From positions 2,816,001 through 2,880,000 of the forward strand of contig OX638351.1 in the NCBI GenBank assembly GCA_951813565.1: 64,000 bases of DNA. The letters are read 5' to 3'. Source of the DNA: an uncultured Poribacteria bacterium. Its GTDB lineage: Bacteria > Poribacteria > WGA-4E > WGA-3G. Below the pieces are notes generated by a model. The model was not told the origin of the DNA. It did no database searches and saw only the letters and a program-made list of their open reading frames with translations. The translations under genes were made by a program, and so were the position numbers. Positions 1 through 64,000 of this stretch are shown piece by piece (positions within the stretch are counted from its first letter, which is position 1; every line of letters begins with the position of its first letter).

Positions 1-1
1 G

Positions 2-709
2 GATATAGCGATAACAATTGTCGCTGCGGGTGCTATTGGCGGGATTATCGGCGCGAAAATCTACTTTATTTTTCTTGATGGTAGAATACAGTTAGACGAA
101 ATTTTTTCTCCAACCGGCTTAGTCTGGTATGGCGGACTAATCGGTGGTAGTACGGCGGCCAGTTGGGTTATCCACCGTTCGTCTAATCCGTTTTTACCGA
201 CTGTTGACGTCCTCGGACCACTCCTACTGCTTGGGTACGGTATTGGTCGTATCGGATGTTTGCTTGCTGGTGACGGTGACTACGGTCCGCCCTCTGACGT
301 GCCGTGGGCAATGGCATTCCCAAATGGCACCGTTCCAACAAATGACCTTGTCCACCCTACCCCTATCTATGAAACCCTTATTTCTTTTACGTTCTTCGGT
401 ATCCTCTGGTCACAACGGCAAAAATTTTACTCAATACCAGGAGTGCTTTTTGGTGCGAGTCTTGTTATGCTTGCCGTGGAGAGATTTACCGTAGAATTTT
501 GGCGGTTGACGCCGCGTGTGTTTCCAGCAACATCGTCTTTGTCGTGGTTGACATCACCGCAGGTCGTTAGTATAATTCTATTCTGTTTTGGAATCTTTTT
601 TATGATATGGATGTCTAAGCGACCAAAAGTGGAGATGGGTGTTGAAACCGCAACTTCGGAACCTGTAAATGAAACACCACGTCCGCAAAAACGGAGACGG
701 CGGCGGTAA
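2..709 (+). CDS. lgt: Prolipoprotein diacylglyceryl transferase, 5' truncated by window edge
   Basis: Frame open from base 2; motifs GGIIGAKIYF, GLVWYGGLIG, GRIGCLLAGDGDYG, HPTPIYE, RFTVEFWR. Confidence 0.9.
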   Translation, partial: DIAITIVAAGAIGGIIGAKIYFIFLDGRIQLDEIFSPTGLVWYGGLIGGSTAASWVIHRSSNPFLPTVDVLGPLLLLGYGIGRIGCLLAGDGDYGPPSDVPWAMAFPNGTVPTNDLVHPTPIYETLISFTFFGILWSQRQKFYSIPGVLFGASLVMLAVERFTVEFWRLTPRVFPATSSLSWLTSPQVVSIILFCFGIFFMIWMSKRPKVEMGVETATSEPVNETPRPQKRRRRR

Positions 710-756
710 TTCTATTTGTAGGAATATTTGAATCACGTTTTCAGTCTTACTCGTTC

Positions 757-2019
757 CTACTCACGCACCTGACCATCCCCATAAATAATATATTTATAAC
801 TCGTCAATCCTTCAAGTCCCATTGGACCGCGAGAATGAAGTTTCTGCGTGCTAATCCCAACCTCTGCACCCAACCCAAATTCATAACCATCGGTGAAAAC
901 GGTGCTGGCATTGACGTAAACTGCAGCGGAATCTACCTCTTTAAGAAATCGTTCCGCAGCGGTGTAACTTTCTGTGATGATCGCATCTGAATGATGTGAG
1001 CCATACGTCTCAATATGGTCAATAGCCGTATCCATGCTATCAACGACCCGAACCGATAAGATGTAATCAAGGTATTCTGTGCGCCAATCTTCTTCGGTTG
1101 CGGGTTTCGCAGCAGGATATATCTGACCGGTGTGTTCGCATCCTCGGATTTCAACCTCAGCATCTCGCAACTTGTCACAGATAATAGGTAGATATTTTTC
1201 AGCGACTGCCTCGTGAACCAATAAGGTCTCCACAGCATTGCAGACCCCGACTTTATATCCCACTTTTGCGTTCATGCAAAGTTTTGTTGCCATCTCAAGG
1301 TTAGCGGCTTCGTCAACATAGATATGACAGATACCGTCGGCATGTCCAAGCACAGGGATATCGGATTCCCGCATCAAAAATTGGACGAATTCGTTACTAC
1401 CGCGCGGAATAACAAGGTCAATGTATTCTGGGAGACGGATAAGTTCATAGACCGCTTGTCTGTCGGTGGTGTCAACAAACTGGATCGCATCTGGCACACC
1501 TTCTGCAGCAGCGGTGTCGCTGAGGATACGAGCGAGTATAGTATTGGAATGGATTGCTTCGGAACCGCCTCGCAAAATAACGCCATTGCCGGATTTGATG
1601 CAAAGTGCAGATACCTCAACAGTTACGTCAGGGCGCGACTCATACACGACACCAACGACACCGATAGGCACACGCACTGTACCGATTTTGAGTCCGTTGG
1701 GGCGTTCACCCATACTTATAACTTCTCCGATAGGATCTGGCAAGGCAGCGACTTGTCGAAGGTTGTCCGCCATCCGCTCAATTTTTTGGTCATCAATTAG
1801 GAGACGTTGCATGAGTGGCGCAGCAAGCTCTGTTTTTTTGCCGTTTTCAAGGTCAAAACGGTTTACTTCCTGAATATCGTCCTTTGATTTAAGAATATTT
1901 TCAGCCATCGCTAAAAGCGCGTTGTTTCGAATATCTGCAGAACTACGCGACAAAACGCGCATCGCTGCTTTCGCCTTTTTGGCTTTTGATTGGATCATGT
2001 GCTGAATGTTTTTGTCCAT
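757..2019 (-). CDS. proA: Gamma-glutamyl phosphate reductase
   Basis: VPIGVVGVVYESRP, LRGGSEA, CNAVETLLVH, EVGISTQKLHSRGPMGL; start chosen at ATG with AAGGA RBS. Confidence 0.97.
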   Translation of the reverse strand: MDKNIQHMIQSKAKKAKAAMRVLSRSSADIRNNALLAMAENILKSKDDIQEVNRFDLENGKKTELAAPLMQRLLIDDQKIERMADNLRQVAALPDPIGEVISMGERPNGLKIGTVRVPIGVVGVVYESRPDVTVEVSALCIKSGNGVILRGGSEAIHSNTILARILSDTAAAEGVPDAIQFVDTTDRQAVYELIRLPEYIDLVIPRGSNEFVQFLMRESDIPVLGHADGICHIYVDEAANLEMATKLCMNAKVGYKVGVCNAVETLLVHEAVAEKYLPIICDKLRDAEVEIRGCEHTGQIYPAAKPATEEDWRTEYLDYILSVRVVDSMDTAIDHIETYGSHHSDAIITESYTAAERFLKEVDSAAVYVNASTVFTDGYEFGLGAEVGISTQKLHSRGPMGLEGLTSYKYIIYGDGQVRE

Positions 2020-2052
2020 GTTATTCCTTTTGTCTATTGACAACGCTATATA

Positions 2053-2262
2053 TTATGACTGTGCCTTAGCTACATGTTTATCAATCAGTTCAAGGACAGC
2101 AGGCACCAATTCCGTAGGAATCGCCATTAACGTGCTGGATTCATTCTGCAACGCAGTTTCAGCTTCAGCGACAGCTTCATCTTCTGTCTGCTGATCGTAA
2201 TAAGCAATGACATCTCGTAAGCTTTTTTCATTCCAACCGGGTGGGAATTTATTATGTTTCAT
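2053..2262 (-). CDS. Small hypothetical protein, possibly orphan antitoxin-like
   Basis: 69-aa ORF (FPPGW...YYDQQTEDEAVAE); function is a guess. Confidence 0.5.
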   Translation of the reverse strand: MKHNKFPPGWNEKSLRDVIAYYDQQTEDEAVAEAETALQNESSTLMAIPTELVPAVLELIDKHVAKAQS

Positions 2263-2830
2263 CTATCTGGATGTTGGCAAACGTATGTTCATTATGCTTT
2301 AATTTCAAGATAATTATATCATATATCAAGTCCAAATCGCAAGTGGTGTGTAAAGTTTTTGTACTAACTTCCCATTAACTATTGTAACGACTTGTGCCAG
2401 TTAACATTTTGTTTTGTTGGTTTTCACATATATTTGCATTTGTGCTATAAACATATCGTCCCTACCAAATCAACGCCAAATGCGCCAAATCAACGGTATG
2501 AATGCCTTTTGGCATTCCCCGTATGGCATTTGGCGGGACTAAAGAGTGCTCGTCCAATCATTTTCTATAAACATATCGTCCCTACGGGACTGAAGAACAT
2601 ATAAATATATGATAATGACTTACAAACATTTCTTTTGTGAAATAAAGTTCTACAAATGGTTATTTAGCACAACTCGTTATTGTAGTGTAGTGGTATCTGC
2701 GCCCAAAGGCGTCAATTTAAGGAATTTTACCTAATATTTTGTGTATATGTAGCCCCGGAGGGGCGGAATGTGTATAGAACAGTCGGAACCCATTCACAAA
2801 GCCCCGGAGGGGCGAAAGGTGTAATTATAT

Positions 2831-3151
2831 GAGGGGTGTGCATAAATATTTGGCACATCAACACAGACAGGGACAGACACCATGTGCCGCTTGATTTATA
2901 GAAATGCGTTTGTAGTCGCGCAATTCATTGCCAAATCAACGCAGCATGCGCCAAATCAAGAAATCAACGGTATGAATCATGGCGAATGCCATACGCGCAT
3001 TCGTCTTTAGTCATTCACCGGGTATGAATGCCTTATGGCATTCCCCGTGTGGCATGCTGCGCCTCTTTGAACTTGTGGACGGAAACCCACGGCGTGTGCG
3101 GACTACCTTTAAGCGCATATTTAACATCGGAATTATTTATGCACACCCCTC
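2831..3151. mobile_element. MITE, copy 1
   Basis: TIRs GAGGGGTGTGCATAAATA / TATTTATGCACACCCCTC; 8-bp TSD AATTATAT; sits inside a palindromic REP-like repeat (~2750-3245). Confidence 0.85.
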
Positions 3152-3432
3152 AATTATATGGGGTTGCAATACACCTTTCGCCCCTCTGGGGCTAAATGAG
3201 GTGTTTGATACCATTTCCTATACACATTCCGCACCGCTGGTGCTTGCTGCCTGCTAATCAACACCTTTTGCTTATAGCCACACTAAATTGAAAGTTATGG
3301 GTTTCGCTCCGCTCTACCTAACGGACGATACTATTATGAAGCATTAACGTGTGTCATAAAATGCGTCAGAAATAGAAAACTAAATAACCCTGGACACACT
3401 TGCTCTATAATTGTAAATCTCAAAGGTGTGCA

Positions 3433-4629
3433 TCAACCAAGCAATACGAGGTTATCCCGATGTATAATTTCATCGTAATCGTGATAACCGAGAATTTTTT
3501 CTATATCCTGCGTCTGCTTTCCAGCGAGTTTTGAAGTTTCTGTGGAGTTATAATTTATCAAGCCACGAGCGAATTCCACTCCATTTTCGGTGAAACACGA
3601 GACCGTATCACTGTAATTAAAATGTCCTTCGACGCGCCGAATACCTGCAGGCAATAAACTTTTTCCACCTTGCACAAGTGCGTCTCGTGCGCCATTGTCT
3701 ACAACAAGGTAACCTTTGGGTGGACGTGAATAGGCGATCCAGCGTTTACGTCCAGAGATACGAGTATTGGGAAGGAAAAGTGTGCCGAGCAGTTCGCCTT
3801 TAAGGAGGCGCGTAACTATAAGAGGCTCTCGACCATACGCGATAACTACCATTTCCCCAGAAGCAGTAACAATTTCGGAGGCTCGCAACTTGGTAATCAT
3901 GCCGCCAGTACCGCTGGTTGTGCCAGCTTGCCCCGCGGCTTTCCACATTTCCTCCGAAATAACGTTGACGGTGTGGATTAATTCCGAATCTGGATTTTGT
4001 CTCGGATCTTCTGTGAAAAAACCGTGCTGATCGGAGAGAATAACGAGGAGATCGGCTTGGACAAGGTTTGTTACGTAGGCTGAAAGTGTATCGTTATCGC
4101 CTACCTTAATTTCGTCTACAGCGACACTGTCGTTTTCATTAATAATAGGAATGGCATCAAGTTGAAGCAGCGCATGCAAAGCGTCATTCATACGGGTGTA
4201 ACGTTTCCTGTCGGAGAAATCATCCTGTGTGAGCAAATGCGTGCTGCACACTTGTTGATAGTGGCGGAAACGTTCTTCGTAAGCAGCCATCAATCGAATC
4301 TGTCCGACAGCAGCAGATGCTTGCAACTCGGGTAACGTCTGCGGTTTTGTGCTAAGACCGAGATAGGGCCACCCTGCCGCAATCGCTCCCGACGTGACCA
4401 AGATAACTTCAACTCCATTTTGTTTAACAGTCGCTAAATCGTGAACAAGACCATCAAGGGCAGATTCATTGATGCGCAGGTTGTCTGAAATGGTGCTACT
4501 ACCAACTTTTACGACAATGCGTTGGACATTAGATAAACATTCACGATCTCTAACCTGCTTATGTTGATCCATACCGTTGATTTGTCGGTGCGACTGTGTC
4601 TGAGTGAAAATCTCACCAGATTTTTCCAT
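3433..4629 (-). CDS. proB: Glutamate 5-kinase with PUA domain (start uncertain)
   Basis: RIVVKVGSS, PIINENDSV, GDNDTLSA, GTGGMITKL, SLLPAGI, IIHRDNLV. Confidence 0.97.
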   Translation of the reverse strand: MEKSGEIFTQTQSHRQINGMDQHKQVRDRECLSNVQRIVVKVGSSTISDNLRINESALDGLVHDLATVKQNGVEVILVTSGAIAAGWPYLGLSTKPQTLPELQASAAVGQIRLMAAYEERFRHYQQVCSTHLLTQDDFSDRKRYTRMNDALHALLQLDAIPIINENDSVAVDEIKVGDNDTLSAYVTNLVQADLLVILSDQHGFFTEDPRQNPDSELIHTVNVISEEMWKAAGQAGTTSGTGGMITKLRASEIVTASGEMVVIAYGREPLIVTRLLKGELLGTLFLPNTRISGRKRWIAYSRPPKGYLVVDNGARDALVQGGKSLLPAGIRRVEGHFNYSDTVSCFTENGVEFARGLINYNSTETSKLAGKQTQDIEKILGYHDYDEIIHRDNLVLLG

Positions 4630-4640
4630 TCTGTGTCACT

Positions 4641-5933
4641 TTATCTAATCATTTTCGGACTATAGGTAAATTCGAATTCATCAATCTGAATTGTATCCCC
4701 TTCTTTGACGTCAGAACGAGTAAGAGCGTTTATTACGCCCATCTTTTTTAGTTTCCGAAACAGCAGCATCAACGCTTGTTCGTTTTCCATATCGGTCATA
4801 ACAACGGCACGTCTCGGTTCATCACCAGTGACGACAAATCCGTTTTCAGTTTTATGGAGTTCAAACCGTGCACGCGGTTCAGGCGGAAGTTCAGGTTCAA
4901 AAGTAATCGTTGTTTCAGCTTGTTCTCGTGCCTTTGCTTCAAGATATTGTAAGGAACGGTATGCCTGTTGCATCAAAGCGTTTACGCCCTCACCTGTAAT
5001 GGCAGAGATAGGAAAAACTTTTCGCTTACCGAAATATTCTTGTACGCGTGCTAAGTTTGCCTCTGCTTCTGGTGTATCAATTTTATTTAATGCAATGAGT
5101 TGGGGAAGATCGGTCAACATTGGATTGTAATGTCCGAGTTCAAGATTTAGCTGCTCATAGTCCTTAATCGGGTCCCGACCGTCTGTGGCACTGAGGTCAA
5201 TCACATGAATCAGCATTTTGGTGCGTTCAATGTGTCGTAAAAATTGGTGTCCTAATCCTGCACCCTTATGTGCACCTTCTATCAGTCCGGGGATATCCGC
5301 AAGCACAAAATTCTGCTCTTGATTAATGCGGACAACACCGAGGTTTGGGCTAAGGGTTGTAAATGGATAGGAGGCGATTTTTGGCGTAGCAGCAGAGGTT
5401 CGGGCTAACAGCGTGGATTTACCAGCATTCGGATAACCGACTAACCCAACATCGGCGATGAGTTTGACTTCAAGGCTTATCTCACGTTCTTGCCCAGGTT
5501 CACCTTTTTCAGCCACGCGTGGGACCTGAAAAGTGCTGCTTTTAAAGCGAGAATTGCCTTTACCACCGATGCCGCCGCGTGCTGCTACAACAGTTTGGTC
5601 AGCTTCCGTCAGGTCTGCAAGCATCTCACCAGTGTCAAAATCTTTGATGATGGTGCCGACAGGAACTTTAATAATACGATCAGCGCCATCAGCACCGGAC
5701 CGCTGCTTACCTGCACCGTGTGCACCGCTTTCGGCGACCTGACGAGGGTTATGGCGTAGATCAATTAGGGTGCTCATCCCAAGGGTAGCAACAAGGATGA
5801 TGTTTCCGCCGTTTCCACCATCACCACCATCGGGACCGCCGCGTGGCACATATTTCTCACGGCGAAAACTGATACACCCGTTGCCACCATTGCCTGCTTT
5901 GACTTGAATTCTTGCTGTGTCCATCTCTGTCAT
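4641..5933 (-). CDS. obgE: GTPase ObgE/CgtA
   Basis: Gly-rich Obg N-domain (FRREKYVPRGGPDGGDGG), GYPNAGKST, YPFTTL, DIPGLIEGA, NKID. Confidence 0.97.
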   Translation of the reverse strand: MTEMDTARIQVKAGNGGNGCISFRREKYVPRGGPDGGDGGNGGNIILVATLGMSTLIDLRHNPRQVAESGAHGAGKQRSGADGADRIIKVPVGTIIKDFDTGEMLADLTEADQTVVAARGGIGGKGNSRFKSSTFQVPRVAEKGEPGQEREISLEVKLIADVGLVGYPNAGKSTLLARTSAATPKIASYPFTTLSPNLGVVRINQEQNFVLADIPGLIEGAHKGAGLGHQFLRHIERTKMLIHVIDLSATDGRDPIKDYEQLNLELGHYNPMLTDLPQLIALNKIDTPEAEANLARVQEYFGKRKVFPISAITGEGVNALMQQAYRSLQYLEAKAREQAETTITFEPELPPEPRARFELHKTENGFVVTGDEPRRAVVMTDMENEQALMLLFRKLKKMGVINALTRSDVKEGDTIQIDEFEFTYSPKMIR

Positions 5934-6020
5934 AGGTACCCACTACCTAAAGGTAGGGGCTTGTGCTTCCTTGCGACTGCGGTTTTCTCAGAGAGTTGAC
6001 CGTCTTATTGTCGCTCCACT

Positions 6021-7133
6021 TTAGGCAGCCAAGCCTGCCTGTTTGATATTGATAGCAGCATTGATGTCTCTGTCGTGGTGTGAACCACATTCGGGACATG
6101 TCCACTGTCTATCTGCGAGAGAGAGTTCTTTGTTATGGTATCCACAATCACTACAAGGTTTTGTTGTTGCTATCCATTGAGAGATTTGCACAAGTTTTTT
6201 GCCGTGCTTCGCACACTTCTGTTCCAATATCTGAAGAAACTGGTAGAAAGAATGGTCAGAAACTTTACGTCCCCATAATCGTTTCATACCGTCAAGGTTC
6301 AGCGTTTCCAAAATGAGTGTGTCAAACTCTACACAAAGTTTTGAGGCAAGTTTCCATTGCCAATCTTCTCTTTGTCGGGCAACTTTTCTGTGTTGCCTTG
6401 CTAAAGCACGGCACGCACGATAATAGTTGTTAGAACCTTTGACTTTACGACTGAGTGCTTTGTTGAGAGATCGCAACGTGTTGAGTGATTGTTTGAAAAA
6501 CTGCGGAGATTGTCCCTTGTTGCCTTCGTCGCTTGTGAGGAACGTTTTGTTTCCGTAATCAAATCCTGCGCTCTTACCCGTCTTGGGTTTGGGTTCGGAA
6601 TCCTCAACATTCTCGCACGAAAAGCATATCCAATAGTCACCGCACCTGTCACGTTTGATCGTGATCGTCTTGATGACACCTTTGATTTCACGGTGTTTGT
6701 GAAAGGAAAACCATGTATCTATACAGTTGATTTTGATACGGTTATCTTCAAGTTTGTAGCCCGCTTGTGTGAAGGTCATGGAGTTGTATTTGTGTCTCGG
6801 TTTGATTTTCGGTCTACCCACTTTACGCGTTGTTTTGCCCGCTTTTCGGTCTTCGATATTCTCAAAGAAAGCGTCTTGAGATTTACCATAACGTAGGACA
6901 ACGTCTTGAACAACTTGACTCGGCAAGTCCGCCCAGTGTGGTTTAGTTGTTTTTTTGAGTTTCGCAACATGTGCCTTCAGACGATACGCAGACAAATTTT
7001 TGCCGAACATGCGATAATACCTACGTGCCAAACGCATGATATGTAGATGGATTTCCCACATATCATCAAGCATATTGCCGAGTTTGATTGTGTTAGATTG
7101 GTGTTGAAGTTTGAACTTGTGAGATTTTCTCAT
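6021..7133 (-). CDS. tnpB: RNA-guided endonuclease TnpB
   Basis: RuvC-I GFDYG, RuvC-II LETLNL, zinc finger CSDCG..CPECG, RuvC-III HDRDINAAINI; catalytic residues intact. Confidence 0.95.
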   Translation of the reverse strand: MRKSHKFKLQHQSNTIKLGNMLDDMWEIHLHIMRLARRYYRMFGKNLSAYRLKAHVAKLKKTTKPHWADLPSQVVQDVVLRYGKSQDAFFENIEDRKAGKTTRKVGRPKIKPRHKYNSMTFTQAGYKLEDNRIKINCIDTWFSFHKHREIKGVIKTITIKRDRCGDYWICFSCENVEDSEPKPKTGKSAGFDYGNKTFLTSDEGNKGQSPQFFKQSLNTLRSLNKALSRKVKGSNNYYRACRALARQHRKVARQREDWQWKLASKLCVEFDTLILETLNLDGMKRLWGRKVSDHSFYQFLQILEQKCAKHGKKLVQISQWIATTKPCSDCGYHNKELSLADRQWTCPECGSHHDRDINAAINIKQAGLAA

Positions 7134-7183
7134 TGTCCACTTTGACCTTCAATATAGTCTTTTATCACTTCAAGAGTTACACT
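7130..7183 (-). pseudogene. tnpA: C-terminal remnant of Y1 transposase TnpA
   Basis: Translates SVTLEVIKDYIEGQSGQ*, matching the IS200 TnpA YxxxQ helix; stop overlaps tnpB ATG. Confidence 0.65.
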
Positions 7184-7230
7184 GTAGTATGATATATTAT
7201 ACCACATTGTGATTAGATTGAAAAGTATAT

Positions 7231-8320
7231 CAGGACTTACGCAGTCTTGAAGATTATTGAAGGATTTGAGAGTTGATGTCGTAAATAATCGTCCAATAAG
7301 CTATCTTTAAGCTCATAAATTGTTCTACCAACTGCACGGGCAGTGCGTGTCAAACAGACCCATACTTGAAAACAACACGCAATATGATTTCTTTGCGCAC
7401 GCAACTTGCGACATTGACATTTACCAATACCAGTGACTTGTTTGATCTCACGATGAAATTGCTCAATCTTCCAACGCACTTTACATTCTTGGATTGTGGC
7501 ATCCGCATCTGATTGAGATAAATCGTTTGTAGCGATATATACCTTGTGTCCGTTAGAGGACGCTATCCGGAACAACTTCACTTGATGTCCATTTGGAAAC
7601 TTATTGATGTGCACGCGTTTTCCTTGTCGTATTTCTGTTTGGGTCCAACATAAATCTTGGACTTGTTGGTGTTGTTCAACACCATCCGTATCATTGACAA
7701 GACGATTACGCTTGAGAGGCACATAGTAAATCTTGGAAAGTTTTTCAATCGCTTTGATGACTTTCATTGACGCATACCAAGCATCCATGAGCACAGTCCG
7801 AAACGGGAGTTGTTTTTTCAAGTAGACATTGTGCAACATTTCCAGTAAATGGTCTATTTTGGTTTTACCATCATGATCTTTGTCAAAAATACGATAATCA
7901 ATGATCCAATATTCTTGCGTCTTTGGATTGACATAAAGACACGTGACAATACCGATGCCTACAACGACTTTTTTGTCGCTACCACTCCATTGAGAACGAA
8001 GGGCTTCAATCTCTTTGGCATGGAGTTTAGGAAGCACAAAATCATCAAAAACTATGTATCCTTCATCATCATACTCAATGTCATCCTTTACGGATTGCCA
8101 GAGTTCGCTTGAAGAAATGTTTTCATTTCTCAAGAAACGATTGAGTTGATCGTGGCTCCATTTTTCTGTCTGAGCAGCAAAGTAGGTTTGTGTCCAATTC
8201 GTGAAACTTGCTATCAAAAACTGACAATAATCGGAAAATAGGTTTTCCTTCTTTTGAGAGTGGGAAAATGTAATCATAATAGAATAGTATACACCATTTT
8301 ATAAAAATGCGTAAGTCCTG
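7231..8320 (-). mobile_element. IS701-like insertion sequence, 1090 bp
   Basis: TIR CAGGACTTACGCA / TGCGTAAGTCCTG; flanking direct repeat AGTATAT. Confidence 0.9.
7237..8277 (-). CDS. IS701-family DDE transposase
   Basis: IVFDD, VLMDAWY, RWKIEQFHREIKQVTG, CQCRKLRAQRNH. Confidence 0.9.
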   Translation of the reverse strand: MITFSHSQKKENLFSDYCQFLIASFTNWTQTYFAAQTEKWSHDQLNRFLRNENISSSELWQSVKDDIEYDDEGYIVFDDFVLPKLHAKEIEALRSQWSGSDKKVVVGIGIVTCLYVNPKTQEYWIIDYRIFDKDHDGKTKIDHLLEMLHNVYLKKQLPFRTVLMDAWYASMKVIKAIEKLSKIYYVPLKRNRLVNDTDGVEQHQQVQDLCWTQTEIRQGKRVHINKFPNGHQVKLFRIASSNGHKVYIATNDLSQSDADATIQECKVRWKIEQFHREIKQVTGIGKCQCRKLRAQRNHIACCFQVWVCLTRTARAVGRTIYELKDSLLDDYLRHQLSNPSIIFKTA

Positions 8321-8571
8321 AGTATATTTTAAATCAAAACTTTCGCCGTCTACATCCCCTACCTAAAGGCAGGGGGTTTGACGGGGAGTGCTAAACGATA
8401 AAGTTATACCAATTCTATAAATGAATTTCCCTTTCGAATTAGAATGTCCGAGGCGCAATAAATTGCGCGACTACGAACCAGCTATTTCTTAAAAGGTATG
8501 TTATTTTATAGAAATGGTATTAGGATTGTAAGGAAACTCAGAGACCTTGCATTATAAATTGGTCCGTATGA

Positions 8572-9414
8572 TCAAGGGGTATAATCTGATAGGTTAATAT
8601 CACTTTTAAGGGTGAATGTTGCGGAACGATTGGTATGCGGTGGATTCCATGTTATAGTAACCAGTACTTCTGGTAGAATCGTTCGAATGACGAGCCTAAC
8701 GCCGGATCCGCGTTCGCCTCCAGTGACCTGTGCAAACTCTGTTGCTTCACCACCATCTACGGTAATAGTGAACCCGTATCCCTCAAGCGAATTTGGTAAC
8801 CCACGCGGTCCACTATAGTCATCCGGGTAGTATATCCACACTATCCATTCGTCTCCGCGCAAGTTATTCGAGGGATTGCTAAAAACGTAATGTGAAACAA
8901 TATTATTGGGCGGACTATCGTCATTAGGCGGAGTGCCACCAGTGGGTGGTGTGCCATCATTAGGCGGAGTGCCATTCGTAGGAGGATTTCCGCTTGTGGG
9001 CGGGTTCCCATTCGTGGGTGGATTGCCACCGGATGGAGTGTCAACAATAGGTACTGGACCACCGTCTTTTGGTGGTAAATCGCTTATTATATCAGTATTA
9101 TCCCTTATTTTTTCTGCTTGCAATATAGTTCTGCCTTCGTAGGAGAAAACGTACCTGATACGTGATGGATAAATATGGACTATAGGTGAGGTACTATCTT
9201 TTCCTTTTGGATAAAGTGTTAGGCAAATTGAATCGTACCCACTCTGAAGGCATAGCGTTTCCCCATCAGGTGAAACAAGATATTTATCTATGTCTGCAGG
9301 TGTTAGCATTGAATCTGTAGAACCAATATAAGGCATATCAGAACATCCGGTTACGCAGGCAAGTATAATTATAGTATACGTTAGTTTTAGCAGTAAAGAT
9401 TTGATTTTCTGCAT
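8572..9414 (-). CDS. Hypothetical lipoprotein with Pro-rich tandem repeats
   Basis: Lipobox VTGC; repeated (G-N/T-P-P-T/N-x) hexapeptides; paralog of next gene. Confidence 0.75.
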   Translation of the reverse strand: MQKIKSLLLKLTYTIIILACVTGCSDMPYIGSTDSMLTPADIDKYLVSPDGETLCLQSGYDSICLTLYPKGKDSTSPIVHIYPSRIRYVFSYEGRTILQAEKIRDNTDIISDLPPKDGGPVPIVDTPSGGNPPTNGNPPTSGNPPTNGTPPNDGTPPTGGTPPNDDSPPNNIVSHYVFSNPSNNLRGDEWIVWIYYPDDYSGPRGLPNSLEGYGFTITVDGGEATEFAQVTGGERGSGVRLVIRTILPEVLVTITWNPPHTNRSATFTLKSDINLSDYTP

Positions 9415-9434
9415 GATACCACTCCTTGTAGGAT

Positions 9435-10253
9435 CTACGGTAAAAGTTCCAATTGGAAAATACTTCTGTCCTGATCAGCTGCCACATCATCAGCGTTGAC
9501 ATAGAACTTTGCTGTATAACCGGAGATTAATCCGTCCACATGAATTGTCATCTCGGAATTCTCCGTGTCAACAGAGAATTGAACGCCACGGGTGCCATCA
9601 GCTCCGTTGATTTGTGTGAAGTTTTCCACTTCAAGTTCTTCCCATGAATTAATTCTTAACTTCATTCCTTCTGCGATTCTGATGTCAAGTCCGCTGGTTT
9701 GAGGTGTTCTGCCACGATTTGCTTCTGGGAATGACGCTGGATAGTATATTTGGAGAGTCCAACCTTTGTTAATGTTGTTAGCATTACCTGTATTTGGTGT
9801 AAAACTATCTGGGGGCAGCTGAACTCTTTCGGAATCTACCAACCCTTGTACAATTTCCGTGGTGTCCATTGCCTTTTCTGCCAGCAAAATTGGAAGATCT
9901 TCAAAATAGAAGATGTAGGCTACGCTTGCTGGATGAACGTGAACATAGGCCGCACCATCCCCCTGAATGTCAGCCTCGACTTGTGTATATTTTAGACAAA
10001 TCGTATCAAATCCATCTTGTAAGCAGATTTTATCTTCACCTGTTGAACTGAGATACCTGTCTACATTATCCACAGTAAGTATTGGGCCAGTGTAAGGCGT
10101 CTCGGAACATCCGATTACGGTGAAAAATAAGATAAGAAACGGAGTGAGAAATTTCAAAAATTTGAGATCTTTAAGCCTTATCAGCGTATCAGCAAATGTT
10201 TTAGCACCGTGCTGGCAAGACGTTTCTTGGATTCCTAATTTGATTTTTGACAT
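9435..10253 (-). CDS. Hypothetical lipoprotein, paralog of 8572-9414
   Basis: Lipobox VIGC; shared CLQxG(Y/F)DxICL and WxxxIYYP motifs. Confidence 0.75.
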   Translation of the reverse strand: MSKIKLGIQETSCQHGAKTFADTLIRLKDLKFLKFLTPFLILFFTVIGCSETPYTGPILTVDNVDRYLSSTGEDKICLQDGFDTICLKYTQVEADIQGDGAAYVHVHPASVAYIFYFEDLPILLAEKAMDTTEIVQGLVDSERVQLPPDSFTPNTGNANNINKGWTLQIYYPASFPEANRGRTPQTSGLDIRIAEGMKLRINSWEELEVENFTQINGADGTRGVQFSVDTENSEMTIHVDGLISGYTAKFYVNADDVAADQDRSIFQLELLP

Positions 10254-10429
10254 GATGGTTTCTCCTTTTGTTTGAGTCTACGTCTGTTTGGAAAATAGAC
10301 GCGTATATTTATTATCACACTTCTAACTGACATATTTCTTTATATTGTAAGGACTTACTATAAGTGTGTCCAAATCAGTAACAGGAAACGTTCTCAAAAT
10401 TTCAATTCGTTCAAAGAGAATAAATTCAA

Positions 10430-10624
10430 TTATTCTGATTTTTCTTTACCCTTTGGCGTCAAATTACGTCCACATGAAGGGCAACTTGATACATACTGGT
10501 ACATTGCTAAGCCACAATCAGGACAGACGCGTTTTGTCTGTAAGTGCGTCACTATCCGAGAAACCAAAATTATACCTAAAAGTAGGAGGATAAGAAACGC
10601 TACCTCCCATAGACCGATCTGCAT
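10430..10624 (-). CDS. Small membrane protein with zinc ribbon
   Basis: Hydrophobic helix followed by CPDC..CPSC. Confidence 0.65.
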   Translation of the reverse strand: MQIGLWEVAFLILLLLGIILVSRIVTHLQTKRVCPDCGLAMYQYVSSCPSCGRNLTPKGKEKSE

Positions 10625-10677
10625 TTTTCTTAGATTCCGTTAAGTAGTGGCGACAAAACACTGAGGCTACAGAATGG

Positions 10678-11523
10678 TCAATTATTCTTCACTAAACCGC
10701 GTAGTGTTTTTAGATTTTTTCCATGCATTGTGTTCATATTCGGCGTTTCTATGATGAGTGGCATTTCTGCAAAGCGTGGATCGTTAAGGATATGAGCAAA
10801 TGCTGTTGCGCCGATATTTCCTTCGCCGATATGTTCATGTCTATCTACGCGGCTCTGATACTCCGATTTCGCGTCGTTAATATGAAATGCCTTTAGTCGT
10901 TCCAAACCGATAATTTCGTCAAATTTATTAAATGTGCTATCACAATCACCTTCAGTTCGTATATCATAACCAGCGGCAAAAACGTGACATGTATCAAGGC
11001 AGACCCCAAAACGTTCAGGGTATTTTGACATACCGATCACATCCCGTAAATGCTCAAAACAGTAACCGAGGTTTGTGCCTTGCCCAGCTGTTGTTTCAAG
11101 CAGGACCATGACATCTGGTGCTTCTGTTGTTTCAAATAGCAAATCAAAACTATCACTTAACATCTTCAACCCGAACTCTTCTCCCTCACCGAGATGTGCG
11201 CCAAGATGTGTAACGATATGGTGAATTCCAGTCTTATGTGAAAGCGCCATCATCCGTTTAAACTGGTCGCGTGATTTTTTTAACACATCTTGTTTTGGAG
11301 AAGCAAGATTGCTAAGGTGAATATCGTGAACAATCACGTTCCGAATAGGAGAGTCTTCCCACGCTGTACAAAATTTCTCAATGACATCAGCAGTAGGTGG
11401 CTTTGACTCCCAGCGGTTTGGGTTAGCGAGAAAAATTTGGATTGCATCACATTGCAGGTCGTCACCATTTTTGATAGAATTATGTATTCCACCAGAAGTG
11501 GAAACATGCGCACCGAGGACCAT
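10678..11523 (-). CDS. nfo: Endonuclease IV
   Basis: LGAHVS, LLETTAGQG, CLDTCHVFAAGYD, HINDAK, DRHEHIGEG, IIETP. Confidence 0.95.
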   Translation of the reverse strand: MVLGAHVSTSGGIHNSIKNGDDLQCDAIQIFLANPNRWESKPPTADVIEKFCTAWEDSPIRNVIVHDIHLSNLASPKQDVLKKSRDQFKRMMALSHKTGIHHIVTHLGAHLGEGEEFGLKMLSDSFDLLFETTEAPDVMVLLETTAGQGTNLGYCFEHLRDVIGMSKYPERFGVCLDTCHVFAAGYDIRTEGDCDSTFNKFDEIIGLERLKAFHINDAKSEYQSRVDRHEHIGEGNIGATAFAHILNDPRFAEMPLIIETPNMNTMHGKNLKTLRGLVKNN

Positions 11524-11738
11524 ATTTTTTATTGCAAGTTTCGGGAACTTGATTCTCCTTACTTTATGACTATGAAATTACAAACCACATCGCGTAACAT
11601 GCTTATTTCAGTAAAATTTAGATAATTCCACTATTGCATAAACTATATTTCTCAGAAAAAGTTACAAAAATTACAACACTTCTATATTCAAGTCACTATT
11701 TCTTGAATATAGAAGTGTTGTAATATATGGCTTCTATT

Positions 11739-12755
11739 TTAGGGATGTAACGCTGTTTTAACACCGCGTTGCGCGATAGCGTTATCAAAAGCTTCTAAAC
11801 CTTGTGAAATGGAAAACTGATCGGTTAGCAAAGGTTTGAAATTGATTGCTTCTTGTAGTAGGAGCTGGCGGGATTCTTGAAGGCTTGCTCGGGAAAATGC
11901 CCACGAAGCCATCAGTTTGTGTCCGGTATAGTGAAATTCTTCTAAGTTTATGCGAAGTTCCTCACCTTCCGGCGCAAGACCGAAAAAGTTGATACAACCG
12001 CCTTTGCGTATAACCTGAAAAGCGAGGTTAATCACTGACGTTTTATTTGTCGTAGCGGAGATGACGGTATCAACACCGCCGTGGGTGATTTCATGGAGAT
12101 GTGCAACATTGTCAGGAGAAATATCAAAAGCGGCATCGGCCCCGACAGTTTCTGCGACAGATCTGCGGTAGGGTAGAGGGTCCAGAACGTAGGTTGCTAA
12201 ACCTGCTCGTTTCGTCAATTGGGTGAACATCAACCCGATGGGACCAGCACCGAGGATGGCAACAGTGTTTTGGAAAATGGTTTCTTGCATCGCATTTAGG
12301 CAGCAGCCTAACGGTTCAAGGAAAAGTAGTTCTTCTGGTGGGATGGTGTCTGGCACTCGGATGAGTTTGCCCGTGTCTATGCCGTGTTTCGGCATCCGCA
12401 TGTATTCGGCGTAGCCGCCATCAATGTCGTGTCCGATACCTTCAATCGTATCGCAGTATTTGTCTTTGTCATTTCGGCAATGCACACAACTCCCGCACGA
12501 AAGCATCGGATTTACGGTGACCCGTTCGCCGACTTTTACTTCCGGATGCCGACTCTCAACGATTACACCTGCGAGTTCATGTCCCATCACAACAGGTGGT
12601 GAATAGTCTGATATATCGCCACGGAGCGCAGCAAGGTCAGATGCGCAGATACCGCACAACTCCATCTTGATAAGCACATCCCCGGCATTGAGTGTGGGAA
12701 TTGGTTTGTCTTGTATGCGTAACTGCTGAACTTTTTCAAAAACGATTGCTTTCAT
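11739..12755 (-). CDS. Zinc-dependent (MDR family) dehydrogenase
   Basis: MKAIV start, GICASD, GHE, CxxCxxC Zn site, GAGPIG. Confidence 0.92.
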   Translation of the reverse strand: MKAIVFEKVQQLRIQDKPIPTLNAGDVLIKMELCGICASDLAALRGDISDYSPPVVMGHELAGVIVESRHPEVKVGERVTVNPMLSCGSCVHCRNDKDKYCDTIEGIGHDIDGGYAEYMRMPKHGIDTGKLIRVPDTIPPEELLFLEPLGCCLNAMQETIFQNTVAILGAGPIGLMFTQLTKRAGLATYVLDPLPYRRSVAETVGADAAFDISPDNVAHLHEITHGGVDTVISATTNKTSVINLAFQVIRKGGCINFFGLAPEGEELRINLEEFHYTGHKLMASWAFSRASLQESRQLLLQEAINFKPLLTDQFSISQGLEAFDNAIAQRGVKTALHP

Positions 12756-12762
12756 ATACGTT

Positions 12763-14319
12763 CTACGCAACCAATGGGCAGTTTACGATGCTATAACTAT
12801 ATCCATCGCGCTTTTGAATTCTTCGGATTTCGGTAATATTTCCAGATTTTCTCGAATCTTTCTCTTCAGGTGCAAAGTATTCTACGCGAAGTTTACGAGG
12901 TTTGCCTACTGCGGTTTTATCAAAACAGTTGATTATCCCTTTCCATTTCCGATCTCGCTTTGTTATCTCAACGTAGTCAAACTTCGCAAAGCCATTTACA
13001 TGCGAAACCTTAGTTGATGGTTTGATGAAACCGGGTGCTTTCATGTCAAATATCTTGCCTACATTGTCGCGTCTACCATATCCTTTAGCTTCAATGATAG
13101 CAACTTGCAGCGACTTAGCTCGTTTCGGAACAATCGCAACAGACGCAGCATCATAATAATGCGTTTTCGGCAATCTGGCAAGATTCCGATGATGTGCTGT
13201 TTTTCCACCAGTGCCACTTATTATTGGGAGCCCTGTTGTTTTGAGTGTCTCAAACAGTTTCCACCGAATAGTGTTGATTGCTGCAGCATCAGAAAGACCC
13301 TTTTCAGATTTTCGGGCTGCTGCTTGGACCTTCTTTGCAAAATCAGTACCAAGCTTTTCTTCCAACTCGGCTCCGTGCAGTTTACCTTTCTTTTCGTTGC
13401 AGTCTTTACATGCCATCGTCAAGTTGCTCGGACGGTTATCTTCACGAACGGCTTTAGGTGCGATGTGTTCTACTTCTAAATGACGTTTGCCTTTTCCACA
13501 ATAAGCGCATTTTCTGCCAGTCAGTTCTAAAAGATATTCGCGTATCTCACGTCCCCATAAAGTTCCTTGTTGATATTCAATGCCATGTATACCAGGATTT
13601 TCCATCAACTGCATATCAAATTTCACCGTCTCAATTGCCAATTGTGTAATCGGGTAAATCTTACATAACCGTCGGGTCCAGGTCTCTAAATTGAAAACAC
13701 GGGACATCAAACTCGGTGCCACCCAACCATTATCGGCGACCCGTTGATGCACAACGCGAATGCGTCGCCAGCGTTTCTTTTGACGCTTGTTCGTTTTGGT
13801 GTCAGGTAAACGCTCCCAACGATACCGCTCGTCTAAAAACATCGCTTTTGACACGCGATTCAAGTCATTTTGAGATTTACTGGAATCCATTCCCTCTGGC
13901 ACTGAAGCACGTTCATATCTCCATCCGTTTTCTGTAAGAATTGGCACTTGACGTTTCCGATTTGCCCACCGAGCAGGACGATACCGTAGATTACGAGTTC
14001 TACGTCCTCTACGAAAGCCCGAACGTTTTTGAAGATTTCTTTTGATTTGCTGCCCACGGTGATGTAATTCCGCAGCATAGACTATATCCCCAGATTCAGA
14101 CACAATGGCGATTCCACTGATGCGTGATCCCGGGTCCCAACTCAACGTATACGGTTTTGTGACAATTTCCGATTCTGGAACTGCTTTCTTAAGAATAATC
14201 GTAAACGGGTATTTTCGCCATATTGCTGCTTCACCGCGTTTCAGTAGACGACGTGCTACAGCAGGATGACAAGGTTCTAAAGGGTTTTTGTCTGTATCAA
14301 TAACTGCTACTTTTGACAT
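12763..14319 (-). CDS. iscB: CRISPR-associated RNA-guided nuclease IscB with extra insertion after bridge helix
   Basis: PLMP-like N-term (PLEPCHPAVARRLL), RuvC-I WDPGS (D62), Arg-rich bridge helix, RuvC-II E230 (ETVKFD), HNH CAYC..EHI..N..CxxCN, RuvC-III H387/D390. Confidence 0.93.
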   Translation of the reverse strand: MSKVAVIDTDKNPLEPCHPAVARRLLKRGEAAIWRKYPFTIILKKAVPESEIVTKPYTLSWDPGSRISGIAIVSESGDIVYAAELHHRGQQIKRNLQKRSGFRRGRRTRNLRYRPARWANRKRQVPILTENGWRYERASVPEGMDSSKSQNDLNRVSKAMFLDERYRWERLPDTKTNKRQKKRWRRIRVVHQRVADNGWVAPSLMSRVFNLETWTRRLCKIYPITQLAIETVKFDMQLMENPGIHGIEYQQGTLWGREIREYLLELTGRKCAYCGKGKRHLEVEHIAPKAVREDNRPSNLTMACKDCNEKKGKLHGAELEEKLGTDFAKKVQAAARKSEKGLSDAAAINTIRWKLFETLKTTGLPIISGTGGKTAHHRNLARLPKTHYYDAASVAIVPKRAKSLQVAIIEAKGYGRRDNVGKIFDMKAPGFIKPSTKVSHVNGFAKFDYVEITKRDRKWKGIINCFDKTAVGKPRKLRVEYFAPEEKDSRKSGNITEIRRIQKRDGYSYSIVNCPLVA

Positions 14320-14330
14320 TTTTTATCCGT

Positions 14331-14580
14331 GGATGTTGAGATACCCGAAAGCACCTCAACATCCAAAGCTCGCCTTGCGGCGGTAATGTGAGCCTCGTCA
14401 ATGTTATTTCTGCTTTATAACAGGGTTGACAGCGTATTGTAAAGCTGTTTACATTGCCCCGACAGCGCTCCCGGCTGGCTCATGTACCTGGAGGTGTCTA
14501 TATCAGAAATAACGGATTTAATGTTTCCAACCCATAAAGGCTTGACTAGATACCACTTGGGCATGTTTTTTGTTGCAATT
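14331..14580 (-). ncRNA. omegaRNA/HEARO-like scaffold with 5' anti-repeat (tracrRNA-like)
   Basis: Minus strand carries HEARO-like blocks CGTTATTTCTG..GACACC..GCCAG..CTGTC..TAAACAG..CAGAAATAACATTGACGAGG..TTACC..CGCAAGGCG; anti-repeat 14549-14578; 3' hairpin 14331-14364. Confidence 0.8.
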
Positions 14581-14673
14581 TTTGCCGTCAACCTCCCAGC
14601 AAAAATGCAAGATTGGAGGTCGACTGCAAACTCTTAAGACTGACGCTTGACGCAGCTTGACTTTAAGTATAGG
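14581..14673. promoter_or_regulatory. Putative CRISPR leader with inverted repeat
   Basis: TTTGCCGTCAACCTCC..GGAGGTCGACTGCAAA palindrome next to the intact end of the array. Confidence 0.5.
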
Positions 14674-16445
14674 GTTGCAACTCAAACATGCCCAAGCGAT
14701 AACTGCTATCTTCAGCAAGTATCTGACCTTCCTTTTGGGCAAGTTGCAACTCAAACATGCCCAAGCGATAACCTTCAAACGTGTGCGAAAGGCGTTCAGC
14801 ATCTTTTTCGTTGCAACTCAAACATGCCCAAGCGATAACTCTGGTCTGCTGCTTCGTTTATAATGTCCTCAATAGCGTTGCAACTCAAACATGCCCAAGC
14901 GATAACTTATTTAAACGCATATCAAAAATGATAGCACTAAAAGTTGCAACTCAAACATGCCCAAGCGATAACTTGTTCAGCGGATATATCATCACTGGAT
15001 TTGACGCGTTGCAACTCAAACATGCCCAAGCGATAACACTATTCTATGAGACATTTGAGATAAAGCAAAAATTGTTGCAACTCAAACATGCCCAAGCGAT
15101 AACGTTTACCCCTCCGTTTTGCCTCACCAGTGACATCTACCGGTTGCAACTCAAACATGCCCAAGCGATAACTATGTGATGCCGCAATCTCCCAAGATGT
15201 TGGACTTAAGTTGCAACTCAAACATGCCCAAGCGATAACTTTCGATCCTGAAATACCATATGCTTGGGAGCGTGAGTTGCAACTCAAACATGCCCAAGCG
15301 ATAACGCGCGGACCGGCTTTGGTGCGTTCCGCTAATCCGTGATGTTGCAACTCAAACATGCCCAAGCGATAACTTCGGCACATACAACCCTGTAGCACCA
15401 CCTGTCTCGCGTTGCAACTCAAACATGCCCAAGCGATAACACAGAAGGCTTAGACGATTACATGAAACTCAAAAGTCGGTTGCAACTCAAACATGCCCAA
15501 GCGATAACCGAGAAGTAACGTGTGTTATCATTTTCATCTTTCCAGTTGCAACTCAAACATGCCCAAGCGATAACATGTAAAACACCCTTGACTGTCTCAG
15601 GCGTAACCAAGTTGCAACTCAAACATGCCCAAGCGATAACGAAGTACCAAGACCACGCTGCGCAAGATTGCCAGCAAAACGTTGCAACTCAAACATGCCC
15701 AAGCGATAACTTCGGCTGGGGTGATGAAGTATATCTTCAAGGAGTTAGTTGCAACTCAAACATGCCCAAGCGATAACATGGGCAATCGCAGTATCATCAA
15801 AACACTTGAGTTTGTTGCAACTCAAACATGCCCAAGCGATAACTCAGCTGTCCTTTTTCGTTTGCGATGTTGATGCCAAGTTGCAACTCAAACATGCCCA
15901 AGCGATAACGAAAATCGGGGATATAGTCGTAGCGCAAACAGAAGCGTTGCAACTCAAACATGCCCAAGCGATAACTGAGATTCTTTCTTGGGCAAATGAT
16001 GATAAAAATTCGGTTGCAACTCAAACATGCCCAAGCGATAACTCTACGGAGTCTGCACCTATAAATTGTGCGTAACGGTTGCAACTCAAACATGCCCAAG
16101 CGATAACAAAGATCGTCACCACAGGATTTAACAGCAAGGTCAAGGTTGCAACTCAAACATGCCCAAGCGATAACGTATTGGATTGCTCACGGGATTGTCC
16201 GATGCAACGCAGGTTGCAACTCAAACATGCCCAAGCGATAACCACCTCTGCTTTCACTGTAATTATTTTCTGTTTGGTGCGTTGCAACTCAAACATGCCC
16301 AAGCGATAACTCAAAACTTCGTTTAGCGACTTCTTTACTTCAACGCTATGTTGCAACTCAAACATGCCCAAGCGATAACCTATGAAAGCCATCGTTTTGA
16401 AAAAATCCATCAAGTTGCAACGCCAGCACGCTTAAGTGATATAAC
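14674..16445 (-). CRISPR. CRISPR array: 26 identical 30-bp repeats plus 1 degenerate repeat, 26 spacers of 34-40 nt
   Basis: + strand repeat GTTGCAACTCAAACATGCCCAAGCGATAAC; degenerate copy at 16414-16445; strand inferred from anti-repeat G-U pairing. Confidence 0.98.
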
Positions 16446-16449
16446 ATAC

Positions 16450-17478
16450 TTACTCAAACTCATAAGGCACTGTTTCGGACTGATGTGTCTTTGAGGATTT
16501 TTCTGCCAAATCCATGATGGCAATGACACGGCGAGCGGACTCAGGTGTCACGAGCAATGGGGTGCCATCGTTCAAATGCGCAACTATATTTTCATAGTAT
16601 CTGGGTCCGGGTCTTCCGTGATGACCTACTTTCTGTTCCTTCGGATGCCCTTCAACTTCGGATAAAACATGATATTGTCCGCCTTCAGAAACAATAGATC
16701 CGTGTGAACCGAGCATTTTCCATTTCGGTCCGCCGACCTTCGCGATGTTAGACATCTGGATGTTTGCTGACGCACCATCCGCAACAAATTCCCCTTCTGC
16801 AAATCGAATAATAGCTTGCACGTGGTCTTCGTTGGTAATGTCTTTCCAAACAAGGTTCGGCTGAAAGAAGCCGGTGACGTTAATCATGGGTGCTTCAAGA
16901 ATGTTAAGCAGCCAGTCAAGGAAGTGTGCGCCCCAGTCATAGAATTGTCCGCCAGAAATGGCTTTGACGCTGCGCCACCAATTCGGGTTCGGTCTGCCGT
17001 AGCCGCCACCCCACATCTCGGCACTATAGACTTTTCCGATGACACCAGACTGAACAAGTTCGCGGAGCGTCCAGAAGTCTGCGTCCCAACGGCGGTTGTG
17101 GTGAACTGATAGCATCACATCATTTTCTTTTGCAGCGGTAATCATTTCCGTTGCTTCTGCAATTGTGACGCACATCGGTTTTTCAACGACAACGTGTTTA
17201 CCTGCATTGTGGGCTGCCACAGTCGGATCGCAGTGTAGACTGTGCGGCAGGACGTTCGCGACGAGATCAACATCTTCGTCTGCTACGAGGTCTTCAACGG
17301 AGTTGTAAGTTCGGACGTCGGGAAAATCCTGTTTGGCTGCCTTTGTCCGCTCTGGATCAATGTCGCACACTGCAACGCATGTGATGCCTTCTGTGCCTTG
17401 CATCATATTTGCGTGTGCTTTACCCATATTAAATGCTGCCCCATAACCGAGAACAGCACCTTTAATAATATCTGCCAT
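16450..17478 (-). CDS. Gfo/Idh/MocA family oxidoreductase
   Basis: AVLGYG, AGKHVVVEKP, HNRRWDADF, DWGAHFLD. Confidence 0.93.
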   Translation of the reverse strand: MADIIKGAVLGYGAAFNMGKAHANMMQGTEGITCVAVCDIDPERTKAAKQDFPDVRTYNSVEDLVADEDVDLVANVLPHSLHCDPTVAAHNAGKHVVVEKPMCVTIAEATEMITAAKENDVMLSVHHNRRWDADFWTLRELVQSGVIGKVYSAEMWGGGYGRPNPNWWRSVKAISGGQFYDWGAHFLDWLLNILEAPMINVTGFFQPNLVWKDITNEDHVQAIIRFAEGEFVADGASANIQMSNIAKVGGPKWKMLGSHGSIVSEGGQYHVLSEVEGHPKEQKVGHHGRPGPRYYENIVAHLNDGTPLLVTPESARRVIAIMDLAEKSSKTHQSETVPYEFE

Positions 17479-18286
17479 TATATGTTTGGCTCCTTCTGTG
17501 CGTGGGGTGTTACCCCGATTTCAAATTTTATGAATATCTTATTATAGCATAGATGCGGGGGTGTGTCAAAAATTAAATTGAACAAGGCAGAGGCATTCAA
17601 TTTTCGTCTAATTATCCGTTTTAGTTGAAAAGTTGGGACCTAAAAATCGTTCCGAGATGCACGAATTGATTGTATTTTTCTTCTCATTTTATTGGAATCA
17701 TCTCCTTAAAAAGTTACCATACGGTAACTTTTTTCATACCGTGGTAACTTTTTGAAATTCTCTATAAACTCAGTATATGTAAGGGTTTATAGACATTTTA
17801 TTTAAATTTTATATTTTTCATCTGCGTTGATGAACACAGGTTTCCTTTTGCTGGAGATATTTTATTTTCCTAAGTTTTGCGTTGTCGTCTTGGCATTAGA
17901 GAGTTACTTTCGATTTTCGGTGTGTTTGGGGATCGGTTTTCTCTTTTCATACTGATATTATACCAAGTTCTATGGGGTGATCAGAAGTTTTCGTGGTGTT
18001 AAGAACAATAGATATCCAATAGATTCACAATAAGTTTGCAGGAAAAGTTGGGGTTGATACGTTCTTTTTGCATCTTGGATGAGTGTGTTTTTTGTTGTCA
18101 GCATGGCGGTTGACGCGATTTTTTGCAGTTTTTGTAAAGGAAGAAATTATTGGAGAATTGAATGGCTTTGTGGAAAAGGTCTTAAAATTGACAAACGCTT
18201 AGAGATAGTCTAAACTATTACCACTTTTTAACACGCTTTTACCATAAAGACATATCTTCGGATTAAGTAGTAGATAGGAGGCAACG

Positions 18287-19135
18287 ATGGTAAGTGTCGA
18301 ACGTCCATCAGAAATCGGGACACCTCGCTGGAACGGTGCACAGCAACGTCAACTCCGTTTTGCACTTAATTCCACTGAAGTTGACGAATATCGCGACAAA
18401 GGATTCCTTATCCTTCGCGATGTATTTCTACCTGAAGAGATTGAGATTTATCGCCAAGAGGCAGAGCAGCTTGTTGATCGCGCGTTTTCGTTGAGTCGCG
18501 AATTTCAGCTTGAGCCGAAATATAACCTTCGCTTTGAGATGTTGGGAGATGGTCGTCCATGGAAAATTGACCCGTTTGTAAGTATCTCGCCGCTATTTTC
18601 TGCGCTTGTCCATGACAGACGAATTTTGGATCGGTTGGCATCTCTGTATGGTGGTTACGAAGCGGTGTTGTTCAAAGATAAACTCATCATCAAACCACCA
18701 GATAGCCACGGTAACGGATGTCATCAAGATTACAATTGGTGGCAAGGATTCCCAGAAAGTTTGCTTACGGTTTCAGTTGCGCTTGATGCAAGTACGCGAG
18801 AGAACGGCTGCACAGAACTGTGGACGGGGCATCATCAAGGATTTTTGCATGAACAAGGTTCGCTTGATAAAGGCTCAATTGACCCAGAACAACTCGCGAA
18901 CGAGGAACACGTCTACGTAGACTTAGCGCCAGGGGATATAGCGATCTTTACCTGTTTTACGCCACATGCGGCGGCATCTAATAAATCGAACAGCGCACGA
19001 CGAATGTTATTTCTAAGCTACAACGACAGTCGAGATGGTGAACACTACACCGCGCATTATGAACACTTTCGTTGGTACCGAACGCGCCCGGATCGTATGC
19101 AAGAAGCAGAACGGGCGAAGTATTACTTTCTTTAA
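18287..19135 (+). CDS. Phytanoyl-CoA dioxygenase (PhyH) family protein
   Basis: HQD, ENGC, H..ASNKSNSARR 2OG-Fe(II) motifs; GGAGG RBS. Confidence 0.9.
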   Translation: MVSVERPSEIGTPRWNGAQQRQLRFALNSTEVDEYRDKGFLILRDVFLPEEIEIYRQEAEQLVDRAFSLSREFQLEPKYNLRFEMLGDGRPWKIDPFVSISPLFSALVHDRRILDRLASLYGGYEAVLFKDKLIIKPPDSHGNGCHQDYNWWQGFPESLLTVSVALDASTRENGCTELWTGHHQGFLHEQGSLDKGSIDPEQLANEEHVYVDLAPGDIAIFTCFTPHAAASNKSNSARRMLFLSYNDSRDGEHYTAHYEHFRWYRTRPDRMQEAERAKYYFL

Positions 19136-19665
19136 CGTCAATTTTAGAGGGTTAATTTGTTTTTTCTGGAAGTTGGATTGTATTTCTGAATCGCGGATTT
19201 ACGCGGATTACACAGATTTGTTAGGTTGCGCTATGCTCAAACCACAGGTGTCAATTTAAGAAAACATGACCGCCTATTCCGACACGGTAGGAGCGGTTTC
19301 TAACCGCTCCGTATTTATCCCAAAGACTCTTGTGGGAGGCGTTTTCAACGCCGATATATCGCGCGGACAAAGCGCTCCCACAAAGATGTCCTGCCGATTA
19401 GTGACTACTAACTCATGCAAGCCCGATGCGGTGAATCAACGCCAAATACGACAAGTGCCATACGCGTGCTTGGCGTTGATTTGGCGTTTGGTATTTGGCG
19501 TTGATTCACCGCATCTACCGAGGGTGAAAATCCACTAAATTGACGCCTATGGGTAGAGCGTAGCGAAACCCAACCTACACACTTACAAAGAAAAGGTCGG
19601 GCACAGAGACCCCGCCCTACAAATAGTATAGAAAACGGGTTTTAAAAGCCAGTTATTTCGTCCTA

Positions 19666-20436
19666 CTACTTCGCTTTGAGTTGTCCCCAAGTAACAGCAA
19701 TTTTACCAAATGCTTCCACAGCTGTTGGGTTACTTTCCATCACTGATGCGATTTCGGCTTCGCTCAATGCCCGGTCATACACCCGCACTTCATCTATCTT
19801 GCCTTTGAAAAGATATTCATGGTTGGCGCGTTCATTTGCGCCTGCACCTATAAGGAGTTCCTGACTAGGATTGACGTTAGGCACAGAGGCTATTTCTCCT
19901 ACCAATTCACCGTTTACGTAGAGTTTCTGTGTGCCATCAGCATAGACACCAGCAAGATGATCCCATTCATCAAGATTCACAGCGGGTCCTTGAACAGATT
20001 TCCATCCACCATCACCTGTCCAAAACTGCCATGTATTGCCGGGTTCGCAATAAAAGATATACCCACTGGTAGGAGGTTCATTACGAGAAGAAACAACAGC
20101 ACGATGCCCTGTCCCTCCAGTTTCTACATTTGCCCAAGCACACACGGTGAAGGCTTCTGGATTAAGGTCCGCATGGTAGGGAACGTTTACCTCATCCCCA
20201 GCTTGATCAAATTCAAGTGCGCCACCAAAGTATCCATCCTTAGTCCATTGCGGGTCCCCTATCAATGCCCCATCGTGTCCATTGCCACTTGAGTCGCTTG
20301 CAGTGTCGCTAGATTCTTCATCAAATGCCCAGTATGCTACCAACCCATCAGTAACTGCATGTGCTAATATCGGCAGTGCCAAGAGACCAACAAAAAATAT
20401 TGTTCCAAATATCAAAGTAATAGATTTCATTTTCAA
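19666..20436 (-). CDS. Secreted LamG/concanavalin-like domain protein
   Basis: Signal peptide, LVAYWAFDE, WDHLAGV, GKIDEVRVYDRALS, C-terminal AVTWGQLK. Confidence 0.9.
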   Translation of the reverse strand: MKMKSITLIFGTIFFVGLLALPILAHAVTDGLVAYWAFDEESSDTASDSSGNGHDGALIGDPQWTKDGYFGGALEFDQAGDEVNVPYHADLNPEAFTVCAWANVETGGTGHRAVVSSRNEPPTSGYIFYCEPGNTWQFWTGDGGWKSVQGPAVNLDEWDHLAGVYADGTQKLYVNGELVGEIASVPNVNPSQELLIGAGANERANHEYLFKGKIDEVRVYDRALSEAEIASVMESNPTAVEAFGKIAVTWGQLKAK

Positions 20437-20484
20437 TTCCTTTTGTTATTTTAGTTTTATAGTTGTAGAGGGATTATTGAATAA

Positions 20485-21892
20485 CGCAATAAGTAGTTTT
20501 GGACTTTCAAAAAGCCCTTAAGCGTTATGGAAATTTATACTTAATAGGGTATGAGAATTCGGAAAAGCACTAAACGGCGAAGACTAATTTCTAACTCTAA
20601 TCTGCGAGAACTTCTGCCCCTCCACCTCACATCGGTATAAAAGTTGAGCGCGCTTGATAGATACTTTGCAACGGCAGACAATTCTTCTAATCGTTTTGCC
20701 GTTGTGATATGAGTGTGGTCCAGCTTGTCAAGACCTTATTCTCTAAGTTCTTCTGCCATCGTTGAGTGAGTCTTCATCTCATACTCTCATTGACAAACTT
20801 ATCAAAAATGCTCTCAATGTTCCTATAGTTGTATTTATAGCACGCCTCTGCGACATATAGGGGCGTGTATTCAGTCCAATAGTGGTGATGACTTCCATAC
20901 CAAGCACGTTTGAGAAGTGACCAGAAGCCTTCAATCGTATTGGTATGGACATCACCGTCAACAAATTGTTCTTGATGATCAATGATATGGTGCTTCATCT
21001 CTTTACCGAGTGTGAGATAAGCCTTATACTCATCAGTCATCAACTGCGATTTATCTACTTTAACAACTTCGCGAATAAAATTTAAGATAGTCCGTCCCGT
21101 CAAATCTTTTGCGAGTCTTGCCACAACTTTCCCACCGCGTTCAATCGCTCCGATGATAGCATCTTTATCAGTGCCACGCCCACGCTTAGCAGGATCCCTG
21201 TCCTCTTTTTTGTTCGCTTTGCGAGGTTTACCCCCGACATAAGTTTCGTCAGCCTCTATGATACCTTGTAAGAGGATATTATCTTTAGCCATTTCAGCAC
21301 GGATGCATGTTCCCATACGCCACGCAGTCTTTTGATTCAAGTCCAAATCTCTTGCCAACTGATGACTTGAAAGACTCTTTTTAGCATTCGTCATCAACGA
21401 GATAGCCAAAAACCACTTCTGAAGTGCTATCTTTGTCCCGTGAAACACCGTGCCACAAGTAACCTTGAAAGTAGCAGTGCAATCGTGGCATTGCCAGCGC
21501 CCGATGCGTCCCAATTCCGTTTCTGTTCGTCTTGCAACGTTTGGGCAATCACAATGTGGACACTTCGGTTTACCCTTCCACCGAATACTCTCTAAATGTT
21601 CAATACAACTCTCTTGATCAGGGAATCGTTCCATCACTTTCAACAAATCCATCAGAAAACTCCTTTTTAGGAGTTGCTTTTTCTGACAGGTTTCTGATAC
21701 AATAATTAGATAAGACAGAATGCCAGAAAAGCAACTCGCTTTTTTGTGTTCAATTAGGGGGTTAGCAGCCCTCTAATTTCTTATCTAAATTGTATCATAT
21801 TTTCACAATTAAAACAAGCGAAAAATGTAGTCTACACAAGGATTTAGAGCGATTTTTAAAATTTTGTTGAAAGTCCAAAACTACTTATTGCG
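20485..21892 (-). mobile_element. IS1595-family insertion sequence
   Basis: 26-bp TIR CGCAATAAGTAGTTTTGGACTTTCAA; 8-bp TSD TTGAATAA. Confidence 0.92.
20774..21652 (-). CDS. IS1595-family transposase
   Basis: Zn ribbon CPHC..CHDC, EADETYVGG, MTDE, HTNTIEGFWSLLKR. Confidence 0.95.
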   Translation of the reverse strand: MDLLKVMERFPDQESCIEHLESIRWKGKPKCPHCDCPNVARRTETELGRIGRWQCHDCTATFKVTCGTVFHGTKIALQKWFLAISLMTNAKKSLSSHQLARDLDLNQKTAWRMGTCIRAEMAKDNILLQGIIEADETYVGGKPRKANKKEDRDPAKRGRGTDKDAIIGAIERGGKVVARLAKDLTGRTILNFIREVVKVDKSQLMTDEYKAYLTLGKEMKHHIIDHQEQFVDGDVHTNTIEGFWSLLKRAWYGSHHHYWTEYTPLYVAEACYKYNYRNIESIFDKFVNESMR

Positions 21893-21995
21893 TTGAATAA
21901 TGTTACTGCAAAGAGCGTACAGACCCCTCAAACTGTTTCTCATTGCGATGATTATAGCTCTAAAATTAAGAGCGTTTTGCTATATTCCAATATCG

Positions 21996-22769
21996 TTACT
22001 TTGCCTTGAGTTTTCCCCAAGTGACAGCGATTTTGCCCGATGCTTCTACTGCTAACGAATCACTTTCCATCACCGCAGCGATTTCCTTCTCGTCCAGCAC
22101 GCGGTTATAGAGCCGCACTTCGTCAATTATACCCTTGAAAAGATATTCGTGATTGGCGCGCTCATTTGCCCCTGCACCGATGAGGAACTCCTGTTGTGAA
22201 TTGAAGTTAGGGTTGGAATCCCTTTCTCCTACAAGTTTCCCGTTCACGTAAAATTTCTGTTTACCATCAGCAAAGGTGCCAGCAAGATGATCCCATTTAC
22301 CAAGATTCACTGCTGGCCCTTGAACGGAAACCCACGGTGTCGCTCCATCACCTGTCCAAAATTGCCATGTATGATCAGTGGGTTCTGCGTAAAAGATATA
22401 CCCACTCGTAGGAGGTTCATCACGAGAAGAAACAACGGCCCGATGCCCTGCGCTTCCCGGTTCCACGTTTGCCCAAGCACACACGGTGAAGGCTTCTGGA
22501 TTGAGATCCTCATGAAAGGGAACGTTTACCTCATCTCCCACTTGATCAAATTCAAGGCCGCCATCGAAGTATCCATCCTTAGTCCATTGTGGGTCTCCCA
22601 TCAACTTCCCATCATGTCCGTTTCCAGATGAGTCGCTTGCAGTATCACCTTTCGTTTCATTGAAATCCCAGTACGCAACAATACCTTCCTCAACAGCTTG
22701 CACTAATATCGGAAGCATTAAGAATCCTGCAAATAGCAGGAGCGTAAATACAAATTTGATTTTTTTCAT
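21996..22769 (-). CDS. Secreted LamG domain protein, paralog of 19666-20436
   Basis: Long near-identical blocks shared with the neighbouring LamG gene. Confidence 0.9.
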   Translation of the reverse strand: MKKIKFVFTLLLFAGFLMLPILVQAVEEGIVAYWDFNETKGDTASDSSGNGHDGKLMGDPQWTKDGYFDGGLEFDQVGDEVNVPFHEDLNPEAFTVCAWANVEPGSAGHRAVVSSRDEPPTSGYIFYAEPTDHTWQFWTGDGATPWVSVQGPAVNLGKWDHLAGTFADGKQKFYVNGKLVGERDSNPNFNSQQEFLIGAGANERANHEYLFKGIIDEVRLYNRVLDEKEIAAVMESDSLAVEASGKIAVTWGKLKAK

Positions 22770-22978
22770 TTTCTTTCCCTTTAGTTGATGTTAAATTTGC
22801 GCTTAAAAGTAGCAGACACCCACAAATATCGCACGAGCATTTAGTGTTGATCTGACACTTTGTAAGCATACTGTCTATAATTGATCTTACCCATAATTGA
22901 CGGTAGTATACCAAATATTATAAAAAGAGTCAAAAAATAGAATATGTAATAGAGGTAATTATGGGAGGGAAGGAGTTT

Positions 22979-24424
22979 TTATACCAAATGCCGCTGGCGT
23001 ATGTCATCCCAGGGACCTGTAATAGCAATTGTGATGCCTGGGTTCTGGATATTGACAAAGAGTGTTGTGCCATCAGGTGAGAACGTTGCACCTGCTAACT
23101 CAGAGGTATTACTGGCGTTTCGGGCAAATTGATAGGTGTGTCCTTCAGGTGTAACGCCGACTATAAACTGATCTTTTGCACCGTCTTCACAGATAATGAG
23201 GTCACCCCACGGTGCGATGGTCAGGTTATCGGCATTTTCAAGAAGTTTACTGTCATTTGGTTCAATAAAAAGTTCCAGGGTGCCAGGGTCTTTATCTTCC
23301 CTGCTTGTGCCTTCATAAGGACTTGGGGTATATCGCCAGATTTGTCCTTTTTGCGCTATCCCCCCATTTGTGCATGCAATATAAAACGCATCTCCACTAA
23401 ACCATATCCCCTCACCACGGGCAAACTTCGCTGCGTTTTTACCTTCAACGCCTTGCATGCGAAGGTCATCTTTGGGCGCTTCCACGTTTTCTACATCTAC
23501 CCATTCAACAGCCATTTTCTGTGAGACAAGGACAGGATCATACGTCCACGGCGCAATCTTTTGTAAACGGTTTTTCCAGTTTCGGGTATCAGCGGCCTTC
23601 ATGTTTCTAATTTTTAATGCTTGTAAGCGACCACCTTTGACAAGTTTACCGGGTTCTTCAGGAATGAAGCGATAGAATAATCCGTCATTTCTATCTTCGG
23701 TTTCGTAGACAATACCGGTGCGTGAGTCCACAGCAACTGCTTCATGATTGAAACGTCCCATCGCTTTTAGAGGGATAGCTTCAGCTAATCCTGGCGTAGT
23801 AGAAATGGGCACTTCGAAATTGTAACCGTGATCCTGTTCAAACGCATTTTCAGCTTTTTGCACCGTTTCCTCACAGGTTATCCATGTGTTCCATGGTGTT
23901 GTTCCACCAGCACAATTGCGGATCGTTCCAGCTAAACTCAAGAAATGGCTTTCAAGTGTAGCGGTACGGGTATCATAGACAAGCGTTGTCGTTGCCCCAA
24001 GACTGGGAACTTTCTTATAACCTAAATCGTAAAATTTGTCAGTGTCAACCAGATTGAGCTTTTCGTTGTTCCATCCAAAGGGTCCGACAATTTTGTCAGT
24101 AGCGTTCAATTCGTGATTGCGGATAAGGATTGTTTTTCCATCAGCCCCAGGGAATGCAGCCATTCCATCGTGCTTGCCCGGTACCCAAAGACCATCATCC
24201 ATCTTCTCACCTGTCCGAGAAAATGCATGTGCTACAAATCCTTCAGGTAAGTCAAGGAGCTGGTTTTGGGTTGGTTTAAAAATATAGGGCGGCTTAGGTT
24301 TGAGTCCTGGCACGTATTTTTTCAGTTTACGACTCACACCTGAAAACCCGAAACCGACTGCCGCAGATGCAGCAGCTACTGCACCATAGCTGAGGAACTG
24401 CCGTCGAGATAAATTGAATTTCAC
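22979..24424 (-). CDS. Tat-exported PhoX-family alkaline phosphatase
   Basis: SRRQFL Tat motif, NCAGGxTPWxTWITCEE, MGRFNHEA, GEG, DNL, CED, ELAG. Confidence 0.88.
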   Translation of the reverse strand: MKFNLSRRQFLSYGAVAAASAAVGFGFSGVSRKLKKYVPGLKPKPPYIFKPTQNQLLDLPEGFVAHAFSRTGEKMDDGLWVPGKHDGMAAFPGADGKTILIRNHELNATDKIVGPFGWNNEKLNLVDTDKFYDLGYKKVPSLGATTTLVYDTRTATLESHFLSLAGTIRNCAGGTTPWNTWITCEETVQKAENAFEQDHGYNFEVPISTTPGLAEAIPLKAMGRFNHEAVAVDSRTGIVYETEDRNDGLFYRFIPEEPGKLVKGGRLQALKIRNMKAADTRNWKNRLQKIAPWTYDPVLVSQKMAVEWVDVENVEAPKDDLRMQGVEGKNAAKFARGEGIWFSGDAFYIACTNGGIAQKGQIWRYTPSPYEGTSREDKDPGTLELFIEPNDSKLLENADNLTIAPWGDLIICEDGAKDQFIVGVTPEGHTYQFARNASNTSELAGATFSPDGTTLFVNIQNPGITIAITGPWDDIRQRHLV

Positions 24425-24756
24425 CGTTTCCTTTCTCCTGTCCTAAATTTACGTAGAACAACTAAAAATCGCAACATTATGGATGTTGTTTTAAGGATAG
24501 TCTTAAATTGTTACATTTGTTTTGAGATTTCTGTAAGTTTTATTGACAACTTTTTCAATTCTCATTGTATTTCCTGCATTTCATTTTGCCCATAAGGAAA
24601 GGATTAATTTTGACACAGTATGCCATTTTGTGTTAAAATTCCACAACGAACATAAAGTATAACATAGTTTCAGGAAATGTGCATTAATTCTGCACAATTT
24701 TAAAAGTAGCAAGCACGTGAGTATACTATCAAATAAAACGTAAGGAGAACCGTGTA

Positions 24757-27309
24757 ATGGAGACCTACAGTTATGCCCCTGAAGAAATAGAGCCGTATTG
24801 GCAAGCGGCATGGCGAGAAAAGGAAGCATTCAAAATACCCAACGATATTGAGACATTAAAAAAGAAACCGAAATTTTATGTGCTTGGAATGTTTCCATAT
24901 ACTTCAGGAGCAGGACTCCACATGGGGCACACAAAAAACTACGTCCCCACCGATGTACTCGCAAATTTCAAGCGAATGCAAGGCTATCACGTAATGCACC
25001 CGATGGGATGGGATGCGTTCGGACTTCCGACTGAACGGACTGCAGTCCGAGAAAATGAACATCCAGCACATATTACAAAACGGAATACCGAAACTTTTCA
25101 ACAGCAGATTCAACGTATCGGTCTTTCCTACGATTGGGCTCGCAAAATTGACACCTCCCTTCCCGAATACTACAGATGGACACAATGGATTTTTCTGCGC
25201 CTCTATGAAAAAGACTTGGCGTATCTCGCTGATGTCCCCGTTAACTGGTGTCCCGCATTAGGCACTGTCCTTTCTAACGAAGAGGTAAAGGACGGTAAAT
25301 ATGTTGAAACCGATGACCCGGTTGAACGCCGCCTGATGCACCAGTGGATGCTAAAAATTACCGCCTATGCAGAACGTCTATTGGAAGATTTGGACCTATT
25401 GGATTGGCCTGACGGTCTCAAAGAGATGCAGCGGCATTGGATAGGTAAATCCGAAGGCGCAGAAATCACTTTTGGGATCAAAGACCGTGATTCTACGTTT
25501 ACCGTTTTCACTACACGTCCTGATACGCCCTTCGGCGCAACCTACTGCGTGCTTGCCCCTGAACACCCGCTTGTCGCTCAGATAACACACCCCGATGCTG
25601 TTTCTGCTGTTTACAATTATGTGCAGGAAGCAGCCAACAAATCTGACCTCCAACGCACAGACCTTGCCACAGAAAAAACCGGTGTTTTCACGGGTGCTTA
25701 CGCTATCAATCCGTGTAACAATCAACCTATCCCAATTTGGGTAGCAGATTATGTTCTGATGACTTACGGCACAGGCGCTATCATGGCTGTTCCAGGACAT
25801 GATGAACGCGACCATGAATTCGCCACGACTTTCGGTATTCCTATTGTTGAAGTTATCAGTGGTGGTGAAAAACCAATTGAGGAAGAAGCATTTGAAGGTG
25901 ATGGCGTGTGTGTTAACTCCGATTTTCTGAACGGTTTGCAGGTTCACGATGCAAAAGAGAAGATGATTGCATGGCTTGAAAGTGAAAAAAAAGGCAAGCG
26001 TCAGATTCAGTATCGTCTGCGGGATTGGCTTTTCTCTCGGCAAAGGTATTGGGGTGAACCCTTTCCACTTGCACATCTTGATGACGGTACAATTGTTCAA
26101 CTTCCTGATGACCATTTGCCTATAGAACTGCCACCGATTGATGCCTATAAACCGACAGAGGATGGTAAACCCCCGCTTGCTCGTGCCGATGAGGCGTGGT
26201 TGAAGGTTCAACTGCCTGACGGTCGAATTGCGACGCGAGAGACAAACATTATGCCACAGTGGGCAGGTTCCTGTTGGTATTATCTCCGCTTTTTGGATGC
26301 ACACAATACAGATGCGCCTTTTGACACTGCGCTTGAACGTTATTGGATGCCAGTTGATCTATATATGGGTGGGGCAGAACATGCTGTACTACATCTACTT
26401 TATGCGCGTTTTTGGCACAAGGTGCTTTACGATTGCGGATTGGTCTCTACTAAAGAACCGTTCCAGGGACTTCTCAACCAAGGAACTATTCTGGCGGAAT
26501 CTTTCCAAGACGATGCTGGTAAATACTATTACCCAAACGAAGTTGAGAGGGGCAACGAAAAAGCAACAGCAAAAACTTCTGGTAAACCGCTCCATGTGCA
26601 ACTGGAAAAGATGTCTAAATCTCGCTTTAACGTCATAAATCCGAACGATGTTATTGACAAATATGGAGCGGATGCGCTTCGACTCTATCTGCTATTTATC
26701 GGTCCGGTCACAGCAAGCACGCCGTGGCAGGACGCTGGCGTAGAGGGGGTGTATCGATTCCTTCAACGTGTCTGGCGGCTTGTTGTTGATGAACAGAGCG
26801 GTGAACTTAATGAAAAGTTGACTGATGCTGCTGGCACAACGGAGTCTGAACTTTGGCGGGAACTCCACAAAACTATCAAGCAGGTGACAGAGGACACAGA
26901 GTCAATTGACAAGATGAACACAGCGATTAGCCAAATGATGATTTTTGTCAATACTGCAACGCAGCTCAAATCACTACCGATAGAGACGGTGAAGGTATTC
27001 CTCCATCTATTGGCACCTTATGCACCGCACATTTCGCAGGAGTTGTGGCATCGCCTCGGTGAAACAGGATTCATTGCTCATGCCGCGTGGCCGAAATGTG
27101 ATGAAACAGTGCTTGAAAGTGCCACGATCACCATTATCGCACAAGTAAATGGAAAACTTCGAAACCGTCTACAACTTCCCACAGATGCTACTGACAAAGA
27201 GATTGAGGAAGCCGCACTAGCAGATGAAAGAGTTCAGCGGTTTATTGAAGGAAAACCGATTCGGAAGGTGATTGTCGTGCCGAATCGCCTGATTAATATC
27301 GTTGTTTAG
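24757..27309 (+). CDS. leuS: Leucine--tRNA ligase
   Basis: HMGH, KMSKS, RQRYWG, GGAEHA, CP1 editing domain FTTRPDT. Confidence 0.98.
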   Translation: METYSYAPEEIEPYWQAAWREKEAFKIPNDIETLKKKPKFYVLGMFPYTSGAGLHMGHTKNYVPTDVLANFKRMQGYHVMHPMGWDAFGLPTERTAVRENEHPAHITKRNTETFQQQIQRIGLSYDWARKIDTSLPEYYRWTQWIFLRLYEKDLAYLADVPVNWCPALGTVLSNEEVKDGKYVETDDPVERRLMHQWMLKITAYAERLLEDLDLLDWPDGLKEMQRHWIGKSEGAEITFGIKDRDSTFTVFTTRPDTPFGATYCVLAPEHPLVAQITHPDAVSAVYNYVQEAANKSDLQRTDLATEKTGVFTGAYAINPCNNQPIPIWVADYVLMTYGTGAIMAVPGHDERDHEFATTFGIPIVEVISGGEKPIEEEAFEGDGVCVNSDFLNGLQVHDAKEKMIAWLESEKKGKRQIQYRLRDWLFSRQRYWGEPFPLAHLDDGTIVQLPDDHLPIELPPIDAYKPTEDGKPPLARADEAWLKVQLPDGRIATRETNIMPQWAGSCWYYLRFLDAHNTDAPFDTALERYWMPVDLYMGGAEHAVLHLLYARFWHKVLYDCGLVSTKEPFQGLLNQGTILAESFQDDAGKYYYPNEVERGNEKATAKTSGKPLHVQLEKMSKSRFNVINPNDVIDKYGADALRLYLLFIGPVTASTPWQDAGVEGVYRFLQRVWRLVVDEQSGELNEKLTDAAGTTESELWRELHKTIKQVTEDTESIDKMNTAISQMMIFVNTATQLKSLPIETVKVFLHLLAPYAPHISQELWHRLGETGFIAHAAWPKCDETVLESATITIIAQVNGKLRNRLQLPTDATDKEIEEAALADERVQRFIEGKPIRKVIVVPNRLINIVV

Positions 27310-27942
27310 ATATCATTTCTGAACACTAATTTGTTGGATGAGGTTCCCGTACTCAGTTCATAGATTGTCTAACAAATATGGACATTGAATCCGCAAGCTT
27401 TTGCTTGGGGATTCAATGCCCCACAGGTTTTAATTGACAGAAGGGATGCTGGCTGGATGAATATCGGTCAGAGACTTCCCGTTATAAGTTGAGGTTGCGT
27501 TGTCAGTCAGTCTGAGTCGAAAGATTCGGATTGATTTTTTCTTTGTGTTGCTGTATACTATTAAAATCTTTGGAGATGCAATAAAATCATCTTAGATGAT
27601 GATACTAATAATTTGATTGGACTGACTAAAGAGATGTTGAAAGTTGCTAATAATTTTCTTGAAAAGATAGACAATACTTATTTGAAGGCAATAGGTATAA
27701 AACGCAATGCTAAGGCAGAAGCAGAAGCAAAAGGATATACTGCCATCGCGGGATGTGGAACAATAACATTTTCAGGACAAACGCAAATTGAGCAAAAAAA
27801 GAAGATATTAGACTTAAAACGGTTCTCCGCTATTTTGGTATTTTAACCTTCTAAATCCCAACCCTTCTTTATCCTCTTATCAAGGGCAGGGAGACTTTTG
27901 AACCTATTGCGTCTGTCCTACATTTTTTAAAAGAAGAACACC

Positions 27943-28065
27943 ATGCCATATTTTGATTATACCTACGAAGCCATCGTCGCTCGCGGTGAGGAAATTTATC
28001 AACAGTTTCGGGACGAACTTGAATCTCAGTACAAAGGACAGTTTTTTGTGGTTGACATTAAATAA
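27943..28065 (+). pseudogene. Short truncated hypothetical protein fragment
   Basis: MPYFDYTYEAIVARGEEIYQQFRDELESQYKGQFFVVDIK*; looks like the start of a small protein cut short. Confidence 0.4.
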
Positions 28066-28079
28066 AAATAGGTGAAATA

Positions 28080-29105
28080 ATGCGTATCAAATGTATAATT
28101 AGTGTATTCATATTAGTTTTTATGGTAGGCGGGGTTGTGTTTGCAGAGGATGATGCGGGAAAACTGGTCTTTGCCATTCGTGAGCCGTTACTGAATGAAG
28201 ACGGTTTCCGAATCACAACACGGACACTGGAGAGAGGGCGAGATGTAACAAATTGGTGGGAATTCCATCAGTATAACATCTGTACGATGAATCCGGATGG
28301 CACAGATTTCCGCCGACTCACCGATGATGCGGTTTCGCGTAACCCGCGCTTGTCACCAGATGGGGAGCGAATTGCTTACATATCCGGGGTGGACCGGGCA
28401 AAATCGCTATATGTGATGCATGCAGATGGCACCGAGAAAAAGCAGCTGATCAAGAGAGAGTATGACATTCACGATTTCTGGTGGTCTCCTTTAAGCCACG
28501 CTATTCTGGTTGTGGTAGAGATTGACCGTGCGAAAGATCGACTGGAAAATTGGGAAGTAACGGTTGATGGAAAAATAAAGCGGTGGCGGACCCTGCAGTG
28601 GGCAAGAGGATGGCTATATTGGGATGCGAAAGGCGAAAGGGTTAAAGAACCGAATAGAAAATTGCTTGAAGTGTTACCAAAGGGAACAAGATGGCCCGAG
28701 TGGTCGCCTGACCGTAAATGGATAGCATTTAAGACCGATGGTTTCCTTGCGCTTGCAGAACCGGATGTCGTCAGTAAGGGTAGAACATGGTTTCTGCAAC
28801 GCGACGAGCCGCCGTGTGGAAGCATTGAAGAGTGGTCACCAGATGGCAAACAGGTTTTGTTTTATACATCAGGCGAGGTCTGTGTTGCCACTGTAGAGAA
28901 GGGGCGATTTAAAAGCTACCTCAATCTGAGTCTTTACCCAGGACGTGACGCGACATGGAGCCCAGACGGTAGCCAAATTGCATTTATTGGTGGCGATTCG
29001 GATGGGCGACGCACCAGCGAAATCTTCATCTTAGATGTTGAAACTGGCAAAATGCAACAAATTACCTCAACTACTTACGATTACTTTGATCTACATTGGC
29101 GGTAA
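28080..29105 (+). CDS. TolB-like beta-propeller (PD40 repeat) secreted protein
   Basis: Signal peptide and repeated WSPDG motifs. Confidence 0.85.
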   Translation: MRIKCIISVFILVFMVGGVVFAEDDAGKLVFAIREPLLNEDGFRITTRTLERGRDVTNWWEFHQYNICTMNPDGTDFRRLTDDAVSRNPRLSPDGERIAYISGVDRAKSLYVMHADGTEKKQLIKREYDIHDFWWSPLSHAILVVVEIDRAKDRLENWEVTVDGKIKRWRTLQWARGWLYWDAKGERVKEPNRKLLEVLPKGTRWPEWSPDRKWIAFKTDGFLALAEPDVVSKGRTWFLQRDEPPCGSIEEWSPDGKQVLFYTSGEVCVATVEKGRFKSYLNLSLYPGRDATWSPDGSQIAFIGGDSDGRRTSEIFILDVETGKMQQITSTTYDYFDLHWR

Positions 29106-29143
29106 AGCAAACCGTTAACTATAGGTAGCAACTTATATTATTT

Positions 29144-30841
29144 ATGACAAATTCAACACTTATTAAAAATGAAGAACTCGTTAACGGAAGTATTTCGATT
29201 ATTCCATTAGGAGGTTTAGGTGAATTCGGACTCAACATGATGGTATACGAAACCGAAAATGACATCATTGTCATTGATACCGGTTTTATGTTGCCGAATT
29301 CCGATATGCCGGGGGTTGATCTGATATTTCCGGATATTCACTACCTCGTTGAACGCAAAGAAAAGGTGCGCGGGATACTTTTAACACATGGTCACGAGGA
29401 TCATATCGGTGCGTTGGCGTATGTGCTGCAACAGTTAGATGCGCCAGTTTACGGCACGCAACTGACGCTTTCCATCGCAAGCGGTCGGTTGAAAGAATAC
29501 GGTGTATTGGGTAAAGCGGATTTGAACGCCATCGTGCCTGGGGATAACGTAAACTTAGGTGATTTTTCTGCAGAGTTTATTCACGTCACACACAGCATTC
29601 CGGATGCGGTTGCAATCGCTCTGCGAACGCCTGTTGGTGTTATTGTTCATACTGGAGATTTCAAATTTGACGCGACACCCGTTGATGGCAAGTTAACTGA
29701 TATTCAAACTTTAGCGCGGCTCGGTGCTGAAGGGGTTCTCTTACTGCTCTCTGACAGCACGAACGTCAACTGGCCAGGGCAGACCCTTTCCGAACGTAGT
29801 ATCTATGATGCAATAGACAATATCTTTCAGAAAACGGAACAGAGACTATTCCTTTGCACTTTTTCTTCAAGCATACACCGTCTACAACAATTTATTGATT
29901 TAGCGATGAAACATCGCAGACTCGTTGCTGTTACGGGACGTTCCCTCACCAACAATGTTCGCATTGCCACAGAACTTGGTCACCTAAAGATTAACCCCGA
30001 CTATCTAATTGATGCTCGCGATGCTGCCATGTTCAAACCGCATGAGGTTGTTATCTTAAGCACTGGCAGCCAAGGCGAACCACGTTCAGCAATGGCATTG
30101 ATGGCGCTTGACAACCACCCTTTTTTGAAGGTAGAACCGAACGATACAGTCGTAATTTCTGCTCGTATTATTCCTGGGAACGAAAAATCTATTGGAAATG
30201 TTGTAAACCATCTATTGAGACGCGGTGCAAACATCTTCCATGAACGCAACGCGAATGTTCATGTTTCCGGGCACGGTTCAAGTGAAGACCTAAAACTAAT
30301 GATCAATCTCTTGCAACCCAAGTTTTTCGTCCCGATACACGGTGAATATCAGAACCTGGTCCGACATGCCGAACTTGCTGAGTCTGTAGGCATTCCGAGT
30401 AGCAACATAAATGTGGCTGAAGATGGTGAACTGATTTGTCTCACGCCTGAGTCGTGCAAAGTGTTTGAGCGGCAAGGACGTTCTGGACGTGTTTTGGTAG
30501 ATGGGAAACCGGAAATTGAACTTGAGGATATTGTTTTGCGCGACCGCATTCAGCTTTCACAAGATGGCATGGTTATTCCCATCATTGTCCTGCATAGTGA
30601 TGGCGGTGCAATTGCGACTGAACCCGAAATAATTTCTCGTGGTTTTGTTTATATGGATGAATCTGAAGATCTTTTCACTGAAGCGAAAGAAATTACGCGG
30701 AAAGTCATTGAAAATTTGAGTGACGAACAGAAGCACGAGATGGAAATAGTCCAAGATGAGATACGAAGCGCACTACGTAGATTTTTCGCGAAGCAGATGC
30801 AGCGGAGTCCGTTAGTTCTTCCTGTTGTGATGCGGGTGTAG
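29144..30841 (+). CDS. rnj: Ribonuclease J
   Basis: PLGGLGEFG, THGHEDHIG, HTGDFK, GSQGEP, HVSGH, PIHGE, SRGFVY. Confidence 0.96.
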   Translation: MTNSTLIKNEELVNGSISIIPLGGLGEFGLNMMVYETENDIIVIDTGFMLPNSDMPGVDLIFPDIHYLVERKEKVRGILLTHGHEDHIGALAYVLQQLDAPVYGTQLTLSIASGRLKEYGVLGKADLNAIVPGDNVNLGDFSAEFIHVTHSIPDAVAIALRTPVGVIVHTGDFKFDATPVDGKLTDIQTLARLGAEGVLLLLSDSTNVNWPGQTLSERSIYDAIDNIFQKTEQRLFLCTFSSSIHRLQQFIDLAMKHRRLVAVTGRSLTNNVRIATELGHLKINPDYLIDARDAAMFKPHEVVILSTGSQGEPRSAMALMALDNHPFLKVEPNDTVVISARIIPGNEKSIGNVVNHLLRRGANIFHERNANVHVSGHGSSEDLKLMINLLQPKFFVPIHGEYQNLVRHAELAESVGIPSSNINVAEDGELICLTPESCKVFERQGRSGRVLVDGKPEIELEDIVLRDRIQLSQDGMVIPIIVLHSDGGAIATEPEIISRGFVYMDESEDLFTEAKEITRKVIENLSDEQKHEMEIVQDEIRSALRRFFAKQMQRSPLVLPVVMRV

Positions 30842-30968
30842 AACCTACCGTGGGTGTCAATTTTAAAGAAAAATATTCTTGTGGGAGGGCTTTGAAAGCC
30901 CGATTTTGATTTATCGGGGTTGAAAACCCCTCCCACAAGAATATTTACCGAAGGTATGAATTATAACC

Positions 30969-31502
30969 TTAGCCCCACAAAAGCACAGAATGATCTTCAC
31001 TACCGCTGGCAATAGAGCTGTCATCAGGTGAATACGCTACGCTTCTGACAGAACCGATGTGTCCCTTGAGTGTGGCTTTTGGCTCCTCTGTGGCAACGTC
31101 CCATAGTATCCCAATGTTGTCCGCACCGCCACTCGCGAGCGTGCTGCCATCAGGTGAATATGCTAACGCCCTAACATAGTCCCTATGTTCTTTAAGTGTT
31201 GCTTTCGGAACCCCCGTAACACTATCCCATAGCCATATCTCTTCATAACTCCCGGTCGCCACTGTTTCGCCATCCGGGGAATACGCTACGCTCCAAACAT
31301 ATTCTGTATGTCCTGCAAGGAGGCTAACTTCTTCACCACTATGTGCATCGTATATCCATGTCCCGATATCACCTGCTACAGCAAGTCGAGTGCCATCTGG
31401 AGAAAACGCGACATTGCCTATGATACTACTTTTGCCAAGTCTAAGTTTTGCACCTTCAGGTAATTCTGATTGTGATGTGCCTTGTTCGTTATTTGTGTTC
31501 AT
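30969..31502 (-). CDS. WD40 repeat protein
   Basis: GHT..V.SVAYSPDG..LASG..D..LWD repeats. Confidence 0.88.
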   Translation of the reverse strand: MNTNNEQGTSQSELPEGAKLRLGKSSIIGNVAFSPDGTRLAVAGDIGTWIYDAHSGEEVSLLAGHTEYVWSVAYSPDGETVATGSYEEIWLWDSVTGVPKATLKEHRDYVRALAYSPDGSTLASGGADNIGILWDVATEEPKATLKGHIGSVRSVAYSPDDSSIASGSEDHSVLLWG

Positions 31503-32051
31503 TTAGCATTTTTTCCTTATTCAAAGTTCTGGATAGAGTATAATACCAAATTAACGGAATTCGTCTTGTTTTTCCAGTGTTTTTTCTACTCTTCCGCTCC
31601 AGCGGAGCGGTATGTTTATAGTAACGTGGAGTTTTCTGTCTTCCGCTCCAGCGGAGCGGTATGTAAAGACGATGAATCAAATGAATCTGGTATAACACAG
31701 ATAAATGAATTAAGCAATAGCCTGAAACGTCTTGATTTAGATGTAAATATTCGCTAATTTCTGAATCGCGAATTGGACGGGTTACACAGATTACGCGGAT
31801 TTTGGGAAAGCCATCTGTTAAATCAATGTTGATATATTAGGGTTAAATATCCTTAGGGTGTGTAAAGTTTTTTGCATGAACAATTAGAAGCAAAATCAAG
31901 GATACCCAAGCCGTGATTGACAATGCCACTGAACGCAAAAATGCCATTCTTACAAGTATCTATAAAGGTAGATGTGGTTTCCTAACCGCACCTACCCCTT
32001 AAGACCTAAACTCACAGTTAATCTCATAAAATGAAATACTTAAAACTAAAT

Positions 32052-32318
32052 AAGGGGTGTGCATAAATAATTTCGATGTTAAATATGCGCTTAAAGGTAG
32101 TCCGCACACGCCGTGGGTTTCCGTCCACAAGTTCAAAGAGGCGCAGCATGCCACACGGTGAATGCCATAAGGCATTCATACCGTTGATTTCTTGATTTGG
32201 CGCATGCTGCGTTGATTTGGCAATGAATTCGCGACTACAAACGCATTTCTATAAATCAAGCGGCACCTGGCGTCTGTCCCTGTCTGTGTTGATGCGCCAA
32301 ATATTTTGCACACCCCTC
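32052..32318. mobile_element. MITE, copy 2 (inverted relative to 2831-3151)
   Basis: Same TIRs and body, ~50 bp shorter; 8-bp TSD AACTAAAT. Confidence 0.85.
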
Positions 32319-32458
32319 AACTAAATAACCCTGAAGGAATGCGTTTTTTGTTTGATTTTCGGTTGTTTTTATGGTATGATACTGTTATTGATGGCTTTTA
32401 GTGATATAGTGGTAAAGTATAATCTTGATTCTGAGTACTCAGTATTGAGGAGACACCC

Positions 32459-32797
32459 ATGGCGAATAACATACCGATGCCTCGCGAGGACCATTGGAGC
32501 CGCCCAGTGGCGATGGCGCCCAACGGGCAATGGCTCTCTTTGCAGGAAGTAGTAGAAGAGGAACCTGCACGGTTCTCCTTTATCCAATTAACTCCTGAAC
32601 AACAGGCAGAATTGGTTGCGGAACGTATTCGACAACGCCCCAAATATGATATAGGTATTCTCGGTCTTGGAGTCCTGGACAAAAAACGTGCTATTAATGA
32701 AGTGCGGGCCCTCACGCCTATAGGATGCACCTTAATTGAGGTCGAGCAGCGAATGATTGAACGTTTGATCAAACGTGCCTATGAAAAAGACCTATAA
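32459..32797 (+). CDS. Hypothetical protein
   Basis: 112-aa ORF with GAGGAG RBS. Confidence 0.65.
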   Translation: MANNIPMPREDHWSRPVAMAPNGQWLSLQEVVEEEPARFSFIQLTPEQQAELVAERIRQRPKYDIGILGLGVLDKKRAINEVRALTPIGCTLIEVEQRMIERLIKRAYEKDL

Positions 32798-32842
32798 CAG
32801 TGGAAAATAAAAACGCCATCTCAACAAAAACGACGCGTTGAC

Positions 32843-33464
32843 TTGAAACCTGACTTGAAAATCCTTGCTATTGATTCCAGTTACGATCAGATTACAAAAG
32901 CCTCCTACGACTATCGAAACCGGCATGTTTATCCTTATTTGGAATCCAGAGGGTTTGAAATTGTCCGTTGTCAGGGGAGATCTGCGCGTCGTATTTACGT
33001 TGAACCGGAGATATGTCTACGTAACCGGCGTAGGACAAGGTACCGATACAACGTATATGGGAGAGCATTGTGACCCCATTTTTGACATAGGGAACTCTCA
33101 ATCTGAGGAATTACGTAACAAGGTGGTACACTTTTTTGCCTGTCAAACTGCTGCTAAACTCGGAGCAGCCTCTGTAAATCATGGATGCCTTGCCTATTTT
33201 GGATATGATAAAGACTTTATAGTTTCTATGCATGTTTCTGATGTCTTTTTTGACTGTGATTCTGAAATCGATCGAGCATTCGCTGACGGTTTGACCGCGG
33301 AAGAAGTATACGACCGTGTAATTGCCCACTACGATGAAAAAATAGACGAATTAGAAGGCGGCGGACACGACGAGGCTGCAGCCGCTTTAATATACAATCG
33401 CGACCACCTCTGTGCGCCATCAGTTGACCCGAAATGGGGAAACAAAAAAGCCAGAATCATATAA
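32843..33464 (+). pseudogene. Frameshifted hypothetical protein, possible caspase/gingipain-fold peptidase
   Basis: Protein-like N-half (32843 frame) and C-half (32865 frame) switch near 33010; VTGVGQG and FFAC resemble HG/xC motifs. Confidence 0.45.
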
Positions 33465-33514
33465 TCATAGGCAATCAGATTATAAATATTACGAGTTAGA
33501 GGTAACAAAAAAAC

Positions 33515-34918
33515 ATGAAAACACAAACGATGTATGAAAAGATATGGGACGCGCATCTCGTGCGGGCATCCGCAGATGAGGTGCCGATTCTTTATATTGA
33601 CACACACCTTGTTCACGAAGTGACGTCCCCACAAGCATTTGAAGGGTTACGGCTCAACAACCGAAAGGTACGCCGTCCCGAACTGACGTTCGCTACGATG
33701 GATCACAACGTGCCGACAACGGATAGAAGCCTGCCAATTAAAGATCAGATTGCAGCGAAGCAGATGGAAACACTTGCACAAAACTGCACAGAGTTTGATA
33801 TTCCACTCTATGACATCAACAGTCCTGAGCAAGGCATTGTTCATGTCATCGGACCTGAACTCGGTATCACACAGCCCGGAAAAACGATTGTGTGCGGTGA
33901 TAGTCATACCTCAACACACGGTGCGCTCGGTGCACTTGCATTCGGCATCGGCACAAGTGAGATTGAGCATGTCCTTGCAACGCAGTGTCTCTTACAACAC
34001 AAGTCGGAAACCTTTGAAATACGAGTTGATGGCACACTGCCCTACGGCGTTACTGCGAAAGATATTATCCTCTCTATTATCGGACATATCGGTATAGACG
34101 GTGGCAACGGTGCTGTGGTTGAATATACAGGCTCTACGATCCGCTCCCTCAGTATTGAAGAACGGATGACGATATGCAATATGTCTATTGAAGCGGGTGC
34201 CCGTGCAGGCATGATTGCCCCTGATGACACGACTTACGAATACATCGCTGGCAAACGTTTTGCACCGAAAGGTGAAGCGTTTGATGCGTCAGTAGAACGT
34301 TGGAAGCAACTCCCGACTGACGATGGAGCAACCTATGATCGCATCCTAAAACTTGATGCTGCTGATATAGCACCACAGGTGACATGGGGCACAAACCCCG
34401 GTATGGTTACTGATGTGACGGGGCGTGTGCCAAATCCTGTGGATATGGACACAACTGATGAGAAACGTGCTGCAGAACATGCATTGGAATATATGGATCT
34501 AAAACCCGGTACTCCGATGACGGACATTCCAGTTGACAGAGTTTTTATCGGCAGTTGTACGAACTCGCGTATTAGTGATTTACGTGCTGCAGCAGAGGTT
34601 GTGAAGGGCAGGAAAGTTGCAGAAACTGTCAACGCAATGGTTGTTCCCGGTTCACAAGCAGTCAAACGGCAAGCGGAATCGGAAGGGCTTGACGATATTT
34701 TCCGCTCTGCAGGTTTTGAATGGCGAGAAGCAGGTTGTAGCATGTGCCTCGGCATGAATCCCGATACGCTGATGCCAGGACAACGTTGCGCAAGCACATC
34801 AAATCGGAATTTTGAAGGTCGGCAAGGCAAAGGTGGACGCACACACCTTGTTAGTCCACAGATGGCTGCTGCGACTGCAGTAACAGGTCATTTTGTAGAC
34901 ATCCGGACGTTTGGATAG
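33515..34918 (+). CDS. leuC: 3-isopropylmalate dehydratase large subunit
   Basis: [43 protein letters not shown]. Confidence 0.98.
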
Positions 34919-34995
34919 GTTACATACAGGCTTGCACAAATGGCAAAGAACATACCAGCAACGTCCGCCTTACCAAGGAAAATACGGAGGTAACA

Positions 34996-35202
34996 ATGGA
35001 ATCTACCATCATTGAAAAAATCAAGGAGCTTCCACCGGAGCTCCAAGAAGAAGTTATTAATTTCATTGATTTCTTACGAACAAAAAGAAGCTCAAAACAG
35101 AAGAAAAAACCAAACTTGAAATGGATTGGCGGATTAAAAGCGTATCGAGACCAGTTTACAGCCCTTGAACTTCAGAAAAAAGGGGCAGATTGGAGGGATT
35201 AG
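34996..35202 (+). CDS. DUF2281-like antitoxin
   Basis: LPPELQEEVINFIDFL motif; directly upstream of PIN gene. Confidence 0.75.
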   Translation: MESTIIEKIKELPPELQEEVINFIDFLRTKRSSKQKKKPNLKWIGGLKAYRDQFTALELQKKGADWRD

Positions 35203-35594
35203 TGTACCTCGCGGATACCAATATTTTTCTTGAAGCCTTGTTGGGACAAGACAAAAAGGACGATGTCCAATTATTCTTACAGAATATTAACTTGAGCACA
35301 ATCTTCATAACAGATTTGTCCCTTCATTCCATAGGTATTATTCTGTATCGATTGAAGAATTTTGCACTCTTTAGTTCGTTCATAGAGGATATAATTGTTG
35401 ACGGAGTCGATATCCTCTCATTACCTCCGGAAGATCTTAAAACGCTGGATCTGACAGCCGATAAATTTAACCTTGACTTTGACGATGCGTACCAATACGC
35501 TGTTGCCGCGAAATATGAGATGCAACTCATCAGTTTTGATACGGATTTTGATCGAACTGAAAGGAAACGAAAGGAACCCATTGAGGTGTTATAG
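35202..35594 (+). CDS. PIN-domain (VapC-like) toxin
   Basis: YLADTNIFLE, LDFDDAYQY, ISFDTDFD. Confidence 0.88.
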   Translation: MYLADTNIFLEALLGQDKKDDVQLFLQNINLSTIFITDLSLHSIGIILYRLKNFALFSSFIEDIIVDGVDILSLPPEDLKTLDLTADKFNLDFDDAYQYAVAAKYEMQLISFDTDFDRTERKRKEPIEVL

Positions 35595-35724
35595 CGGATT
35601 CTACAATTAACTGGACATCTGAGCTGTCCGAGGGAACTCCGATTCCCGACTAACAGTGGTTTCATCGCGATTCGGAGATCGCTCGGACAGAATATATGTG
35701 AACTTATTTACATAATTTACTATA
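35590..35724. repeat. 135-bp MITE-like repeat, inverted copy at 59399-59533
   Basis: Near-identical reverse-complement copies with TATA ends. Confidence 0.8.
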
Positions 35725-35801
35725 TAATAAATTCTTCGGTAGTATGAAACCCAAATTTATCTGAAAATGCCAGAAAATACCAGAAGGAGAAGACAGAAAA
35801 G

Positions 35802-36392
35802 ATGGAAGCATTCAAAGAACACGTTGGACTTGTTGTTCCACTTGACCGCATTAATGTTGACACCGACCAGATTATCCCAAAACAATTCCTAAAACGGATT
35901 GAACGGACCGGCTTCGGTGAATTTTTATTTTATGATTGGCGTTATCTTGAAAATGGCGACCCGAATCCGGAGTTTGTGCTGAACCATCCCCGTTATGCTG
36001 GAGCAAGTATCCTAATTGCTGGCGTAAACTTCGGTTGTGGCAGTTCACGTGAACATGCACCTTGGGCATTGCAGCAATACGGTTTTAAAGCGATTCTGGC
36101 ACCGTCGTTTGCCGACATCTTCCGCAATAATTGTTATAAGAACGGAATATTGCCTATCGCCTTGCCTGTAGGTGTTATCGCCTCGCTTAGTCAAGAAGCA
36201 CAGGATACTGAAGGGTATCGGTTGATGGTAGATTTAGAGGAACAATCGGTAATCTGTCCTGATGGAACGGCACACACTTATGAAATCGGTGATTTTGAGA
36301 AGTATTGTTTGCTAAACGGACTTGATGAGATAGGTTGGACCTTGCAGTATGAGGCGGACATTGCTGCGTATGAAAATCAAAATCGCTTATAG
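35802..36392 (+). CDS. leuD: 3-isopropylmalate dehydratase small subunit
   Basis: [28 protein letters not shown]. Confidence 0.98.
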
Positions 36393-36485
36393 ACGCAAAG
36401 TCTGCTCGTTCAAACTATTTCTCACGACCTTGATACTATTAACCTGCATCAGGCATTACTACGCAAAATTAAGATGGAGGTAGAA

Positions 36486-36808
36486 ATGGCACAACCAAAA
36501 AAGATTAGAGCTACCTACAAAAATGGTGTGATTGAACCGTTAGACAAACTTAACCTTCCCGAAGGACAAGAACTTGAGCTTGAATTCAAAGTACTCCCCT
36601 CTGCCACTTCTGAACTTTCTAAAGAAGAAAAAAAGAGGTGATTCGGAAAATGTGAGGCTCAATGAAAGGCACATAGGGAACTACCGTTGAAGAAATTAAT
36701 GCTTATCTCACGTCAGAAAGGAAGTCATGGGACAGAGAACTTTAGAAATAGGCTCAGCAGATTCTGAACCCACTTCTGTGTTATTGGATACGTCCGTTTT
36801 TATATAGT
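36486..36808 (+). pseudogene. Decayed antitoxin (AF2212/DUF104-like) plus PIN toxin remnant
   Basis: MAQPKKIRATYKNGVIEPL.. with premature stops, followed by VLLDTSVFI*. Confidence 0.55.
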
Positions 36809-37088
36809 TATACCATTTCTAATATATGAATGTATCATTCTCGGCGGAGATTCTGTAGGAGCGACCTCCCGGTCGCGACCAGGAGGTCGCTCCTACAGAG
36901 GATATTTTCCAATTATATTTGATCCCATAAAATTTCCGTAATGGGTTTTTGTTTATTAGAATTTGTATTATGTCCGATCAATCGGCATCTATCTTTAGAA
37001 CTGGTTTTACTTCTCCGCAATAGTCTGCAAAACTGCATCCGAAAATACGTATAAGTGAATACGAAAAATTTATGCAGTGGAGAAGTAA

Positions 37089-38669
37089 ATGAGGACTTTA
37101 TCAGATAAAATCACGCTTAGTCTTGACAGTGATGCAGACGTGTTGGTCAAAGCCTTCATTGCCCCGATTGAATACACCCAACGCAACTATCACGTGGACT
37201 GGGACGAATTGGCGAACCTAAAGGCTGTTGAACCGGAGAAACAATATCCTACCTCCGTTTTTCAAGCATTTCTGCCATCGGAATCGGTTTCAGTGGGTGA
37301 ATGCTGGCAGATTGAAGAAGAAGGGGCATTAACGCTGCTAAGACAACTCAGTCCAAACCCACAATTGGAGTTGGAAATTGGTGGGGCGGATTCTTACGGT
37401 TTGTGGGCATGTCTACGCGCCTACAATGATGTGTTTGCTGAGATTCTGTTCCGTATCCACGCGGAATTCGTCTTAGAAAAAGGTTGGTTTGCCCCATCGC
37501 AGTTTGCCGGACATGCGGTTATAGATCGGGTCGAAAAGAAAGTTGCCTCCTTCAAGATGCACGTTCCGGATGCCACACTGAACTTTGATGCACGTTGGAG
37601 AATTAGAGATGGACTCTGCGGAGCGGACATCGGCTTTTGCCCGCAAATGGAACTCTGTGCAGGTGAACAAGACGTTTTTCAAGATGCCAAATTCACAGAA
37701 GCGATCACCCAAGAGGAAGCATTGCAAGCACTGATGTTACGTTTTTACAAATCAGCGCGAATTAACTGGGTCCCGCTGGAGGAAGCGTTGGAATTGGCAC
37801 CTGCATTACAGAAACCAATTCACGCCATTTCATCAGGTGGTCCGCTTGCAGACGAGTCGTGCTGAGGGAGTGGCAAAAGCCTGAGGGCAGGTGCCCTCTC
37901 TGACGATCAAAACATTGAATTCCTGAACGAAAATTTCATCAACACTTGGGTGGCAGATGCTGAATTAGGGCGTATCCACAGTTTGCGAGAACCGATTGCC
38001 AAGAGACGCGAGCGCGAGGGTGAGACGTTTGACACAAGCCATCCGTTAGCACAAGCCATTATAAAGGGGTGGAAAACCGGATCGAAAAAAGGTTCACCCG
38101 TAGATTGTTTCGTCATATCACCTGATTTTGAACTGATGGGCAGACAACTTGTCAATGAAATCTATAACGACAGTAGACGTAAGGGATTACTTTCGGATGA
38201 AGAGTATTACCTTATGTTTCTCAAGGAGTGCTTGGAGGGAAAGCAACCCGGATTGGGGAACATCACTCTGAACAGTGAAGAACCTTCTCAGGAGGTCCTT
38301 GAGGTTTTCCGAACACCAGTGGTTGGCTATCAGGATTACACCATTGTTGTCATTGACACAAGGGCGTTTGAAAATGGTGGCACGTTAACCGTTGATATTG
38401 AAACTGGTAGAGCGGATGCGGAAGGGCACTTCTATTTGTTTGATGGTGACAGCGAGCTTCCAATGGATGAACGGGTGCCTAAAGATAAAAGACTTGCTTC
38501 TGCATGGATTGAGCCTGATGAGACAGGGCAACTCACACATCGCTTTGACCGAGGCGCGTTTTTTAGATTAGGTGCTACCGGGTGTTACGGTAGAAGTGAG
38601 AAAGGCAGCACAAATGCTTTTAAGGCAAAAATTTCTGTAGAGCCAGTGGAGAAACCCAGATCAATGTAG
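37089..38669 (+). CDS. Selenoprotein N-like protein, in-frame UGA at 37863 read as Sec (526 aa)
   Basis: Two same-frame ORFs joined by ESC-UGA-GSG; WACLRA, FRIHAEF, DIGFCPQMEL and LNENFINTW match eukaryotic SelN blocks; hairpin at 37883-37898. Confidence 0.85.
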
Positions 38670-39075
38670 TGCTCTGTCCATCTTAAAACTATGGGTTTTG
38701 TTGCATGAGAAACCTAACCCTCATGAGTTTTGACGTTCAAGTTGGGTATTCGTAGGGACGTGGTCCCCACGCCCGATCTACAGAAACTCACAAACCAAGC
38801 GGGTTGGGGAACCCAACCGCTACGTATTCAACTACCGATTTTGATTGTCAAAGTTCATAAGGTAGAAGCACTCTCCGAATCGCGACTGCTAAATGAAACT
38901 TGACAGAACAGTAGCATTTGCGATGCTATACATACTAAAGTTTGGATAAAGTCAAATTAAAATTACGTTTTTTTCTGAAAGATGTTATAATGTTACTGGA
39001 CCTATAGACAGTGTTTTGTAATCAAAACAAACTACATTTTGGCGATACCTTTAATGCGATATAGAGGTAAGAATC

Positions 39076-39360
39076 ATGCTTTCTATCACGTTGGATGTCC
39101 CTAGTGAACTTTCAACCCCACTTTCTATTTCCGGCTATAATCAAGAGAAACTGACTGAAGAGGCAAAACGGTTGCTTGCGATTTCTCTCTTCGAGCGCAA
39201 CATTCTTTCTTTAGGGCAAGCTGCAAAATTGGCAGAACTACACTTATGGGATTTTATTCGACTTCTGAGTCAGCAGGATATCCCGGTTGCTGAATACGAT
39301 GAGGAGGAAATCCAACAGGAATTGAAGACTGTCGAATGCTTAATACAACAAACAAAGTAA
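39076..39360 (+). CDS. UPF0175-like antitoxin
   Basis: LSLGQAAKLA..F..LL HTH motif. Confidence 0.8.
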   Translation: MLSITLDVPSELSTPLSISGYNQEKLTEEAKRLLAISLFERNILSLGQAAKLAELHLWDFIRLLSQQDIPVAEYDEEEIQQELKTVECLIQQTK

Positions 39361-39863
39361 CTGATGCAAACAAGTTGATAGCTGTAGCTGATGCCTCATT
39401 TGTAATTGGTATCTCTCTTTGCCTACAGTGGGACACTTTGAAAGCACTTGTTGAAACGTTGATCATCGCGGACAAAGTTTGGGAGGAAGTTGTTGAAAGA
39501 GGAGAAGGGAGACCGGGAGAAAAAGAATTGCGACAGGCGACTTTTGTTGAAAGGCAAACCGTTTCTAACACATCAGCAGTTACAATGCTAATGACAACAC
39601 TAGATAAAGGAGAGGCTGAAACGCTTGTATTAGCAACAGAACAGGGTATAACGAGCGTGTTTGTTGATGACCTACGCGGGCGAAAAGTTGCTCAATCTTT
39701 AGGATTGCAAGCAGTCGGTGTAGCAGGTTTTCTTTTGTTTGCGAAAAAGAAGGGCAAAATTAGAGCGGTTCGACCGTTACTATTACAACTCCAGCAAAAA
39801 GGCTTCCGGCTCAGCAGTAGATTGATCAACGCGGTGCTTGAAGAGGCGAGCGAAACACTTTGA
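39336..39863 (+). CDS. DUF3368-like PIN-domain protein
   Basis: VADAS, LDKGEAE, VDDLRGRKVA, GFRLS. Confidence 0.82.
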   Translation: MLNTTNKVTDANKLIAVADASFVIGISLCLQWDTLKALVETLIIADKVWEEVVERGEGRPGEKELRQATFVERQTVSNTSAVTMLMTTLDKGEAETLVLATEQGITSVFVDDLRGRKVAQSLGLQAVGVAGFLLFAKKKGKIRAVRPLLLQLQQKGFRLSSRLINAVLEEASETL

Positions 39864-39965
39864 AAACTTAACTTGCACGCAACGCGAATTGTCCAACTTT
39901 AGTATACATAAGTGCATCCGAAAATGTGTATAGATGAATAAAAAATTTCTTTAGTGGAGAATTAA

Positions 39966-42002
39966 ATGAGGACTTTATCAGATAAAATCACGCTTAATTT
40001 TGACGGTGATGTTAAGGTGTTAGTTAAAGCCTTCATCGCACCGTTTGAATACGACTCATCCGACTTTCACGTGGAGTGGGACGAATTGGCGAACCTGCGG
40101 GTTGCTGAACCAGAGAAACAATATCCTGCTTCGGTTTTTCAATCTTTTCTACCGTCAGAATCGGTTGCAGTGGGTGAATGTTGGCAGATTCAAGAAGAAG
40201 CTGCATTAACATTGTTGAGACAACTCAACCCGCGTCCACAACTGAAGTTGCATATTAATTCGGGAGATCCTCGGCGTGCTATGTGGGCATGTCTGCGTGC
40301 TTACAATAACGAATTTGCTGAGATTCTATTCCGTATCCATGGACAATTCGTCATGAATCGCGGTTGGTTGACACCTTCACAATTTGCTGGACATCTGATC
40401 ATTGACCGGCTTCAAGAAAATATCGTCTCCTTCAAGATGCATGTGCCTCCAACGACACTGAACTTTGATATCGGTTGGACGCAAGAAGACGGGAACACTG
40501 CTGCGGCTATCGGCTATTGCCCGCAAATGGAGCTCTCTGCTGGCACACAACTGCCTGATGTCGCATTCATCGCGTCAATCACGCAAGAGAAAGCGGGACA
40601 CGCTCTGGTATCGTGCTTCTATAAGTTTCAGAAAATTAACTGGGTATCGCTGGAGGAAGCGTTAGAGATGGCACCCGCACAGCAGAAACCGGTTCATGTA
40701 ATTTCGGTAGATGGACCGCTCTTTGACGAGGCGTGCTGAGGGAGTGGTAAAATCCTGAGGGCAGTTGAGCTCTCTGAAGATCGAATCATAGAATTCTTGA
40801 ACCAAAACTTCATCAACGCGTGGGTACCCAACGCTGAATTAGGACGAACCCCCAGTCTGCGAGAACCGATTGCCAAGCGACGCGAACGCGAAGGTAAGAC
40901 CTTCGACACAAGCCATCCCTTAGCACAAGCAATTATCAAAACCTGGAAAAAGGGTTCACCAGTGGATTGTTTGGTTATCTCACCGGAGTTTGAAGCGATG
41001 GGCGGCATAGACTATAATTTTTTCCCCGAATGTTTGGGCGAGTTTGAGGACGAGGCAGAGGCTTACCTATTTTTTCTCAAAGCATCCATGGAAGGAAAAC
41101 GTCCTGGCTTGGGAGACATCATCCTTACTCCTGAACAACCCTCACAGGAGGTAATTGACACTATTCACACTCCGAAAATGGCACATCAGGACTACACAGT
41201 TGTCGGTATTGACACCACGGCGTTTGAAGGTGGTGGCACACTCACTGCCAACATCCAAGTCGGAAGAGACAAAGGAATAGGGATTTTCCATCTCCTCGAT
41301 GGAGACAAAAAACTTCCGACGGAAAAAGTGCCTGATGGCATTGATCCTACAGAATGGAACAGCCAAGAAAGCGATGAATATAAGAAGGCACTTGGCGCAC
41401 TTACCAGAGTCTGGGGGATATTCCCCGGTGAAACTGGACAAATTACGTATCAGTTCAATCGTGGTCAACGCTTTAAATTATGTGCGACTGGGGATCAATG
41501 GGGTGGGATAGGAGACATAAACGCATTTCACGCAAAAATTTCTGTAGAGAGGAATCAAGTCGGATCCCTGGAAGAGAGACCTATTGGAATATCATCAGCT
41601 CCATTAAACGAGCTCAGCGTTGTACTCAATGCCGAAAAATCTGAGCAAGAAGTTTTGCTCAATTTTCGCTCCCCGGGCAAAGGTTACCAAGATTACACCG
41701 TTGTCAGTGTTGATACTACGGCGTTTGAAGATGGCGGAGTCCTGATCGTTGATATCCGAGTTGGGGACGCAAAAGCGTCTGCGTCGTTTGATCTGTTTGA
41801 TAGCGACACCGAACTCCCGACAGAAGGGATACCCGAGGCACTCGTCTCGGCGTGGGGTATTAAACCCGGTAACTCAGGGATAATCAGACATCGTTTTGAG
41901 CGAGGCGCCGTCTTTAAACTGGGTGCCACCGGCGACTGGTTCAGTAAAAAAGGGGACATGAACGCTTTTGAAGCAAAAATCGCTGTGGAAGCGGCAGACT
42001 GA
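39966..42002 (+). CDS. Selenoprotein N-like paralog, in-frame UGA at 40737 (678 aa)
   Basis: EAC-UGA-GSG; same frame on both sides; hairpin at 40757-40774; C-terminal domain duplicated. Confidence 0.85.
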
Positions 42003-42695
42003 TCACTGATTGCTGACATCCGATAGCTGCACAAACTGGTATCCGTCCCGTTTAAGTGCTGTGATGATTCGGTCTGTTGCTTCGATTGTCCCTGAACGGT
42101 TTGCGTCCTTATTTTCCGCTTTCCCATCGTGTAGGACGATAATCGAACCCGGTTTAGTCTTTTGCAATACCTTTTCAGTGATCCTATCTGGGTTTTGGGT
42201 CGTCCAATCCCAACTCCACACATTGCAACTGATATGTGGTCGGTTTTCCTTTGCAAGAACCCATGCGACTGGCAAAAAGCGTGTTAGCATTGGTGCTCGA
42301 AATACTATCTCCTCCGAAATCGCGTGTTGCCTAATTAGGTCGTCCGTACGTTCAATTTCCCGCTGGACATAGATCGGCGGCAGAAAACCGAGCACTGGAT
42401 GGCTATAGGTGTGATTGCCAATCTGGTGATCCTCGGCAATAATCCGATTTACTGTTTCAGGATGCTTCTCAATCCGATTTCCAATCATGAAGAATGTGGC
42501 TTTGACGTTGTGCTTCGCGAGGACATCAAGTAACCGCTCAGTATAAGGCGGATTTGGTCCATCATCGTAAGTGAGCGCGACAACCTTCTGATCTGTGTTC
42601 AGGCGAACGACATTCTTCCCGAACGGTGGTCTGAAGAAATACCATAGTAATATTACCGTTGCAAATCCTACCACAATGATAATTATTAAATTCAC
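42003..42695 (-). CDS. Polysaccharide deacetylase (NodB family)
   Basis: LTYDDGP, NHTYSH, FRAP, IVLHD. Confidence 0.92.
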   Translation of the reverse strand: MNLIIIIVVGFATVILLWYFFRPPFGKNVVRLNTDQKVVALTYDDGPNPPYTERLLDVLAKHNVKATFFMIGNRIEKHPETVNRIIAEDHQIGNHTYSHPVLGFLPPIYVQREIERTDDLIRQHAISEEIVFRAPMLTRFLPVAWVLAKENRPHISCNVWSWDWTTQNPDRITEKVLQKTKPGSIIVLHDGKAENKDANRSGTIEATDRIITALKRDGYQFVQLSDVSNQ

Positions 42696-43110
42696 TATAA
42701 TTGATGCCTCAAAAATCTTAGAGTGAACGATTTATTGGGAATTGGCTTTCTCTAAATCCTTACATCCAACTCACGTTTTCTATATAATACCATTTCTGAT
42801 TAAAATTGTAGCATAAACTTTCAGTTTGTGTTTCCTTTGTAGCATAGACTGTTAGTCTGTGCGCTAAGGTGCGGTTAATGGAATATAAACTTTTAGAAAT
42901 GGTATTATACGAGAAGCCTCCACTGCTTGACAACATTTTTTCAAAAGCAAAATCATACCTAATGCGTCTGACACTGAATACGGATTGCCAATGCCTGACA
43001 ACTGGTAACCGAATATCCGTGCCGCTATACAGGTTTTTTCTTGACGGTTTCGGTCAAATGTATTATCATTTTAGTTGATTCCGATGCAGCATCATTTGAA
43101 AGGAACAACA

Positions 43111-43842
43111 ATGCAGAGTCACGAAGTAGATTATGAAATTTTTGGTAACGATATGCAGGTCGTTGAGGTTGAACTTGATAGAGGCGAGACGATCATAGCG
43201 GAAGCAGGTGCTATGAACTGGATGGAGGATGACATTGTCTATGCGGCAAAGATGGGCGATGGTTCCGGTGGTGATGAGGGCTTGATGGGCAAACTTCTCA
43301 GTGCCGGTAAACGTGCTATCAGTGGTGAATCGCTTTTTTTAACCCATTTCACTAACACTGGCAACCACAAGAGACGGGTCGCCTTCGCCGCTCCCTACCC
43401 CGGTCATATTATCCCGATTGATCTTGCCAAATTCGGCGGAGAGTTGCTCTGTCAGAAGGATGCTTTCCTCTGCGCTGCCTTGGGTACTGAACTGGACATT
43501 GCTTTCTCACGGAAATTGGGTGCCGGGTTTTTTGGTGGTGAAGGTTTTATCCTCCAACGCCTACGCGGCGACGGCATGGCTTTTGTGCATGCGGGGGGAT
43601 CAATCGTCAAAAAGGAACTTGTCAACGAGACACTCCGTGTTGACACCGGGTGTCTTGTCGCCTTCACGTCTGGTGTTGATTATGACATTGAAATGGTCAA
43701 AGGCTTAAAGTCAATGTTCTTCGGCGGTGAAGGGCTTTTCCTCGCGACCCTGCAAGGCACAGGTACTGTTTACCTCCAGAGTTTGCCTTTTTCAAAACTT
43801 GCAGACCGTATTATTGAACAAGTGCCAAGAAGCGGAAACTGA
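43111..43842 (+). CDS. AIM24/TIGR00266 family protein
   Basis: [35 protein letters not shown]. Confidence 0.88.
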
Positions 43843-43938
43843 TATGAGTACTGTATCCACTAAAAAGAATACACGTTCAATTTGAAAATGAATTTGATTG
43901 GTAAATCGTACAAAACGGAATGAAATAATAGGAACAAC

Positions 43939-44038
43939 ATGAAGGCAGACACATTCACCAATACGATTATCGTTGGGGATACAACGAAAGTATTACCAGA
44001 ACTTATAAAGGTAGAAAAACAATACGATGTGATTATTG
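43939..44038 (+). repeat. 100-bp direct repeat of the 5' end of the methyltransferase gene at 46231
   Basis: 99/100 identical to 46231-46330, with shared upstream AATAGGAACAA. Confidence 0.95.
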
Positions 44039-44039
44039 T

Positions 44040-45188
44040 ATGAACAAGGACCTTTTACAACTTATCGAAGATTATACTACAAAAGAACACACCGAAATCA
44101 GCGCTAACCTGATCGGTAAATCTAAAGACAGTCTCGTCGCTATGCTTTTAGAATTACTTACGAAATATTATAATGATTTGAATTCTTCTACGATGCGCGA
44201 GTTAGTTGTAGCTGTAGTAGCTGGGTATGAGCCTAGCTCAGAAAAGCTGGGGTATAACGGTTTTAGACATAATACGCTTACAGGAGAAGTCGAACACTGC
44301 GAAATAAAACCTCGCAATTATCGGACTAATTCTATTGCTAAGTCCCCCACTAAATTGAATGGTGGCGGTAATCTCACAGATTACAGTTGGCAAAAGTTCG
44401 AAAGGCATAAAGAAGAAAGCCCCAACATGTTGGTTGCTGGTTTTGTTAATGGACGCCTCATTTACATATTCGGGTTCAGTTTTAACGAACAAAGTTTCAC
44501 ATCCCGATTGCAAGCACAACTTGAACGCAGATTTCCTAATGGTGATAGAATAGGTCAATACCTACGAAGTGCCGATTTTTCATTTATACCAGGACTTACG
44601 CAGTCTTGAAGATTATTGAAGGATTTGAGAGTTGATATCGTAAATAATCGTCCAATAAGCTATCTTTAAGCTCATAAATTGTTCTACCAACTGCACGGGC
44701 AGTGCGTGTCAAACAGACCCATACTTGAAAACAACACGCAATATGATTTCTTTGCGCACGCAACTTGCGACATTGACATTTACCAATACCAGTGACTTGT
44801 TTGATCTCACGATGAAATTGCTCAATCTTCCAACGCACTTTACATTCTTGGATTGTGGCATCCACATCATCATACTCAATGTCATCCTTTACGGATTGCC
44901 AGAGTTCGCTTGAAGAAATGTTTTCATTTCTCAAGAAACGATTGAGTTGATCGTGGCTCCATTTTTCTGTCCGAGCAGCAAAGTAGGTTTGTGTCCAATT
45001 CGTGACACTTGCTATCAAAAACTGACAATAATCGGAAAATAGGTTTTCCTTCTTTTGAGAGTGGGTAAATGTAATCATAATAGAATACTATACACCATTT
45101 TATAAAAATGCGTAAGTCCTGTATACATTACAAGGATGTAGAGAGTTTCGAAACAATTTATACCGCTTCTAAACAAAGCCTTACATAA
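44040..45188 (+). pseudogene. Putative type II restriction endonuclease interrupted by IS
   Basis: EIK motif; frame resumes after IS (IHYKDVESFETIY..); adjacent to MTase. Confidence 0.6.
44590..45121 (-). mobile_element. Internally deleted (532 bp) copy of the IS701-like element
   Basis: Same TIRs as 7231-8320, 558-bp in-frame deletion, TSD TATAC. Confidence 0.92.
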
Positions 45189-45225
45189 CAAAAGGTGTGT
45201 TCGAACACTTGGAGAAGACAGCACA

Positions 45226-46164
45226 ATGAATATTACTGACCAACACCAGCTTAAAGACAACTTGCTGGAAAGTAAGCAAATTACGAAGGATACGCTCGAA
45301 GAAGACAAACTGATTGAAGGCGATACCCTTAGCGTTTTGGGTAAAATAGATGATGATGTCGTCAATGTTGGCGTCACTTCACCACCATACAACAAGCAAG
45401 AAAAGCAAAAAGGCTGGCTTGTAAAAAATGTAGTGTATGATGCTTACAAAGATGCTGTGCCAGAACCTGAGTATCAGCAGCACCAAGTAGATGTGCTGAA
45501 TGAGATTTACCGTGTAACCGCTCCCGGAGGATCGTTTTTCTATAATCACAAAGTCCGATGGGATAGAGGCAACATGTATCATCCGATGGACTGGTTGCGT
45601 AAAACTGAATGGACGGTAAAGCAGGAAGTCATTTGGGACAGAATGATTGCAGGAAACATAAGGGGTTGGCGGTTTTGGCAAGTAGAAGAACGTATTTATT
45701 GGCTGCATAAGCCTATAGGAAACAAATTAATTGGCAAAGAATTGAGATCCTGTGATGCAAAGTTGACATCTATATGGCGCGGTGTTCCTGAAAATGGCAA
45801 AAATAATCCGCATCCAGCACCGTTTCCGCTTTGGTTGCCAGCACGCGTAATTATATCAATTTTAGGGACAGAGACACAAGGCGTTGTGTTAGATCCTTAC
45901 ATCGGCAGCGGCACTACTGCTGTTGCTGCAAAACTTTTAGGGCATAAATACATTGGCATTGATAGAAGCGAAGAATATATGAAAATGACGATTGACAGAT
46001 TAGATAATGCTCCCAGTGAAATGTCTAAAATCCAAGAAGAACTTGGGTTGCATCAGGTGGAGATGACCTTTAAAGAACGCAAATCAAAAGGCAAGAATGT
46101 GGGTAAATATCGCGGCACAGATGATGAAGATAAAACAGGACAAACCACCCTTTTTGAGCGATAA
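45226..46164 (+). CDS. Site-specific DNA methyltransferase (beta class, N4C/N6A)
   Basis: TSPPY, HPAPFP, LDPYIGSGTT. Confidence 0.93.
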   Translation: MNITDQHQLKDNLLESKQITKDTLEEDKLIEGDTLSVLGKIDDDVVNVGVTSPPYNKQEKQKGWLVKNVVYDAYKDAVPEPEYQQHQVDVLNEIYRVTAPGGSFFYNHKVRWDRGNMYHPMDWLRKTEWTVKQEVIWDRMIAGNIRGWRFWQVEERIYWLHKPIGNKLIGKELRSCDAKLTSIWRGVPENGKNNPHPAPFPLWLPARVIISILGTETQGVVLDPYIGSGTTAVAAKLLGHKYIGIDRSEEYMKMTIDRLDNAPSEMSKIQEELGLHQVEMTFKERKSKGKNVGKYRGTDDEDKTGQTTLFER

Positions 46165-46230
46165 TTATGCTATGAAAAATGTTAGGTTTTCGATCGTTTT
46201 CTACCCAACCTACATCAATAGGAACAAAAT

Positions 46231-47166
46231 ATGAAGGCAGACACATTCACCAATACGATTATCGTTGGGGATACAACGAAAGTATTACCAGAACTTATAA
46301 AGGTAGAAAAGCAATACGATGTGATTATTGCCGATCCCCCATACAACATCGGTAAAGATTTCGGTAATGATACCGAAGTAATGCCAATAGATGATTATGT
46401 TGAATGGGCAGAATCATGGATAAAAGACTGCCTTCAGCTCTTAACAGATGACGGTTTACTTTATCTGTATGGTTTCCCAGAAATTATTGCGCAAATATCT
46501 GTTCGCTTCCCTATCCACGAGCAACGTTGGTTAGTATGGCATTATACCAACAAGACTGTCCCATCATTAAAATTTTGGCAACGGTCTCACGAAACAATAT
46601 TGTGTCTGTGGAAACCGAATATGCCGCGCACAAATTTGGAGATAGACCAAATTAGGGAGCCTTATACTGAGAACTTCCTAAAGAATGCTGCAGGAAAAGA
46701 AAGAAAAGACACGCCTTCACGCTATGGTTCACCGGGCAAAATAACTATTTATAATGCACATAAGAATGGGGCGTTACCCAGAGATGTTATTAAAATTCCA
46801 GCCTTAGCTGGCGGAGCAGGTCGTTCTGAAAGGTGGTTTATTTGTAAAACGTGCGGGACTCAAATTTATCCTCCCGCGGATCTATCTGAGCACCGAGAAC
46901 ACGACATATTGAAACATCCAACTCAAAAACCGATGGAATTAACGAGACGACTCATTCTATCTCGCATCATTGGGCAAGATGGAAAGGTGCTTGTTCCGTT
47001 TGCTGGTTCAGGTTCGGAATGTGTCGTGGCACAAGCATTGGAAGTTGAATATCTTGGTATAGAAATAAATCCTGAATTCGCGGATTTTGCAATGAAGTGG
47101 CTGGAAGCTGAATGTAAACACCAAATGTGGTTGTGGGAGTCTGAAGATGTATCAATTGACTGCTAG
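46231..47166 (+). CDS. Site-specific DNA methyltransferase (beta class)
   Basis: ADPPY, HPTQKP, PFAGSG. Confidence 0.93.
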   Translation: MKADTFTNTIIVGDTTKVLPELIKVEKQYDVIIADPPYNIGKDFGNDTEVMPIDDYVEWAESWIKDCLQLLTDDGLLYLYGFPEIIAQISVRFPIHEQRWLVWHYTNKTVPSLKFWQRSHETILCLWKPNMPRTNLEIDQIREPYTENFLKNAAGKERKDTPSRYGSPGKITIYNAHKNGALPRDVIKIPALAGGAGRSERWFICKTCGTQIYPPADLSEHREHDILKHPTQKPMELTRRLILSRIIGQDGKVLVPFAGSGSECVVAQALEVEYLGIEINPEFADFAMKWLEAECKHQMWLWESEDVSIDC

Positions 47167-47764
47167 GATGGAGCAGACATTACGACAATACTTGGAAAAA
47201 TATCACGACCTATTTGATGGTGGACGTTGTTCGGGATGGGAATTAGAAGAACTTGTATTTAAATCCATTCAATCGGATAGCATAGCAGGTCATCACGCCA
47301 CTTGGCAAGAAGGTGGACACGATGATGAAGCAGATATTCGTGTGCGGGTGAATGGCGAGACATACCCATTACAGATCAAATCTGGCAAGATTAAACAAAT
47401 TAAATCAGGTGATGAAAGAAAACCACATCTTGTATTGTCAGGACATCGGTTAGGACGTTTTAACGGTGACTTTGAGGATATGACGGAATATCTAAATGAG
47501 GATAGGGCAAATTTTTTATCTATACCTTATCGTAAAGTAGATGATGATAAAGGAAGACACCATATTTACCAAATAGTATATGTTGAAGGAGTCTATCTTC
47601 GTCAACTCAGTCCTTCCCGATGGGAACAAGTAAGCAAGTCCACTTGGAAACAAATCAATCCACATGGTGTAATCTTCACACTACATCCTTCTATGAGTTG
47701 GCAAGTCTGGTGGCGGATACCATTATCGTTAGTAAATCATTCGCCAGAATTCATAATCAGATAA
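47147..47764 (+). CDS. Putative PD-(D/E)xK restriction endonuclease
   Basis: AD..(x)..LQIKS motif; overlaps MTase 3' end. Confidence 0.55.
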   Translation: MYQLTARMEQTLRQYLEKYHDLFDGGRCSGWELEELVFKSIQSDSIAGHHATWQEGGHDDEADIRVRVNGETYPLQIKSGKIKQIKSGDERKPHLVLSGHRLGRFNGDFEDMTEYLNEDRANFLSIPYRKVDDDKGRHHIYQIVYVEGVYLRQLSPSRWEQVSKSTWKQINPHGVIFTLHPSMSWQVWWRIPLSLVNHSPEFIIR

Positions 47765-47823
47765 TAGTATAAAAGTTATATTTGAGTTGAAAACTTATCT
47801 GTTTTTTTGTGTTTGGAGTCTAT

Positions 47824-48927
47824 GTGAAAATTCGCAGTATAAAAGCTTATCAAGTTGACCTCCCACTTTACGAAGGCAGCTATAATTGGTCCGGTGGGAA
47901 ATCTGTATCCGTCTTCGACAGCACCATCGTCTCAGTTGAAACGGACGAAGGCATTACAGGTTACGGTGAGGTGTGTCCGTTGGGACCGTTCTATCTCCCC
48001 GCCTATGCAACGGGAACCCGGACCGGTATCACTGAACTCGCACCGCATCTCATCGGTGAAGACCCGACCCAACTGCTGCCGCTCAACCAACTTATGGATA
48101 TCACGCTCAAAGGACATCCGTATGTGAAATCCGCAATTGACATCGCGTGTTGGGATATCCTCGGCAAGATTTCAAACCAATCCGTCTGTACACTTCTCGG
48201 TGGAAGGTATGGACAGGATTTCATGCTCTATCGTGCGATTTCTCAACAATCTCCTGATGAGATGGCGGATAAAGTGGCAACATATCGCGCGGAAGGGTAT
48301 CGCAAATTCCAGTTGAAAGTAGGCGGAGACCCAAATACTGATATTGAACGTATTCATGCTGTCTCAGAATTGATGGAACCGGGAGATGTGCTTATTGCGG
48401 ACGCGAATACCGGTTGGTTGATGCACCAAGCCGCACGTGTCGTGCGTGGTGTCCGCGGTGTGGATGTCTACATTGAACAACCCTGCCTCTCCTACGAAGA
48501 ATGCCTCGCCATTCGCGAACGGACAGATCACCCCTTTGTGCTTGATGAGACGATTGACAGTATCCATGCGTTGTTGCGTGGTCATGCTGACCGTGCGATG
48601 GATGTCGTCAACATAAAGATTAGCAAATTCGGCGGACTGACCAAAGCGAAACTTGCAAGAGACCTCTGCGTTGAACTCGGTGTTGCGATGACAATTGAGG
48701 ACAGTTGGGGTGGCGACATCACAACCGCAGCGATTGCCCATCTCGCCCATAGTACACCAACAGAATTTCTTTTCACAGCAACCGATTTTAATAGTTATGT
48801 CACCGTCAGTACAGCGGAAGGTGCACCGCAGCGAGTCAATGGTAGAATGGCAGCCGCAACGCAGCCGGGTTTGGGAATTGACCCTAATATGGATGTATTA
48901 GGTGAAGCGGTGGTTCACGTGGAATGA
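47824..48927 (+). CDS. Enolase-superfamily (MR/MLE) enzyme, cis-3-hydroxyproline dehydratase-like
   Basis: [31 protein letters not shown]. Confidence 0.8.
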
Positions 48928-48931
48928 TCGT

Positions 48932-49897
48932 ATGAGCATTAGAATCCTCTCCGCTGCCGATGTCCGAGCAGCCTTACCTATGCCCAAAGCAATTGATGCG
49001 ATGCGGCACGCCTACGGTCAACTCTCAGCAGGCAAAGTGACGGCACCACCACGACTACATCTCTCCACCGACAAAGGCGTTACGCTCATCATGCCTGCCT
49101 TTCTCCCCGAACGTAGTGAATTCGGCATCAAAGTTGTTTCCGTTTATGACGACAATCCGATCCTTAATCTACCCCGCATTACTGCAACAGTCTTAGTGCT
49201 TGACCCGACGACAGGATCGCCAAAAGCATTCATGGACGGTGCCAGCCTTACTGCCATTCGAACCGGGGCAGGTGGAGGTTTAGCAGCAGACTTACTTGCA
49301 CGGAAGGACGCAAAAAAAGTTGGACTGTTCGGAGCAGGTGTACAGGCGCGGGCACAGTTGCAGGCGGTGATGGCAGTTAGAGACATAGCAAACGTCAATC
49401 TTATCAGTCGGACACAAGCATCAGCACAACAACTCGCTACCGAAATTTCGGGGTGGACAGACGCACCAGAAGTCAAACTCGTCCCTACGCCGCAACAAGT
49501 GGTAGCAGATGCTGATATTGTTATCTGCGCGACAACATCAGCAACACCGCTTTTTGACGGAAATGATCTAAAACCGGGCACACACATCACAGCCGTTGGC
49601 ACGTTCGTGCCAGAAAAACGGGAAGTTGACACGATAACCGTAAGACGCGCAAACCGAATTGTGGTAGACTCGCGGGAAGCCTGTTTAGAGGAGGCGGGAG
49701 ACCTGATTATTCCGAACGCTCAAATTGACGCTGAAATAGGCGAAATCGTCAATGGTGACAAACAGGGGCGGCAGTCAAACAACGAGATCACGTTTTTTAA
49801 ATCGGTAGGCGTGGCGGTGCAGGATGCAGTTGCAGCATCAGTAATACTTGCTGAGGCGGAGGCGAAAGCGTTAGGTGTCCTCATTGAAATCGGATGA
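48932..49897 (+). CDS. Ornithine cyclodeaminase / pyrroline-2-carboxylate reductase family
   Basis: GIKVVS, LTAIRTGA, GAGVQA, FKSVGVAVQD. Confidence 0.9.
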   Translation: MSIRILSAADVRAALPMPKAIDAMRHAYGQLSAGKVTAPPRLHLSTDKGVTLIMPAFLPERSEFGIKVVSVYDDNPILNLPRITATVLVLDPTTGSPKAFMDGASLTAIRTGAGGGLAADLLARKDAKKVGLFGAGVQARAQLQAVMAVRDIANVNLISRTQASAQQLATEISGWTDAPEVKLVPTPQQVVADADIVICATTSATPLFDGNDLKPGTHITAVGTFVPEKREVDTITVRRANRIVVDSREACLEEAGDLIIPNAQIDAEIGEIVNGDKQGRQSNNEITFFKSVGVAVQDAVAASVILAEAEAKALGVLIEIG

Positions 49898-49904
49898 CGA
49901 AAAT

Positions 49905-50621
49905 TCATTGAGGTTGTTCATTAACCTTACGTATCGCTGGCAAATGCCACCACGGAACGTCCGGGTACTCGTGGTGTTCCCAATGATACCCGAAGTGATA
50001 ACAGGTAATAAATGACCAGAAAGTCGAATACGCATTGCTCTTTGCACAGTGCGGGTTCTCATATCCACCCACTGGAGCGCGGTGCGGTAGATATGTCCCG
50101 AAATAAAAGAGTTGTAACGTGCTAAACAATGCCGGAGAAACCCAGAATAGTATCAGGTTAAGGGTGGGGATCCCCAAAACGTACTCCATAATCTGAAAGA
50201 CAACCGCCATGCCAACAATCTGCTTCCAACTGAGGTATTCTTTCATAAAATGAAGATACCACGCCAAGAAACCACTGTGTTCTCCATCATGAAAATCCGG
50301 ATCTGCATCGCTTGCAGGTGTTCGGTGGTGTGCCCAGTGCTTCTCTAATAATTTGCGATATGAAAACAGCGCGTATAACCTAACAGCGATTGTGCCAATT
50401 ACATTGTTGATGCGTGGGTGCTCCCGACATACCGATCCGTGCATCGCATCGTGCGCTGTGATGAACAAACCGGTATACAGAAAGTTCTGCCAAAGTATGC
50501 CTAATGGTATCAGCACAATACTAACTCGAACGACATCAAGTGTAAGGAAAATTGAGAGACTCAATCCCCATAGACCGATAATCGCTAATGCTATGAATAA
50601 ACCCTTATTTGTCGGTTTCAT
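49905..50621 (-). CDS. crtW: Carotenoid ketolase, CrtW type
   Basis: TGLFITAHDAMHG, HWAHH, DPDFH, QLFYFGTYLPHR, CYHFGYHWEHH. Confidence 0.9.
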   Translation of the reverse strand: MKPTNKGLFIALAIIGLWGLSLSIFLTLDVVRVSIVLIPLGILWQNFLYTGLFITAHDAMHGSVCREHPRINNVIGTIAVRLYALFSYRKLLEKHWAHHRTPASDADPDFHDGEHSGFLAWYLHFMKEYLSWKQIVGMAVVFQIMEYVLGIPTLNLILFWVSPALFSTLQLFYFGTYLPHRAPVGGYENPHCAKSNAYSTFWSFITCYHFGYHWEHHEYPDVPWWHLPAIRKVNEQPQ

Positions 50622-51304
50622 AGGCACTTCAAATCCACGAGTCCGAAATAAACGAGTTGCGCAAAATAGAAGTGAAACGCGATTTGAGGCAAGGCTCCCC
50701 ACCCCTTACTGTGAAGGGACGGTTGGGAAAACAAGCCCAATTTTATACCGATCATCGCAAAGACGAAACCCAACCCGAACCACGCCAGATAGTTTTGCAG
50801 CGGAATACGGTTATCCGCCCATAACCAATAGTCTAAAATTTCTGCTGCGGGTTCCATGAACATGTCGAAACAGACCATTAACAACGCCACACACAACGCT
50901 AGATTGACCGGACTTTTAACTATGGATTTCGGTGCGATCCTTTGAACAACCGCGACTGAGGTGACAAGCATTACAAACCACGCGCATCCAATACAGATCG
51001 GTACACCATCAATCGACGGACGCAGTGTCTGTCCGTACATATACGCGCCGAAAATTTGGCTTGTCCGAACGCCGAGCCACTCAATTCCGAAGCTACCCAC
51101 AACAACGCATACACTCCAGAGAAAAAATTTCCGCTTTTCTTGCTGTGGGCATATCCGCCAGCATTCCCAAAACAGCCAAACCGCTAAACCAAACATCATC
51201 GGCGCAGCGAGAACTCGCATGACTCCTTGGAAAACACCAAGTACATGCCACAACCCACCGGCTCCTAAAAGTAGATAAAGCACCCCTATTTTTAGTTTAT
51301 CCAC
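50618..51304 (-). CDS. Carotenoid 1,2-hydratase-like membrane protein (CruF family)
   Basis: EWLGV.T..IFG.Y.YG, D..MEP, P.QNY.AWF. Confidence 0.78.
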   Translation of the reverse strand: MDKLKIGVLYLLLGAGGLWHVLGVFQGVMRVLAAPMMFGLAVWLFWECWRICPQQEKRKFFLWSVCVVVGSFGIEWLGVRTSQIFGAYMYGQTLRPSIDGVPICIGCAWFVMLVTSVAVVQRIAPKSIVKSPVNLALCVALLMVCFDMFMEPAAEILDYWLWADNRIPLQNYLAWFGLGFVFAMIGIKLGLFSQPSLHSKGWGALPQIAFHFYFAQLVYFGLVDLKCL

Positions 51305-52426
51305 TTACCCGTTTACCTGCATGTCGATCTGCCGCCCTTTCCACTGCAAGCGACCGCGTTTGACTTGATAGAATGAATTGATACCAATCAACAAAGTTGC
51401 CAAAACACCAAGCGGATGCAAAACCACACTCGTAAAGAATGGGTGTTTGTATTTCAGTGCCAGTACAACCCGCATAACAACGTTCATAGAGATTGCAATA
51501 AGAGACAGTTTCGTAAATGGCTCGAACCAGACAGTGATATACGGGAAAACGCACATTGTAAACAGAATAAACGTTAGCGCAAAAAACGGAACTGTCTTGT
51601 AGCGGACCAGCCCAAAAAGGTTTTTGGAAAATCCACTCCATACCTCACCAAACGAATGATACATCCTACAACACACCACGCGAGTGCCAGCCGAGGTCAA
51701 GATTCTGATACCACTCTTTTTTGCCAATCGGCTTAACTCAACGTCCTCAACAATCTGACTTGATACGGCTTGATGTCCGTCAATTTGATTATATGCCTCG
51801 CGGGTGAATGCAATCCACAAACCGCTCGCGGCAGCAAGTGAAGGTGAACGACTGAAGTACGTAAGCCATAACGGAAGCCCGGCATAAACGAACATGTCAA
51901 CCACCGGTACCACGAGTTTTTCTGCTAAAGTTGCTGTTACTTTCTCTGGAAACGCCGACAATAATCCAAGCTTGAATTTCTGCATGTAGGCAACAGTATT
52001 CGCAATCGCGTCCGGTGCAGGACGGTTATCCGCATCGGTGAAAATGAGTATCTCTCCATCCGCATGCTGGCTGAGTTGATGGCACGCCCAATTTTTCCCT
52101 AACCATCCAGCGGGTAATGGTTTACCACGGACCGCCTGAACTTTAGGATACTTTTCGCCGAACTTTTCAATAATCGCACCCGTCCGATCCGTTGATTGAT
52201 CGTCAAGAACGCGAATCTCAAAATTGTCGTACTTTTGCGCCAGAAACCCGTCAATGCAAGCACCGATGTTGGCTTCCTCGTTGCGAGCAGGAATCAGCAC
52301 CGAGACACGTGGACGGTCCTGGCACTCGCCTGCTTTTTTGAGCATAGGAGCGGTCACGGCGTTAAACAGTGTGACTGTCAAAACAACCGTCATCAACCCA
52401 ATAGTGATAAACATCAATATAAACAA
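51305..52426 (-). CDS. GT2 carotenoid glycosyltransferase
   Basis: VSVLIPARNEE, GWLGKNWAC, FTDAD, IVEDV, WKGR. Confidence 0.88.
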   Translation of the reverse strand: MFILMFITIGLMTVVLTVTLFNAVTAPMLKKAGECQDRPRVSVLIPARNEEANIGACIDGFLAQKYDNFEIRVLDDQSTDRTGAIIEKFGEKYPKVQAVRGKPLPAGWLGKNWACHQLSQHADGEILIFTDADNRPAPDAIANTVAYMQKFKLGLLSAFPEKVTATLAEKLVVPVVDMFVYAGLPLWLTYFSRSPSLAAASGLWIAFTREAYNQIDGHQAVSSQIVEDVELSRLAKKSGIRILTSAGTRVVCCRMYHSFGEVWSGFSKNLFGLVRYKTVPFFALTFILFTMCVFPYITVWFEPFTKLSLIAISMNVVMRVVLALKYKHPFFTSVVLHPLGVLATLLIGINSFYQVKRGRLQWKGRQIDMQVNG

Positions 52427-52455
52427 TATTATTGTCCTACCTTAACTGATAACCA

Positions 52456-53112
52456 TTATAGCAAATTTTGACCCTCTTCTTGACGAAGTATCCGCAATGC
52501 TAAGTCATCCAGCAAATCAATCTCAGTTTTTTCGAGCCAGTCCATCCCATGAAACGTATCCATGTTGAACGAATTGACATCCCCAAAAAGAAAAAATACT
52601 TTAGGACGTTTTTCACCCAGAAACTCGGTGCGAATTGCCAAAGGAAGAACAGCTACCGGTTTTCCATATTCCCGTAAAATCCATTCAACACCGCTCTTAT
52701 AGTCGAGCGGGCGCGTGTGCCACGGCAATAGTTGTCCTTGTGGAAAAACCGAGACCAGCGGTGTCCCTTGATTCAGCATCTCCACGGTATATTCCAGTGA
52801 TTCAACGATACCTTGCCGATGCTTCGGTTTGATCGAATAAGCACCTATTTTCGCAAAGAACCTGTACTTAGATAGTTGCTCCTCCAGCATCATCAGATAG
52901 GCAGTTCGCCGAAAAATCCGTTTGTTGAGCAGATAAACAAAGAATCCATCCCACCATGTGCTGTGATTAGGGAGTAATAACAACGGCAAATGAGATGGGA
53001 TTTCCGGTGGTGCCCCCAAAAGTTGGATTGTGTGAAAATGCCGCTTGAATAACCACGTAACATACGGTTGGAAAATGAGATCAGCCCAGAGGCGATGCTG
53101 TGCACGAATCAT
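52456..53112 (-). CDS. Acyltransferase (PlsC-like), probable carotenoid-glycoside acyltransferase
   Basis: NHSTWWD, FPQG; cluster context. Confidence 0.8.
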   Translation of the reverse strand: MIRAQHRLWADLIFQPYVTWLFKRHFHTIQLLGAPPEIPSHLPLLLLPNHSTWWDGFFVYLLNKRIFRRTAYLMMLEEQLSKYRFFAKIGAYSIKPKHRQGIVESLEYTVEMLNQGTPLVSVFPQGQLLPWHTRPLDYKSGVEWILREYGKPVAVLPLAIRTEFLGEKRPKVFFLFGDVNSFNMDTFHGMDWLEKTEIDLLDDLALRILRQEEGQNLL

Positions 53113-54038
53113 TTATGTATTATTCCGGAGTGCACTGGGAATAGTTTCTCCTGCGCCGACAGAACTTTCGTCCGGAGTCCCTCGTGTAGTAAAATCTTTA
53201 TTTTTTGAATTGATGGCACAAAGACCCGACTTAAAAACGGATTGTAGTCGCACTCTTCAATTTTTCTTAAGATACCACGGTAAATTTTAGCGGCTGAATA
53301 GATCGCGTACTGCGATTCTGTTTTGAGTAAGGGGATGCCAGGCATCGCTTCAGTATAGTATTGATCAGCGCGTTCGACTTGGAATTTCATCAGTGTACGT
53401 AATTGTGGTGTCATTTTTTCGTCGAAGATGTCTTGTTCTGTTACGCCGAACTCCGTTAAATCTGTTTGTGGTATATAGAGCCGTCCGATCTCTTTATCTT
53501 CTTTTATATCTCGCAGAATATTGGTCAGTTGCATGGCGATACCGAGTTGCTTTGCGTAACCAAAGGCACGTTCGTCCTTATAGCCGAGTACATGGGTCAT
53601 CATCAGTCCTACAACGGCAGCAACCCGATAACAGAAAAGCGAGAGTTCATCGAACGTTTTATACCGCGTCTGCCGAACATCCATGGCAACTCCCTTGAGC
53701 AGATCAAGTGGATATGCAATAGGAATACTATACGCCTTGGCAACGAGAATAAACGTACGAATAATTGGATGTTGAGATTCACCTGTATTGTAAGCAATCT
53801 GTAATTCTTCTGTCAAGAGTTGAACCTCTCTGAGGATTTCTGCTTCAGTCCGTTGACGCGGCGTATCAATCAGATTGTCGCAGTGTCGACAGAAACCGTA
53901 TAGTGCGAATGTCGCCCAACGCTGTTCTCTGGGCAGCATCCTTGCTGAAAAATAAAAACTTTTTGAATAGTGGGCGGTTACCCTGCGAGCATACTCAAAT
54001 GCATGTCGATTCTCTTCTGCTTTCCACAAATTCTTCAT
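53109..54038 (-). CDS. crtB: Phytoene synthase
   Basis: SKSFYF, LYGFCR..D.LID, CYRVA, LGIAMQLTNILRD. Confidence 0.95.
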   Translation of the reverse strand: MKNLWKAEENRHAFEYARRVTAHYSKSFYFSARMLPREQRWATFALYGFCRHCDNLIDTPRQRTEAEILREVQLLTEELQIAYNTGESQHPIIRTFILVAKAYSIPIAYPLDLLKGVAMDVRQTRYKTFDELSLFCYRVAAVVGLMMTHVLGYKDERAFGYAKQLGIAMQLTNILRDIKEDKEIGRLYIPQTDLTEFGVTEQDIFDEKMTPQLRTLMKFQVERADQYYTEAMPGIPLLKTESQYAIYSAAKIYRGILRKIEECDYNPFLSRVFVPSIQKIKILLHEGLRTKVLSAQEKLFPVHSGIIHK

Positions 54039-55528
54039 GATAAATCCTCCGCATTTAAATCCTTGACGACAAGCTTGACCGTCGTTTCTGCTGTCAGTAG
54101 AACACCCGGTACGCCGGCACCCGGATGCGTACTTGCGCCGACAAAGTATAGTTTCTGTATATCTTCACTTCGGTTGTGGGGTCGAAAATACGCTGTCTGT
54201 GTCAGTTTTGGCTCAACGCCCCATGCACTACCGAGATGGTTATTCCGTTTCTGTTTGAAATCTGAAGGTGTAAACGTTTCAAGCACTTCAATCGAACGCT
54301 TTAGGTCTGCCAACCCAAAGTCATTTTCCAAGAACGTTAACACCCTGTCCGTATACGCTGCCTTTGTCTTTTTCCAGTTGACACCGCCCTCCAAATTCGG
54401 CACCGGAATCAGGACGTACATACTCTCACAGCCTCTCGGTGCCATTGATGGATCGGTTTGCGATGGAATATGGAGATACATTGAAAAATCGTCTGGAAGC
54501 ACTTTATTGTCAAAAATATCATCTATCAACCCTTTATATCTTTCAGAAAGAATGAGCGTATGGTGCTTCAGTTGCGGATATTTTTTACGAACACCAAGAT
54601 ACAGCAGGAAGGCACTCATCGAATATTGGGTCTTTCTGAGTTTCTTGTCAGACCATTTCCTACGATGTTCAGAATTAATAAGTTCGCCATAGGTGTGTGC
54701 CAGATCGGCGTTGGAAATAACGCCATCTGCTTCGTAAAATTGTCCGTTCGCAATAACACCCTTTGCACGCCGATTTTCAACAACGATCCGTTCAACTTCT
54801 GTATCGGTTTCGACGACACCACCGAGCTGCTTGAACACGTCTTCTAACGCATGTACGAGGCTATACATGCCACCCCTGCAGAACCAGACACCCCCAACTT
54901 TTTCAAGAAACGGAATCATGAGGTAAACCGCTGGTGCCCGGAACGGATTGCCGCCGATGAACAACGGGTGAAATGAGAAGGTGAAACGGTGGCGCGGGTC
55001 ATCAAAATACCTCTTAACGAAATCATAAGCAGGCATCAATGCTTGAAGCCGTAAAGCACGCGGCAGAAAGCCGAGCATCGTCGGTAAATCAAAGGCGGTT
55101 GCACCTAATCCGTCCGTGATGACAGCATCGTAGAGTTGACGTGTATGTGCCATGAAGCGATCATAGTTATCAGCATCTTTCGCACTGAATCGCGCCATCT
55201 GTCGTTTCATCTGTTCGCCATTGTCCGTATAATCGAGAGATGTACCGTCATGGAAGTAGATACGATAAAATGGGTCAAGTTTTACCAAATCAAGGTAATC
55301 TTCCATCCGCGTATCAGCAGACGCAAACACACGTTGGATCAAATCAGGCGCGGTGATAATTGAGGGTCCCATATCGAAAGTGTAGCCGTTTTTAACGAGT
55401 TGATACGCGTGTCCACCAACTTTCGCATTCTTCTCCAGAAGCGTGACTTGCATGCCTTGCGCTTGCAGTCGAATCGCTGCTGCGAGTCCGCCAAATCCTG
55501 AACCGATGATGACAATTTTCCGTTTCAT
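54035..55528 (-). CDS. crtI: Phytoene desaturase
   Basis: IGSGFGGLAAAIRL, FDMGPS, THPGAGVPGV. Confidence 0.9.
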   Translation of the reverse strand: MKRKIVIIGSGFGGLAAAIRLQAQGMQVTLLEKNAKVGGHAYQLVKNGYTFDMGPSIITAPDLIQRVFASADTRMEDYLDLVKLDPFYRIYFHDGTSLDYTDNGEQMKRQMARFSAKDADNYDRFMAHTRQLYDAVITDGLGATAFDLPTMLGFLPRALRLQALMPAYDFVKRYFDDPRHRFTFSFHPLFIGGNPFRAPAVYLMIPFLEKVGGVWFCRGGMYSLVHALEDVFKQLGGVVETDTEVERIVVENRRAKGVIANGQFYEADGVISNADLAHTYGELINSEHRRKWSDKKLRKTQYSMSAFLLYLGVRKKYPQLKHHTLILSERYKGLIDDIFDNKVLPDDFSMYLHIPSQTDPSMAPRGCESMYVLIPVPNLEGGVNWKKTKAAYTDRVLTFLENDFGLADLKRSIEVLETFTPSDFKQKRNNHLGSAWGVEPKLTQTAYFRPHNRSEDIQKLYFVGASTHPGAGVPGVLLTAETTVKLVVKDLNAEDLS

Positions 55529-55583
55529 ATCTCTTAACCTCGCCTACCAAAACAACTCCAATCGAGTCTGTCGATTTACCCAA

Positions 55584-57077
55584 TCACCTAAGCTTCGATG
55601 CGTGATCCTCCGCAATCAACGTTGCTGCCATTTTTCCAGATAATATCACCAATGGAATCCCGCCTCCCGGGTGCACCGAACCTCCTGCGAAGTAAAGCCT
55701 TTCCAAGACACGACTGCGGTTCGGTAGACGCTTGAACGCAGTAGTTCTGCTATTCGACGATACACCGTAGATGCTCCCCTGATTGCTGGCATAAAGCTCG
55801 GAAAAATCCTCCGGTGTGTAAATTTGTTCCACTTCAATTCGATCCATGATGTCAAAACCGACTCGCTTTAACTTATTCAGCACAACTGATCGCATCCGAA
55901 CCTTCTCTTTTTTCCACATCTGCCCGGGTACCAAATACGGCATGTTCAACAGCACGAACCAATTCTCGCCATCAGCTGGTGCGTGTCCGGTATCCGTTTT
56001 ATTGGTTATAGCGATATAGATAGTCGGATCATCTGGCACTCGCTGATTTTTAAAAATCTGCTTAAATTCTGCATCGTAGTCGCTGGAGAAAATAATATTA
56101 TGGTGCGCTAACTTCTGATGTTTGGCTCTAACACCCCACAGGAATACCATTCCTGACAACGACGGCTCCAATCGATTTAATTTCTCGGATCGATGTTGAT
56201 ACCCATCAATTAATTCATCATGTGCTACAACTGCGTCTGCACCACACAGCACATAATCCGTTTCCACTTTTTCACCATTAACCTGCACGCCACTGACCCG
56301 CTTACCATCGTGACAGATTTCCTCAACCCTTGTCGACGTATGAATCTGAACACCTAACTCGCATGCAACCGTTTCCAATGCGTCAATCAAACGATATATA
56401 CCACCTTTGATATAGTACCCTCCCAACCCATATTCGATATACGGAATTATGTTAAGGGTTGCGGGTGCTTGAAACGGATCTGAACCGTTGTAAGTGGCGT
56501 AGCGGTCAAACAGTTGAACGAGGCGCGGATCGGAGAAAAAACGGGAGACACTTTGGTGCACAGTCCGAAACGGATCAATTTGATGAAGCCTGAAAAGTGT
56601 CTGAAAATGCCGAGGTTTTATGAGTTTCTTGAACTCATGGATCGGTGTAAACATAAAGATTTCGGCTGTTAGGTCGTGAATACGTTCTGTGTATTTTAAG
56701 AACCGTTCATACGCTTCCACGTCATCAGTCGATAGCTGTGCGATAGCGTTTTTCATCTTCGCTTTGTCGGCACTCGCATCCATCACTGAACTATCTGAAA
56801 AGAAGTATCGGCATATCGGGTCAATCGGCACTAAGTCGAGATAATCTGACCGATTAAAACCAGCAAAATCGAACAGTTCATCAATCACAGATGGCATTGT
56901 CAATAGAGACGCTCCAGTATCAAATCGGTAGCCTCCTAAAGCGACTTCGTTTACCTTACCACCGATTTTTTCATTCTTCTCAAACAACTGAACAGAAAAT
57001 CCTAATCGCGCGAGTCGAATCGCACCACTTAGTGCTCCAAGTCCACCACCGATAACTGCCACATGTTTATTGTCCAT
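55584..57077 (-). CDS. Second CrtI-family desaturase (CrtD-like)
   Basis: IGGGLG, RFDTGAS, RYATYNGS, GGSVHPGGGIP. Confidence 0.82.
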   Translation of the reverse strand: MDNKHVAVIGGGLGALSGAIRLARLGFSVQLFEKNEKIGGKVNEVALGGYRFDTGASLLTMPSVIDELFDFAGFNRSDYLDLVPIDPICRYFFSDSSVMDASADKAKMKNAIAQLSTDDVEAYERFLKYTERIHDLTAEIFMFTPIHEFKKLIKPRHFQTLFRLHQIDPFRTVHQSVSRFFSDPRLVQLFDRYATYNGSDPFQAPATLNIIPYIEYGLGGYYIKGGIYRLIDALETVACELGVQIHTSTRVEEICHDGKRVSGVQVNGEKVETDYVLCGADAVVAHDELIDGYQHRSEKLNRLEPSLSGMVFLWGVRAKHQKLAHHNIIFSSDYDAEFKQIFKNQRVPDDPTIYIAITNKTDTGHAPADGENWFVLLNMPYLVPGQMWKKEKVRMRSVVLNKLKRVGFDIMDRIEVEQIYTPEDFSELYASNQGSIYGVSSNSRTTAFKRLPNRSRVLERLYFAGGSVHPGGGIPLVILSGKMAATLIAEDHASKLR

Positions 57078-57750
57078 GACGAACTGCCTTTAATTTCTCA
57101 TAAAGCATTGCGTTAAAAAGCATCAGTGTAAACCCGTATCCGAAATCTTCAACGGGGATTGTCAGAATTCGGTATCCACTCTGATACGCCTCGCCATACA
57201 AAACAATCGGTCGCGCTGTGAGGTAACCGTTGAACACCAAAATCAAACCAAAGACAATTGCGAGATAGAGATAAGTCTTTGGCCGCAGAAGCAAATCAAT
57301 ACCTAAGAATGCGTCTACCAGTCCGACAAGTCCAAAACAGCATAGTACCAACCCGGTGTACTGCTTACCTGTACTGAAAACCCATATACCGATCAGTAGT
57401 GCAGCACATAAAACCGCTCTGACGTACCTAAGGGATTTCAACTGGACTAACCAACTATCGGTATGCGGTAGGGTTTCCCATACCAACAAACATCCAAATG
57501 GAACCGTAATAAAAAAGAGCCACTCCCCAATCGGTAAACTGAATAATCGAAAGTCAAGCGTATATGTCTTATTGAACCACCAATGCAAGTCAGTGACAAG
57601 CATATCCCAAATGATATATGGAATCATGACAATTCCACTCGTAACCAGTTTCAATCGCCAATGTGAAATGGGCTTAATCTGACGGTTGAATTGGGACACT
57701 ACCGGTCCAACAATGACAATGAGATTAAACATGAGATATTCAAATTTCAT
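57067..57750 (-). CDS. Membrane lycopene cyclase (CrtYc/Yd-type fused)
   Basis: IIWD, LPIGEWLFF, NGYLT, IPVEDFGY. Confidence 0.85.
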   Translation of the reverse strand: MKFEYLMFNLIVIVGPVVSQFNRQIKPISHWRLKLVTSGIVMIPYIIWDMLVTDLHWWFNKTYTLDFRLFSLPIGEWLFFITVPFGCLLVWETLPHTDSWLVQLKSLRYVRAVLCAALLIGIWVFSTGKQYTGLVLCCFGLVGLVDAFLGIDLLLRPKTYLYLAIVFGLILVFNGYLTARPIVLYGEAYQSGYRILTIPVEDFGYGFTLMLFNAMLYEKLKAVRHGQ

Positions 57751-57896
57751 TTTTTAAATGATTCGGCACTTGGACACCGCTCCATTTCATTACGCGGTGG
57801 TTTCCGATAGTTTCAAATGGCGTTTTGGCAACAGACCTCATTGAAAATTGACCATAAACCATCGTGAAACGAAGTGGAACGATGCCCAGAGGCCAG

Positions 57897-58460
57897 TTAT
57901 TTAAAAAGTGTGTGGAGATATGTTTTCTCATCATCCGTCAGCTTCACATTTTCAAGTAAGAACACAACAACATTTTTGATTAACTTAAGGTCATAGGTAT
58001 CCACCTGCTGTGGCATCAATTCGATGATTTTTCTGAAATCGCGCCGTGCATCATCACCACGTCTGAAGAAGAAAGGCAAGTAATAACAAGTTGTCCCGTG
58101 AATGAACAGCGCTTCAATGTCGTTTGGGTCTTTCTTTAAACCACTATCCATGATCGCTAAACCACGCTTTGCCCACTTGAGCTTGGTGTGTGGCAAAAAT
58201 GCATGCTTTCCTTTGAGAGCAAAAAGCGCACCGATGTAAACCTGTGTACGTCCAGCGTATTTTGGTGCTAACTGTTCAATTCTCCCAAACAGCTTGATTG
58301 TTGGTTCGACCAACTTTTGGTCTTCAATCGCAGCATAAAATTGCTTTCGTGCCTTCTCCAACATTTCTTCTACTGGCTTGTTAACTGCAGCACTATTGGC
58401 ACACAACGAAAGAAGCATTATTCCTATAAAATTTACATGGATGAATTGCCTAAGTCTCAT
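57897..58460 (-). CDS. Secreted TPR-like hypothetical protein in carotenoid cluster
   Basis: Signal peptide, helical, LPFFF motif. Confidence 0.6.
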   Translation of the reverse strand: MRLRQFIHVNFIGIMLLSLCANSAAVNKPVEEMLEKARKQFYAAIEDQKLVEPTIKLFGRIEQLAPKYAGRTQVYIGALFALKGKHAFLPHTKLKWAKRGLAIMDSGLKKDPNDIEALFIHGTTCYYLPFFFRRGDDARRDFRKIIELMPQQVDTYDLKLIKNVVVFLLENVKLTDDEKTYLHTLFK

Positions 58461-58989
58461 TACAAAAACTAATTTTTTGATACTGTTTAATAACGCGATC
58501 AAGTACCAGTTTGAACCAGTACGTGTAATTCTGCGGATTTTCTTGAATATCCTTTCTCAGCATACTTATATTTATCCATTTCCAATCGTCAACTTCGTCA
58601 GGATTTGGGGCAGGTTGACTGTTATAGTGCCCAACAAAGACGTGGTCCAATTCGTGTTCAAATAGGCTATTGTCGAGTTGGACGTGATAAATAAAACTAA
58701 AAAGCCCAGTCAATTCACAATCGAAACCCATTTCCTCATTGAGCCGCCGTCTCGCTGCGCGATAATAACTTTCGCCGGGACGTGGATGGCTACAGCAGGT
58801 ATTCGTCCACAGTCCACCGGAGTGGTATTTCGTCCATGCTCGTCTCTGAAGCAATAATTCGCCTAGGGTGTTAAAGACAAAAACCGAAAACGCGCTGTGC
58901 AATCTACCCTCACGATGCGCTTGTATCTTTTCTTGGGTGCCGATTTCTCTCCCGCTATGGTCAACGAGTATTACATGCTCTTGTATCAT
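58450..58989 (-). CDS. idi: Isopentenyl-diphosphate isomerase type 1
   Basis: LHSAFSVF, WTNTCCSHP, RRLNEEMG, EHELDHVF. Confidence 0.95.
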   Translation of the reverse strand: MIQEHVILVDHSGREIGTQEKIQAHREGRLHSAFSVFVFNTLGELLLQRRAWTKYHSGGLWTNTCCSHPRPGESYYRAARRRLNEEMGFDCELTGLFSFIYHVQLDNSLFEHELDHVFVGHYNSQPAPNPDEVDDWKWINISMLRKDIQENPQNYTYWFKLVLDRVIKQYQKISFCNET

Positions 58990-59048
58990 TGATATTTATT
59001 TCCTTCGTATCGGTATGATTTTCAGGTTAAATTGGGCGTGAATCACTA

Positions 59049-59090
59049 TGTATAATATTATTACATATTGTCTATATTTTGTCAACAAAT
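59049..59090 (-). promoter_or_regulatory. Putative crt operon promoter with CarH-type operator
   Basis: Minus-strand TTGACA (59085-59080) and TAGACA spaced 11 bp, AT-rich -10 downstream. Confidence 0.6.
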
Positions 59091-59247
59091 AATTTATGCA
59101 ATTTATCATAACTCTAATTTTGTATATAAAATACGTGGTGTCGTAGGATACGATCAATCACTCGATATCCGCTGTAAATAGGCAATAAATAAGCAATCCG
59201 AAGCAAAATTAAAATTCCATTCTCTGTTTAATTCTGAAACTTAGGCA

Positions 59248-59287
59248 GATACAATTTCTTGACAAATAGTATACATAATGTTATATT
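59248..59287 (+). promoter_or_regulatory. Putative carH promoter with three 11-bp-spaced operator repeats
   Basis: GATACA/TTGACA/TATACA at 59248/59259/59270; TTGACA-17-TATATT. Confidence 0.65.
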
Positions 59288-59398
59288 AAACTGTAAGGTT
59301 TGGATGTAAAAACGTGAACATTTACGATTCGGTTTACAATTACTGAGTGAATTCGTGTGGAGGGATTCAATCGATTCAATTTAACTGAGATTATATTT

Positions 59399-59533
59399 TA
59401 TAGTAAATTATGCAAATAAGTTCACATATATTCTGTAGGAGCGATCTCCGAATCGCGATGAAACCACTAATAGTCGGGAATCGGAGTTCCCTCGGACAGC
59501 TCAGATGTCCAGTTAATTGTAGAATCCGCTATA
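59399..59533. repeat. 135-bp MITE-like repeat, inverted copy of 35590-35724
   Basis: Direct sequence comparison. Confidence 0.8.
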
Positions 59534-59621
59534 ATATACTTTCCTTGATGTTGACTCAGCGACCCTGAAGGAACATTGAGCACTAATAATGAAAAACGAA
59601 TAAAAATAAAAAAGGAAAAGA

Positions 59622-60581
59622 TTGATGACGGATGAACATAAACACGGTATTAAAACCGTTGCCATTCAGACAGGATTAACACAATTTACCATTCGGGCGT
59701 GGGAAAAGCGATACAACGTGGTCACACCGTTGCGAACCGAAACGAATCGTCGTCTTTATTCTGATGCGGAGATATCGCGACTCACGTTGCTTCGTCTGGC
59801 GACCAAGGCGGGGCATGGCATTGGACGAATAGCAAACCTGCCGACCGAAGAGCTTCTGGAACTCATTGGAACGGAGGGGACGATTGCGCAGCCCCCTGCA
59901 ATCGCGAAAGAGGATGGCTCACAAAAAACATCGCTTCATTTTTACATCGCTTCGTGCATCGCAGCGGTTAAGCGGTATGAGGCGCAAGCACTTGAGTCAA
60001 CGCTCTTCGCTGCGTCAGCCGCCTTTAGCCAGCCTGTTTTCCTTGAAAAGTTGATCGTACCCCTGATGCGAGAAATCGGTGAACAGTGGAAAGCAGGAAC
60101 TTTACGGATTGCACACGAACATCTCGCCACGGCAGTTGTTCAGACATTGTTGGGCAGTATCTGCCAAGGATCTGATGTATCTGCCTCAACGCCAAATTTA
60201 GTGATAGCGACACCGCGGGGGCAGCGCCACGAAATTGGAGCATTAATTGCCACAACGACTGCAGCCTCGCAAGGCTGGCAAGTCACCTACCTCGGTCCTA
60301 ACTTGCCAGCTGAAGAAATTGTAGGGTGTGTGGTGCAAAATGGAGCAAAGGCAATTGGGTTGAGTATCGTTCACCCGACAGATGACCCACACTTGGCGAA
60401 TGAATTACGAAAACTTCGACGCGGAATCCAAGAACATGTTGCCCTATTTGTCGGAGGGTCCGGGGCAACCGCTTACGATCCTGTCATTAACACCATCGGA
60501 GCAGTGAGAATCAATGATATGCCGACTTTTCGCACCGAACTCGAAGCCTTGCGTGTTCAACAGAACATGTCAGAAGCATAG
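59622..60581 (+). CDS. carH: MerR-family cobalamin-binding photoreceptor regulator (CarH/LitR)
   Basis: IRAWEKRY..R.Y MerR HTH; W-x9-EH; QRHEIG; YLGPNLP. Confidence 0.88.
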   Translation: MMTDEHKHGIKTVAIQTGLTQFTIRAWEKRYNVVTPLRTETNRRLYSDAEISRLTLLRLATKAGHGIGRIANLPTEELLELIGTEGTIAQPPAIAKEDGSQKTSLHFYIASCIAAVKRYEAQALESTLFAASAAFSQPVFLEKLIVPLMREIGEQWKAGTLRIAHEHLATAVVQTLLGSICQGSDVSASTPNLVIATPRGQRHEIGALIATTTAASQGWQVTYLGPNLPAEEIVGCVVQNGAKAIGLSIVHPTDDPHLANELRKLRRGIQEHVALFVGGSGATAYDPVINTIGAVRINDMPTFRTELEALRVQQNMSEA

Positions 60582-60742
60582 GTGAAATTGTCAACGGTGA
60601 CAAACCCGGATGCCAGTTAGAGGATGAAATCACGTTTTTCAAATCAGTTGGTGTAGGGGTGCAAGATGCAGTTGCCGCATCGGTGGTACTGACAGTGGCG
60701 GAGGCAAAAAACTTCGGCATTGTCGTTGAGGTGGTTCAATAG
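60578..60742 (+). pseudogene. Diverged duplicate of the 3' end of the cyclodeaminase gene
   Basis: IGEIVNGDK..EITFFKSVGVGVQDAVAAS matches 49736-49897. Confidence 0.85.
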
Positions 60743-60787
60743 TCTATTCTGACAGATGGGTGTCTTGTATAGGCAATCTGCTTGATC

Positions 60788-61645
60788 CTATTGAGTTAAG
60801 AGATAGTTGATTATCTGCGCAGCAACTTCGGCTTTCGGATCATTTTTATATACGGTATGAAAAACAATCGCTAATCTGCCACGATCACCATCTCGTACAA
60901 TGACGGGATCTGCCAAGGTTGCCTGAGGATTCCCAGTATCGCTCGCAAGAATCCTTTCAGCAAACCATTCATCCTCAAGCTGATCTAATGGAAAGGGTCT
61001 GTCAGATTTAAAATGGACCATACTTGGGGCTAATCTACTACCTTCTACTGTAACAAACATATCTATGTTGTGTTCATATACATTAATCTCAATTTCAGGG
61101 AGGTCCATTAAGTTTTGCATAGCACCGCGTTCGTTGGCTTTACCTTCTGAACTGTTATACCCAAAATAATCCGCATGATTCAAAATTGTATCACCATCCG
61201 TTGTTTCGATCCAATTTTCGGCGACAGAACCATCGGGTTGAGCATTTCCTGATGGATAGATAGTGGAAGGTAAAATACCATAAAGGATACAGACATTCAC
61301 GACACCGTTTGCTGTTGTTTGCAGCATCCAATCTCTGACAGATTCCTTACTTTTTGTTATCTCCACTTGAATACTCTCTGATTCTAAGAGAAATTTTGTC
61401 ATTTCTGCTTCATTTTCTGCATCTTCCGGTCTTATCCACAAGGTTTTACCTATATAAATCAAAACATCTACTGTACGGTCTATAGACTTGACTGGTATAA
61501 CATCTGATGATTCCTGCTCCACCATTTCTGCCGATTCTGCATTCGGTACAACAGGCCCCTCCACTTTCTGCATTTTATTGCAACTGGCAAAGGAAACCGT
61601 CCAACCAATTAGAACGGTAATAACTAACCATTGGTATTTTTGCAT
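60788..61645 (-). CDS. Hypothetical lipoprotein
   Basis: FASC lipobox; paralog of 62608-63420. Confidence 0.75.
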   Translation of the reverse strand: MQKYQWLVITVLIGWTVSFASCNKMQKVEGPVVPNAESAEMVEQESSDVIPVKSIDRTVDVLIYIGKTLWIRPEDAENEAEMTKFLLESESIQVEITKSKESVRDWMLQTTANGVVNVCILYGILPSTIYPSGNAQPDGSVAENWIETTDGDTILNHADYFGYNSSEGKANERGAMQNLMDLPEIEINVYEHNIDMFVTVEGSRLAPSMVHFKSDRPFPLDQLEDEWFAERILASDTGNPQATLADPVIVRDGDRGRLAIVFHTVYKNDPKAEVAAQIINYLLTQ

Positions 61646-61820
61646 TTATAATTCTCCTGAAGTATAATATGTGTATAAAATGATACTATGCACTATAGGC
61701 AGTAGCAAATTTTTTGATAGTAGCACGTTTGACACGATAAACCACTCCACAAACATTGGTGGTTTATCGTTCTTGCGCCGTTATTTAGAAAAAACTCCGC
61801 ATTTCTTAATGTGAACAAAT

Positions 61821-62537
61821 ATGATTAAAGCAGTATTCTTTGACCTTGATAACACACTCTGTGACTCCGATACAGCCTGGAGACTTGCAGTAAAAGAAAC
61901 ATTTGATCTTTTTAGCAAGCATGAACCGGAAGTTTCAAAAGAGGCACTTACAAAAGCATGGACAACAGTTCATCAGGAACTCTTTCAGCAACTTGACGCG
62001 GGGAAATGCTCTATGGCAGAAGTAAGAGACTCACGTTTCTCGTATTTATTCAAAGAACTCAATTTGTCCCCAGGTGAAATTACAGAAGAACTCAATGACT
62101 TTCTCAGTACCCGCTACCTCACGAGTTTAAGTCTTTACGAAGATGTTACGGTACTTGAAGAACTACACGCATACCATGTCGGTATCATTACAAATGGTGC
62201 ACACGATGAACATACTGACAGTCAACTCTCTAAAGTCCGACACCTGGGACTAACCGAGCGTATTCAGTCGTTGACAATATCCGGTGAAATCGGTGTCAGG
62301 AAACCGAATTTTGAAATCTTCAAAGTGGCTTGTGAACATGCCAACGTTTTGCTGAAAGAGGCAATGCTTGTAGGAGACTCCATTCAAAATGACATCATTG
62401 GTGCTAACCGTGCAGGCATGACAAGCGTTTTGATCGACCGCAATTTGGGTGTATCAATCCCGAAAATAGCGGACGCACAATCAGACTATTCAATCTCAAA
62501 TCTATATGACGTTTTGGCATGCTTGGAACATAAATAG
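61821..62537 (+). CDS. HAD-family hydrolase
   Basis: FFDLDNTL, ITNG, KP, VGDS..DI.GA. Confidence 0.92.
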   Translation: MIKAVFFDLDNTLCDSDTAWRLAVKETFDLFSKHEPEVSKEALTKAWTTVHQELFQQLDAGKCSMAEVRDSRFSYLFKELNLSPGEITEELNDFLSTRYLTSLSLYEDVTVLEELHAYHVGIITNGAHDEHTDSQLSKVRHLGLTERIQSLTISGEIGVRKPNFEIFKVACEHANVLLKEAMLVGDSIQNDIIGANRAGMTSVLIDRNLGVSIPKIADAQSDYSISNLYDVLACLEHK

Positions 62538-62607
62538 GATTAGAATCGCATTGAAAAACACAGTTTATCCTGTAACACAAGTGGCATGGATAGAATTAAG
62601 CTTAAAC

Positions 62608-63420
62608 CTATTTAGCTAAAAGATAGTTGATGATTATCTCTGCCGCAACTTCCCCTTTCGGATTATCCCCATGATGTGTTTGGTGGACCATTGCAAGTCT
62701 ACCGCGATCTCCATCGCGAAGAATTATCGGGTCTGCCAATGTCGCTTGAATATCCCCGGTATCACTTGCAAATATTTTTTCAGCATACCATTCAGAGCCG
62801 AGTTGTTCCAAAGGAAAGGGTCTGTCCGATTCAAAATTGACTAAACTTGGGGTTAATGTGCTGCCGCTTTCAGTGGCATGCATAAATAGGTTCTCAAAAT
62901 GCTCAACATTAATATCAATATTGGGAAGGTCCATAAGGTTTTGCAGAGGAGCCTTGTAGTTGGGTGTGCCATCTGAACTGTAATAGCCTAAATAATCTGC
63001 ATGATTCAAAATCGTATCGCCATCCGTTGTTTCAATCCAGTTTTCAACGATTGATCCGTCGGGTTCGGTATTCCCTGGGGCATAGATTGATGTTGGTAAA
63101 ATCCCGTAAAGGATGCAGACATTCACTGCACCATTCGCAGTTGTTTCAGACATCCAATTCCTAAGGGTTTCTTCGCTTTCTGTCATTGCTGCACGAATTC
63201 CATTGGATTCTAATAGGTATTTTGTCGTTTTTGCTTCAACTCTTGCATTTTCCAATGTTATCCACGAGGCACTACCTGTATAAATCAATACATCCACTGG
63301 TTTTGCATTCAATACACCAGACACAACAGGTATCGGCTTTTTTTGAACTTTCGTGCAACTCACAAAGAAAACCGTCCAACCAATTAGGAAGATAATAACT
63401 ATCCATCGGTATTTCCGCAT
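62608..63420 (-). CDS. Hypothetical lipoprotein, paralog of 60788-61645
   Basis: Shared ENWIETTDGDTILNHADY, SDRPFPL, ADP..RDGDRGRLA. Confidence 0.75.
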   Translation of the reverse strand: MRKYRWIVIIFLIGWTVFFVSCTKVQKKPIPVVSGVLNAKPVDVLIYTGSASWITLENARVEAKTTKYLLESNGIRAAMTESEETLRNWMSETTANGAVNVCILYGILPTSIYAPGNTEPDGSIVENWIETTDGDTILNHADYLGYYSSDGTPNYKAPLQNLMDLPNIDINVEHFENLFMHATESGSTLTPSLVNFESDRPFPLEQLGSEWYAEKIFASDTGDIQATLADPIILRDGDRGRLAMVHQTHHGDNPKGEVAAEIIINYLLAK

Positions 63421-63901
63421 TTGTAATTCTCCTGAAGTATAACGTGATTTATAGTGAACTTTGAAATTATTGGGACACTTTGATAAACTTGTCTTGGAAA
63501 GATAATGGACAATAGAAGTTGTAGCACAAACTTTTAGTTTGTGCCTTATGAGACGCAAACTAAATGAAGATTAATTTTTTAATTCGGTAATTTTCTGTCC
63601 GCACAAAGCAGGTGTACCCACCTGCTGGCGAGGTTTCCTAACCTCGCTAAATTACCGAATTATTTTCTTAAACTTCATAAAGTTTGCGCTACAGAAGTGT
63701 CCCATTAATTATAGGTTTTACTATAGATAAAACCGAAGTTCTTGCTAATCCTATAATTTTCACAGACTATACGAACCCTTAAATTGTATTGTTTATATTC
63801 ACTATAATTTGAAAAATTCTTGTCTCGTGGAAGTTGAGTTTCAACAGAAAATCTATTTTTGGACGAGTTTCGCATATCAGTGGAACACCGCGAAAATGCC
63901 A

Positions 63902-64000
63902 CACTCCAGCGGAGTGTTATGTCTATAGAAAACGGTATACACACATTCTCGCACTCCAGCGGAGTGCTATGTGTCGAAATCACGGACCGCTCCGCTGGAG
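63902..64000. repeat. REP-like CTCCAGCGGAG palindromic repeats (also 31594-31660)
   Basis: Multiple (A/G)CTCCAGCGGAG(T/C) units. Confidence 0.65.

Follow-up and report, generated by a model that had tools for sequence, protein, structure and literature searches.

CRISPR-associated IscBs were reportedly described by Altae-Tran et al. in Science in 2021, and to date these proteins have been treated mainly as compact editors. One of them, DelIscB, has 457 aa and the target-adjacent motif (TAM) NAC, and the available part of the account that covers it (PMC12660989) presents CasIscB loci in which the IscB ORF is preceded by a non-coding RNA with spacers, repeats, and an anti-repeat, adaptation genes are missing, and the repeat/anti-repeat hairpin forms a natural single guide. 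The same text discusses this arrangement as a step from omegaRNA to crRNA plus tracrRNA and leaves open whether and how the RNA of CRISPR-associated IscBs is processed and used with different spacers. In the accessible portion of PMC10734277, CRISPR associations of IscB are described as independent small branches. The locus that we analyzed, in a 64,000-nucleotide stretch of an uncultured Poribacteria genome (the window), shares the CasIscB anatomy. It differs from DelIscB in that its IscB has 518 aa with a 76-aa REC-site insertion and in that the flank of its single protospacer starts with TGG. A type I-B leader remnant, antisense reading of the array, a spacer shared with type I-B, natural expression, and an insertion polymorphism are further features that we did not find in the available part of PMC12660989.

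Three other kinds of system invite comparison. Canonical IscB-omegaRNA systems of IS200/IS605 elements (OgeuIscB, 7xht/7utn; KraIscB loci L026 and others) resemble ours in domain order, in catalytic residues, and in the omegaRNA core that lies 3′ of the first stem, but their first stem is closed in cis, they carry 4 aa at the REC site, and they have no array. The canonical IscBs of Ktedonobacter, which are ∼41% identical to the 518-aa protein, occur in many copies per genome, whereas the IscB studied here is present once and has a split stem. Type II-D Cas9 (Cas9d), as described in the available part of PMC9755519, often lacks adaptation genes at its locus and uses a large structured guide RNA, and it likewise is a compact RuvC/HNH effector adjoining an array and a tracrRNA. 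However, Cas9d has ∼750 aa (747 aa in the accessible text of PMC11706934) and a real REC lobe, whereas our protein has retained an IscB length and most of the omegaRNA, and a tree built without Cas9 places it with IscBs. Lastly, the accessible part of a report on Listeria seeligeri (bioRxiv 10.1101/2024.10.25.620265) describes a type VI-A array to which type II-C Cas1-2 adds spacers, with priming by type I-B, so that, as we propose here, an effector locus without cas1-cas2 obtains spacers through the integrase of a co-resident CRISPR type. In our case the borrowing is deduced from sequence, and the recipient array carries a leader of the donor type and is read in the opposite direction. Our literature search found nothing on IscB in Poribacteria, although the 2021 locus list of Altae-Tran et al. 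may already include this clade, and, among the papers listed, nothing that joins IscB to a type I-B leader and spacer acquisition in trans.

The IscB cassette and its nuclease

The locus is a CRISPR-associated IscB cassette, a kind that has already been published. On the minus strand, a 26(+1)-repeat array is followed by a 43-nt linker, a hairpin, an anti-repeat within a remodeled omegaRNA, and iscB (Table 1). This confirmed the original prediction of an intact iscB, a structured RNA, and an array on the minus strand. The predicted linker of ∼95 nt also held, as the anti-repeat starts 94 nt past the last repeat, and the 26 predicted spacers resolve into 25 spacers of 35 to 40 nt plus one stretch of 33 to 34 nt next to a degenerate repeat copy. 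Pfam identified the flanking genes as Gfo/Idh/MocA and Zn-ADH. Between these housekeeping genes we found no cas1, cas2, or tnpA, and there is no Y1 transposase in the window. The absence of cas1/cas2 and tnpA that had been claimed is therefore true of the locus but not of the genome, which elsewhere contains two cas1 loci (at 1.20 and 3.99 Mb) and 10 Y1-transposase matches and whose type I-B/III-A locus includes cas1-cas4. Both iscB and HEARO are single-copy in the genome. No IS200/IS605 marks were found at the locus, where linker and array, not flank DNA, lie ahead of the scaffold.

Table 1. Features of the cassette, in window positions
Feature	Position	Strand	Evidence
Whole cassette as insertion/deletion polymorphism	12757..16450		X4 contig and flanks of relatives
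iscB, 518 aa	12763..14319	-	ORF, Pfam, PDB chains, alignment, structure model
omegaRNA-derived tracrRNA-like scaffold, first stem broken in cis	14383..14624	-	Full-length HEARO match, 56 bits
Anti-repeat, complementary to the array repeat	14549..14579	-	Duplex energy, covariation, cis fold
Hairpin, homolog of a conserved hairpin in the distal leader of type I-B arrays of the phylum	14581..14630	-	17-mer, alignment A2
Linker, type I-B leader/repeat junction remnant	14631..14673	-	Alignment A2
Array: 26 identical repeats of 30 nt, 25 spacers of 35-40 nt	14674..16379 (uncertain by one base of register)	-	Exact repeat search
Spacer 22, matches IMG/VR viral contig	14907..14942	-	36/36
sp0, oldest 'spacer'	16380..16413	-	Reverse complement of the start of relatives' Zn-ADH gene
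Degenerate terminal repeat	16414..16445	-	9 mismatches, 2-nt insertion

The protein encoded by iscB matched the Pfam families RRXRR (3.4e-60) and HNH (2e-09), and its best solved relatives are IscBs, namely TbaIscB (4e-35) and OgeuIscB (5e-19). Its domain plan consists of a PLMP-type N-terminus, a RuvC domain interrupted by an arginine-rich helix and by HNH, and a C-terminal TAM domain. The RuvC residues D62, E230, H387, and D390 and the HNH residue H285, previously called intact, are the same in 26 of the 27 other IscBs of a 28-sequence alignment that includes two cut-off ORF rows, one without the D62 column and the other with W at D390. Among 65 relatives, H285, H387, and D390 are invariant, and D62 and E230 are found in at least 90%. 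The REC-site insertion spans residues 123 to 198; across the array-associated clade it ranges from 22 to 149 aa, compared with 4 aa in canonical IscBs. A structure model gave a pLDDT of 77 overall, 41 to 78 over most of the insertion, and 88 at residues 171 to 180. There is no REC lobe of the Cas9 type, the REC site holding only this insertion, modeled at low to moderate confidence. In a tree restricted to IscBs, the 17 with this kind of RNA group in a single branch (100/100) that excludes the 11 canonical IscBs. The protein groups with IscBs in this Cas9-free tree, and its earlier description as an IscB-to-Cas9 intermediate is an analogy. The clade comprises more than 60 nucleases of 489 to 673 aa.

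A proposed split omegaRNA with repeat/anti-repeat pairing

The HEARO family of Rfam aligned to the scaffold over the full model (E 9e-10), without reaching the gathering score of 83 and with the first stem unpaired. The canonical IscB loci that we compared scored 102 to 134 bits with the first stem closed in cis. The anti-repeat sits where a canonical omegaRNA has the 3′ strand of the first stem. In the proposed arrangement, the array repeat, immediately 3′ of each spacer, would supply the 5′ strand of this stem, and the 3′ strand would have turned into the anti-repeat of a tracrRNA-like scaffold. The repeat/anti-repeat duplex in the window has a predicted energy of -38.3 kcal/mol against a mean of -21.7 kcal/mol for 200 shuffled repeats, none of which was as low. 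Cognate duplexes reached -38 to -40.6 kcal/mol in six of 11 loci (0/200 shuffles as low) and -30.4 kcal/mol in a seventh (1/200). In four of the 11, an insertion of ∼50 nt splits the anti-repeat, and the simple duplex is little or no better than shuffles (1, 8, 32, and 45 of 200 as low).

In alignment A1, the 8-bp lower stem of the duplex is 79.3% paired, compared with 24 to 44% in slid controls, and seven cells, in three pairs, have changed on both sides, with a covariation score of 0.368 versus 0.133 (0/500 shuffles). For a 20-bp version of the stem, changes on both sides were found in eight pairs and 17 cells. These counts were made on a reference-based alignment in which one locus (L092) is misaligned and scored as unpaired. 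Repeat and anti-repeat thus co-vary across the 11 loci, which supports the prediction of a CRISPR-associated IscB with a tracrRNA-like omegaRNA.

In the predicted cis fold, the last repeat pairs with the anti-repeat (z -4.59). The guide that is predicted directly is this cis form only, made of last spacer, last repeat, loop, and anti-repeat, and it is covered by RNA contigs. In the sponge metatranscriptome X10, contigs over 14381-14515 and 14486-14703 have a depth of ∼500, compared with 0 to 2.5 over the iscB ORF and at most 15 over the flanks, and in run X13 a single contig spans 14394-14703. These contigs come from a variant strain (6-8 differences) and are strandless, without ends or processing; because of the strain difference, depth over the array and the uncovered parts is uninformative. 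We propose that the array would be transcribed in the direction of iscB, from its far end, and that last spacer, last repeat, linker, hairpin, and anti-repeat would fold into a natural single guide. After RNase cleavage, spacer-repeat units from earlier in the array could be used in trans by pairing with the scaffold. However, searches for RNase III with TIGR02191 and PF14622 found no match in this genome, and across 31 genomes, counting this one and 30 relatives, none scored over the cut-off, making type II-style maturation doubtful. The multi-guide use originally predicted would need crRNA maturation and is therefore only a possibility for the 25 older spacers.

Array turnover, leader homology, and spacer targets

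The 30-nt repeat occurs in 26 exact copies, all in this array, and nowhere else in the 5.43-Mb genome. The oldest, degenerate 27th copy lies at the end far from iscB and resembles an older form of the repeat, of which locus L086 has a solo copy. Seven of 11 loci have degenerate distal repeats, and the proximal repeat equals the consensus of its own array in 10; the exception, L080, has a G-to-A variant common to its four proximal copies. The newest end of the array is probably at 14674, on the iscB-proximal side. Four orthologous loci are 94 to 99% identical in omegaRNA and iscB, yet have only one old distal spacer in common. Sigma-70-like sites at the distal end point into the array in all three loci scanned, whereas no promoter-like site was found at the distal end of the window array itself. 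The association is not confined to this genome: 10 of 20 upstream regions from the phylum have homologous 30-nt-repeat arrays of 4 to 28 repeats on the iscB strand, and nine other genomes carry such arrays.

The iscB-proximal flank of the array is homologous to a type I-B leader. Of the two genomic sites of a 17-mer from the hairpin, one is here and the other adjoins the type I-B array; across the phylum, 48 of 176 genomes contain this 17-mer. Among 30 loci with this 17-mer, 20 were type I-B array leaders, one an IscB array, and nine chance hits in coding sequence. In alignment A2, the repeat/leader junction and the hairpin are common to IscB and I-B arrays, and a 35+6 nt gap in the IscB-array flank marks the place of the I-B leader promoter. 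As this flank is a type I-B leader without its promoter, IscB would read the array toward the leader. Together with the cas1-cas4 genes elsewhere, the leader remnant suggests that adaptation is probably borrowed and not absent. The array repeat and the type I-B repeat agree at only 11 of 30 positions, so use of the former by the I-B integrase is not assured.

Evidence for such borrowing came from shared spacers. In genome G094, a spacer of the IscB array equals a type I-B spacer (36/37) with the same ends, and its orientation, IscB sense being I-B antisense, is the one predicted from leader polarity. An identical spacer common to both arrays was found in this one of seven genomes compared; two further spacer overlaps were seen, G000 has an overlap of 17 nt only, and no spacers are shared with the type I-B arrays of G152, G090, G089 (two arrays), G075, or G171. 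Spacer lengths (35-40 nt) equal those of the genome's type I-B array. Cas1b scored over the cut-off in seven of 10 array-bearing genomes; G150 has an array of 8-9 repeats but lacks a Cas1 match, Cas1b is missing from G160, and a fragment is all that was found in G173 and likewise in G146, an eleventh genome whose contig ends at iscB. On this comparative evidence, the IscB array is probably refilled by type I-B proteins in trans.

Comparison of spacers with viral records, as suggested in the original prediction, gave one clear target. Spacer 22 has 36/36 matches in an IMG/VR viral contig and in genome G148, where the matched gene is prophage-like, and DNA run X1 contains the same protospacer between foreign flanks. 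A PHROGs search of the targeted gene returned only two weak matches, both of unknown function. The viral match backs the proposed antiviral role. The 3′ flank of the protospacer starts with TGG, which is CCA on the I-B side, a candidate motif taken from this one protospacer; type I-B of C. difficile adapts at CCN, according to the available part of PMC8406132. For 24 of the 26 spacers no target was found in the sequences searched, and against their own genome no spacer has a mismatch-free match of at least 22 nt. In searches of 176 genomes, the window array had a single true target besides gene-start matches of sp0, the L084 array matched only a type I-B spacer, and the L078 array found nothing. 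The type I-B array gave mostly array-to-array matches from which no PAM was derivable, and nothing significant in the viral record.

The oldest spacer, sp0, matches the start of the Zn-ADH gene of relatives, which is the empty insertion site, over 29 to 31 nt at ∼96% identity. Its best stretch against the genome's own ADH start is 17/18, with several mismatches overall, and flank matches of this kind were found in none of the other 10 loci. In relatives, Gfo/Idh and ADH are 112 nt apart, and in DNA run X4 one contig passes from 12756 to 16451 with 79 other letters in between. The latter is an empty-site allele, which coexists with the occupied allele in that run.

Competing readings and significance

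Our overall reading, which we regard as fairly probable as a whole, is a split-omegaRNA IscB cassette whose array would be derived from and refilled by type I-B. The ancestor of the array and its iscB-proximal flank would be a type I-B array together with a leader that has since lost its promoter, and the host's Cas1-Cas2-Cas4 would insert new spacers at that flank in trans. Since IscB would read antisense to I-B polarity, the leader-side type I PAM would fall 3′ of the IscB guide, where a TAM is needed, and IscB would cut DNA matching the repeat-proximal part of the spacer beside a 3′ motif. A more specific history is possible, and we offer it tentatively: in this class 1/class 2 hybrid, an IscB element would have captured an I-B array with its leader, lost the promoter, and come to read backwards spacers that Cas1-Cas2-Cas4 still writes, with the newest spacer in a ready single guide and the oldest recording RNA-guided homing into the present site.

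The effector and split guide could be as we describe and the array nevertheless owe nothing to I-B proteins at present, having been filled by another Cas1, by array recombination, or in past events, with the leader a functionless relic. The 19 repeat positions that differ from the I-B repeat, the arrays kept in G150 and G160 without a Cas1 or Cas1b match, the restriction of common spacers to one of seven genomes, and the second cas1 locus would fit this account. We nonetheless think it rather unlikely, given the identical ends and predicted orientation of the G094 spacer, the spacer-length distribution equal to that of the type I-B array, the conservation of leader junction and hairpin while the promoter between them was lost, and the turnover of spacers between near-identical loci. 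Alternatively, the cassette might be a selfish mobile element whose array stores homing guides, IscB cutting empty sites and any antiviral effect being secondary. The identity of sp0 as the reverse complement of the empty insertion site, which the cassette parts from its 3′ flank, points that way, as do the coexisting alleles in X4 and the ten Y1 matches elsewhere. Yet the cassette is single-copy, no sp0-like flank match is found at the other 10 loci, sp0 has become a poor match to the ADH start of its own genome, one of the other spacers has a viral match, and Cas1-Cas2 adaptation is indicated by spacer lengths and by the shared spacer, so that we consider this improbable.

Lastly, an orphan class 1 array serving I-B/III-A only might lie by chance beside an ordinary, flank-guided IscB. 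Repeat length, spacer length, and repeat terminus do look class 1, and the flank is a type I-B leader remnant. However, the covariation of repeat and anti-repeat across loci, an association kept through the whole IscB clade, a first omegaRNA stem unable to close in cis, the deletion of the I-B leader promoter with far-end promoters driving the iscB sense, and a repeat found nowhere else in the genome make this reading disfavored to the point of being barely credible.

Taken together, this clade gives testable sequence-level answers to where the array of a CRISPR-associated IscB may come from (an I-B array with its leader), what may fill it (Cas1-Cas2-Cas4 in trans), why it may be read backwards (PAM/TAM geometry), and whether it is active in nature, the last resting on the viral match, the abundant RNA, spacer turnover, and the insertion polymorphism. 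The clade also displays graded growth of the REC-site insertion (4 to 149 aa) as the omegaRNA 5′ module is lost, which is the trend that has been proposed for the transition from IscB to Cas9. In practical terms, the nucleases of the clade come with natural single-guide designs and possibly a short motif. If the hybrid reading is true, backward reading would convert a 5′ type I PAM into a 3′ motif of the IscB/Cas9 type, so that one adaptation module would arm two effectors against opposite strands of the same virus, and the cassette would be a living model for a possible origin of type II CRISPR.

Architecture and insertion of the cassette

Upon inspection of the window, we found the array, the scaffold and an intact iscB arranged as first described (table below), the sole adjustment being a shift of the repeat register by one base. 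Within the 5.43-Mb single-contig genome, the repeat is confined to the cassette, and iscB and its HEARO-type RNA occur as one copy each. The protein carries the Pfam domains RRXRR and HNH, and its best relatives of solved structure are IscBs. Alignment with IscBs upheld the claim that the RuvC and HNH catalytic residues are intact, with D62, E230, H285, H387 and D390 all retained. An IS1595-family transposase gene (DDE_Tnp_IS1595 plus zinc ribbon) lies 4 kb from the cassette, at 20774-21652 on the minus strand.

Features of the cassette and its flanks, in window coordinates
Feature	Position	Strand
Gfo/Idh/MocA oxidoreductase, housekeeping flank	16450-17478	
Degenerate repeat	16414-16445	minus
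sp0, 33-34-nt stretch	16380-16413	minus
26 identical 30-nt repeats and 25 spacers of 35-40 nt	16379 down to 14674	minus
Linker, 43 nt	14631-14673	minus
Hairpin, 50 nt	14581-14630	minus
Anti-repeat	14549-14579	minus
Remaining omegaRNA-like scaffold	down to ~14383	minus
iscB	14319-12763	minus
Zn-alcohol dehydrogenase (ADH), housekeeping flank	start at 12755	

The cassette is an insertion between two housekeeping genes. The flanking genes stand 112 nt from each other in a complete genome of this genus, and a contig from DNA run X4 joins 12756 to 16451 through 79 other letters at depth 35, with the occupied form at depth 20. The oldest "spacer", sp0, corresponds in reverse complement to the beginning of the ADH gene in the form that relatives carry. 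It would guide IscB to the empty site, with its 3′ side in intergenic DNA now displaced by the cassette. Since sp0-like flank matches were found in none of the other ten loci with arrays, RNA-guided homing into the present site may serve as a lead, nothing more.

Repeat/anti-repeat pairing and the IscB clade

The Rfam HEARO model matched 14383-14624 over its full length (E 9e-10), but its 56 bits fell short of the gathering score of 83, and the first-stem pairs were flagged as broken. Canonical omegaRNAs from the same phylum and from Ktedonobacteria scored 102-134 bits with the first stem closed in cis, whereas that of the window is not. In the window scaffold, the former 3′ strand of the first stem now forms the anti-repeat's 3′ end, and the 5′ end of the repeat replaces the 5′ strand, directly after the spacer, in the position required for a guide.

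Duplex energy, folding in cis and covariation bore out the proposal of a tracrRNA-like omegaRNA. The duplex of repeat and anti-repeat has a predicted energy of −38.3 kcal/mol; 200 shuffled repeats averaged −21.7, and not one of them reached so low a value. When the contiguous RNA 14723-14376 was folded, the last repeat and the anti-repeat formed a stem enclosing the linker and hairpin (−114.6 kcal/mol, z −4.59), giving a natural single guide of the same kind as that reported for DelIscB in the available portion of its description (PMC12660989). For covariation, our alignment comprised 11 loci, several of them close kin, each represented by its last repeat and 270 nt more. The 8-bp lower stem was paired in 79.3% of cells, compared with 24-44% when the partner was slid, with the misaligned row L092 scored as unpaired. 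Three of its pairs (7 cells) were altered on both sides (covariation score 0.368 versus 0.133; 0/500 shuffles). A 20-bp version of the stem showed both-side changes in 8 pairs (17 cells). In four loci, a ~50-nt hairpin inserted within the anti-repeat limits the comparison to the lower 8 bp, and their simple duplex energies are weak. A U-U mismatch at repeat position 2 is conserved in 10/11 rows.

Our protein search of 176 genomes of the phylum yielded homologues at E ≤ 1e-30 in 20. Array and homologues co-occur, as the original prediction implied: ten of the 20 upstream regions fetched, from nine further genomes, contain homologous 30-nt-repeat arrays of 4 to 28 copies on the iscB strand. Six of the remaining ten had no array according to the finder (one of them has a solo repeat by eye), and four had other or very short repeats. 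A named public relative, a Candidatus Poribacteria MAG, is 73% identical and has 13 repeats. In a maximum-likelihood tree of 28 IscBs, including three cut-off ORFs, the window protein falls in a single branch (100/100 support) with the other carriers of this RNA type, 17 in all, and the 11 canonical IscBs lie outside it; the RNA type was assigned by eye for six of the 17, with doubt in the cases of L088 and L090. In 11/11 canonical proteins, 4 residues lie between the arginine-rich helix and RuvC-II; in the clade there are 22 to 149 (76 in the window). This site is described as the location of REC-like inserts in the portion of PMC13180657 available, and the AlphaFold model of the window IscB is too uncertain at the insertion to name its fold.

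Several related loci differ in layout. Just upstream of position 7005 at L086 (G112:C178), a solo 30-nt repeat is followed by a linker and anti-repeat, with 13/14 lower-stem pairs by eye. At L090 (G113:C159, ~1679-2142), the repeat of a 4-copy mini-array is itself, by eye, the 5′ strand of the first omegaRNA stem, and the array, which lacks a leader-type hairpin, continues directly into the scaffold, another way of arriving at an array. The IscB-type repeat also occurs singly at G129:C52:12058-12095 (95% over 38 nt) and G098:C78:4513-4547 (97% over 35 nt), both in genomes without a close iscB homologue. A cobalamin riboswitch lies immediately upstream of a canonical omegaRNA (L095, 1263-1456), and at another IscB locus a group II intron is found upstream (L085, 3079-3950).

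Leader homology, array growth and the source of spacers

A 17-mer of the hairpin has exactly two copies in the genome, one in the cassette and one in a type I-B/III-A locus at 1.198-1.218 Mb, where it lies ~97 nt away from the final repeat of a 48-repeat array. At ≤1 mismatch it was found in 48/176 genomes, the majority of which lack this IscB. Upon fetching 30 of these loci, we found 19 in which a type I-B-type array stops ~97 nt short of the hairpin, one with a partial repeat at the contig start, one other IscB array, and nine one-mismatch matches in coding sequence. When aligned with type I-B leaders, the IscB linker shares the hairpin and the five bases adjoining the repeat, and lacks 35+6 nt that hold a perfect array-directed promoter in the type I-B leader. 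By this homology, the iscB-side flank of the array is a type I-B leader. The IscB and type I-B repeats are identical at only 11/30 positions, which counts against refilling of the array by the type I-B integrase. With the two hairpins brought to the same orientation, the type I-B repeat is antisense to the type I-B crRNA. The direction in which IscB reads its array is therefore towards the leader rather than away from it.

Type I-B leaders, such as G000:C1:1201395-1201530 in the window's genome and that of L098, contain a second copy of the hairpin 3′ arm ~95 nt beyond, which could pair with the 5′ arm instead; the L092 IscB scaffold retains this long form with a ~110-nt insert. The composite type I-B and III-A locus (G000:C1:1198128-1218082) encodes cas6, cas8b, cas7, cas5, cas3, cas10/csm2-5, a ring-nuclease-like gene, cas4 and cas1b, and its Csm2 ORF bears an N-terminal cold-shock domain. 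The genes for its Cas1-Cas2-Cas4 lie at C1:1.2018-1.2038 Mb.

The iscB-distal repeat is degenerate in 7/11 loci (2-9 mismatches), and the window's degenerate copy is similar to the L086 solo repeat. The iscB-nearest repeat equals the array consensus in 10/11 loci; the exception is L080, where one G-to-A change is common to the four iscB-proximal repeats, a pattern that copying of the proximal repeat with every insertion would produce. Sigma-70-like sites are aimed into the array from its far end in all three relatives scanned (11/12 matches in L084; 9/12 plus a TG extension in L078 and L079). No such site was found at the far end of the window array, where read-through from the upstream gene is possible. 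Among four orthologous loci, flanks are 88-92% and omegaRNA plus iscB 94-99% identical, with spacer sets that differ except for one old distal spacer. Taken together, these observations indicate growth of the arrays on their iscB side and rapid turnover, though the cassettes encode no integrase.

Spacers of the IscB array have the same lengths as those in the type I-B array (mode 36-37). Cas1b exceeded the curated cut-off in seven of the ten genomes with arrays; the others had a fragment, another Cas1 only, and none, respectively. G146, an eleventh genome whose contig ends at iscB, has a Cas1b fragment only. In G094, a 37-nt IscB-array spacer matches a type I-B-array spacer at 36/37 positions with the same ends, in exactly the orientation predicted from leader homology. 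A second type I-B spacer overlaps the target of this common spacer, and a third overlaps a different IscB spacer on the opposite strand. Five other genomes had no spacers common to both arrays, and the window's genome only a 17-nt overlap. Spacers are also repeated within single arrays (17 and 23 in L084, 4 and 6 in L077, 9/10 and 43/46 in the window genome's own type I-B array), and the 1-nt offset between L084 spacers 17 and 23 suggests two acquisitions from one protospacer. A second CRISPR locus (G000:C1:3989138-3996440) has a cas1 most similar to I-D and Cas4g/Cas1g models; its neighbours are a reverse transcriptase of the group II intron type and an array of 54 repeats, each 37 nt long.

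The type I PAM is located on the leader side of the spacer. Read backwards, it would fall on the spacer's 3′ side, where IscB would need its motif, a geometry that fits adaptation of the IscB array in trans by the type I-B integrase. Adaptation by another system's integrase has experimental precedent in Listeria, according to the portion of the preprint available (bioRxiv 10.1101/2024.10.25.620265). The sole solid protospacer, a single case, is flanked in the virus by TGG on its 3′ side, corresponding to CCA when read in the type I-B sense. For the type I-B system of C. difficile, the adaptation PAM is given as CCN in the available part of PMC8406132.

Targets, RNA signal and guide use

The search of viral sequences was productive for spacer 22 (14907-14942), the spacer with this TGG flank, which matched a 45.8-kb IMG/VR viral contig at 36/36 positions as well as a prophage-like gene in G148. 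Its protospacer is also present in foreign flanks in DNA run X1. In the sponge metatranscriptome X10, contigs cover 14381-14515 (depth 507) and 14486-14703 (depth 488, 6 differences), a span of scaffold, hairpin, linker and last repeat; elsewhere, depth was 0-2.5 over the iscB ORF and at most 15 over the flanks. A single contig from RNA run X13 extends across 14394-14703. The contigs of both runs derive from a variant strain and carry neither strand nor end information.

RNase III was not found in the window's genome with two models. Across this genome and 30 relatives of the order, none of the 31 had a match above the curated cut-off, the weak matches being to the double-stranded-RNA-binding part only. 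Maturation of crRNAs by the type II route is thus improbable, and the older array spacers are only putative guides for IscB.

CRISPR-associated IscBs were indeed already known. In the portions of these papers available, a review reports that several small IscB branches took on CRISPR associations independently (PMC10734277), and DelIscB has been characterised and engineered (PMC12660989). Our literature search returned no publication linking IscB to Poribacteria. Within the accessible parts of the CRISPR-associated IscB literature, the original 2021 study aside, we found no description of a type I-B leader remnant, antisense reading or a shared spacer, nor of a REC-site gradient within one clade, a natural RNA signal or insertion polymorphism. 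One reading that we infer from the sequences is that IscB would use guides derived from the array to cleave targets bearing a 3′ motif, following RNA processing, and that the array may be replenished by adaptation in trans.

Follow-up and report, generated by a model that had tools for sequence, protein, structure and literature searches.

The IscB nuclease encoded in the window, the 64,000-nt stretch of DNA analysed here, carries a cassette of 76 aa between two fixed anchors at the site that holds the REC lobe in Cas9. This segment is real and under purifying selection, and by analogy with described REC insertions it is probably a true REC-like module for nucleic-acid contact. The preferred reading, to which a probability of roughly 0.55 is given, is that the cassette would be a REC-like module, specific to its lineage, in a CRISPR-linked IscB, located between FNNR-like and LTP-like motifs and stabilising the TAM-distal heteroduplex. 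The idea of such a module is already known, as cassettes of the IscB family of the window are catalogued as REC domains in the part of Kannan 2025 (PMC13180657) consulted here. The positions of all features are collected in Table 1.

Table 1. Features of the iscB locus and of the REC-site cassette (positions within the window).
Feature	Position	Strand	Basis or remark
iscB CDS, 518 aa	12763..14319	-	ORF with translation
iscB product layout: PLMP/RRXRR N-terminus, split RuvC, bridge helix, HNH, C-terminal TAM-interacting region			
GWVAPSL, RuvC-II start, LTP-motif equivalent	13708..13728	-	C-terminal flank
REC-site cassette, 76 aa, aa 122-197	13729..13956	-	between fixed anchors; Pfam profile broken here
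Basic W/R-rich module, aa 150-190	13750..13872	-	pLDDT 74-89 (AF2)
Ser/acidic loop, aa 139-148	13876..13905	-	pLDDT <50; positions variable in 39-cassette consensus
Beta-hairpin 1, aa 124-137, QVPILTENGWRYER	13909..13950	-	AF2 strands 124-129 and 132-137, pLDDT ~58
ARWANR, bridge-helix end, FNNR-motif equivalent	13957..13974	-	N-terminal flank of REC insertions
omegaRNA (HEARO) scaffold upstream of iscB, tracrRNA-like	14383..14624	-	Rfam RF02033
Anti-repeat within omegaRNA region	14548..14579	-	RNAduplex with repeat
CRISPR array, 26 exact 30-nt repeats and one degenerate terminal copy	14674..16441	-	26 spacers, 33-40 nt

The assignment of the gene product to IscB is based on several lines of evidence. 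The Pfam profile RRXRR (PF14239) matches with 203 bits (cut-off 25) and an E value of 3.4e-60, and matches to HNH (E 2e-9) and HNH_5 were also obtained. The HNH domain sits inside the split RuvC and the catalytic residues are retained; among 88 relatives D390, H285 and N308 are invariant, while conservation of D62, E230 and H387 is 90% or more. The N-terminal PLMP/RRXRR region with an Arg-rich bridge helix, as expected of an IscB, is present, and an omegaRNA is encoded upstream on the iscB strand, found with a score below the gathering score of its model. TbaIscB (E 4.4e-35) and OgeuIscB (E 5e-19) are the best solved relatives by sequence. Comparison of the AF2 model with IsrB and IscB structures gave VIA Z scores of 20.7-24.8 for the best nine matches listed, with 248-375 residues aligned at an rmsd of 3.1-13; such whole-model searches, performed for the IscB of the window and for its relative P0006, are dominated by the IscB core and uninformative on the 76-aa insert. 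The gene is flanked by an ADH-like gene on one side and a Gfo/Idh/MocA gene on the other, and of the 12 ORFs with 150 aa or more that were scanned between 6021 and 24424, none encodes a Y1 transposase (TnpA) of the IS200/IS605 kind. An association with IS200/IS605 TnpA is often missing in domesticated IscB copies. A TnpB-like ORF was seen 5.6 kb from iscB.

For all comparisons the cassette length was measured from the end of the motif R.R..RW.NR to the start of GW.APS. At the N-terminal flank, ARWANR aligns with PRFNNR of TbaIscB; in the 88 relatives N120 and R121 never vary, and W118 is conserved to at least 90%. At the C-terminal flank, GWVAPSL aligns with GWltPt of OgeuIscB-type chains and with WlpPSL of TbaIscB, and W199, P202, S203 and L204 are invariant in the same set. 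These motifs are the equivalents of FNNR and LTP, which according to the part of Kannan 2025 (PMC13180657) consulted flank the REC insertions of IscBs and type II-D Cas9; the 76 aa of the window lie between the two, as REC insertions are defined there, and the placement at the Cas9 REC position made by an earlier sequence-only reading is thereby borne out. The RRXRR profile gives two separate matches, one of its positions 1-119 to aa 4-125 and one of its positions 98-174 to aa 176-252, and compared with the family model the cassette is thus an insertion. The same reading had described a basic insertion of about 73 residues, which is correct in substance: 13732-13950 on the minus strand encodes the inner 73 residues, QVPIL to RVAD, of the 76-aa segment. 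Its content of Lys and Arg is 20 of 76 residues (26%) versus 19% in the remaining protein, and it has a net charge of +10, three Trp and no cysteine. The basic charge clusters in the 34 residues of aa 164-197 (net +9); aa 138-163 are slightly acidic. The statement that a typical IscB has just a few residues at this site holds for 33 out of 51 distinct IscB loci parsed, in which the linker between the same anchors is only 4 residues long, but not for OgeuIscB, whose REC linker comprises about 40 residues in the portion of Kato 2022 consulted (PMC9640706; PDB 7xht).

The NGW motif noted near both ends was located at aa 131-133 and 197-199. An internal duplication as the source of the two copies was rejected, the self-alignment score of 31 being reached by 383 of 2000 shuffles. 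A foreign origin judged by base composition was rejected likewise, as the insert with a GC content of 0.465 is no outlier in the gene (0.445 ± 0.026). Searches with the insert alone returned only a chance annexin match in the PDB (E 0.26), 0 Pfam families and, in the ESM Atlas, RRXRR fragments only (scores up to 0.87). Among 1.84 billion representatives four matches were obtained, namely two full-length IscBs of the family and two fragments (182 and 186 aa). The 76-aa insert is thus without detectable sequence relative outside the IscB family of the window, and no known REC domain matched it by sequence in the PDB, in Pfam or among the 1.84 billion representatives.

The AF2 model divides the cassette into a first beta-hairpin, a loop and a basic module. 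Hairpin 1 is common to the 22-aa base form, the linkers of which are hairpin 1 only; it recurs in the P0006 model, and its W133 is invariant in the 88 relatives. The basic module consists of a short helix (158-161), the strand RYRWE (166-170), the tip PDTKTNKRQKK with a helix at 175-180, and the strand WRRIR (184-188). The tip is the site of further sub-inserts in relatives, and in the P0006 model a helical bundle (187-230, pLDDT 90-96) stands between two equivalent strands. In some relatives the tip contains stretches rich in Lys or Pro, seemingly of low complexity. Taken as a whole, the 76-aa cassette is modelled chiefly as beta structure and loop, with four strands and the two short helices. 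The REC lobe of Cas9 is alpha-helical, with a triple-helix bundle conserved in early Cas9s; a helical bundle of that kind is absent from the AF2 model of the 76-aa cassette.

The 76-aa version is present in 39 relatives and is on average 69% identical to that of the window, with the conserved motifs W133, QN.FNRVS, RYrWERLP and KKRWrR.R. In four of four sequence pairs pN was 0.17-0.24 in the insert vs 0.18-0.21 in the remaining gene, at a pS of 0.73-0.82 with saturated synonymous sites. The same 76-aa form is found on contigs from two DNA runs (X6 and X7), without a joint at the cassette; since such contigs lose rare variants, only the presence of this form follows. That the cassette is a tolerated linker expansion without function is scarcely credible on these data. 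The loop at aa 139-148 is poorly conserved and its low pLDDT would suit such an expansion, as would the low-complexity look of the tips in some relatives, but pN equals that of the remaining gene while synonymous sites are saturated, the Trp/Arg motifs are kept over 39 sequences, and aa 150-190 are modelled with good confidence (Table 1).

The omegaRNA upstream of iscB matches RF02033 over model positions 1-211 of 211 with an E value of 7.7e-10 and 56 bits, below the gathering score of 83; two relatives attain that score with 83.3 and 83.4 bits. In its outer stem the 5' strand is unpaired in cis. Contigs of an RNA library cover 14381-14700 at a word depth of about 490-1000, compared with 2.5 on part of iscB, and, having loose ends, give a weak hint that the omegaRNA region is expressed. 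The predicted duplex between the CRISPR repeat and the anti-repeat comprises 26 pairs at -38.3 kcal/mol, whereas 300 shuffled repeats reached a mean of -21.9 (sd 2.6) and at best -31.3 kcal/mol. Pairing of the crRNA repeat with a tracrRNA anti-repeat, as in type II systems, is thus predicted, with none of the 300 shuffles equal to it. The array was read on the minus strand, that of the omegaRNA and iscB, on account of the anti-repeat and the HEARO match. Its 26 spacers are all distinct, its repeat was found nowhere else in the 5.43-Mb genome, and no self-targeting spacers were found in it, matches being at most 20 nt long.

The cas1 and cas2 genes typical of type II, and likewise cas4, were absent from the 12 ORFs with 150 aa or more scanned between 6021 and 24424, and both cas1 genes in the genome (1.20 and 3.99 Mb) lie beside arrays with unlike repeats. 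The latter bears on the proposal that the module is a docking site for the spacer-acquisition machinery (Cas1-Cas2 in trans) or for an RNA-processing enzyme and so links the nuclease to array growth or maturation. Long cassettes occurring beside arrays only, the presence of two cas1 genes elsewhere in the genome and the distinctness of the 26 spacers would agree with docking, but the composition of the neighbourhood, the unlike repeats at both cas1 loci and the existence of arrays of 9-10 repeats with linkers of only 30-34 aa make it very improbable.

Across the clade, a CRISPR array with 4-27 repeats was found in nine of nine loci that have a cassette of at least 76 aa and upstream DNA, whereas the 22-aa forms have 0-4 repeats, and cassettes of at least 67 aa were seen in no locus without repeats. 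The sequence-only reading had named frequent occurrence in non-CRISPR IscBs and predicted disorder as observations that would count against a module; since the cassette is conserved, selected and partly folded (aa 150-190) and forms of at least 67 aa stand beside repeats only, neither applies. The loci are related and not independent, and one tree contrast only (L022 vs L020) separates linker length from the presence of an array. The array of L022 has a 37-nt repeat of another family, is 712 nt away and has no anti-repeat above shuffles; it probably belongs to another system and was left out of the count of IscB-linked arrays.

On this background it may be asked whether the module mainly grips the RNA of its own complex, stabilising the two-RNA guide assembly instead of reading the target duplex. 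The long duplex predicted in the window and the nine array-bearing loci with long cassettes speak for such a role, which we regard as unlikely. An anti-repeat at least as strong (-40.6 kcal/mol) is found with a 10-repeat array in L027, which has a linker of 34 aa, and the anti-repeats in three of four 76-aa loci (L010, L011 and L016) are weak and interrupted, at -25 to -29 kcal/mol, which is inside or close to the shuffle range; duplex strength therefore does not track cassette size. In addition, the non-independence of the loci weighs against it, as the sole tree contrast involves the foreign-family array without anti-repeat. The module is thus not needed for the repeat:anti-repeat helix, which the sequence-only reading had proposed that it supports, L027 and also L023 (22 aa, small homologous array) doing without it. 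Its other proposal, a longer guide-target duplex, found no backing, as nothing computed points to longer guides: the spacer median of 36-37 nt and the repeat of 30 nt are alike with cassettes of 30, 34, 76, 133 and 149 aa, and a coupling of longer cassettes with longer spacers was rejected.

A replacement of RNA by protein was also rejected for the clade. HEARO was matched over its full length in 15 of 16 loci and is unshortened in the long-cassette forms, measuring 184-245 nt with cassettes of 22 aa, 236-296 nt with those of 76 aa and 222-228 nt with the longest. As its length is stable across cassette sizes, there is no sign of the protein taking over from the RNA.

The preferred reading draws on two described cases. 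In OgeuIscB the REC linker lines the heteroduplex channel and touches the omegaRNA, and its deletion lowers cleavage, as given in the portion of Kato 2022 (PMC9640706) consulted. For REC grafts at the same site, the consulted part of Kannan 2025 (PMC13180657) gives 43 of 55 active grafts that cut less with 5-7 TAM-distal mismatches. The stabilising module proposed here is predicted to comprise a clade-wide beta-hairpin, a flexible loop of Ser and acidic residues, and a hairpin-like element that is strongly basic and rich in Trp and Arg. By analogy with the two cases, and to judge from its position, this basic second hairpin would run along the sugar-phosphate backbone of the TAM-distal guide:target heteroduplex, where it may stabilise the R-loop and would probably extend the portion of the guide subject to checking. 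The guide would be provided by crRNAs paired with the anti-repeat in the omegaRNA scaffold, and the module would add to a full-length scaffold without replacing any of it.

The cassette of the window is not the nascent, one-off module that had been supposed, but one allele of a family-wide variable cassette. In the clade, for which the named genome records are Candidatus Poribacteria, cassette lengths of 22, 30, 34-37, 67-76, 87, 96-104, 122, 129-133 and 142-149 aa were observed. The modules would range from the bare hairpin (22 aa) and the double hairpin (76 aa) through forms with Lys-rich tails to a four-helix bundle (130-133 aa) and a beta-rich domain (129-149 aa). On the backbone tree, cassette types are scattered, with at least 23 changes for nine length classes over 137 rows. 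Forcing the carriers of the helical type into one clade cost 361 log-likelihood units (p-AU 4e-36), for a group chosen after the first tree was seen. Identities of backbone vs cassette are 92% vs 33% for P0003/P0006, 90% vs 27% for P0074/P0065 and 95% vs 68% for P0047/P0053, and the drop begins directly after RWANR and stops at NGW. Near-identical backbones with unrelated cassettes therefore imply recombination, although the mosaic pairs consist of proteins predicted on metagenome assemblies and might in part be chimeric; several of their members represent clusters of 17-74 sequences or lie on contigs of 0.2-5 Mb.

From these data we tentatively propose, at slightly less than an even chance, that the REC site would be a recombining cassette locus in which modules swap among nucleases of 85-95% identity at the FNNR/LTP anchors. 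It would be a living series of REC growth parallel to, and independent of, the origin of Cas9, atop an undiminished omegaRNA and perhaps driven by tuning of guide length or specificity or by inhibitor pressure. The scatter of cassette types, the discord between backbone and cassette identities and the rejection of a single helical-type clade would also fit a cassette that is chiefly a variable surface, shaped by an arms race (e.g., with phage inhibitors on the REC side) or by partner proteins, with nucleic-acid contact being secondary. We consider this improbable: within one cassette type conservation equals that of the remaining protein, unlike positive selection on a surface, and the tree and pair evidence is subject to the post hoc choice of group and to possible chimeric assemblies. 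No inhibitor of this kind is known. A scan of metagenome contigs gave distant relatives only (23 loci, 26-48% identity), none with a long cassette. In the literature, no work joining Poribacteria and IscB was found, and natural REC swaps in IscB were not found described among the matches listed.

The gain of the Cas9 REC lobe from an IscB-like ancestor has been studied mainly through a few structures and engineered grafts. To this the window adds one further natural REC-site module, and its relatives add graded alternative modules on near-identical backbones with full omegaRNA. The alleles of 22, 76, 131 and 149 aa amount to a natural experiment on what is gained from a small REC module before the RNA scaffold shrinks. 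If the exchange is true, its sites coincide with the FNNR/LTP anchors that engineers use for REC swaps. The value of the finding is nevertheless modest because the class of module, and even cassettes of the Poribacteria family, are already catalogued.

Statements on Kannan 2025 (PMC13180657) in the following refer to the parts of that work examined. Its Poribacteria IscBs (PbaIscB-2, -3 and -4) share family, insertion site and boundaries with the IscB of the window. Its 'REC domain summary' contains cassettes of 76 aa (from the L010 contig) and 131 aa (PbaIscB-3), the linkers of 34 aa (L027) and 37 aa (L022) as REC domains, and also a 22-aa linker of the base-form consensus. The cassette of the window differs from the listed 76-aa one, to which it is about 63% identical by our own count. 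PbaIscB-3, which over the part compared is identical in sequence to P0060 (131-aa cassette), is marked '(CR)' with the TAM NGG and a scaffold that begins with a repeat. As the 22-aa relative PbaIscB-4 is also listed with the TAM NGG, activity in the family does not depend on a large cassette. A cassette of the Poribacteria IscB family was grafted into OrufIscB. The name 'PbaIscB' occurs 0 times in the main text, and the size series of cassettes, their exchange between backbones and the link to arrays are not described in the parts examined.

Other systems use the same region in different ways. Chains of the OgeuIscB type have about 36 extra residues before FNNR (approximately 116-151, with fnnr at 152-155 directly before GW), whereas the cassette of the window follows this motif, and no sequence similarity between the OgeuIscB REC linker and the cassette was found in the PDB search. 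The zinc-finger insert of CzcbIscB and TbaIscB and the REC lobe of Cas9d (PDB 9k30, 9k31, 9k32 and 9lgi) share the FNNR-LTP insertion point with the window; in the parts of these sources consulted, the former inserts are CxxC...CxxC zinc fingers and Cas9d has helical REC domains, in contrast to the cysteine-free and mostly beta/loop cassette described here. DelIscB was looked for among the relatives of the window and rejected: the best of the 120 relatives listed matches 4 of 14 published mutation-site residues, and since none of them fits these sites, DelIscB belongs to another lineage. In the part of Zhang et al. 2025 (PMC12660989) consulted, it has 457 aa, an effective guide of about 15-16 nt and, unlike the IscB of the window, only a short 'Linker (Rec)'. 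According to the same part of that work, CasIscB and DelIscB nevertheless resemble the locus of the window in having an upstream CRISPR array and an ncRNA with repeat and anti-repeat by an omegaRNA-like scaffold.

The insert lies in an IscB in which Pfam searches identified the IscB N-terminal family RRXRR (E 3.4e-60) together with HNH domains. Its closest solved relatives by sequence were TbaIscB (E 4.4e-35), followed by OgeuIscB-type IscBs (about E 1e-19 to 1e-20), and the AlphaFold2 model of the protein (mean pLDDT 80.5) was matched by IsrB and IscB structures at VIA Z 20.7-24.8. Insert length was determined from the end of R.R..RW.NR to the start of GW.APS. The sequence-only reading had described a basic insertion at 13732-13950; this interval was confirmed to translate into exactly 73 residues within the 76-aa segment, and both the NGW motifs near its two ends and its basic character (20 K or R, net charge +10, 3 Trp) were borne out. 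The RRXRR profile is broken at the insert, with profile positions 1-119 on aa 4-125 and positions 98-174 on aa 176-252. The arrangement RW, twelve residues, NGW was observed twice in the same register, at aa 117-133 (13921-13971, minus strand) and aa 183-199 (13723-13773, minus strand). Internal self-alignment was not significant, and duplication as the source of this pattern is only a thought.

According to Kannan 2025 (PMC13180657), two conserved motifs, FNNR and LTP, flank the REC and REC-like insertions of IscBs and of type II-D Cas9. Since ARWANR aligned to PRFNNR of TbaIscB, and GWVAPS to GWLTPT of OgeuIscB-type chains and WLPPSL of TbaIscB, the earlier placement of the insert at the REC position was right. 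The premise that typical IscBs have few residues here is right in part only: it held for 33 of the 51 distinct parsed IscB loci, where just four residues separate the anchors, but not for OgeuIscB, whose 'REC linker' adds roughly 36 residues; these precede FNNR, unlike the window's insert (Kato 2022, PMC9640706). At the same site as in the window, an IscB from a Spirochaetia MAG (L048:4001-5170) has an insert of 35 aa that includes two CxxC pairs and resembles the zinc-finger REC insert which Kannan 2025 lists for CzcbIscB.

Features of the IscB locus (window positions) and of the insert in the AlphaFold2 model (aa of IscB)
Feature	Position	Strand	Remarks
iscB ORF, 518 aa	12763..14319	-	contains the insert
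REC-site cassette, 76 aa (aa 122-197)	13729-13956	-	measured between fixed anchors
Hairpin 1	strands aa 124-129 + 132-137		pLDDT about 58; holds invariant W133
Loop	aa 139-148		pLDDT below 50
Better-defined part	aa 150-190		pLDDT 74-89; H158-161, strand 166-170 (RYRWE), H175-180, strand 184-188 (WRRIR)
omegaRNA (HEARO, RF02033), full-length match	14383-14624	-	E 7.7e-10, 56 bits, under Rfam gathering score 83; directly upstream of iscB
Anti-repeat	14548-14579		within HEARO/omegaRNA scaffold; 26 bp with repeat, -38.3 kcal/mol
CRISPR array	14674-16441		beyond omegaRNA; 26 exact 30-nt repeats and one degenerate copy; 26 different spacers, 33-40 nt

The consensus of the 39 relatives with a 76-aa version, whose mean identity to the window's cassette was 69%, retained W133, QN.FNRVS, RYrWERLP and KKRWrR.R. 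Four comparisons at the DNA level gave equal non-synonymous differences for the insert (0.17-0.24) and the rest of the gene (0.18-0.21), with synonymous sites saturated; selection therefore maintains the insert, which is not a disordered spacer. Relatives were collected by scoring 8000 candidates, of which 3126 were significant; among the best 120 of these 3126, 117 were parsed and showed cassettes of 22, 30, 67, 74-76, 87, 96-104, 122, 129-133 and 142-149 aa, with linkers of 34 and 37 aa added from genome loci. Hairpin 1 was common to all lengths and two W-strands to the forms of at least 67 aa, and the main variation was the tip between these strands, which consisted of about 10 residues (window), Pro- or Lys-rich stretches, a helical piece or a Tyr-rich, probably beta, piece. 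P0006 is a close relative whose cassette has 132 aa; its model kept this frame, with a confident helical bundle (H187-230, pLDDT 90-96) at the tip. All named genome records carrying these proteins were assigned to Candidatus Poribacteria; a relative was present in 20/176 genomes of the phylum, the window's own included, and at E 1e-30 or better in none of the 39 other genomes of its genus.

For the backbone tree (FastTree, 137 rows) the insert columns were left out. On this tree the nine length classes require at least 23 changes, and long versus short requires 6. Unrelated cassettes were found on near-identical backbones in the relatives P0003/P0006 (33% versus 92% identity), P0001/P0007 (41% versus 88%), P0074/P0065 (27% versus 90%) and P0047/P0053 (68% versus 95%). 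All of these are genes predicted on metagenome assemblies, and several represent clusters of 17-74 member sequences or are located on long contigs. The drop in identity starts directly after RWANR and recovers at NGW, and helical-type cassettes from distant backbones shared 56-60% likeness. Constraining 11 helical-type carriers, a group picked after the first tree (FastTree) had been seen, to one clade in the second (a quick IQ-TREE) cost 361 log-likelihood units (p-AU 4e-36). We read this pattern as whole REC-site cassettes having probably been swapped by recombination.

The repeat:anti-repeat energy was reached by 0/300 shuffled repeats. The 5′ strand of the outer omegaRNA stem has no cis pairing; the anti-repeat pairs with the repeat instead. 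Within 14320-16441 about 94 nt of spacer-like sequence lie between the repeats and the anti-repeat in the omegaRNA scaffold, and the last repeat is connected in cis to the anti-repeat; the locus is laid out as a two-RNA guide system lacking adaptation genes. The repeat is unique within the window's genome, and none of the 26 spacers matched that genome. A scan of 12 ORFs (150 aa or longer) from 6021 to 24424 found no cas1, cas2 or tnpA. Two cas1 genes are located elsewhere in the genome (1.20 and 3.99 Mb), and two further arrays, at 1198128-1201295 (about 48 repeats) and 3992477-3996436 (about 54), adjoin them. With repeats unrelated to those of the IscB array, they do not explain how it acquires spacers. 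In contigs of a sponge metatranscriptome run (X17), word depth was about 490-1000 over 14381-14700 versus 2.5 over part of iscB, and several of the contigs end around 14381, by the 3′ terminus of the HEARO match, yet continue into unlike sequence; owing to such loose ends and a possible contribution of related loci, this is only a hint at expression of the omegaRNA region. Mobile-element ORFs were observed less than 8 kb from the locus, namely a TnpB-like ORF (OrfB_IS605 and Cas12f1-like TNB; 6021-7133), a DDE transposase (7237-8277) and an IS1595 transposase (20774-21652), all on the minus strand. An ADH-like ORF follows downstream (11739-12770, minus strand), its first 8 nt overlapping the stop end of iscB (12763-12770), and no transposon ends are evident at the locus; this points to a copy that is domesticated and fixed in the chromosome.

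No repeats were found upstream of the 33 loci with a 4-aa linker, 15 of which have under 1.3 kb of upstream DNA. The 22-aa loci L020, L018, L021 and L023 had 0, 1, 1 and 3-4 repeats, respectively, L019 (linker not parsed) two degenerate ones, L024 (30 aa) nine and L027 (34 aa) ten, and all 9 loci with cassettes of at least 76 aa and upstream DNA had 4-27; L009, ending at a contig edge, was left out. With one unit in L018 and L021, two degenerate ones in L019 and none in L020, the family grades continuously from a lone guide-plus-repeat up to 27-repeat arrays. L018, L020, L021 and L019 had looked 'non-CRISPR'; the units of L018, L021 and L019 lie at a homologous place upstream of iscB (locus coordinates about 3560-3720). 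Among loci with upstream DNA, long cassettes were seen beside arrays only, but arrays and strong anti-repeats also occur in the absence of long cassettes (L027, -40.6 kcal/mol). Close kinship among the loci leaves the association with next to no independent support. Across cassette sizes, repeats stayed at 30 nt and the median spacer at 36-37 nt. Since HEARO was matched end to end in 15/16 loci and was not shortened in long-cassette forms, the module is an addition to a complete RNA scaffold and not a substitute for part of it.

From its position, charge and conservation, the basic second hairpin would contact a nucleic-acid backbone, most likely that of the TAM-distal heteroduplex (probability about 0.55). 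In OgeuIscB the REC linker borders the heteroduplex channel and contacts the omegaRNA, and its removal reduces cleavage (Kato 2022, PMC9640706). When REC segments were grafted between FNNR and LTP of OrufIscB, sensitivity to TAM-distal mismatches rose in 43/55 active grafts (Kannan 2025, PMC13180657). The main rival, in which this hairpin touches the omegaRNA or the repeat:anti-repeat duplex instead, appears rather unlikely.

The REC-like interpretation is thus partly supported: the insert occupies the REC site and is maintained by selection, but neither this reading nor the cassette family is new, the literature having already made the interpretation. The names of Poribacteria IscBs (PbaIscB) occur nowhere in the main text of Kannan 2025, a literature search found no paper containing both 'Poribacteria' and 'IscB', and among the matches listed by another search none dealt with REC cassettes being exchanged naturally in IscB; for Cas9, natural swaps of the PAM-interacting domain are already published. 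Worth specialist attention are the natural cassette series, the apparent swapping of cassettes with FNNR and LTP as anchors, and the presence of cassettes in loci that have arrays and keep a full omegaRNA. With omegaRNA, array and anti-repeat upstream, no cas1, cas2 or tnpA among the scanned ORFs and the genome's cas1 genes elsewhere, the system is a CRISPR-linked IscB of the CasIscB/DelIscB kind (Zhang 2025, PMC12660989). The sheet 'REC domain summary' of Kannan 2025 (PMC13180657) lists, with the same boundaries, the 76-aa cassette of the contig of L010, by our own count about 63% identical to the window's, besides the 131-aa cassette of PbaIscB-3, the 34- and 37-aa linkers of L027 and L022 and a 22-aa linker unmatched to any protein here. 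In the ortholog table of that paper, PbaIscB-3, which equals our relative P0060 over the portion compared, is marked as CRISPR-linked with TAM NGG, and the 22-aa PbaIscB-4 likewise has TAM NGG.

Follow-up and report, generated by a model that had tools for sequence, protein, structure and literature searches.

RESULTS

Organization of the locus

The window (i.e., the whole 64-kb stretch of DNA that was analyzed, at 2.82 to 2.88 Mb of the 5.43-Mb genome) carries an iscB gene together with a CRISPR array and a structured noncoding RNA (ncRNA). The module lies on the minus strand and reads in the order degenerate repeat, 33-nt unit, array, linker, hairpin, anti-repeat, structured RNA, and iscB. 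Nothing other than the array, the ncRNA, and iscB makes up the insert, which is placed between two housekeeping genes; since these flanking genes are 192 nt apart in the same-genus genome G017, the module represents a clean insertion. No cas genes were found at the IscB locus, and the two cas1 genes of the genome are far off, at 1.20 and 3.99 Mb. The IscB element is single-copy in this genome.

All features of the module described here are encoded on the minus strand. The array (14674 to 16379) has 25 unique spacers (35 to 40 nt) set between 26 identical 30-nt repeats; the 26 repeat copies show 0 mismatches, and the repeat occurs nowhere else in the genome. Beyond its outer end are a 33-nt unit (16380 to 16412), nominally spacer 26, which is a non-foreign, inverted copy of a dehydrogenase gene start, and a degenerate 27th repeat (approximately 16413 to 16442), which is the outermost array unit and matches the reference of repeat family D3 at 73% as its last copy. 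On the iscB side, a 43-nt linker (14631 to 14673), whose sequence is conserved across loci, connects the proximal repeat to the scaffold. It is followed by a conserved 50-nt hairpin (14581 to 14630), which is enclosed by the repeat:anti-repeat duplex and was recognized both as helix 2 of the covariation test and by RNAalifold, and by the anti-repeat itself (14549 to 14578), which was traced by its letters, dimer folding, the HEARO alignment, and covariation. The match to the Rfam HEARO (omegaRNA) family spans positions 14383 to 14624 (model positions 1 to 211). Terminal hairpins and the iscB 5' leader occupy positions 14320 to 14382, where the sequence could be aligned with those of relatives and where RNA-library contigs reach position 14322, and the structured RNA extends up to the iscB start codon.

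The IscB protein

The iscB gene (12763 to 14319) encodes a protein of 518 aa, which was identified by Pfam matches (RRXRR N-terminal family, 3.4e-60; HNH, 2e-9), by a phmmer comparison with the PDB (TbaIscB, 4.4e-35; OgeuIscB, 5e-19), and by structure prediction. Its AlphaFold2 model (pLDDT 79, pTM 0.74) had IscB-omegaRNA structures as the top Foldseek matches (E values of 1e-22 to 1e-15). The protein has the RRXRR/PLMP N terminus and the HNH-split RuvC fold of an IscB, and its length lies in the range of approximately 400 to 600 aa.

In the segment separating the bridge helix from RuvC-II, the protein carries an insertion of approximately 70 aa (residues ~124 to 199; window positions 13720 to 13950). 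The insertion at this site differs in length by lineage, from 0 aa in Ktedonobacter through ~17 aa (low-repeat group), ~70 aa (window's group), and ~125 aa (loci L063 to L066) to ~150 aa (locus L067), and is larger in the long-array lineages. We considered the insertion of the window IscB as a precursor of the REC lobe and rejected this idea, given that it is predicted to be mostly beta, with a patchy confidence of 41 to 88 in the AlphaFold2 model, and that such inserts have already been described. The portion of Kannan et al. (2025; PMC13180657) available to us uses the name "CasIscBs" and reports REC-like inserts located after the bridge helix and before RuvC-II.

An omegaRNA scaffold with a replaced first helix

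A sequence-only reading of this DNA had proposed a HEARO-like RNA at the locus, with GUCAA/UUGAC as a candidate pseudoknot. Both proposals were borne out. The Rfam HEARO model (RF02033) matches the minus strand with the iscB gene alongside, and the two arms (GUCAA at 14542 to 14546, the 5' arm; UUGAC at 14397 to 14401, the 3' arm) fall on the annotated pseudoknot columns of the model and constitute helix 3 of the covariation test. The covariance-model search that had been suggested as a check yielded a HEARO match at an E value of 1.1e-9, but its score of 56 bits is under the curated gathering score of 83 bits and therefore below the cutoff. It is the only Rfam match between positions 12000 and 18000 and the only HEARO match in the 5.43-Mb genome. 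The corresponding scores were 83.3 bits in the nearest relative (L036) and 117 to 131 bits at canonical loci.

The missing bits are lost in the first helix of the HEARO model, which is the helix replaced by the anti-repeat. The last 8 bases of the anti-repeat align to the 3' strand of this first helix, the pairs of which are flagged as broken, and two bases after the anti-repeat the Rfam alignment enters the GUCAA arm of the pseudoknot. The core helices of HEARO and the pseudoknot are present according to the Rfam alignment, covariation, and RNAalifold. The available text of Kato et al. (2022; PMC9640706) states that the repeat:anti-repeat duplex of Cas9 corresponds to the guide-adaptor hairpin of IscB. 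That a duplex substitutes for the guide-adaptor stem had likewise been proposed for the window, and three observations agree with it: the duplex is located between the guide and the pseudoknot in the Rfam alignment, it covaries, and two relatives have it as one hairpin in cis. From these comparisons, the view that the repeat:anti-repeat duplex takes the place of the guide-adaptor hairpin is well supported. One detail of the sequence-only reading has to be corrected, namely that the anti-repeat stands at the 5' end of the omegaRNA: the HEARO match begins 46 nt upstream (at 14624), and the conserved hairpin and the linker precede the anti-repeat.

Pairing of the repeat with the anti-repeat

The anti-repeat has the letters that the earlier reading had quoted, at the same positions (14549 to 14578). 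Folded as minus-strand RNAs, the repeat and the anti-repeat give a duplex of 25 pairs, two of them G-U, in which blocks of 18 and 7 pairs are separated by a 2x3 internal loop; its energy is -37.7/-38.2 kcal/mol. The plus-strand RNAs form a weaker duplex (-30.4 kcal/mol), because U5-G and G7-U turn into A-C and C-A. The argument that G-U wobbles fix the strand is thus upheld: repeat positions 5 and 7 wobble on the minus strand and mismatch on the plus strand. When the first 20 repeat bases were scanned without gaps against both strands of the window (128 kb of sequence), the anti-repeat formed 19 of 20 pairs and was the sole site outside the array with at least 18, the next-best sites reaching 17 of 20.

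At position 2 of the duplex, all 13 loci have U opposite U (window positions 14577/14703; alignment columns 2 and 204), a mismatch that persists while the neighboring pairs covary. The position-2 U-U is likely a recognition feature.

Relatives and covariation

At a threshold of E <= 1e-80, IscB was detected in 12 other genomes among 176 of the phylum and in none of the 39 other genomes of the window's genus that were searched. A metagenome scan returned three loci (L044 to L046), none of which is close, and approximately 60 related protein clusters were found at 55 to 90% identity. The alignment used below, which combines the window with 12 loci taken from 10 of the phylum's genomes, runs from the proximal repeat to the start codon. 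When every copy differing from the proximal repeat at up to 4 positions is counted, the repeats per locus number 27, 26 (+1), 20, 20, 13, 8, 6, 5, 4, and 3; by eye, L070 has two repeats and L068 and L071 have one each. Arrays of 3 to 27 repeats are thus retained in 10 of 13 loci, with spacers that are wholly different between genomes. Another locus, L069, has a short ordinary hairpin without a repeat. At L068 and L071, the single repeat follows ordinary flanking DNA and precedes the same linker, hairpin, and anti-repeat in cis, a form that amounts to one long hairpin between the guide and the pseudoknot.

The structure tested for covariation consisted of repeat positions 1 to 17 with the anti-repeat, the inner hairpin, and the pseudoknot (38 pairs). 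Across the whole three-helix structure, 84.4% of cells were paired, compared with 29 to 42% when the partner was slid by 1 to 3 columns, and the covariation score was reached by 0 of 500 shuffles. Changes on both sides were seen in 12 of the 38 pairs, distributed over the repeat:anti-repeat helix (7 of 17 pairs; 82.5% of cells paired), the inner hairpin (3 of 16 pairs; 87.9% of cells paired), and the pseudoknot (2 of 5 pairs), although these counts are inflated because L063 to L066 are near-identical and kin are not independent. Pair 7 is G-U in 8 loci and G-C in 4. Without a supplied structure, RNAalifold paired columns 1 to 12 with columns 194 to 205 and predicted the inner hairpin as well.

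Across the 13 loci, the mean duplex energy was -31.0 kcal/mol for cognate partners and -23.4 kcal/mol for non-cognate ones, and in the window, L064, L067, L068, and L070, the cognate partner ranked first among the 13; the energies were computed gap-free and hence penalize the split anti-repeats of L036, L061, and L062. At these three loci, an insertion of approximately 50 nt (at 3672 to 3735 in L036), in which two hairpins can be discerned by eye, splits the anti-repeat, and the halves flanking it still match their own repeats.

Transcription and RNA maturation

A conserved insert of 95 nt connects the proximal repeat with the anti-repeat, and by this linkage in cis the proximal spacer is a natural single guide. 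In RNA libraries of sponge metagenomes, there are contigs that extend without a break through the scaffold, the anti-repeat, the linker, and the outer end of the proximal repeat. Contig X1 (219 nt) corresponds to positions 14486 to 14703, X2 (311 nt) to 14394 to 14703, and the more diverged X5 (366 nt) to 14322 to 14697, while X6 covers 14322 to 14505. The contigs originate from three studies in all, those bridging the joint from two. They show neither strand nor ends, may include DNA, and stop at the repeat, which is a usual breakpoint for assemblers. The depth gap seen with X1 (~490 to 860 for the ncRNA versus 2.5 for iscB) was discarded as a measure of expression, as the two values come from different contigs and probably from different strains.

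The linker contains a promoter-like -10 element on the minus strand (14666 to 14671), with a -35 element inside the repeat (14689 to 14694; 9/12 match). This site is present in the window and L036 and absent in L067, L063, and L062; being found in 2 of the 5 loci scanned, it leaves a supply of the scaffold in trans unsupported by conservation. No terminator-like site was found between the array and the scaffold on the minus strand. Another, strong promoter-like match (10/12) faces opposite to the scaffold strand at an equivalent, conserved position in the window (14426 to 14455, plus strand) and in L063 (5204 to 5175, minus strand) and is probably a by-product of the conserved RNA motifs.

Searches of the window's genome for RNase III with PF14622, PF00636, and TIGR02191 gave no match, while the same profiles, used as controls, matched in 8, 8, and 10 of 14 reference genomes, respectively. 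PF14622 had no match in any of 31 genomes (i.e., the window's and 30 relatives), and the sole dsRBD protein of the genome (G000:C1:3109623-3109820) is without a nuclease domain. Marker counts put the completeness of the genome at 95%, so that the absence of RNase III is likely, though short of proven. Judging from these profile searches, the analogy with crRNA:tracrRNA probably does not extend to its RNase III step. By the same analogy, the suggestion that spacers of any position could load in trans is plausible. We infer the use of distal spacers because the 26 repeats are identical, 10 of 13 loci have held on to an array, and the spacers have been replaced entirely from one genome to another.

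Spacers and adaptation

The window array is a diverse, real array. Its 25 spacers had no matches in their own genome beyond chance matches of 16 to 20 nt, and 1 of these 25 foreign-looking spacers has any match at all: spacer 4 (14907 to 14942) matches genome G148 at 36 of 36 positions (G148:C3:48497-48532). The protospacer lies inside a gene for a 511-aa protein of no Pfam or PADLOC family (locus L115, G148:C3:39000-58000), which is accompanied by genes for a 2,472-aa RadC-like JAB protein and an SNase homologue and by a CHAP match just under the cutoff; from this gene content, the neighborhood is probably a mobile element. Since a single protospacer was found, a target-adjacent motif is not derivable. 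The whole window array had no match in the phage and plasmid collections. For the arrays of L062, L061, and L036, the search across the 176 genomes revealed no protospacers, all similarities being of the array-to-array repeat kind.

One of the two cas1 genes of the genome is located beside cas4, a type III-A csm set, and a type I-B cas3/5/7/8 set, and adjoins an array with 30-nt repeats; the other is beside a reverse transcriptase and adjoins an array with 37-nt repeats. Spacer lengths are alike in the three arrays (IscB, 35 to 40 nt, mode 36 to 37; the other two, 34 to 41 nt, mode 37, and 34 to 41 nt). Cas1 was matched in 9 of 10 other IscB-bearing genomes (one of them by a fragment only), never near iscB, and gave no match in G150 despite its 8-repeat IscB array. 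In genome G094, a spacer of the 27-repeat IscB array (L067, C1 at ~622 to 624 kb) is identical at 36 of 37 positions to a spacer of a type I-B-like array (L088, C1:530604-530647) located approximately 7 kb from cas1. In both arrays, the 37-nt spacer has identical ends, and it reads in the same direction when oriented by the GTTT with which the repeat starts. This is as expected if one adaptation machinery serves both arrays, to which the single case points. No spacers were common to the IscB arrays of different genomes. The cues for array polarity conflict, in that the degenerate distal repeat suggests a new proximal end and the sense of the G094 spacer suggests the opposite.

The dehydrogenase gene starts 7 nt past the iscB stop codon, and the outermost unit corresponds, in inverted orientation, to the first 33 nt of this gene. 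The unit is identical at 31 of 33 positions to the gene start in the same-genus, element-free relative G017 (L083), and approximately 19 related genomes match it at 88 to 94%. The window's own gene start (12724 to 12756) is less alike (~27 of 33). No inverted copy of a downstream flank was found in the arrays of the 12 other loci, and the unit is so far unique to the window. It may be a relic of a guide taken from the flank in the manner of transposons, or it may have been left by an integration event. The degenerate distal repeat (16413 to 16442) is closer to the repeat of L071/L068 (~24 of 27 positions by eye) than to that of its own array and looks, from this resemblance, as if it were an older version.

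Direction of evolution

A maximum-likelihood tree was calculated for 16 IscBs, with two Ktedonobacteraceae proteins as the outgroup and a midpoint root. The deepest within-phylum split has arrays on either side, and L067 (27 repeats) is the sister of a group with 0 to 4 repeats. We therefore abandoned the idea that a single repeat is ancestral; with this placement, collapse of an array to a single repeat is equally possible, and the single-repeat forms may be collapsed arrays.

Several further observations concern the mobility of these elements. Genome G112 (contigs C178 and C202) has three IscB copies (L068, L071, and L072, with 1, 1, and 3 to 4 repeats), two of which are 27 kb apart on one contig, a distribution suggesting that the low-repeat form still moves. 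Solitary repeats (29/30) occur at one syntenic site in two genomes (L080, G129:C52:12058-12095; L081, G098:C78:4513-4547). Neither G129 nor G098, the latter belonging to the window's genus, has an IscB at E <= 1e-80, and the solo repeats are possible scars of lost elements. An additional array with a related repeat is found at G075:C1:4747471-4748021, in a genome absent from the IscB matches at E <= 1e-80.

DISCUSSION

A proposed guide duplex in place of a guide-adaptor hairpin

We propose that the array, a tracrRNA-like omegaRNA, and iscB constitute one module, in which the duplex in the place of the guide-adaptor hairpin directs IscB to matching DNA, and we put the probability of this reading at roughly 0.85. 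The repeat 3' of a spacer would pair with the anti-repeat, and the resulting duplex of approximately 25 bp would stand where ordinary omegaRNAs have the guide-adaptor hairpin. The repeat-proximal end of the spacer would thereby be set at the guide position, beside the pseudoknotted scaffold bound by IscB, and IscB would be directed to DNA matching the spacer. Non-proximal spacers would be used through trans pairing with a separate scaffold RNA or through long-range pairing within one transcript, maturation would proceed without RNase III, and new spacers would be provided in trans by the genome's own Cas1-Cas2(-Cas4).

That the complementarity is a chance inverted repeat or a transcription terminator is hardly credible and is already refuted by the window scan and by covariation; inverted repeats are common, and nothing more speaks for it, whereas the 19 of 20 pairs compare with a best chance value of 17 in the 128 kb scanned, the complementarity is conserved and covaries in 13 loci, and no T-run follows the anti-repeat. 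It is very improbable that the array is one of the genome's type I-B or III-A system and the complementarity of the IscB RNA a leftover. The 30-nt repeat length and the spacer lengths do equal those of the I-B/III-A-linked array, and the spacer common to both kinds of array in G094 is in line with such ownership. However, the two repeat sequences agree at 12 to 14 of 30 positions, the array accompanies iscB in 10 loci and never adjoins cas genes, and the covariation of the anti-repeat requires selection on pairing.

The proximal spacer alone might be functional, the remaining units having arisen from repeat duplication or stray Cas1-Cas2 activity, as the covalent joining of the proximal unit to the scaffold and the existence of single-repeat relatives would allow. 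We consider this unlikely, given that all 26 identical repeats are complementary to the anti-repeat, that the arrays retained in 10 of 13 loci, 3 to 27 repeats long, have wholly different spacers between genomes, and that anti-repeats track their own arrays. A choice in cis is possible, although we hold it to be doubtful: the array, the scaffold, and iscB would form one long transcript in which the single anti-repeat takes any one of the 27 repeats as its partner, housekeeping nucleases would trim the remainder, and there would be no separate tracrRNA. Consistent with this are the lack of a terminator-like site from the array to the scaffold on the minus strand, the bridging of the linker by RNA-library contigs, the unconserved promoter-like site, and the failure to find RNase III. 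A single scaffold per transcript, however, would allow one spacer per molecule and favor the proximal one. The function of DelIscB as an engineered single guide, as far as the accessible part of its description goes, is silent on cis versus trans.

Relationship to known systems

The locus is a CRISPR-associated IscB of a published kind; that is, it adds a new member, and its design is not new. Altae-Tran et al. 2021 (Science 374:57) reportedly dealt with CRISPR-associated IscB, and the supplements of that study may already list loci of the phylum Poribacteria. In the sections available to us, Zhang et al. (2025; PMC12660989) list spacers, repeats, and an anti-repeat among the contents of the DelIscB ncRNA, attribute the discovery, TAM, and in vitro activity of DelIscB to Altae-Tran et al. 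2021, and note that whether and how the DelIscB ncRNA is processed into two parts needs investigation. Measured against these sections, the window locus has the same PLMP-type N terminus, the same ncRNA in which spacers, repeats, and an anti-repeat are fused to an omegaRNA scaffold, an array beside iscB on the strand of the ncRNA (the strand being given by the G-U pairs and the HEARO match), and, likewise, no adaptation genes at the locus. The window IscB (518 aa) is set apart from DelIscB (457 aa) by its length, going by the description of the latter as far as we have it. On the same basis, the window locus differs in being chromosomal, in belonging to a sponge-symbiont phylum, in its large array (26 + 1 repeats), in the conserved 95-nt insert (linker and hairpin) from the proximal repeat to the anti-repeat, in a host in which no RNase III was found, and in relatives that span 1 to 27 repeats.

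With canonical IscB-omegaRNA systems (i.e., OMEGA, OgeuIscB, and Rfam HEARO RF02033), the locus shares the protein fold, the scaffold core, the nexus pseudoknot, and a guide located 5' of a stem adjoining the pseudoknot. In contrast to these systems, it has a 25-bp duplex instead of a short hairpin, with the 5' strand repeated 27 times with different spacers, and its element is single-copy, shows no sign of transposition in the window, and has a HEARO score below the cutoff. The resemblance to type II CRISPR-Cas9 lies in a spacer-repeat RNA that pairs with an anti-repeat heading a scaffold RNA encoded between the array and the nuclease, and in a duplex with an internal loop. Unlike Cas9, the window IscB is without an alpha-helical REC lobe (the mostly beta insertion of ~70 aa occupying that site) and has a PLMP domain; moreover, the locus is without cas1/cas2, the genome yielded no RNase III match, and the scaffold is a full omegaRNA of approximately 250 to 300 nt. 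We tentatively raise, as an idea that we rate as less probable than its opposite, that this lineage is a living intermediate on the way from OMEGA to type II systems, with an opened hairpin, feeding by the type I-B Cas1-Cas2-Cas4, no RNase III, and a flank-derived outermost guide with an archaic repeat.

By itself, the finding rediscovers a published design and changes little; its value lies in the surrounding family. The 13 natural loci, with 1 to 27 repeats, provide a map, backed by covariation, of the bases of the repeat and the anti-repeat that must pair, including the invariant U-U mismatch at position 2 and the tolerated insertion of approximately 50 nt. They also give three leads on questions raised in the accessible parts of the DelIscB paper and of work on the origin of Cas9: on RNA maturation, which is apparently without RNase III here; on spacer supply, through one spacer common to an IscB array and a type I-B-like array; and on how arrays might arise from a transposon guide, through an outermost spacer derived from the flank.

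Follow-up and report, generated by a model that had tools for sequence, protein, structure and literature searches.

The locus described here lies in a 64,000-nt stretch of the genome of an uncultured Poribacteria bacterium (GCA_951813565.1, contig OX638351.1:2,816,001-2,880,000), which is referred to below as the window and whose numbering is used for all positions. An IscB-CRISPR module is situated between two metabolic genes of this sponge-associated bacterium, and all genes of the region are encoded on the minus strand. On one side lies a gene for a Gfo/Idh/MocA oxidoreductase (Gfo, 16450-17478) and on the other a gene of the Zn-dependent alcohol dehydrogenase family (ADH, 11739-12755, start codon at 12755-12753), both assigned via Pfam, the latter by its ADH_N and ADH_zinc_N domains. 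Read along the minus strand, Gfo is followed by 4 bases, a degenerate repeat, spacer 26, the rest of the CRISPR array, a gap of 95 nt, an RNA scaffold, iscB and, after 7 further bases, the ATG of ADH.

The iscB gene (12763-14319, minus strand) encodes a protein of 518 amino acids with an RRXRR/PLMP-RuvC N-terminus and an HNH domain (Pfam E-values of 3e-60 for RRXRR and 2e-9 for HNH). A search of PDB sequences aligned it to solved IscB structures, namely TbaIscB (E 4e-35) and OgeuIscB (E 5e-19), and both the HNH and the RuvC nuclease motifs are visible in these alignments. The omega RNA/tracrRNA scaffold (14383-14624, minus strand) was identified with the Rfam model HEARO (RF02033, E 1e-10), the match spanning the full length of the model with 56 bits, under the gathering score of 83. 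An anti-repeat is found at the start of the scaffold, at about 14548-14577 on the minus strand, and its duplex with the array repeat was calculated at -38.3 kcal/mol, compared to -16.0 +/- 3.0 kcal/mol for 200 shuffled repeats.

A repeat finder delimited the array proper (14674-16379, minus strand) with 26 identical 30-nt repeats and spacers 1 to 25. Spacer 26 (16380-16413, minus strand), the one most distant from iscB, and a degenerate terminal repeat of 32 nt (16414-16445, minus strand) complete it, giving 26 spacers of 34-40 nt, 26 perfect repeats and one degenerate copy. The latter differs from the others by 9 mismatches without gaps, or by 7 mismatches and a 2-nt insertion, and its duplex with the tracrRNA reaches only -23.4 kcal/mol. 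Since the crRNA format on the minus strand is spacer then repeat, the decayed repeat flanks spacer 26 on the side which is not needed for pairing with the tracrRNA, and a perfect repeat is present on the 3' side of this spacer. The array repeat was absent elsewhere in the genome in a scan at up to 8 mismatches. One contig of the public sequencing run X1 joins position 14479 to 14872 and omits the tracr-proximal end of the array, which could be an array variant or an assembly artefact.

By these sequence features, the module is a CRISPR-associated IscB system, of a kind already described. According to the partial text of PMC12660989, DelIscB, given there as the CRISPR-associated IscB of Altae-Tran et al. 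2021, likewise has a small IscB with RRXRR/RuvC and HNH, an upstream non-coding RNA with repeat, anti-repeat and omega-like scaffold, and a CRISPR array with no adjacent cas1/cas2, the likeness being one of architecture. The same text reports a measured TAM of NAC and a 16-nt guide for DelIscB. A spacer matching the flank of the module, as described below, is a difference between the two systems, in so far as the partial text of PMC12660989 makes no mention of one for DelIscB.

Upstream of Gfo, a promoter scan detected a perfect sigma-70-like promoter (17569-17541, minus strand). The hairpin usually found downstream of Gfo is missing at the occupied locus according to the intergenic comparison, and a scan of the locus yielded no terminator between the Gfo promoter and ADH. 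As judged from these signals, transcripts starting at the Gfo promoter probably read through into the module. The region upstream of Gfo (17552-18000) displayed a very high summed contig depth, up to 660, in all four public runs of the species, and a joint omitting 17779-17949 was present in the same four runs; this region resembles a repeated or variable element.

Comparison with contigs of the same species defined an inserted segment of 3694 bases (12757-16450) that is absent from empty alleles. Its sole gene is iscB, and no adaptation genes are located within the module. The cas1/cas2 genes of this genome are found at 1.20 and 3.99 Mb, near two further CRISPR arrays of 48 and 54 repeats that are unrelated to those of the module (G000:C1, 1198128-1201310 and 3992477-3996454). 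The letters GTAT occur at both junctions of the module (16450 and 12757).

Of 61 related genomes, 58 have a single copy of the ADH ortholog, and the best 29 of its matches were taken as the set of sister-species loci. In all of these best 29, ADH immediately follows Gfo and IscB is absent from the interval, the intergenic region being 76-516 nt long and containing a conserved hairpin; the two neighbouring-genus loci that extend far enough upstream have this gene order too. Homology with six sister species stops at 12756-12758 and restarts at 16447-16451, so the module replaces the entire Gfo-ADH intergenic region. An identity profile against these six species revealed no obvious imported patch in the flanks, and the identity of ADH to the sister species, about 86%, is like that of its surroundings. 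In several sister species (L026, L027, L042, L025) the Gfo-ADH intergenic region holds a REP/MITE-like palindrome with the core GTCGGGAATCGGAGTTCCCTCCTACA, and an element with the same palindromic core was also observed at the distal edge of the array of genome G150 (L086).

Empty alleles are present within the species as well. Contigs from three of the four public runs (X4, X8 and X9) join position 12756 to 16451 via 79 other letters; on the ADH side, those of X8 and X9 have 4-5 differences in about 1.7 kb. Only the occupied form was found in X1, while X4 holds both (record 11 occupied, record 12 empty), on flanks that are identical over 12402-12746 and 16451-16987. The run evidence consists of assembled contigs, and parts of the array have no contig cover in X4, X8 and X9. 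Within one species, natural populations are thus polymorphic for presence and absence of the module, and the two forms occur together in a single run, which gives no sign of a sweep. The occupied allele differs from the empty ones of the same species in the last base of the Gfo stop codon and at position -2 of the ADH start codon. Among 40 genomes of the genus, IscB was found in that of the window alone, with no second occupied lineage seen, and scans of metagenome contigs gave no matches for the array repeat or for the first 30 nt of the resident ADH.

The original prediction had singled out the terminal spacer as a candidate homing guide, on account of an alignment with 6 mismatches and 1 gap to the start of ADH. 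This alignment was reproduced when spacer 26 was aligned semi-globally to both strands of the whole genome (5,426,982 bases). The best non-self match is at 12723-12757, with an edit distance of 7 (the same 6 mismatches and 1 gap), and the next best, at distance 8, is a single unrelated site. The other 25 spacers, used as internal controls in the same genome, had best non-self distances of 9-11, which speaks for the significance of the match. The protospacer-like site comprises ADH codons 1-11 and 2 upstream bases. Spacer 26 is an inverted copy of this ADH start: the plus strand of the site carries the guide sequence and is the non-target strand, and the guide is antisense to ADH from -2 to +32. 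With a missing T put back into a T-run, the spacer translates as MKAIVFEKIHQ, compared to MKAIVFEKVQQ in the resident gene. The missing T is also present as a gap in the run contigs, since the module junctions in X1 records 2 and 3 and X4 record 11 have no differences from the window.

The match site ends 1-2 nt from the module boundary, and the chance of a best match falling within 10 nt on either side of either boundary was estimated at about 8e-6 per spacer. A chance origin of the match is excluded. Because the crRNA, the tracrRNA and iscB are all on the minus strand, as shown by the HEARO match, the anti-repeat and the gene itself, the TAM side of the site (12758 onward, the iscB stop region) faces the junction, and the 3' end of guide 26 abuts the iscB stop, in agreement with the arrangement originally proposed. 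By analogy with Cas9, cleavage 3 nt away from the TAM is predicted within the ATG, at a distance of 2-3 nt from the junction.

One explanation of this position is that spacer 26 is a scar of the past that no longer has a function and derives from DNA of the insertion site or its vicinity. It may have been taken up at the founding of the module at this site, for example when a self-inflicted break at the ADH start was repaired by capture of the module, or later, by uptake from the region proximal to the array, which is reportedly a hot spot for spacer uptake. Its survival would then be owed only to the loss of the TAM and the accumulation of mismatches. The 7 differences from the resident allele, a 1-nt deletion among them, agree with this, and cas1/cas2 of the two other CRISPR-Cas loci might load spacers in trans. 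The GTAT at both junctions would fit end joining, and the loss of the whole 79-nt intergenic region is what resection would produce. The case is also a single one, related loci being without such a spacer. However, a random protospacer proximal to the array would seldom have its end no more than 2 nt from the junction and also be turned towards it, and the 19 TAM-proximal nucleotides of the guide have stayed intact while the neighbouring repeat decayed. The similarity of the spacer to alleles of other species, described next, also argues against a scar, and taken as a whole, in both versions, this explanation is considered unlikely, though not negligible.

When spacer 26 was compared to the best 29 sister alleles, its distance was 4 in four loci and 5 in four others, and 14 of these 29 alleles were closer to it than the resident one (distance 7). 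An allele of a neighbouring genus (G158) was closer still, at distance 3; across the 32 coding bases only the gap in the T-run and one base differ. All 3 differences from the best alleles are located within the 15 distal bases of the spacer, which are probably not used, by analogy with Cas9 and with the 16-nt guide of DelIscB. Over the 19 TAM-proximal bases of the guide, three of the best 29 sister alleles are perfect matches, and positions 1 and 11 are mismatched in the resident allele. The empty contigs of the same species are identical to the resident allele over 12723-12756 and therefore keep the mismatch at guide position 11 (GCC/GCA), and at guide position 1, the -2 base, they differ from it. 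These comparisons bear out two suppositions of the earlier analysis, namely that alleles without the module exist (found in all of the best 29 sister loci and in contigs of three of the four same-species runs) and that the spacer fits orthologous alleles better than the resident one (best distance 4 among the sister alleles, 3 in the neighbouring genus). For the scar they present a difficulty: the resident GCA/GTT allele is common to the nearest species (G006) and the same-species empty alleles, so that a capture from the host chromosome would need to predate those species splits, and the spacer is nearer to alleles of other species (distance 3-4) than to this allele of the resident lineage.

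A spacer resembling foreign alleles could also be an ordinary immunity spacer, acquired from foreign DNA with an ADH homolog, such as a plasmid, a phage or the chromosome of a relative entering via transformation. Given the high conservation of the ADH start across two genera, the DNA of relatives would supply such a spacer, and the other spacers of the array are ordinary. Its position beside the resident ADH would then be a coincidence or the outcome of a filter against autoimmunity. A protospacer that ends exactly at the module boundary and faces it is nevertheless very unlikely by chance, and no viral or plasmid-like source was found in INPHARED with the whole array or in IMG/VR with a 24-mer of spacer 26. 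No phage sequence or genomic paralog that fits spacer 26 better than the ADH start was obtained from the genome, INPHARED or IMG/VR searches, as the original prediction presumed. For spacer 26 in particular, ordinary immunity is regarded as improbable.

For spacer 4 (14907-14942, minus strand), by comparison, a viral target was identified. It matches 36/36 to an IMG/VR viral contig (L142, a UViG of 45.8 kb) and 36/36 to a phage-like contig in the MAG of a related bacterium (G148:C3:48497-48532), with a baseplate match near the protospacer. The spacer-4 protospacer is also found, together with its viral flanks, at loose ends of contigs in run X1, which places the targeted virus alongside the host. 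In other respects the array resembles a defence array, in use against a virus. Among the spacers tried, only spacer 4 matched: IMG/VR scans with 24-mers of spacers 1, 2, 3, 6 and 26 gave no matches, the INPHARED phage search with the whole array was negative, and spacer 6, with up to 3 mismatches allowed, found only itself among 176 genomes of the phylum. Neither the 80-kb phage-like G148 contig nor the IMG/VR record was matched by any other spacer from 10 IscB-associated arrays. Partial matches of 20-25 nt for spacer 18 in many genomes were rejected as chance matches in conserved genes.

The 3' flank of the spacer-4 protospacer is TG[C/G]TAGAGTTGT (also written TG[C/G]TAGAG), and the TAM basis is this one protospacer in two variants, which gives no consensus. 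The flanks at empty junctions (AGAGAGTT, AGGATGGT, AGAGGTGG and others) share with it only the G at position 2, and the flank of the occupied allele (ACGTTCTA) shares one position, the T at 4. A GAGTT motif common to the viral flank and the region upstream of ADH was rejected as TAM evidence, the registers being different.

The occupied flank bears on another explanation, in which spacer 26 is a regulatory guide. The mismatched crRNA-26 would direct IscB to bind without cutting at the ADH start, or act there as antisense RNA, and tune the read-through expression of ADH. Cas9 with scaRNA or with a long tracrRNA is an analogue of such a guide. The antisense orientation across the ADH translation start (-2 to +32) suits this role, the partial complementarity (28/35) is typical of such regulators, and ADH has no upstream region of its own, starting 7 nt after the iscB stop with no terminator between. 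Binding to DNA, however, needs a TAM, and the occupied flank has little in common with the viral one. Moreover, regulation leaves unexplained why the spacer matches foreign alleles better than the gene supposedly regulated, and no related module shows such a spacer; we assign regulation a low probability.

In the phylum, relatives of IscB are encoded in 23 of 176 genomes, and an array is located upstream of iscB in 9 of 15 related loci examined. Together with that of the window, this gives ten arrays. All have a perfect repeat at the tracr-proximal end, and seven, the window's included, have a degenerate one at the end distal to iscB. One distal spacer is common to two orthologous arrays. These degenerate distal repeats and the shared distal spacer indicate that the distal end is the old end and spacer 26 the oldest spacer. 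The related modules occupy varied sites: four species have theirs after FmdA and two in a TIR/DUF5131 neighbourhood, and IS1 is among the other neighbours. They are often co-oriented behind a gene.

In the nine related IscB-CRISPR loci, no spacer was found to match its own flanks (best distances 8-12), and no spacer of the four arrays at the FmdA site matched any of 26 empty FmdA sites (best 11/36). From these negative searches, the flank-matching spacer appears peculiar to the module of the window. The proposal of a homing guide was thus upheld in part: the empty alleles, the better fit to other alleles and the geometry agree with it, and the related loci, none of which has such a spacer, do not. 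As for the proposed cutting of empty alleles, such alleles do exist in the species but retain at least the mismatch at guide position 11.

Some further observations were made in the related genomes. Solitary copies of the array repeat, with 1 mismatch each, were noticed in two genera (G035:C78, about 4513-4547, L107/L124; G129:C52, about 12058-12095, L106/L125), in genomes where the IscB search found nothing. Both copies share one conserved intergenic context, in which about 60 nt of upstream sequence are conserved as well; they may be remnants of a module since lost, or repeat units that occur singly. The array of the closest relative (G152, with an IscB 73-75% identical) holds one spacer twice (L016, 5004-5044 and 5138-5178). 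The reverse complement of its terminal spacer resembles a ribosome-binding site and ATG, and this spacer had no other match in the G152 genome at up to 3 mismatches.

The reading that we prefer is that spacer 26 is a junction-specific guide, for homing or retention, that biases inheritance of the module, and we give it about an even chance of being correct. Spacer 26, with its perfect 3' repeat able to pair with the tracr/omega RNA, would be a crRNA guide in working format and would specify the unoccupied Gfo-ADH junction by base-pairing with the ADH start. The TAM would sit in the short intergenic stretch immediately preceding the ATG. The occupied allele has the module in place of this stretch, which would spare the host copy, and empty copies would keep target and TAM together. 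Consequently, the module would cut empty alleles in incoming homologous DNA, and also those arising where an empty allele had replaced it. Such cutting would bias inheritance to the occupied allele, as homing, retention or both. A plausible origin without design would be that, of the spacers acquired from homologous foreign DNA, only those whose target and TAM are interrupted in the host escape autoimmunity.

The geometry, as read from the sequence, is exactly that which would be needed to cut an empty site and spare an occupied one. The 19 TAM-proximal bases, intact relative to three of the best 29 sister alleles beside a repeat decayed at 9 of 30 positions, also support a junction guide, as do the empty alleles, found in X4 together with the occupied form, and the better fit to foreign alleles. 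Activity of the module is likely in view of its nuclease motifs, the viral target of spacer 4 and the lack of a terminator between the Gfo promoter and ADH. Holding this reading back is the fact that the spacer is a single instance in the loci of the phylum examined; against it stand the position-11 mismatch to the same-species empty alleles and the coexistence of both forms.

Several known systems share features with a junction-specific guide. According to the partial text of Meers et al. (bioRxiv 10.1101/2023.03.14.532601), IscB and TnpB carried by IS200/IS605 elements target donor joints, so that there, as proposed here, the guide specifies the site without the element, and these elements are co-oriented behind an upstream gene, as is the module of the window. 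In IS200/IS605 the element separates target and TAM; here the target abuts the module with its TAM side facing it, the TAM being judged from one known protospacer. The same partial text has the guide transcribed from the flank next to the omega RNA, whereas spacer 26 is inverted and 1.8 kb from the scaffold. In those elements TnpA creates the empty site, while the 3.7-kb segment has iscB as its only ORF, with no tnpA or transposon ends seen in it, and simple loss of the module would not restore the TAM.

In I-F3 CASTs, as far as the partial text of PMC9723613 covers them, mismatched self-targeting spacers lie beside atypical repeats, and the module of the window similarly has a self-targeting spacer at the array end, an atypical repeat and a match with mismatches to the attachment site. 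I-F3 CASTs, however, are nuclease-deficient and insert with Tn7 proteins (TnsABC, TniQ), whereas the segment described here is without Tn7-like transposition genes or Cascade and its only protein is a nuclease with intact motifs, and insertion would need break repair.

Homing endonuclease genes place a nuclease gene inside its own recognition site and bias inheritance at their own sites. With these the module has in common its location in a conserved gene region and the coexistence of occupied and empty alleles; empty alleles with the target, a prerequisite for this type of homing, exist in the population (X4, X8, X9). In contrast to them, the module would recognise its site by a replaceable RNA guide and carries 25 other guides. 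Going further, a nuclease-active module could be an RNA-guided homing element, a natural bacterial 'gene drive', with the empty-site guide as founding spacer of an otherwise antiviral array. We offer this only tentatively and consider it more doubtful than not.

On the path from the OMEGA nucleases of transposons to Cas9, CRISPR-associated IscB is seen as an intermediate stage, and it is an open question how a selfish, flank-reading guide system became array-based. The module joins a virus-targeting spacer, an oldest spacer for its own insertion site and a presence/absence polymorphism, and the defined pair of occupied and empty alleles makes the question of origin testable. A literature search found no nuclease-type CRISPR system with a homing or retention spacer; if guide 26 is active, the module would apparently be the first known case. 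If the gene drive interpretation is true, the module would represent an extant transitional form, with the selfish guide that OMEGA transposons derive from their flank on one side and CRISPR immunity on the other, and would indicate that break and repair without a transposase can spread a defence module site-specifically among related symbiont species.
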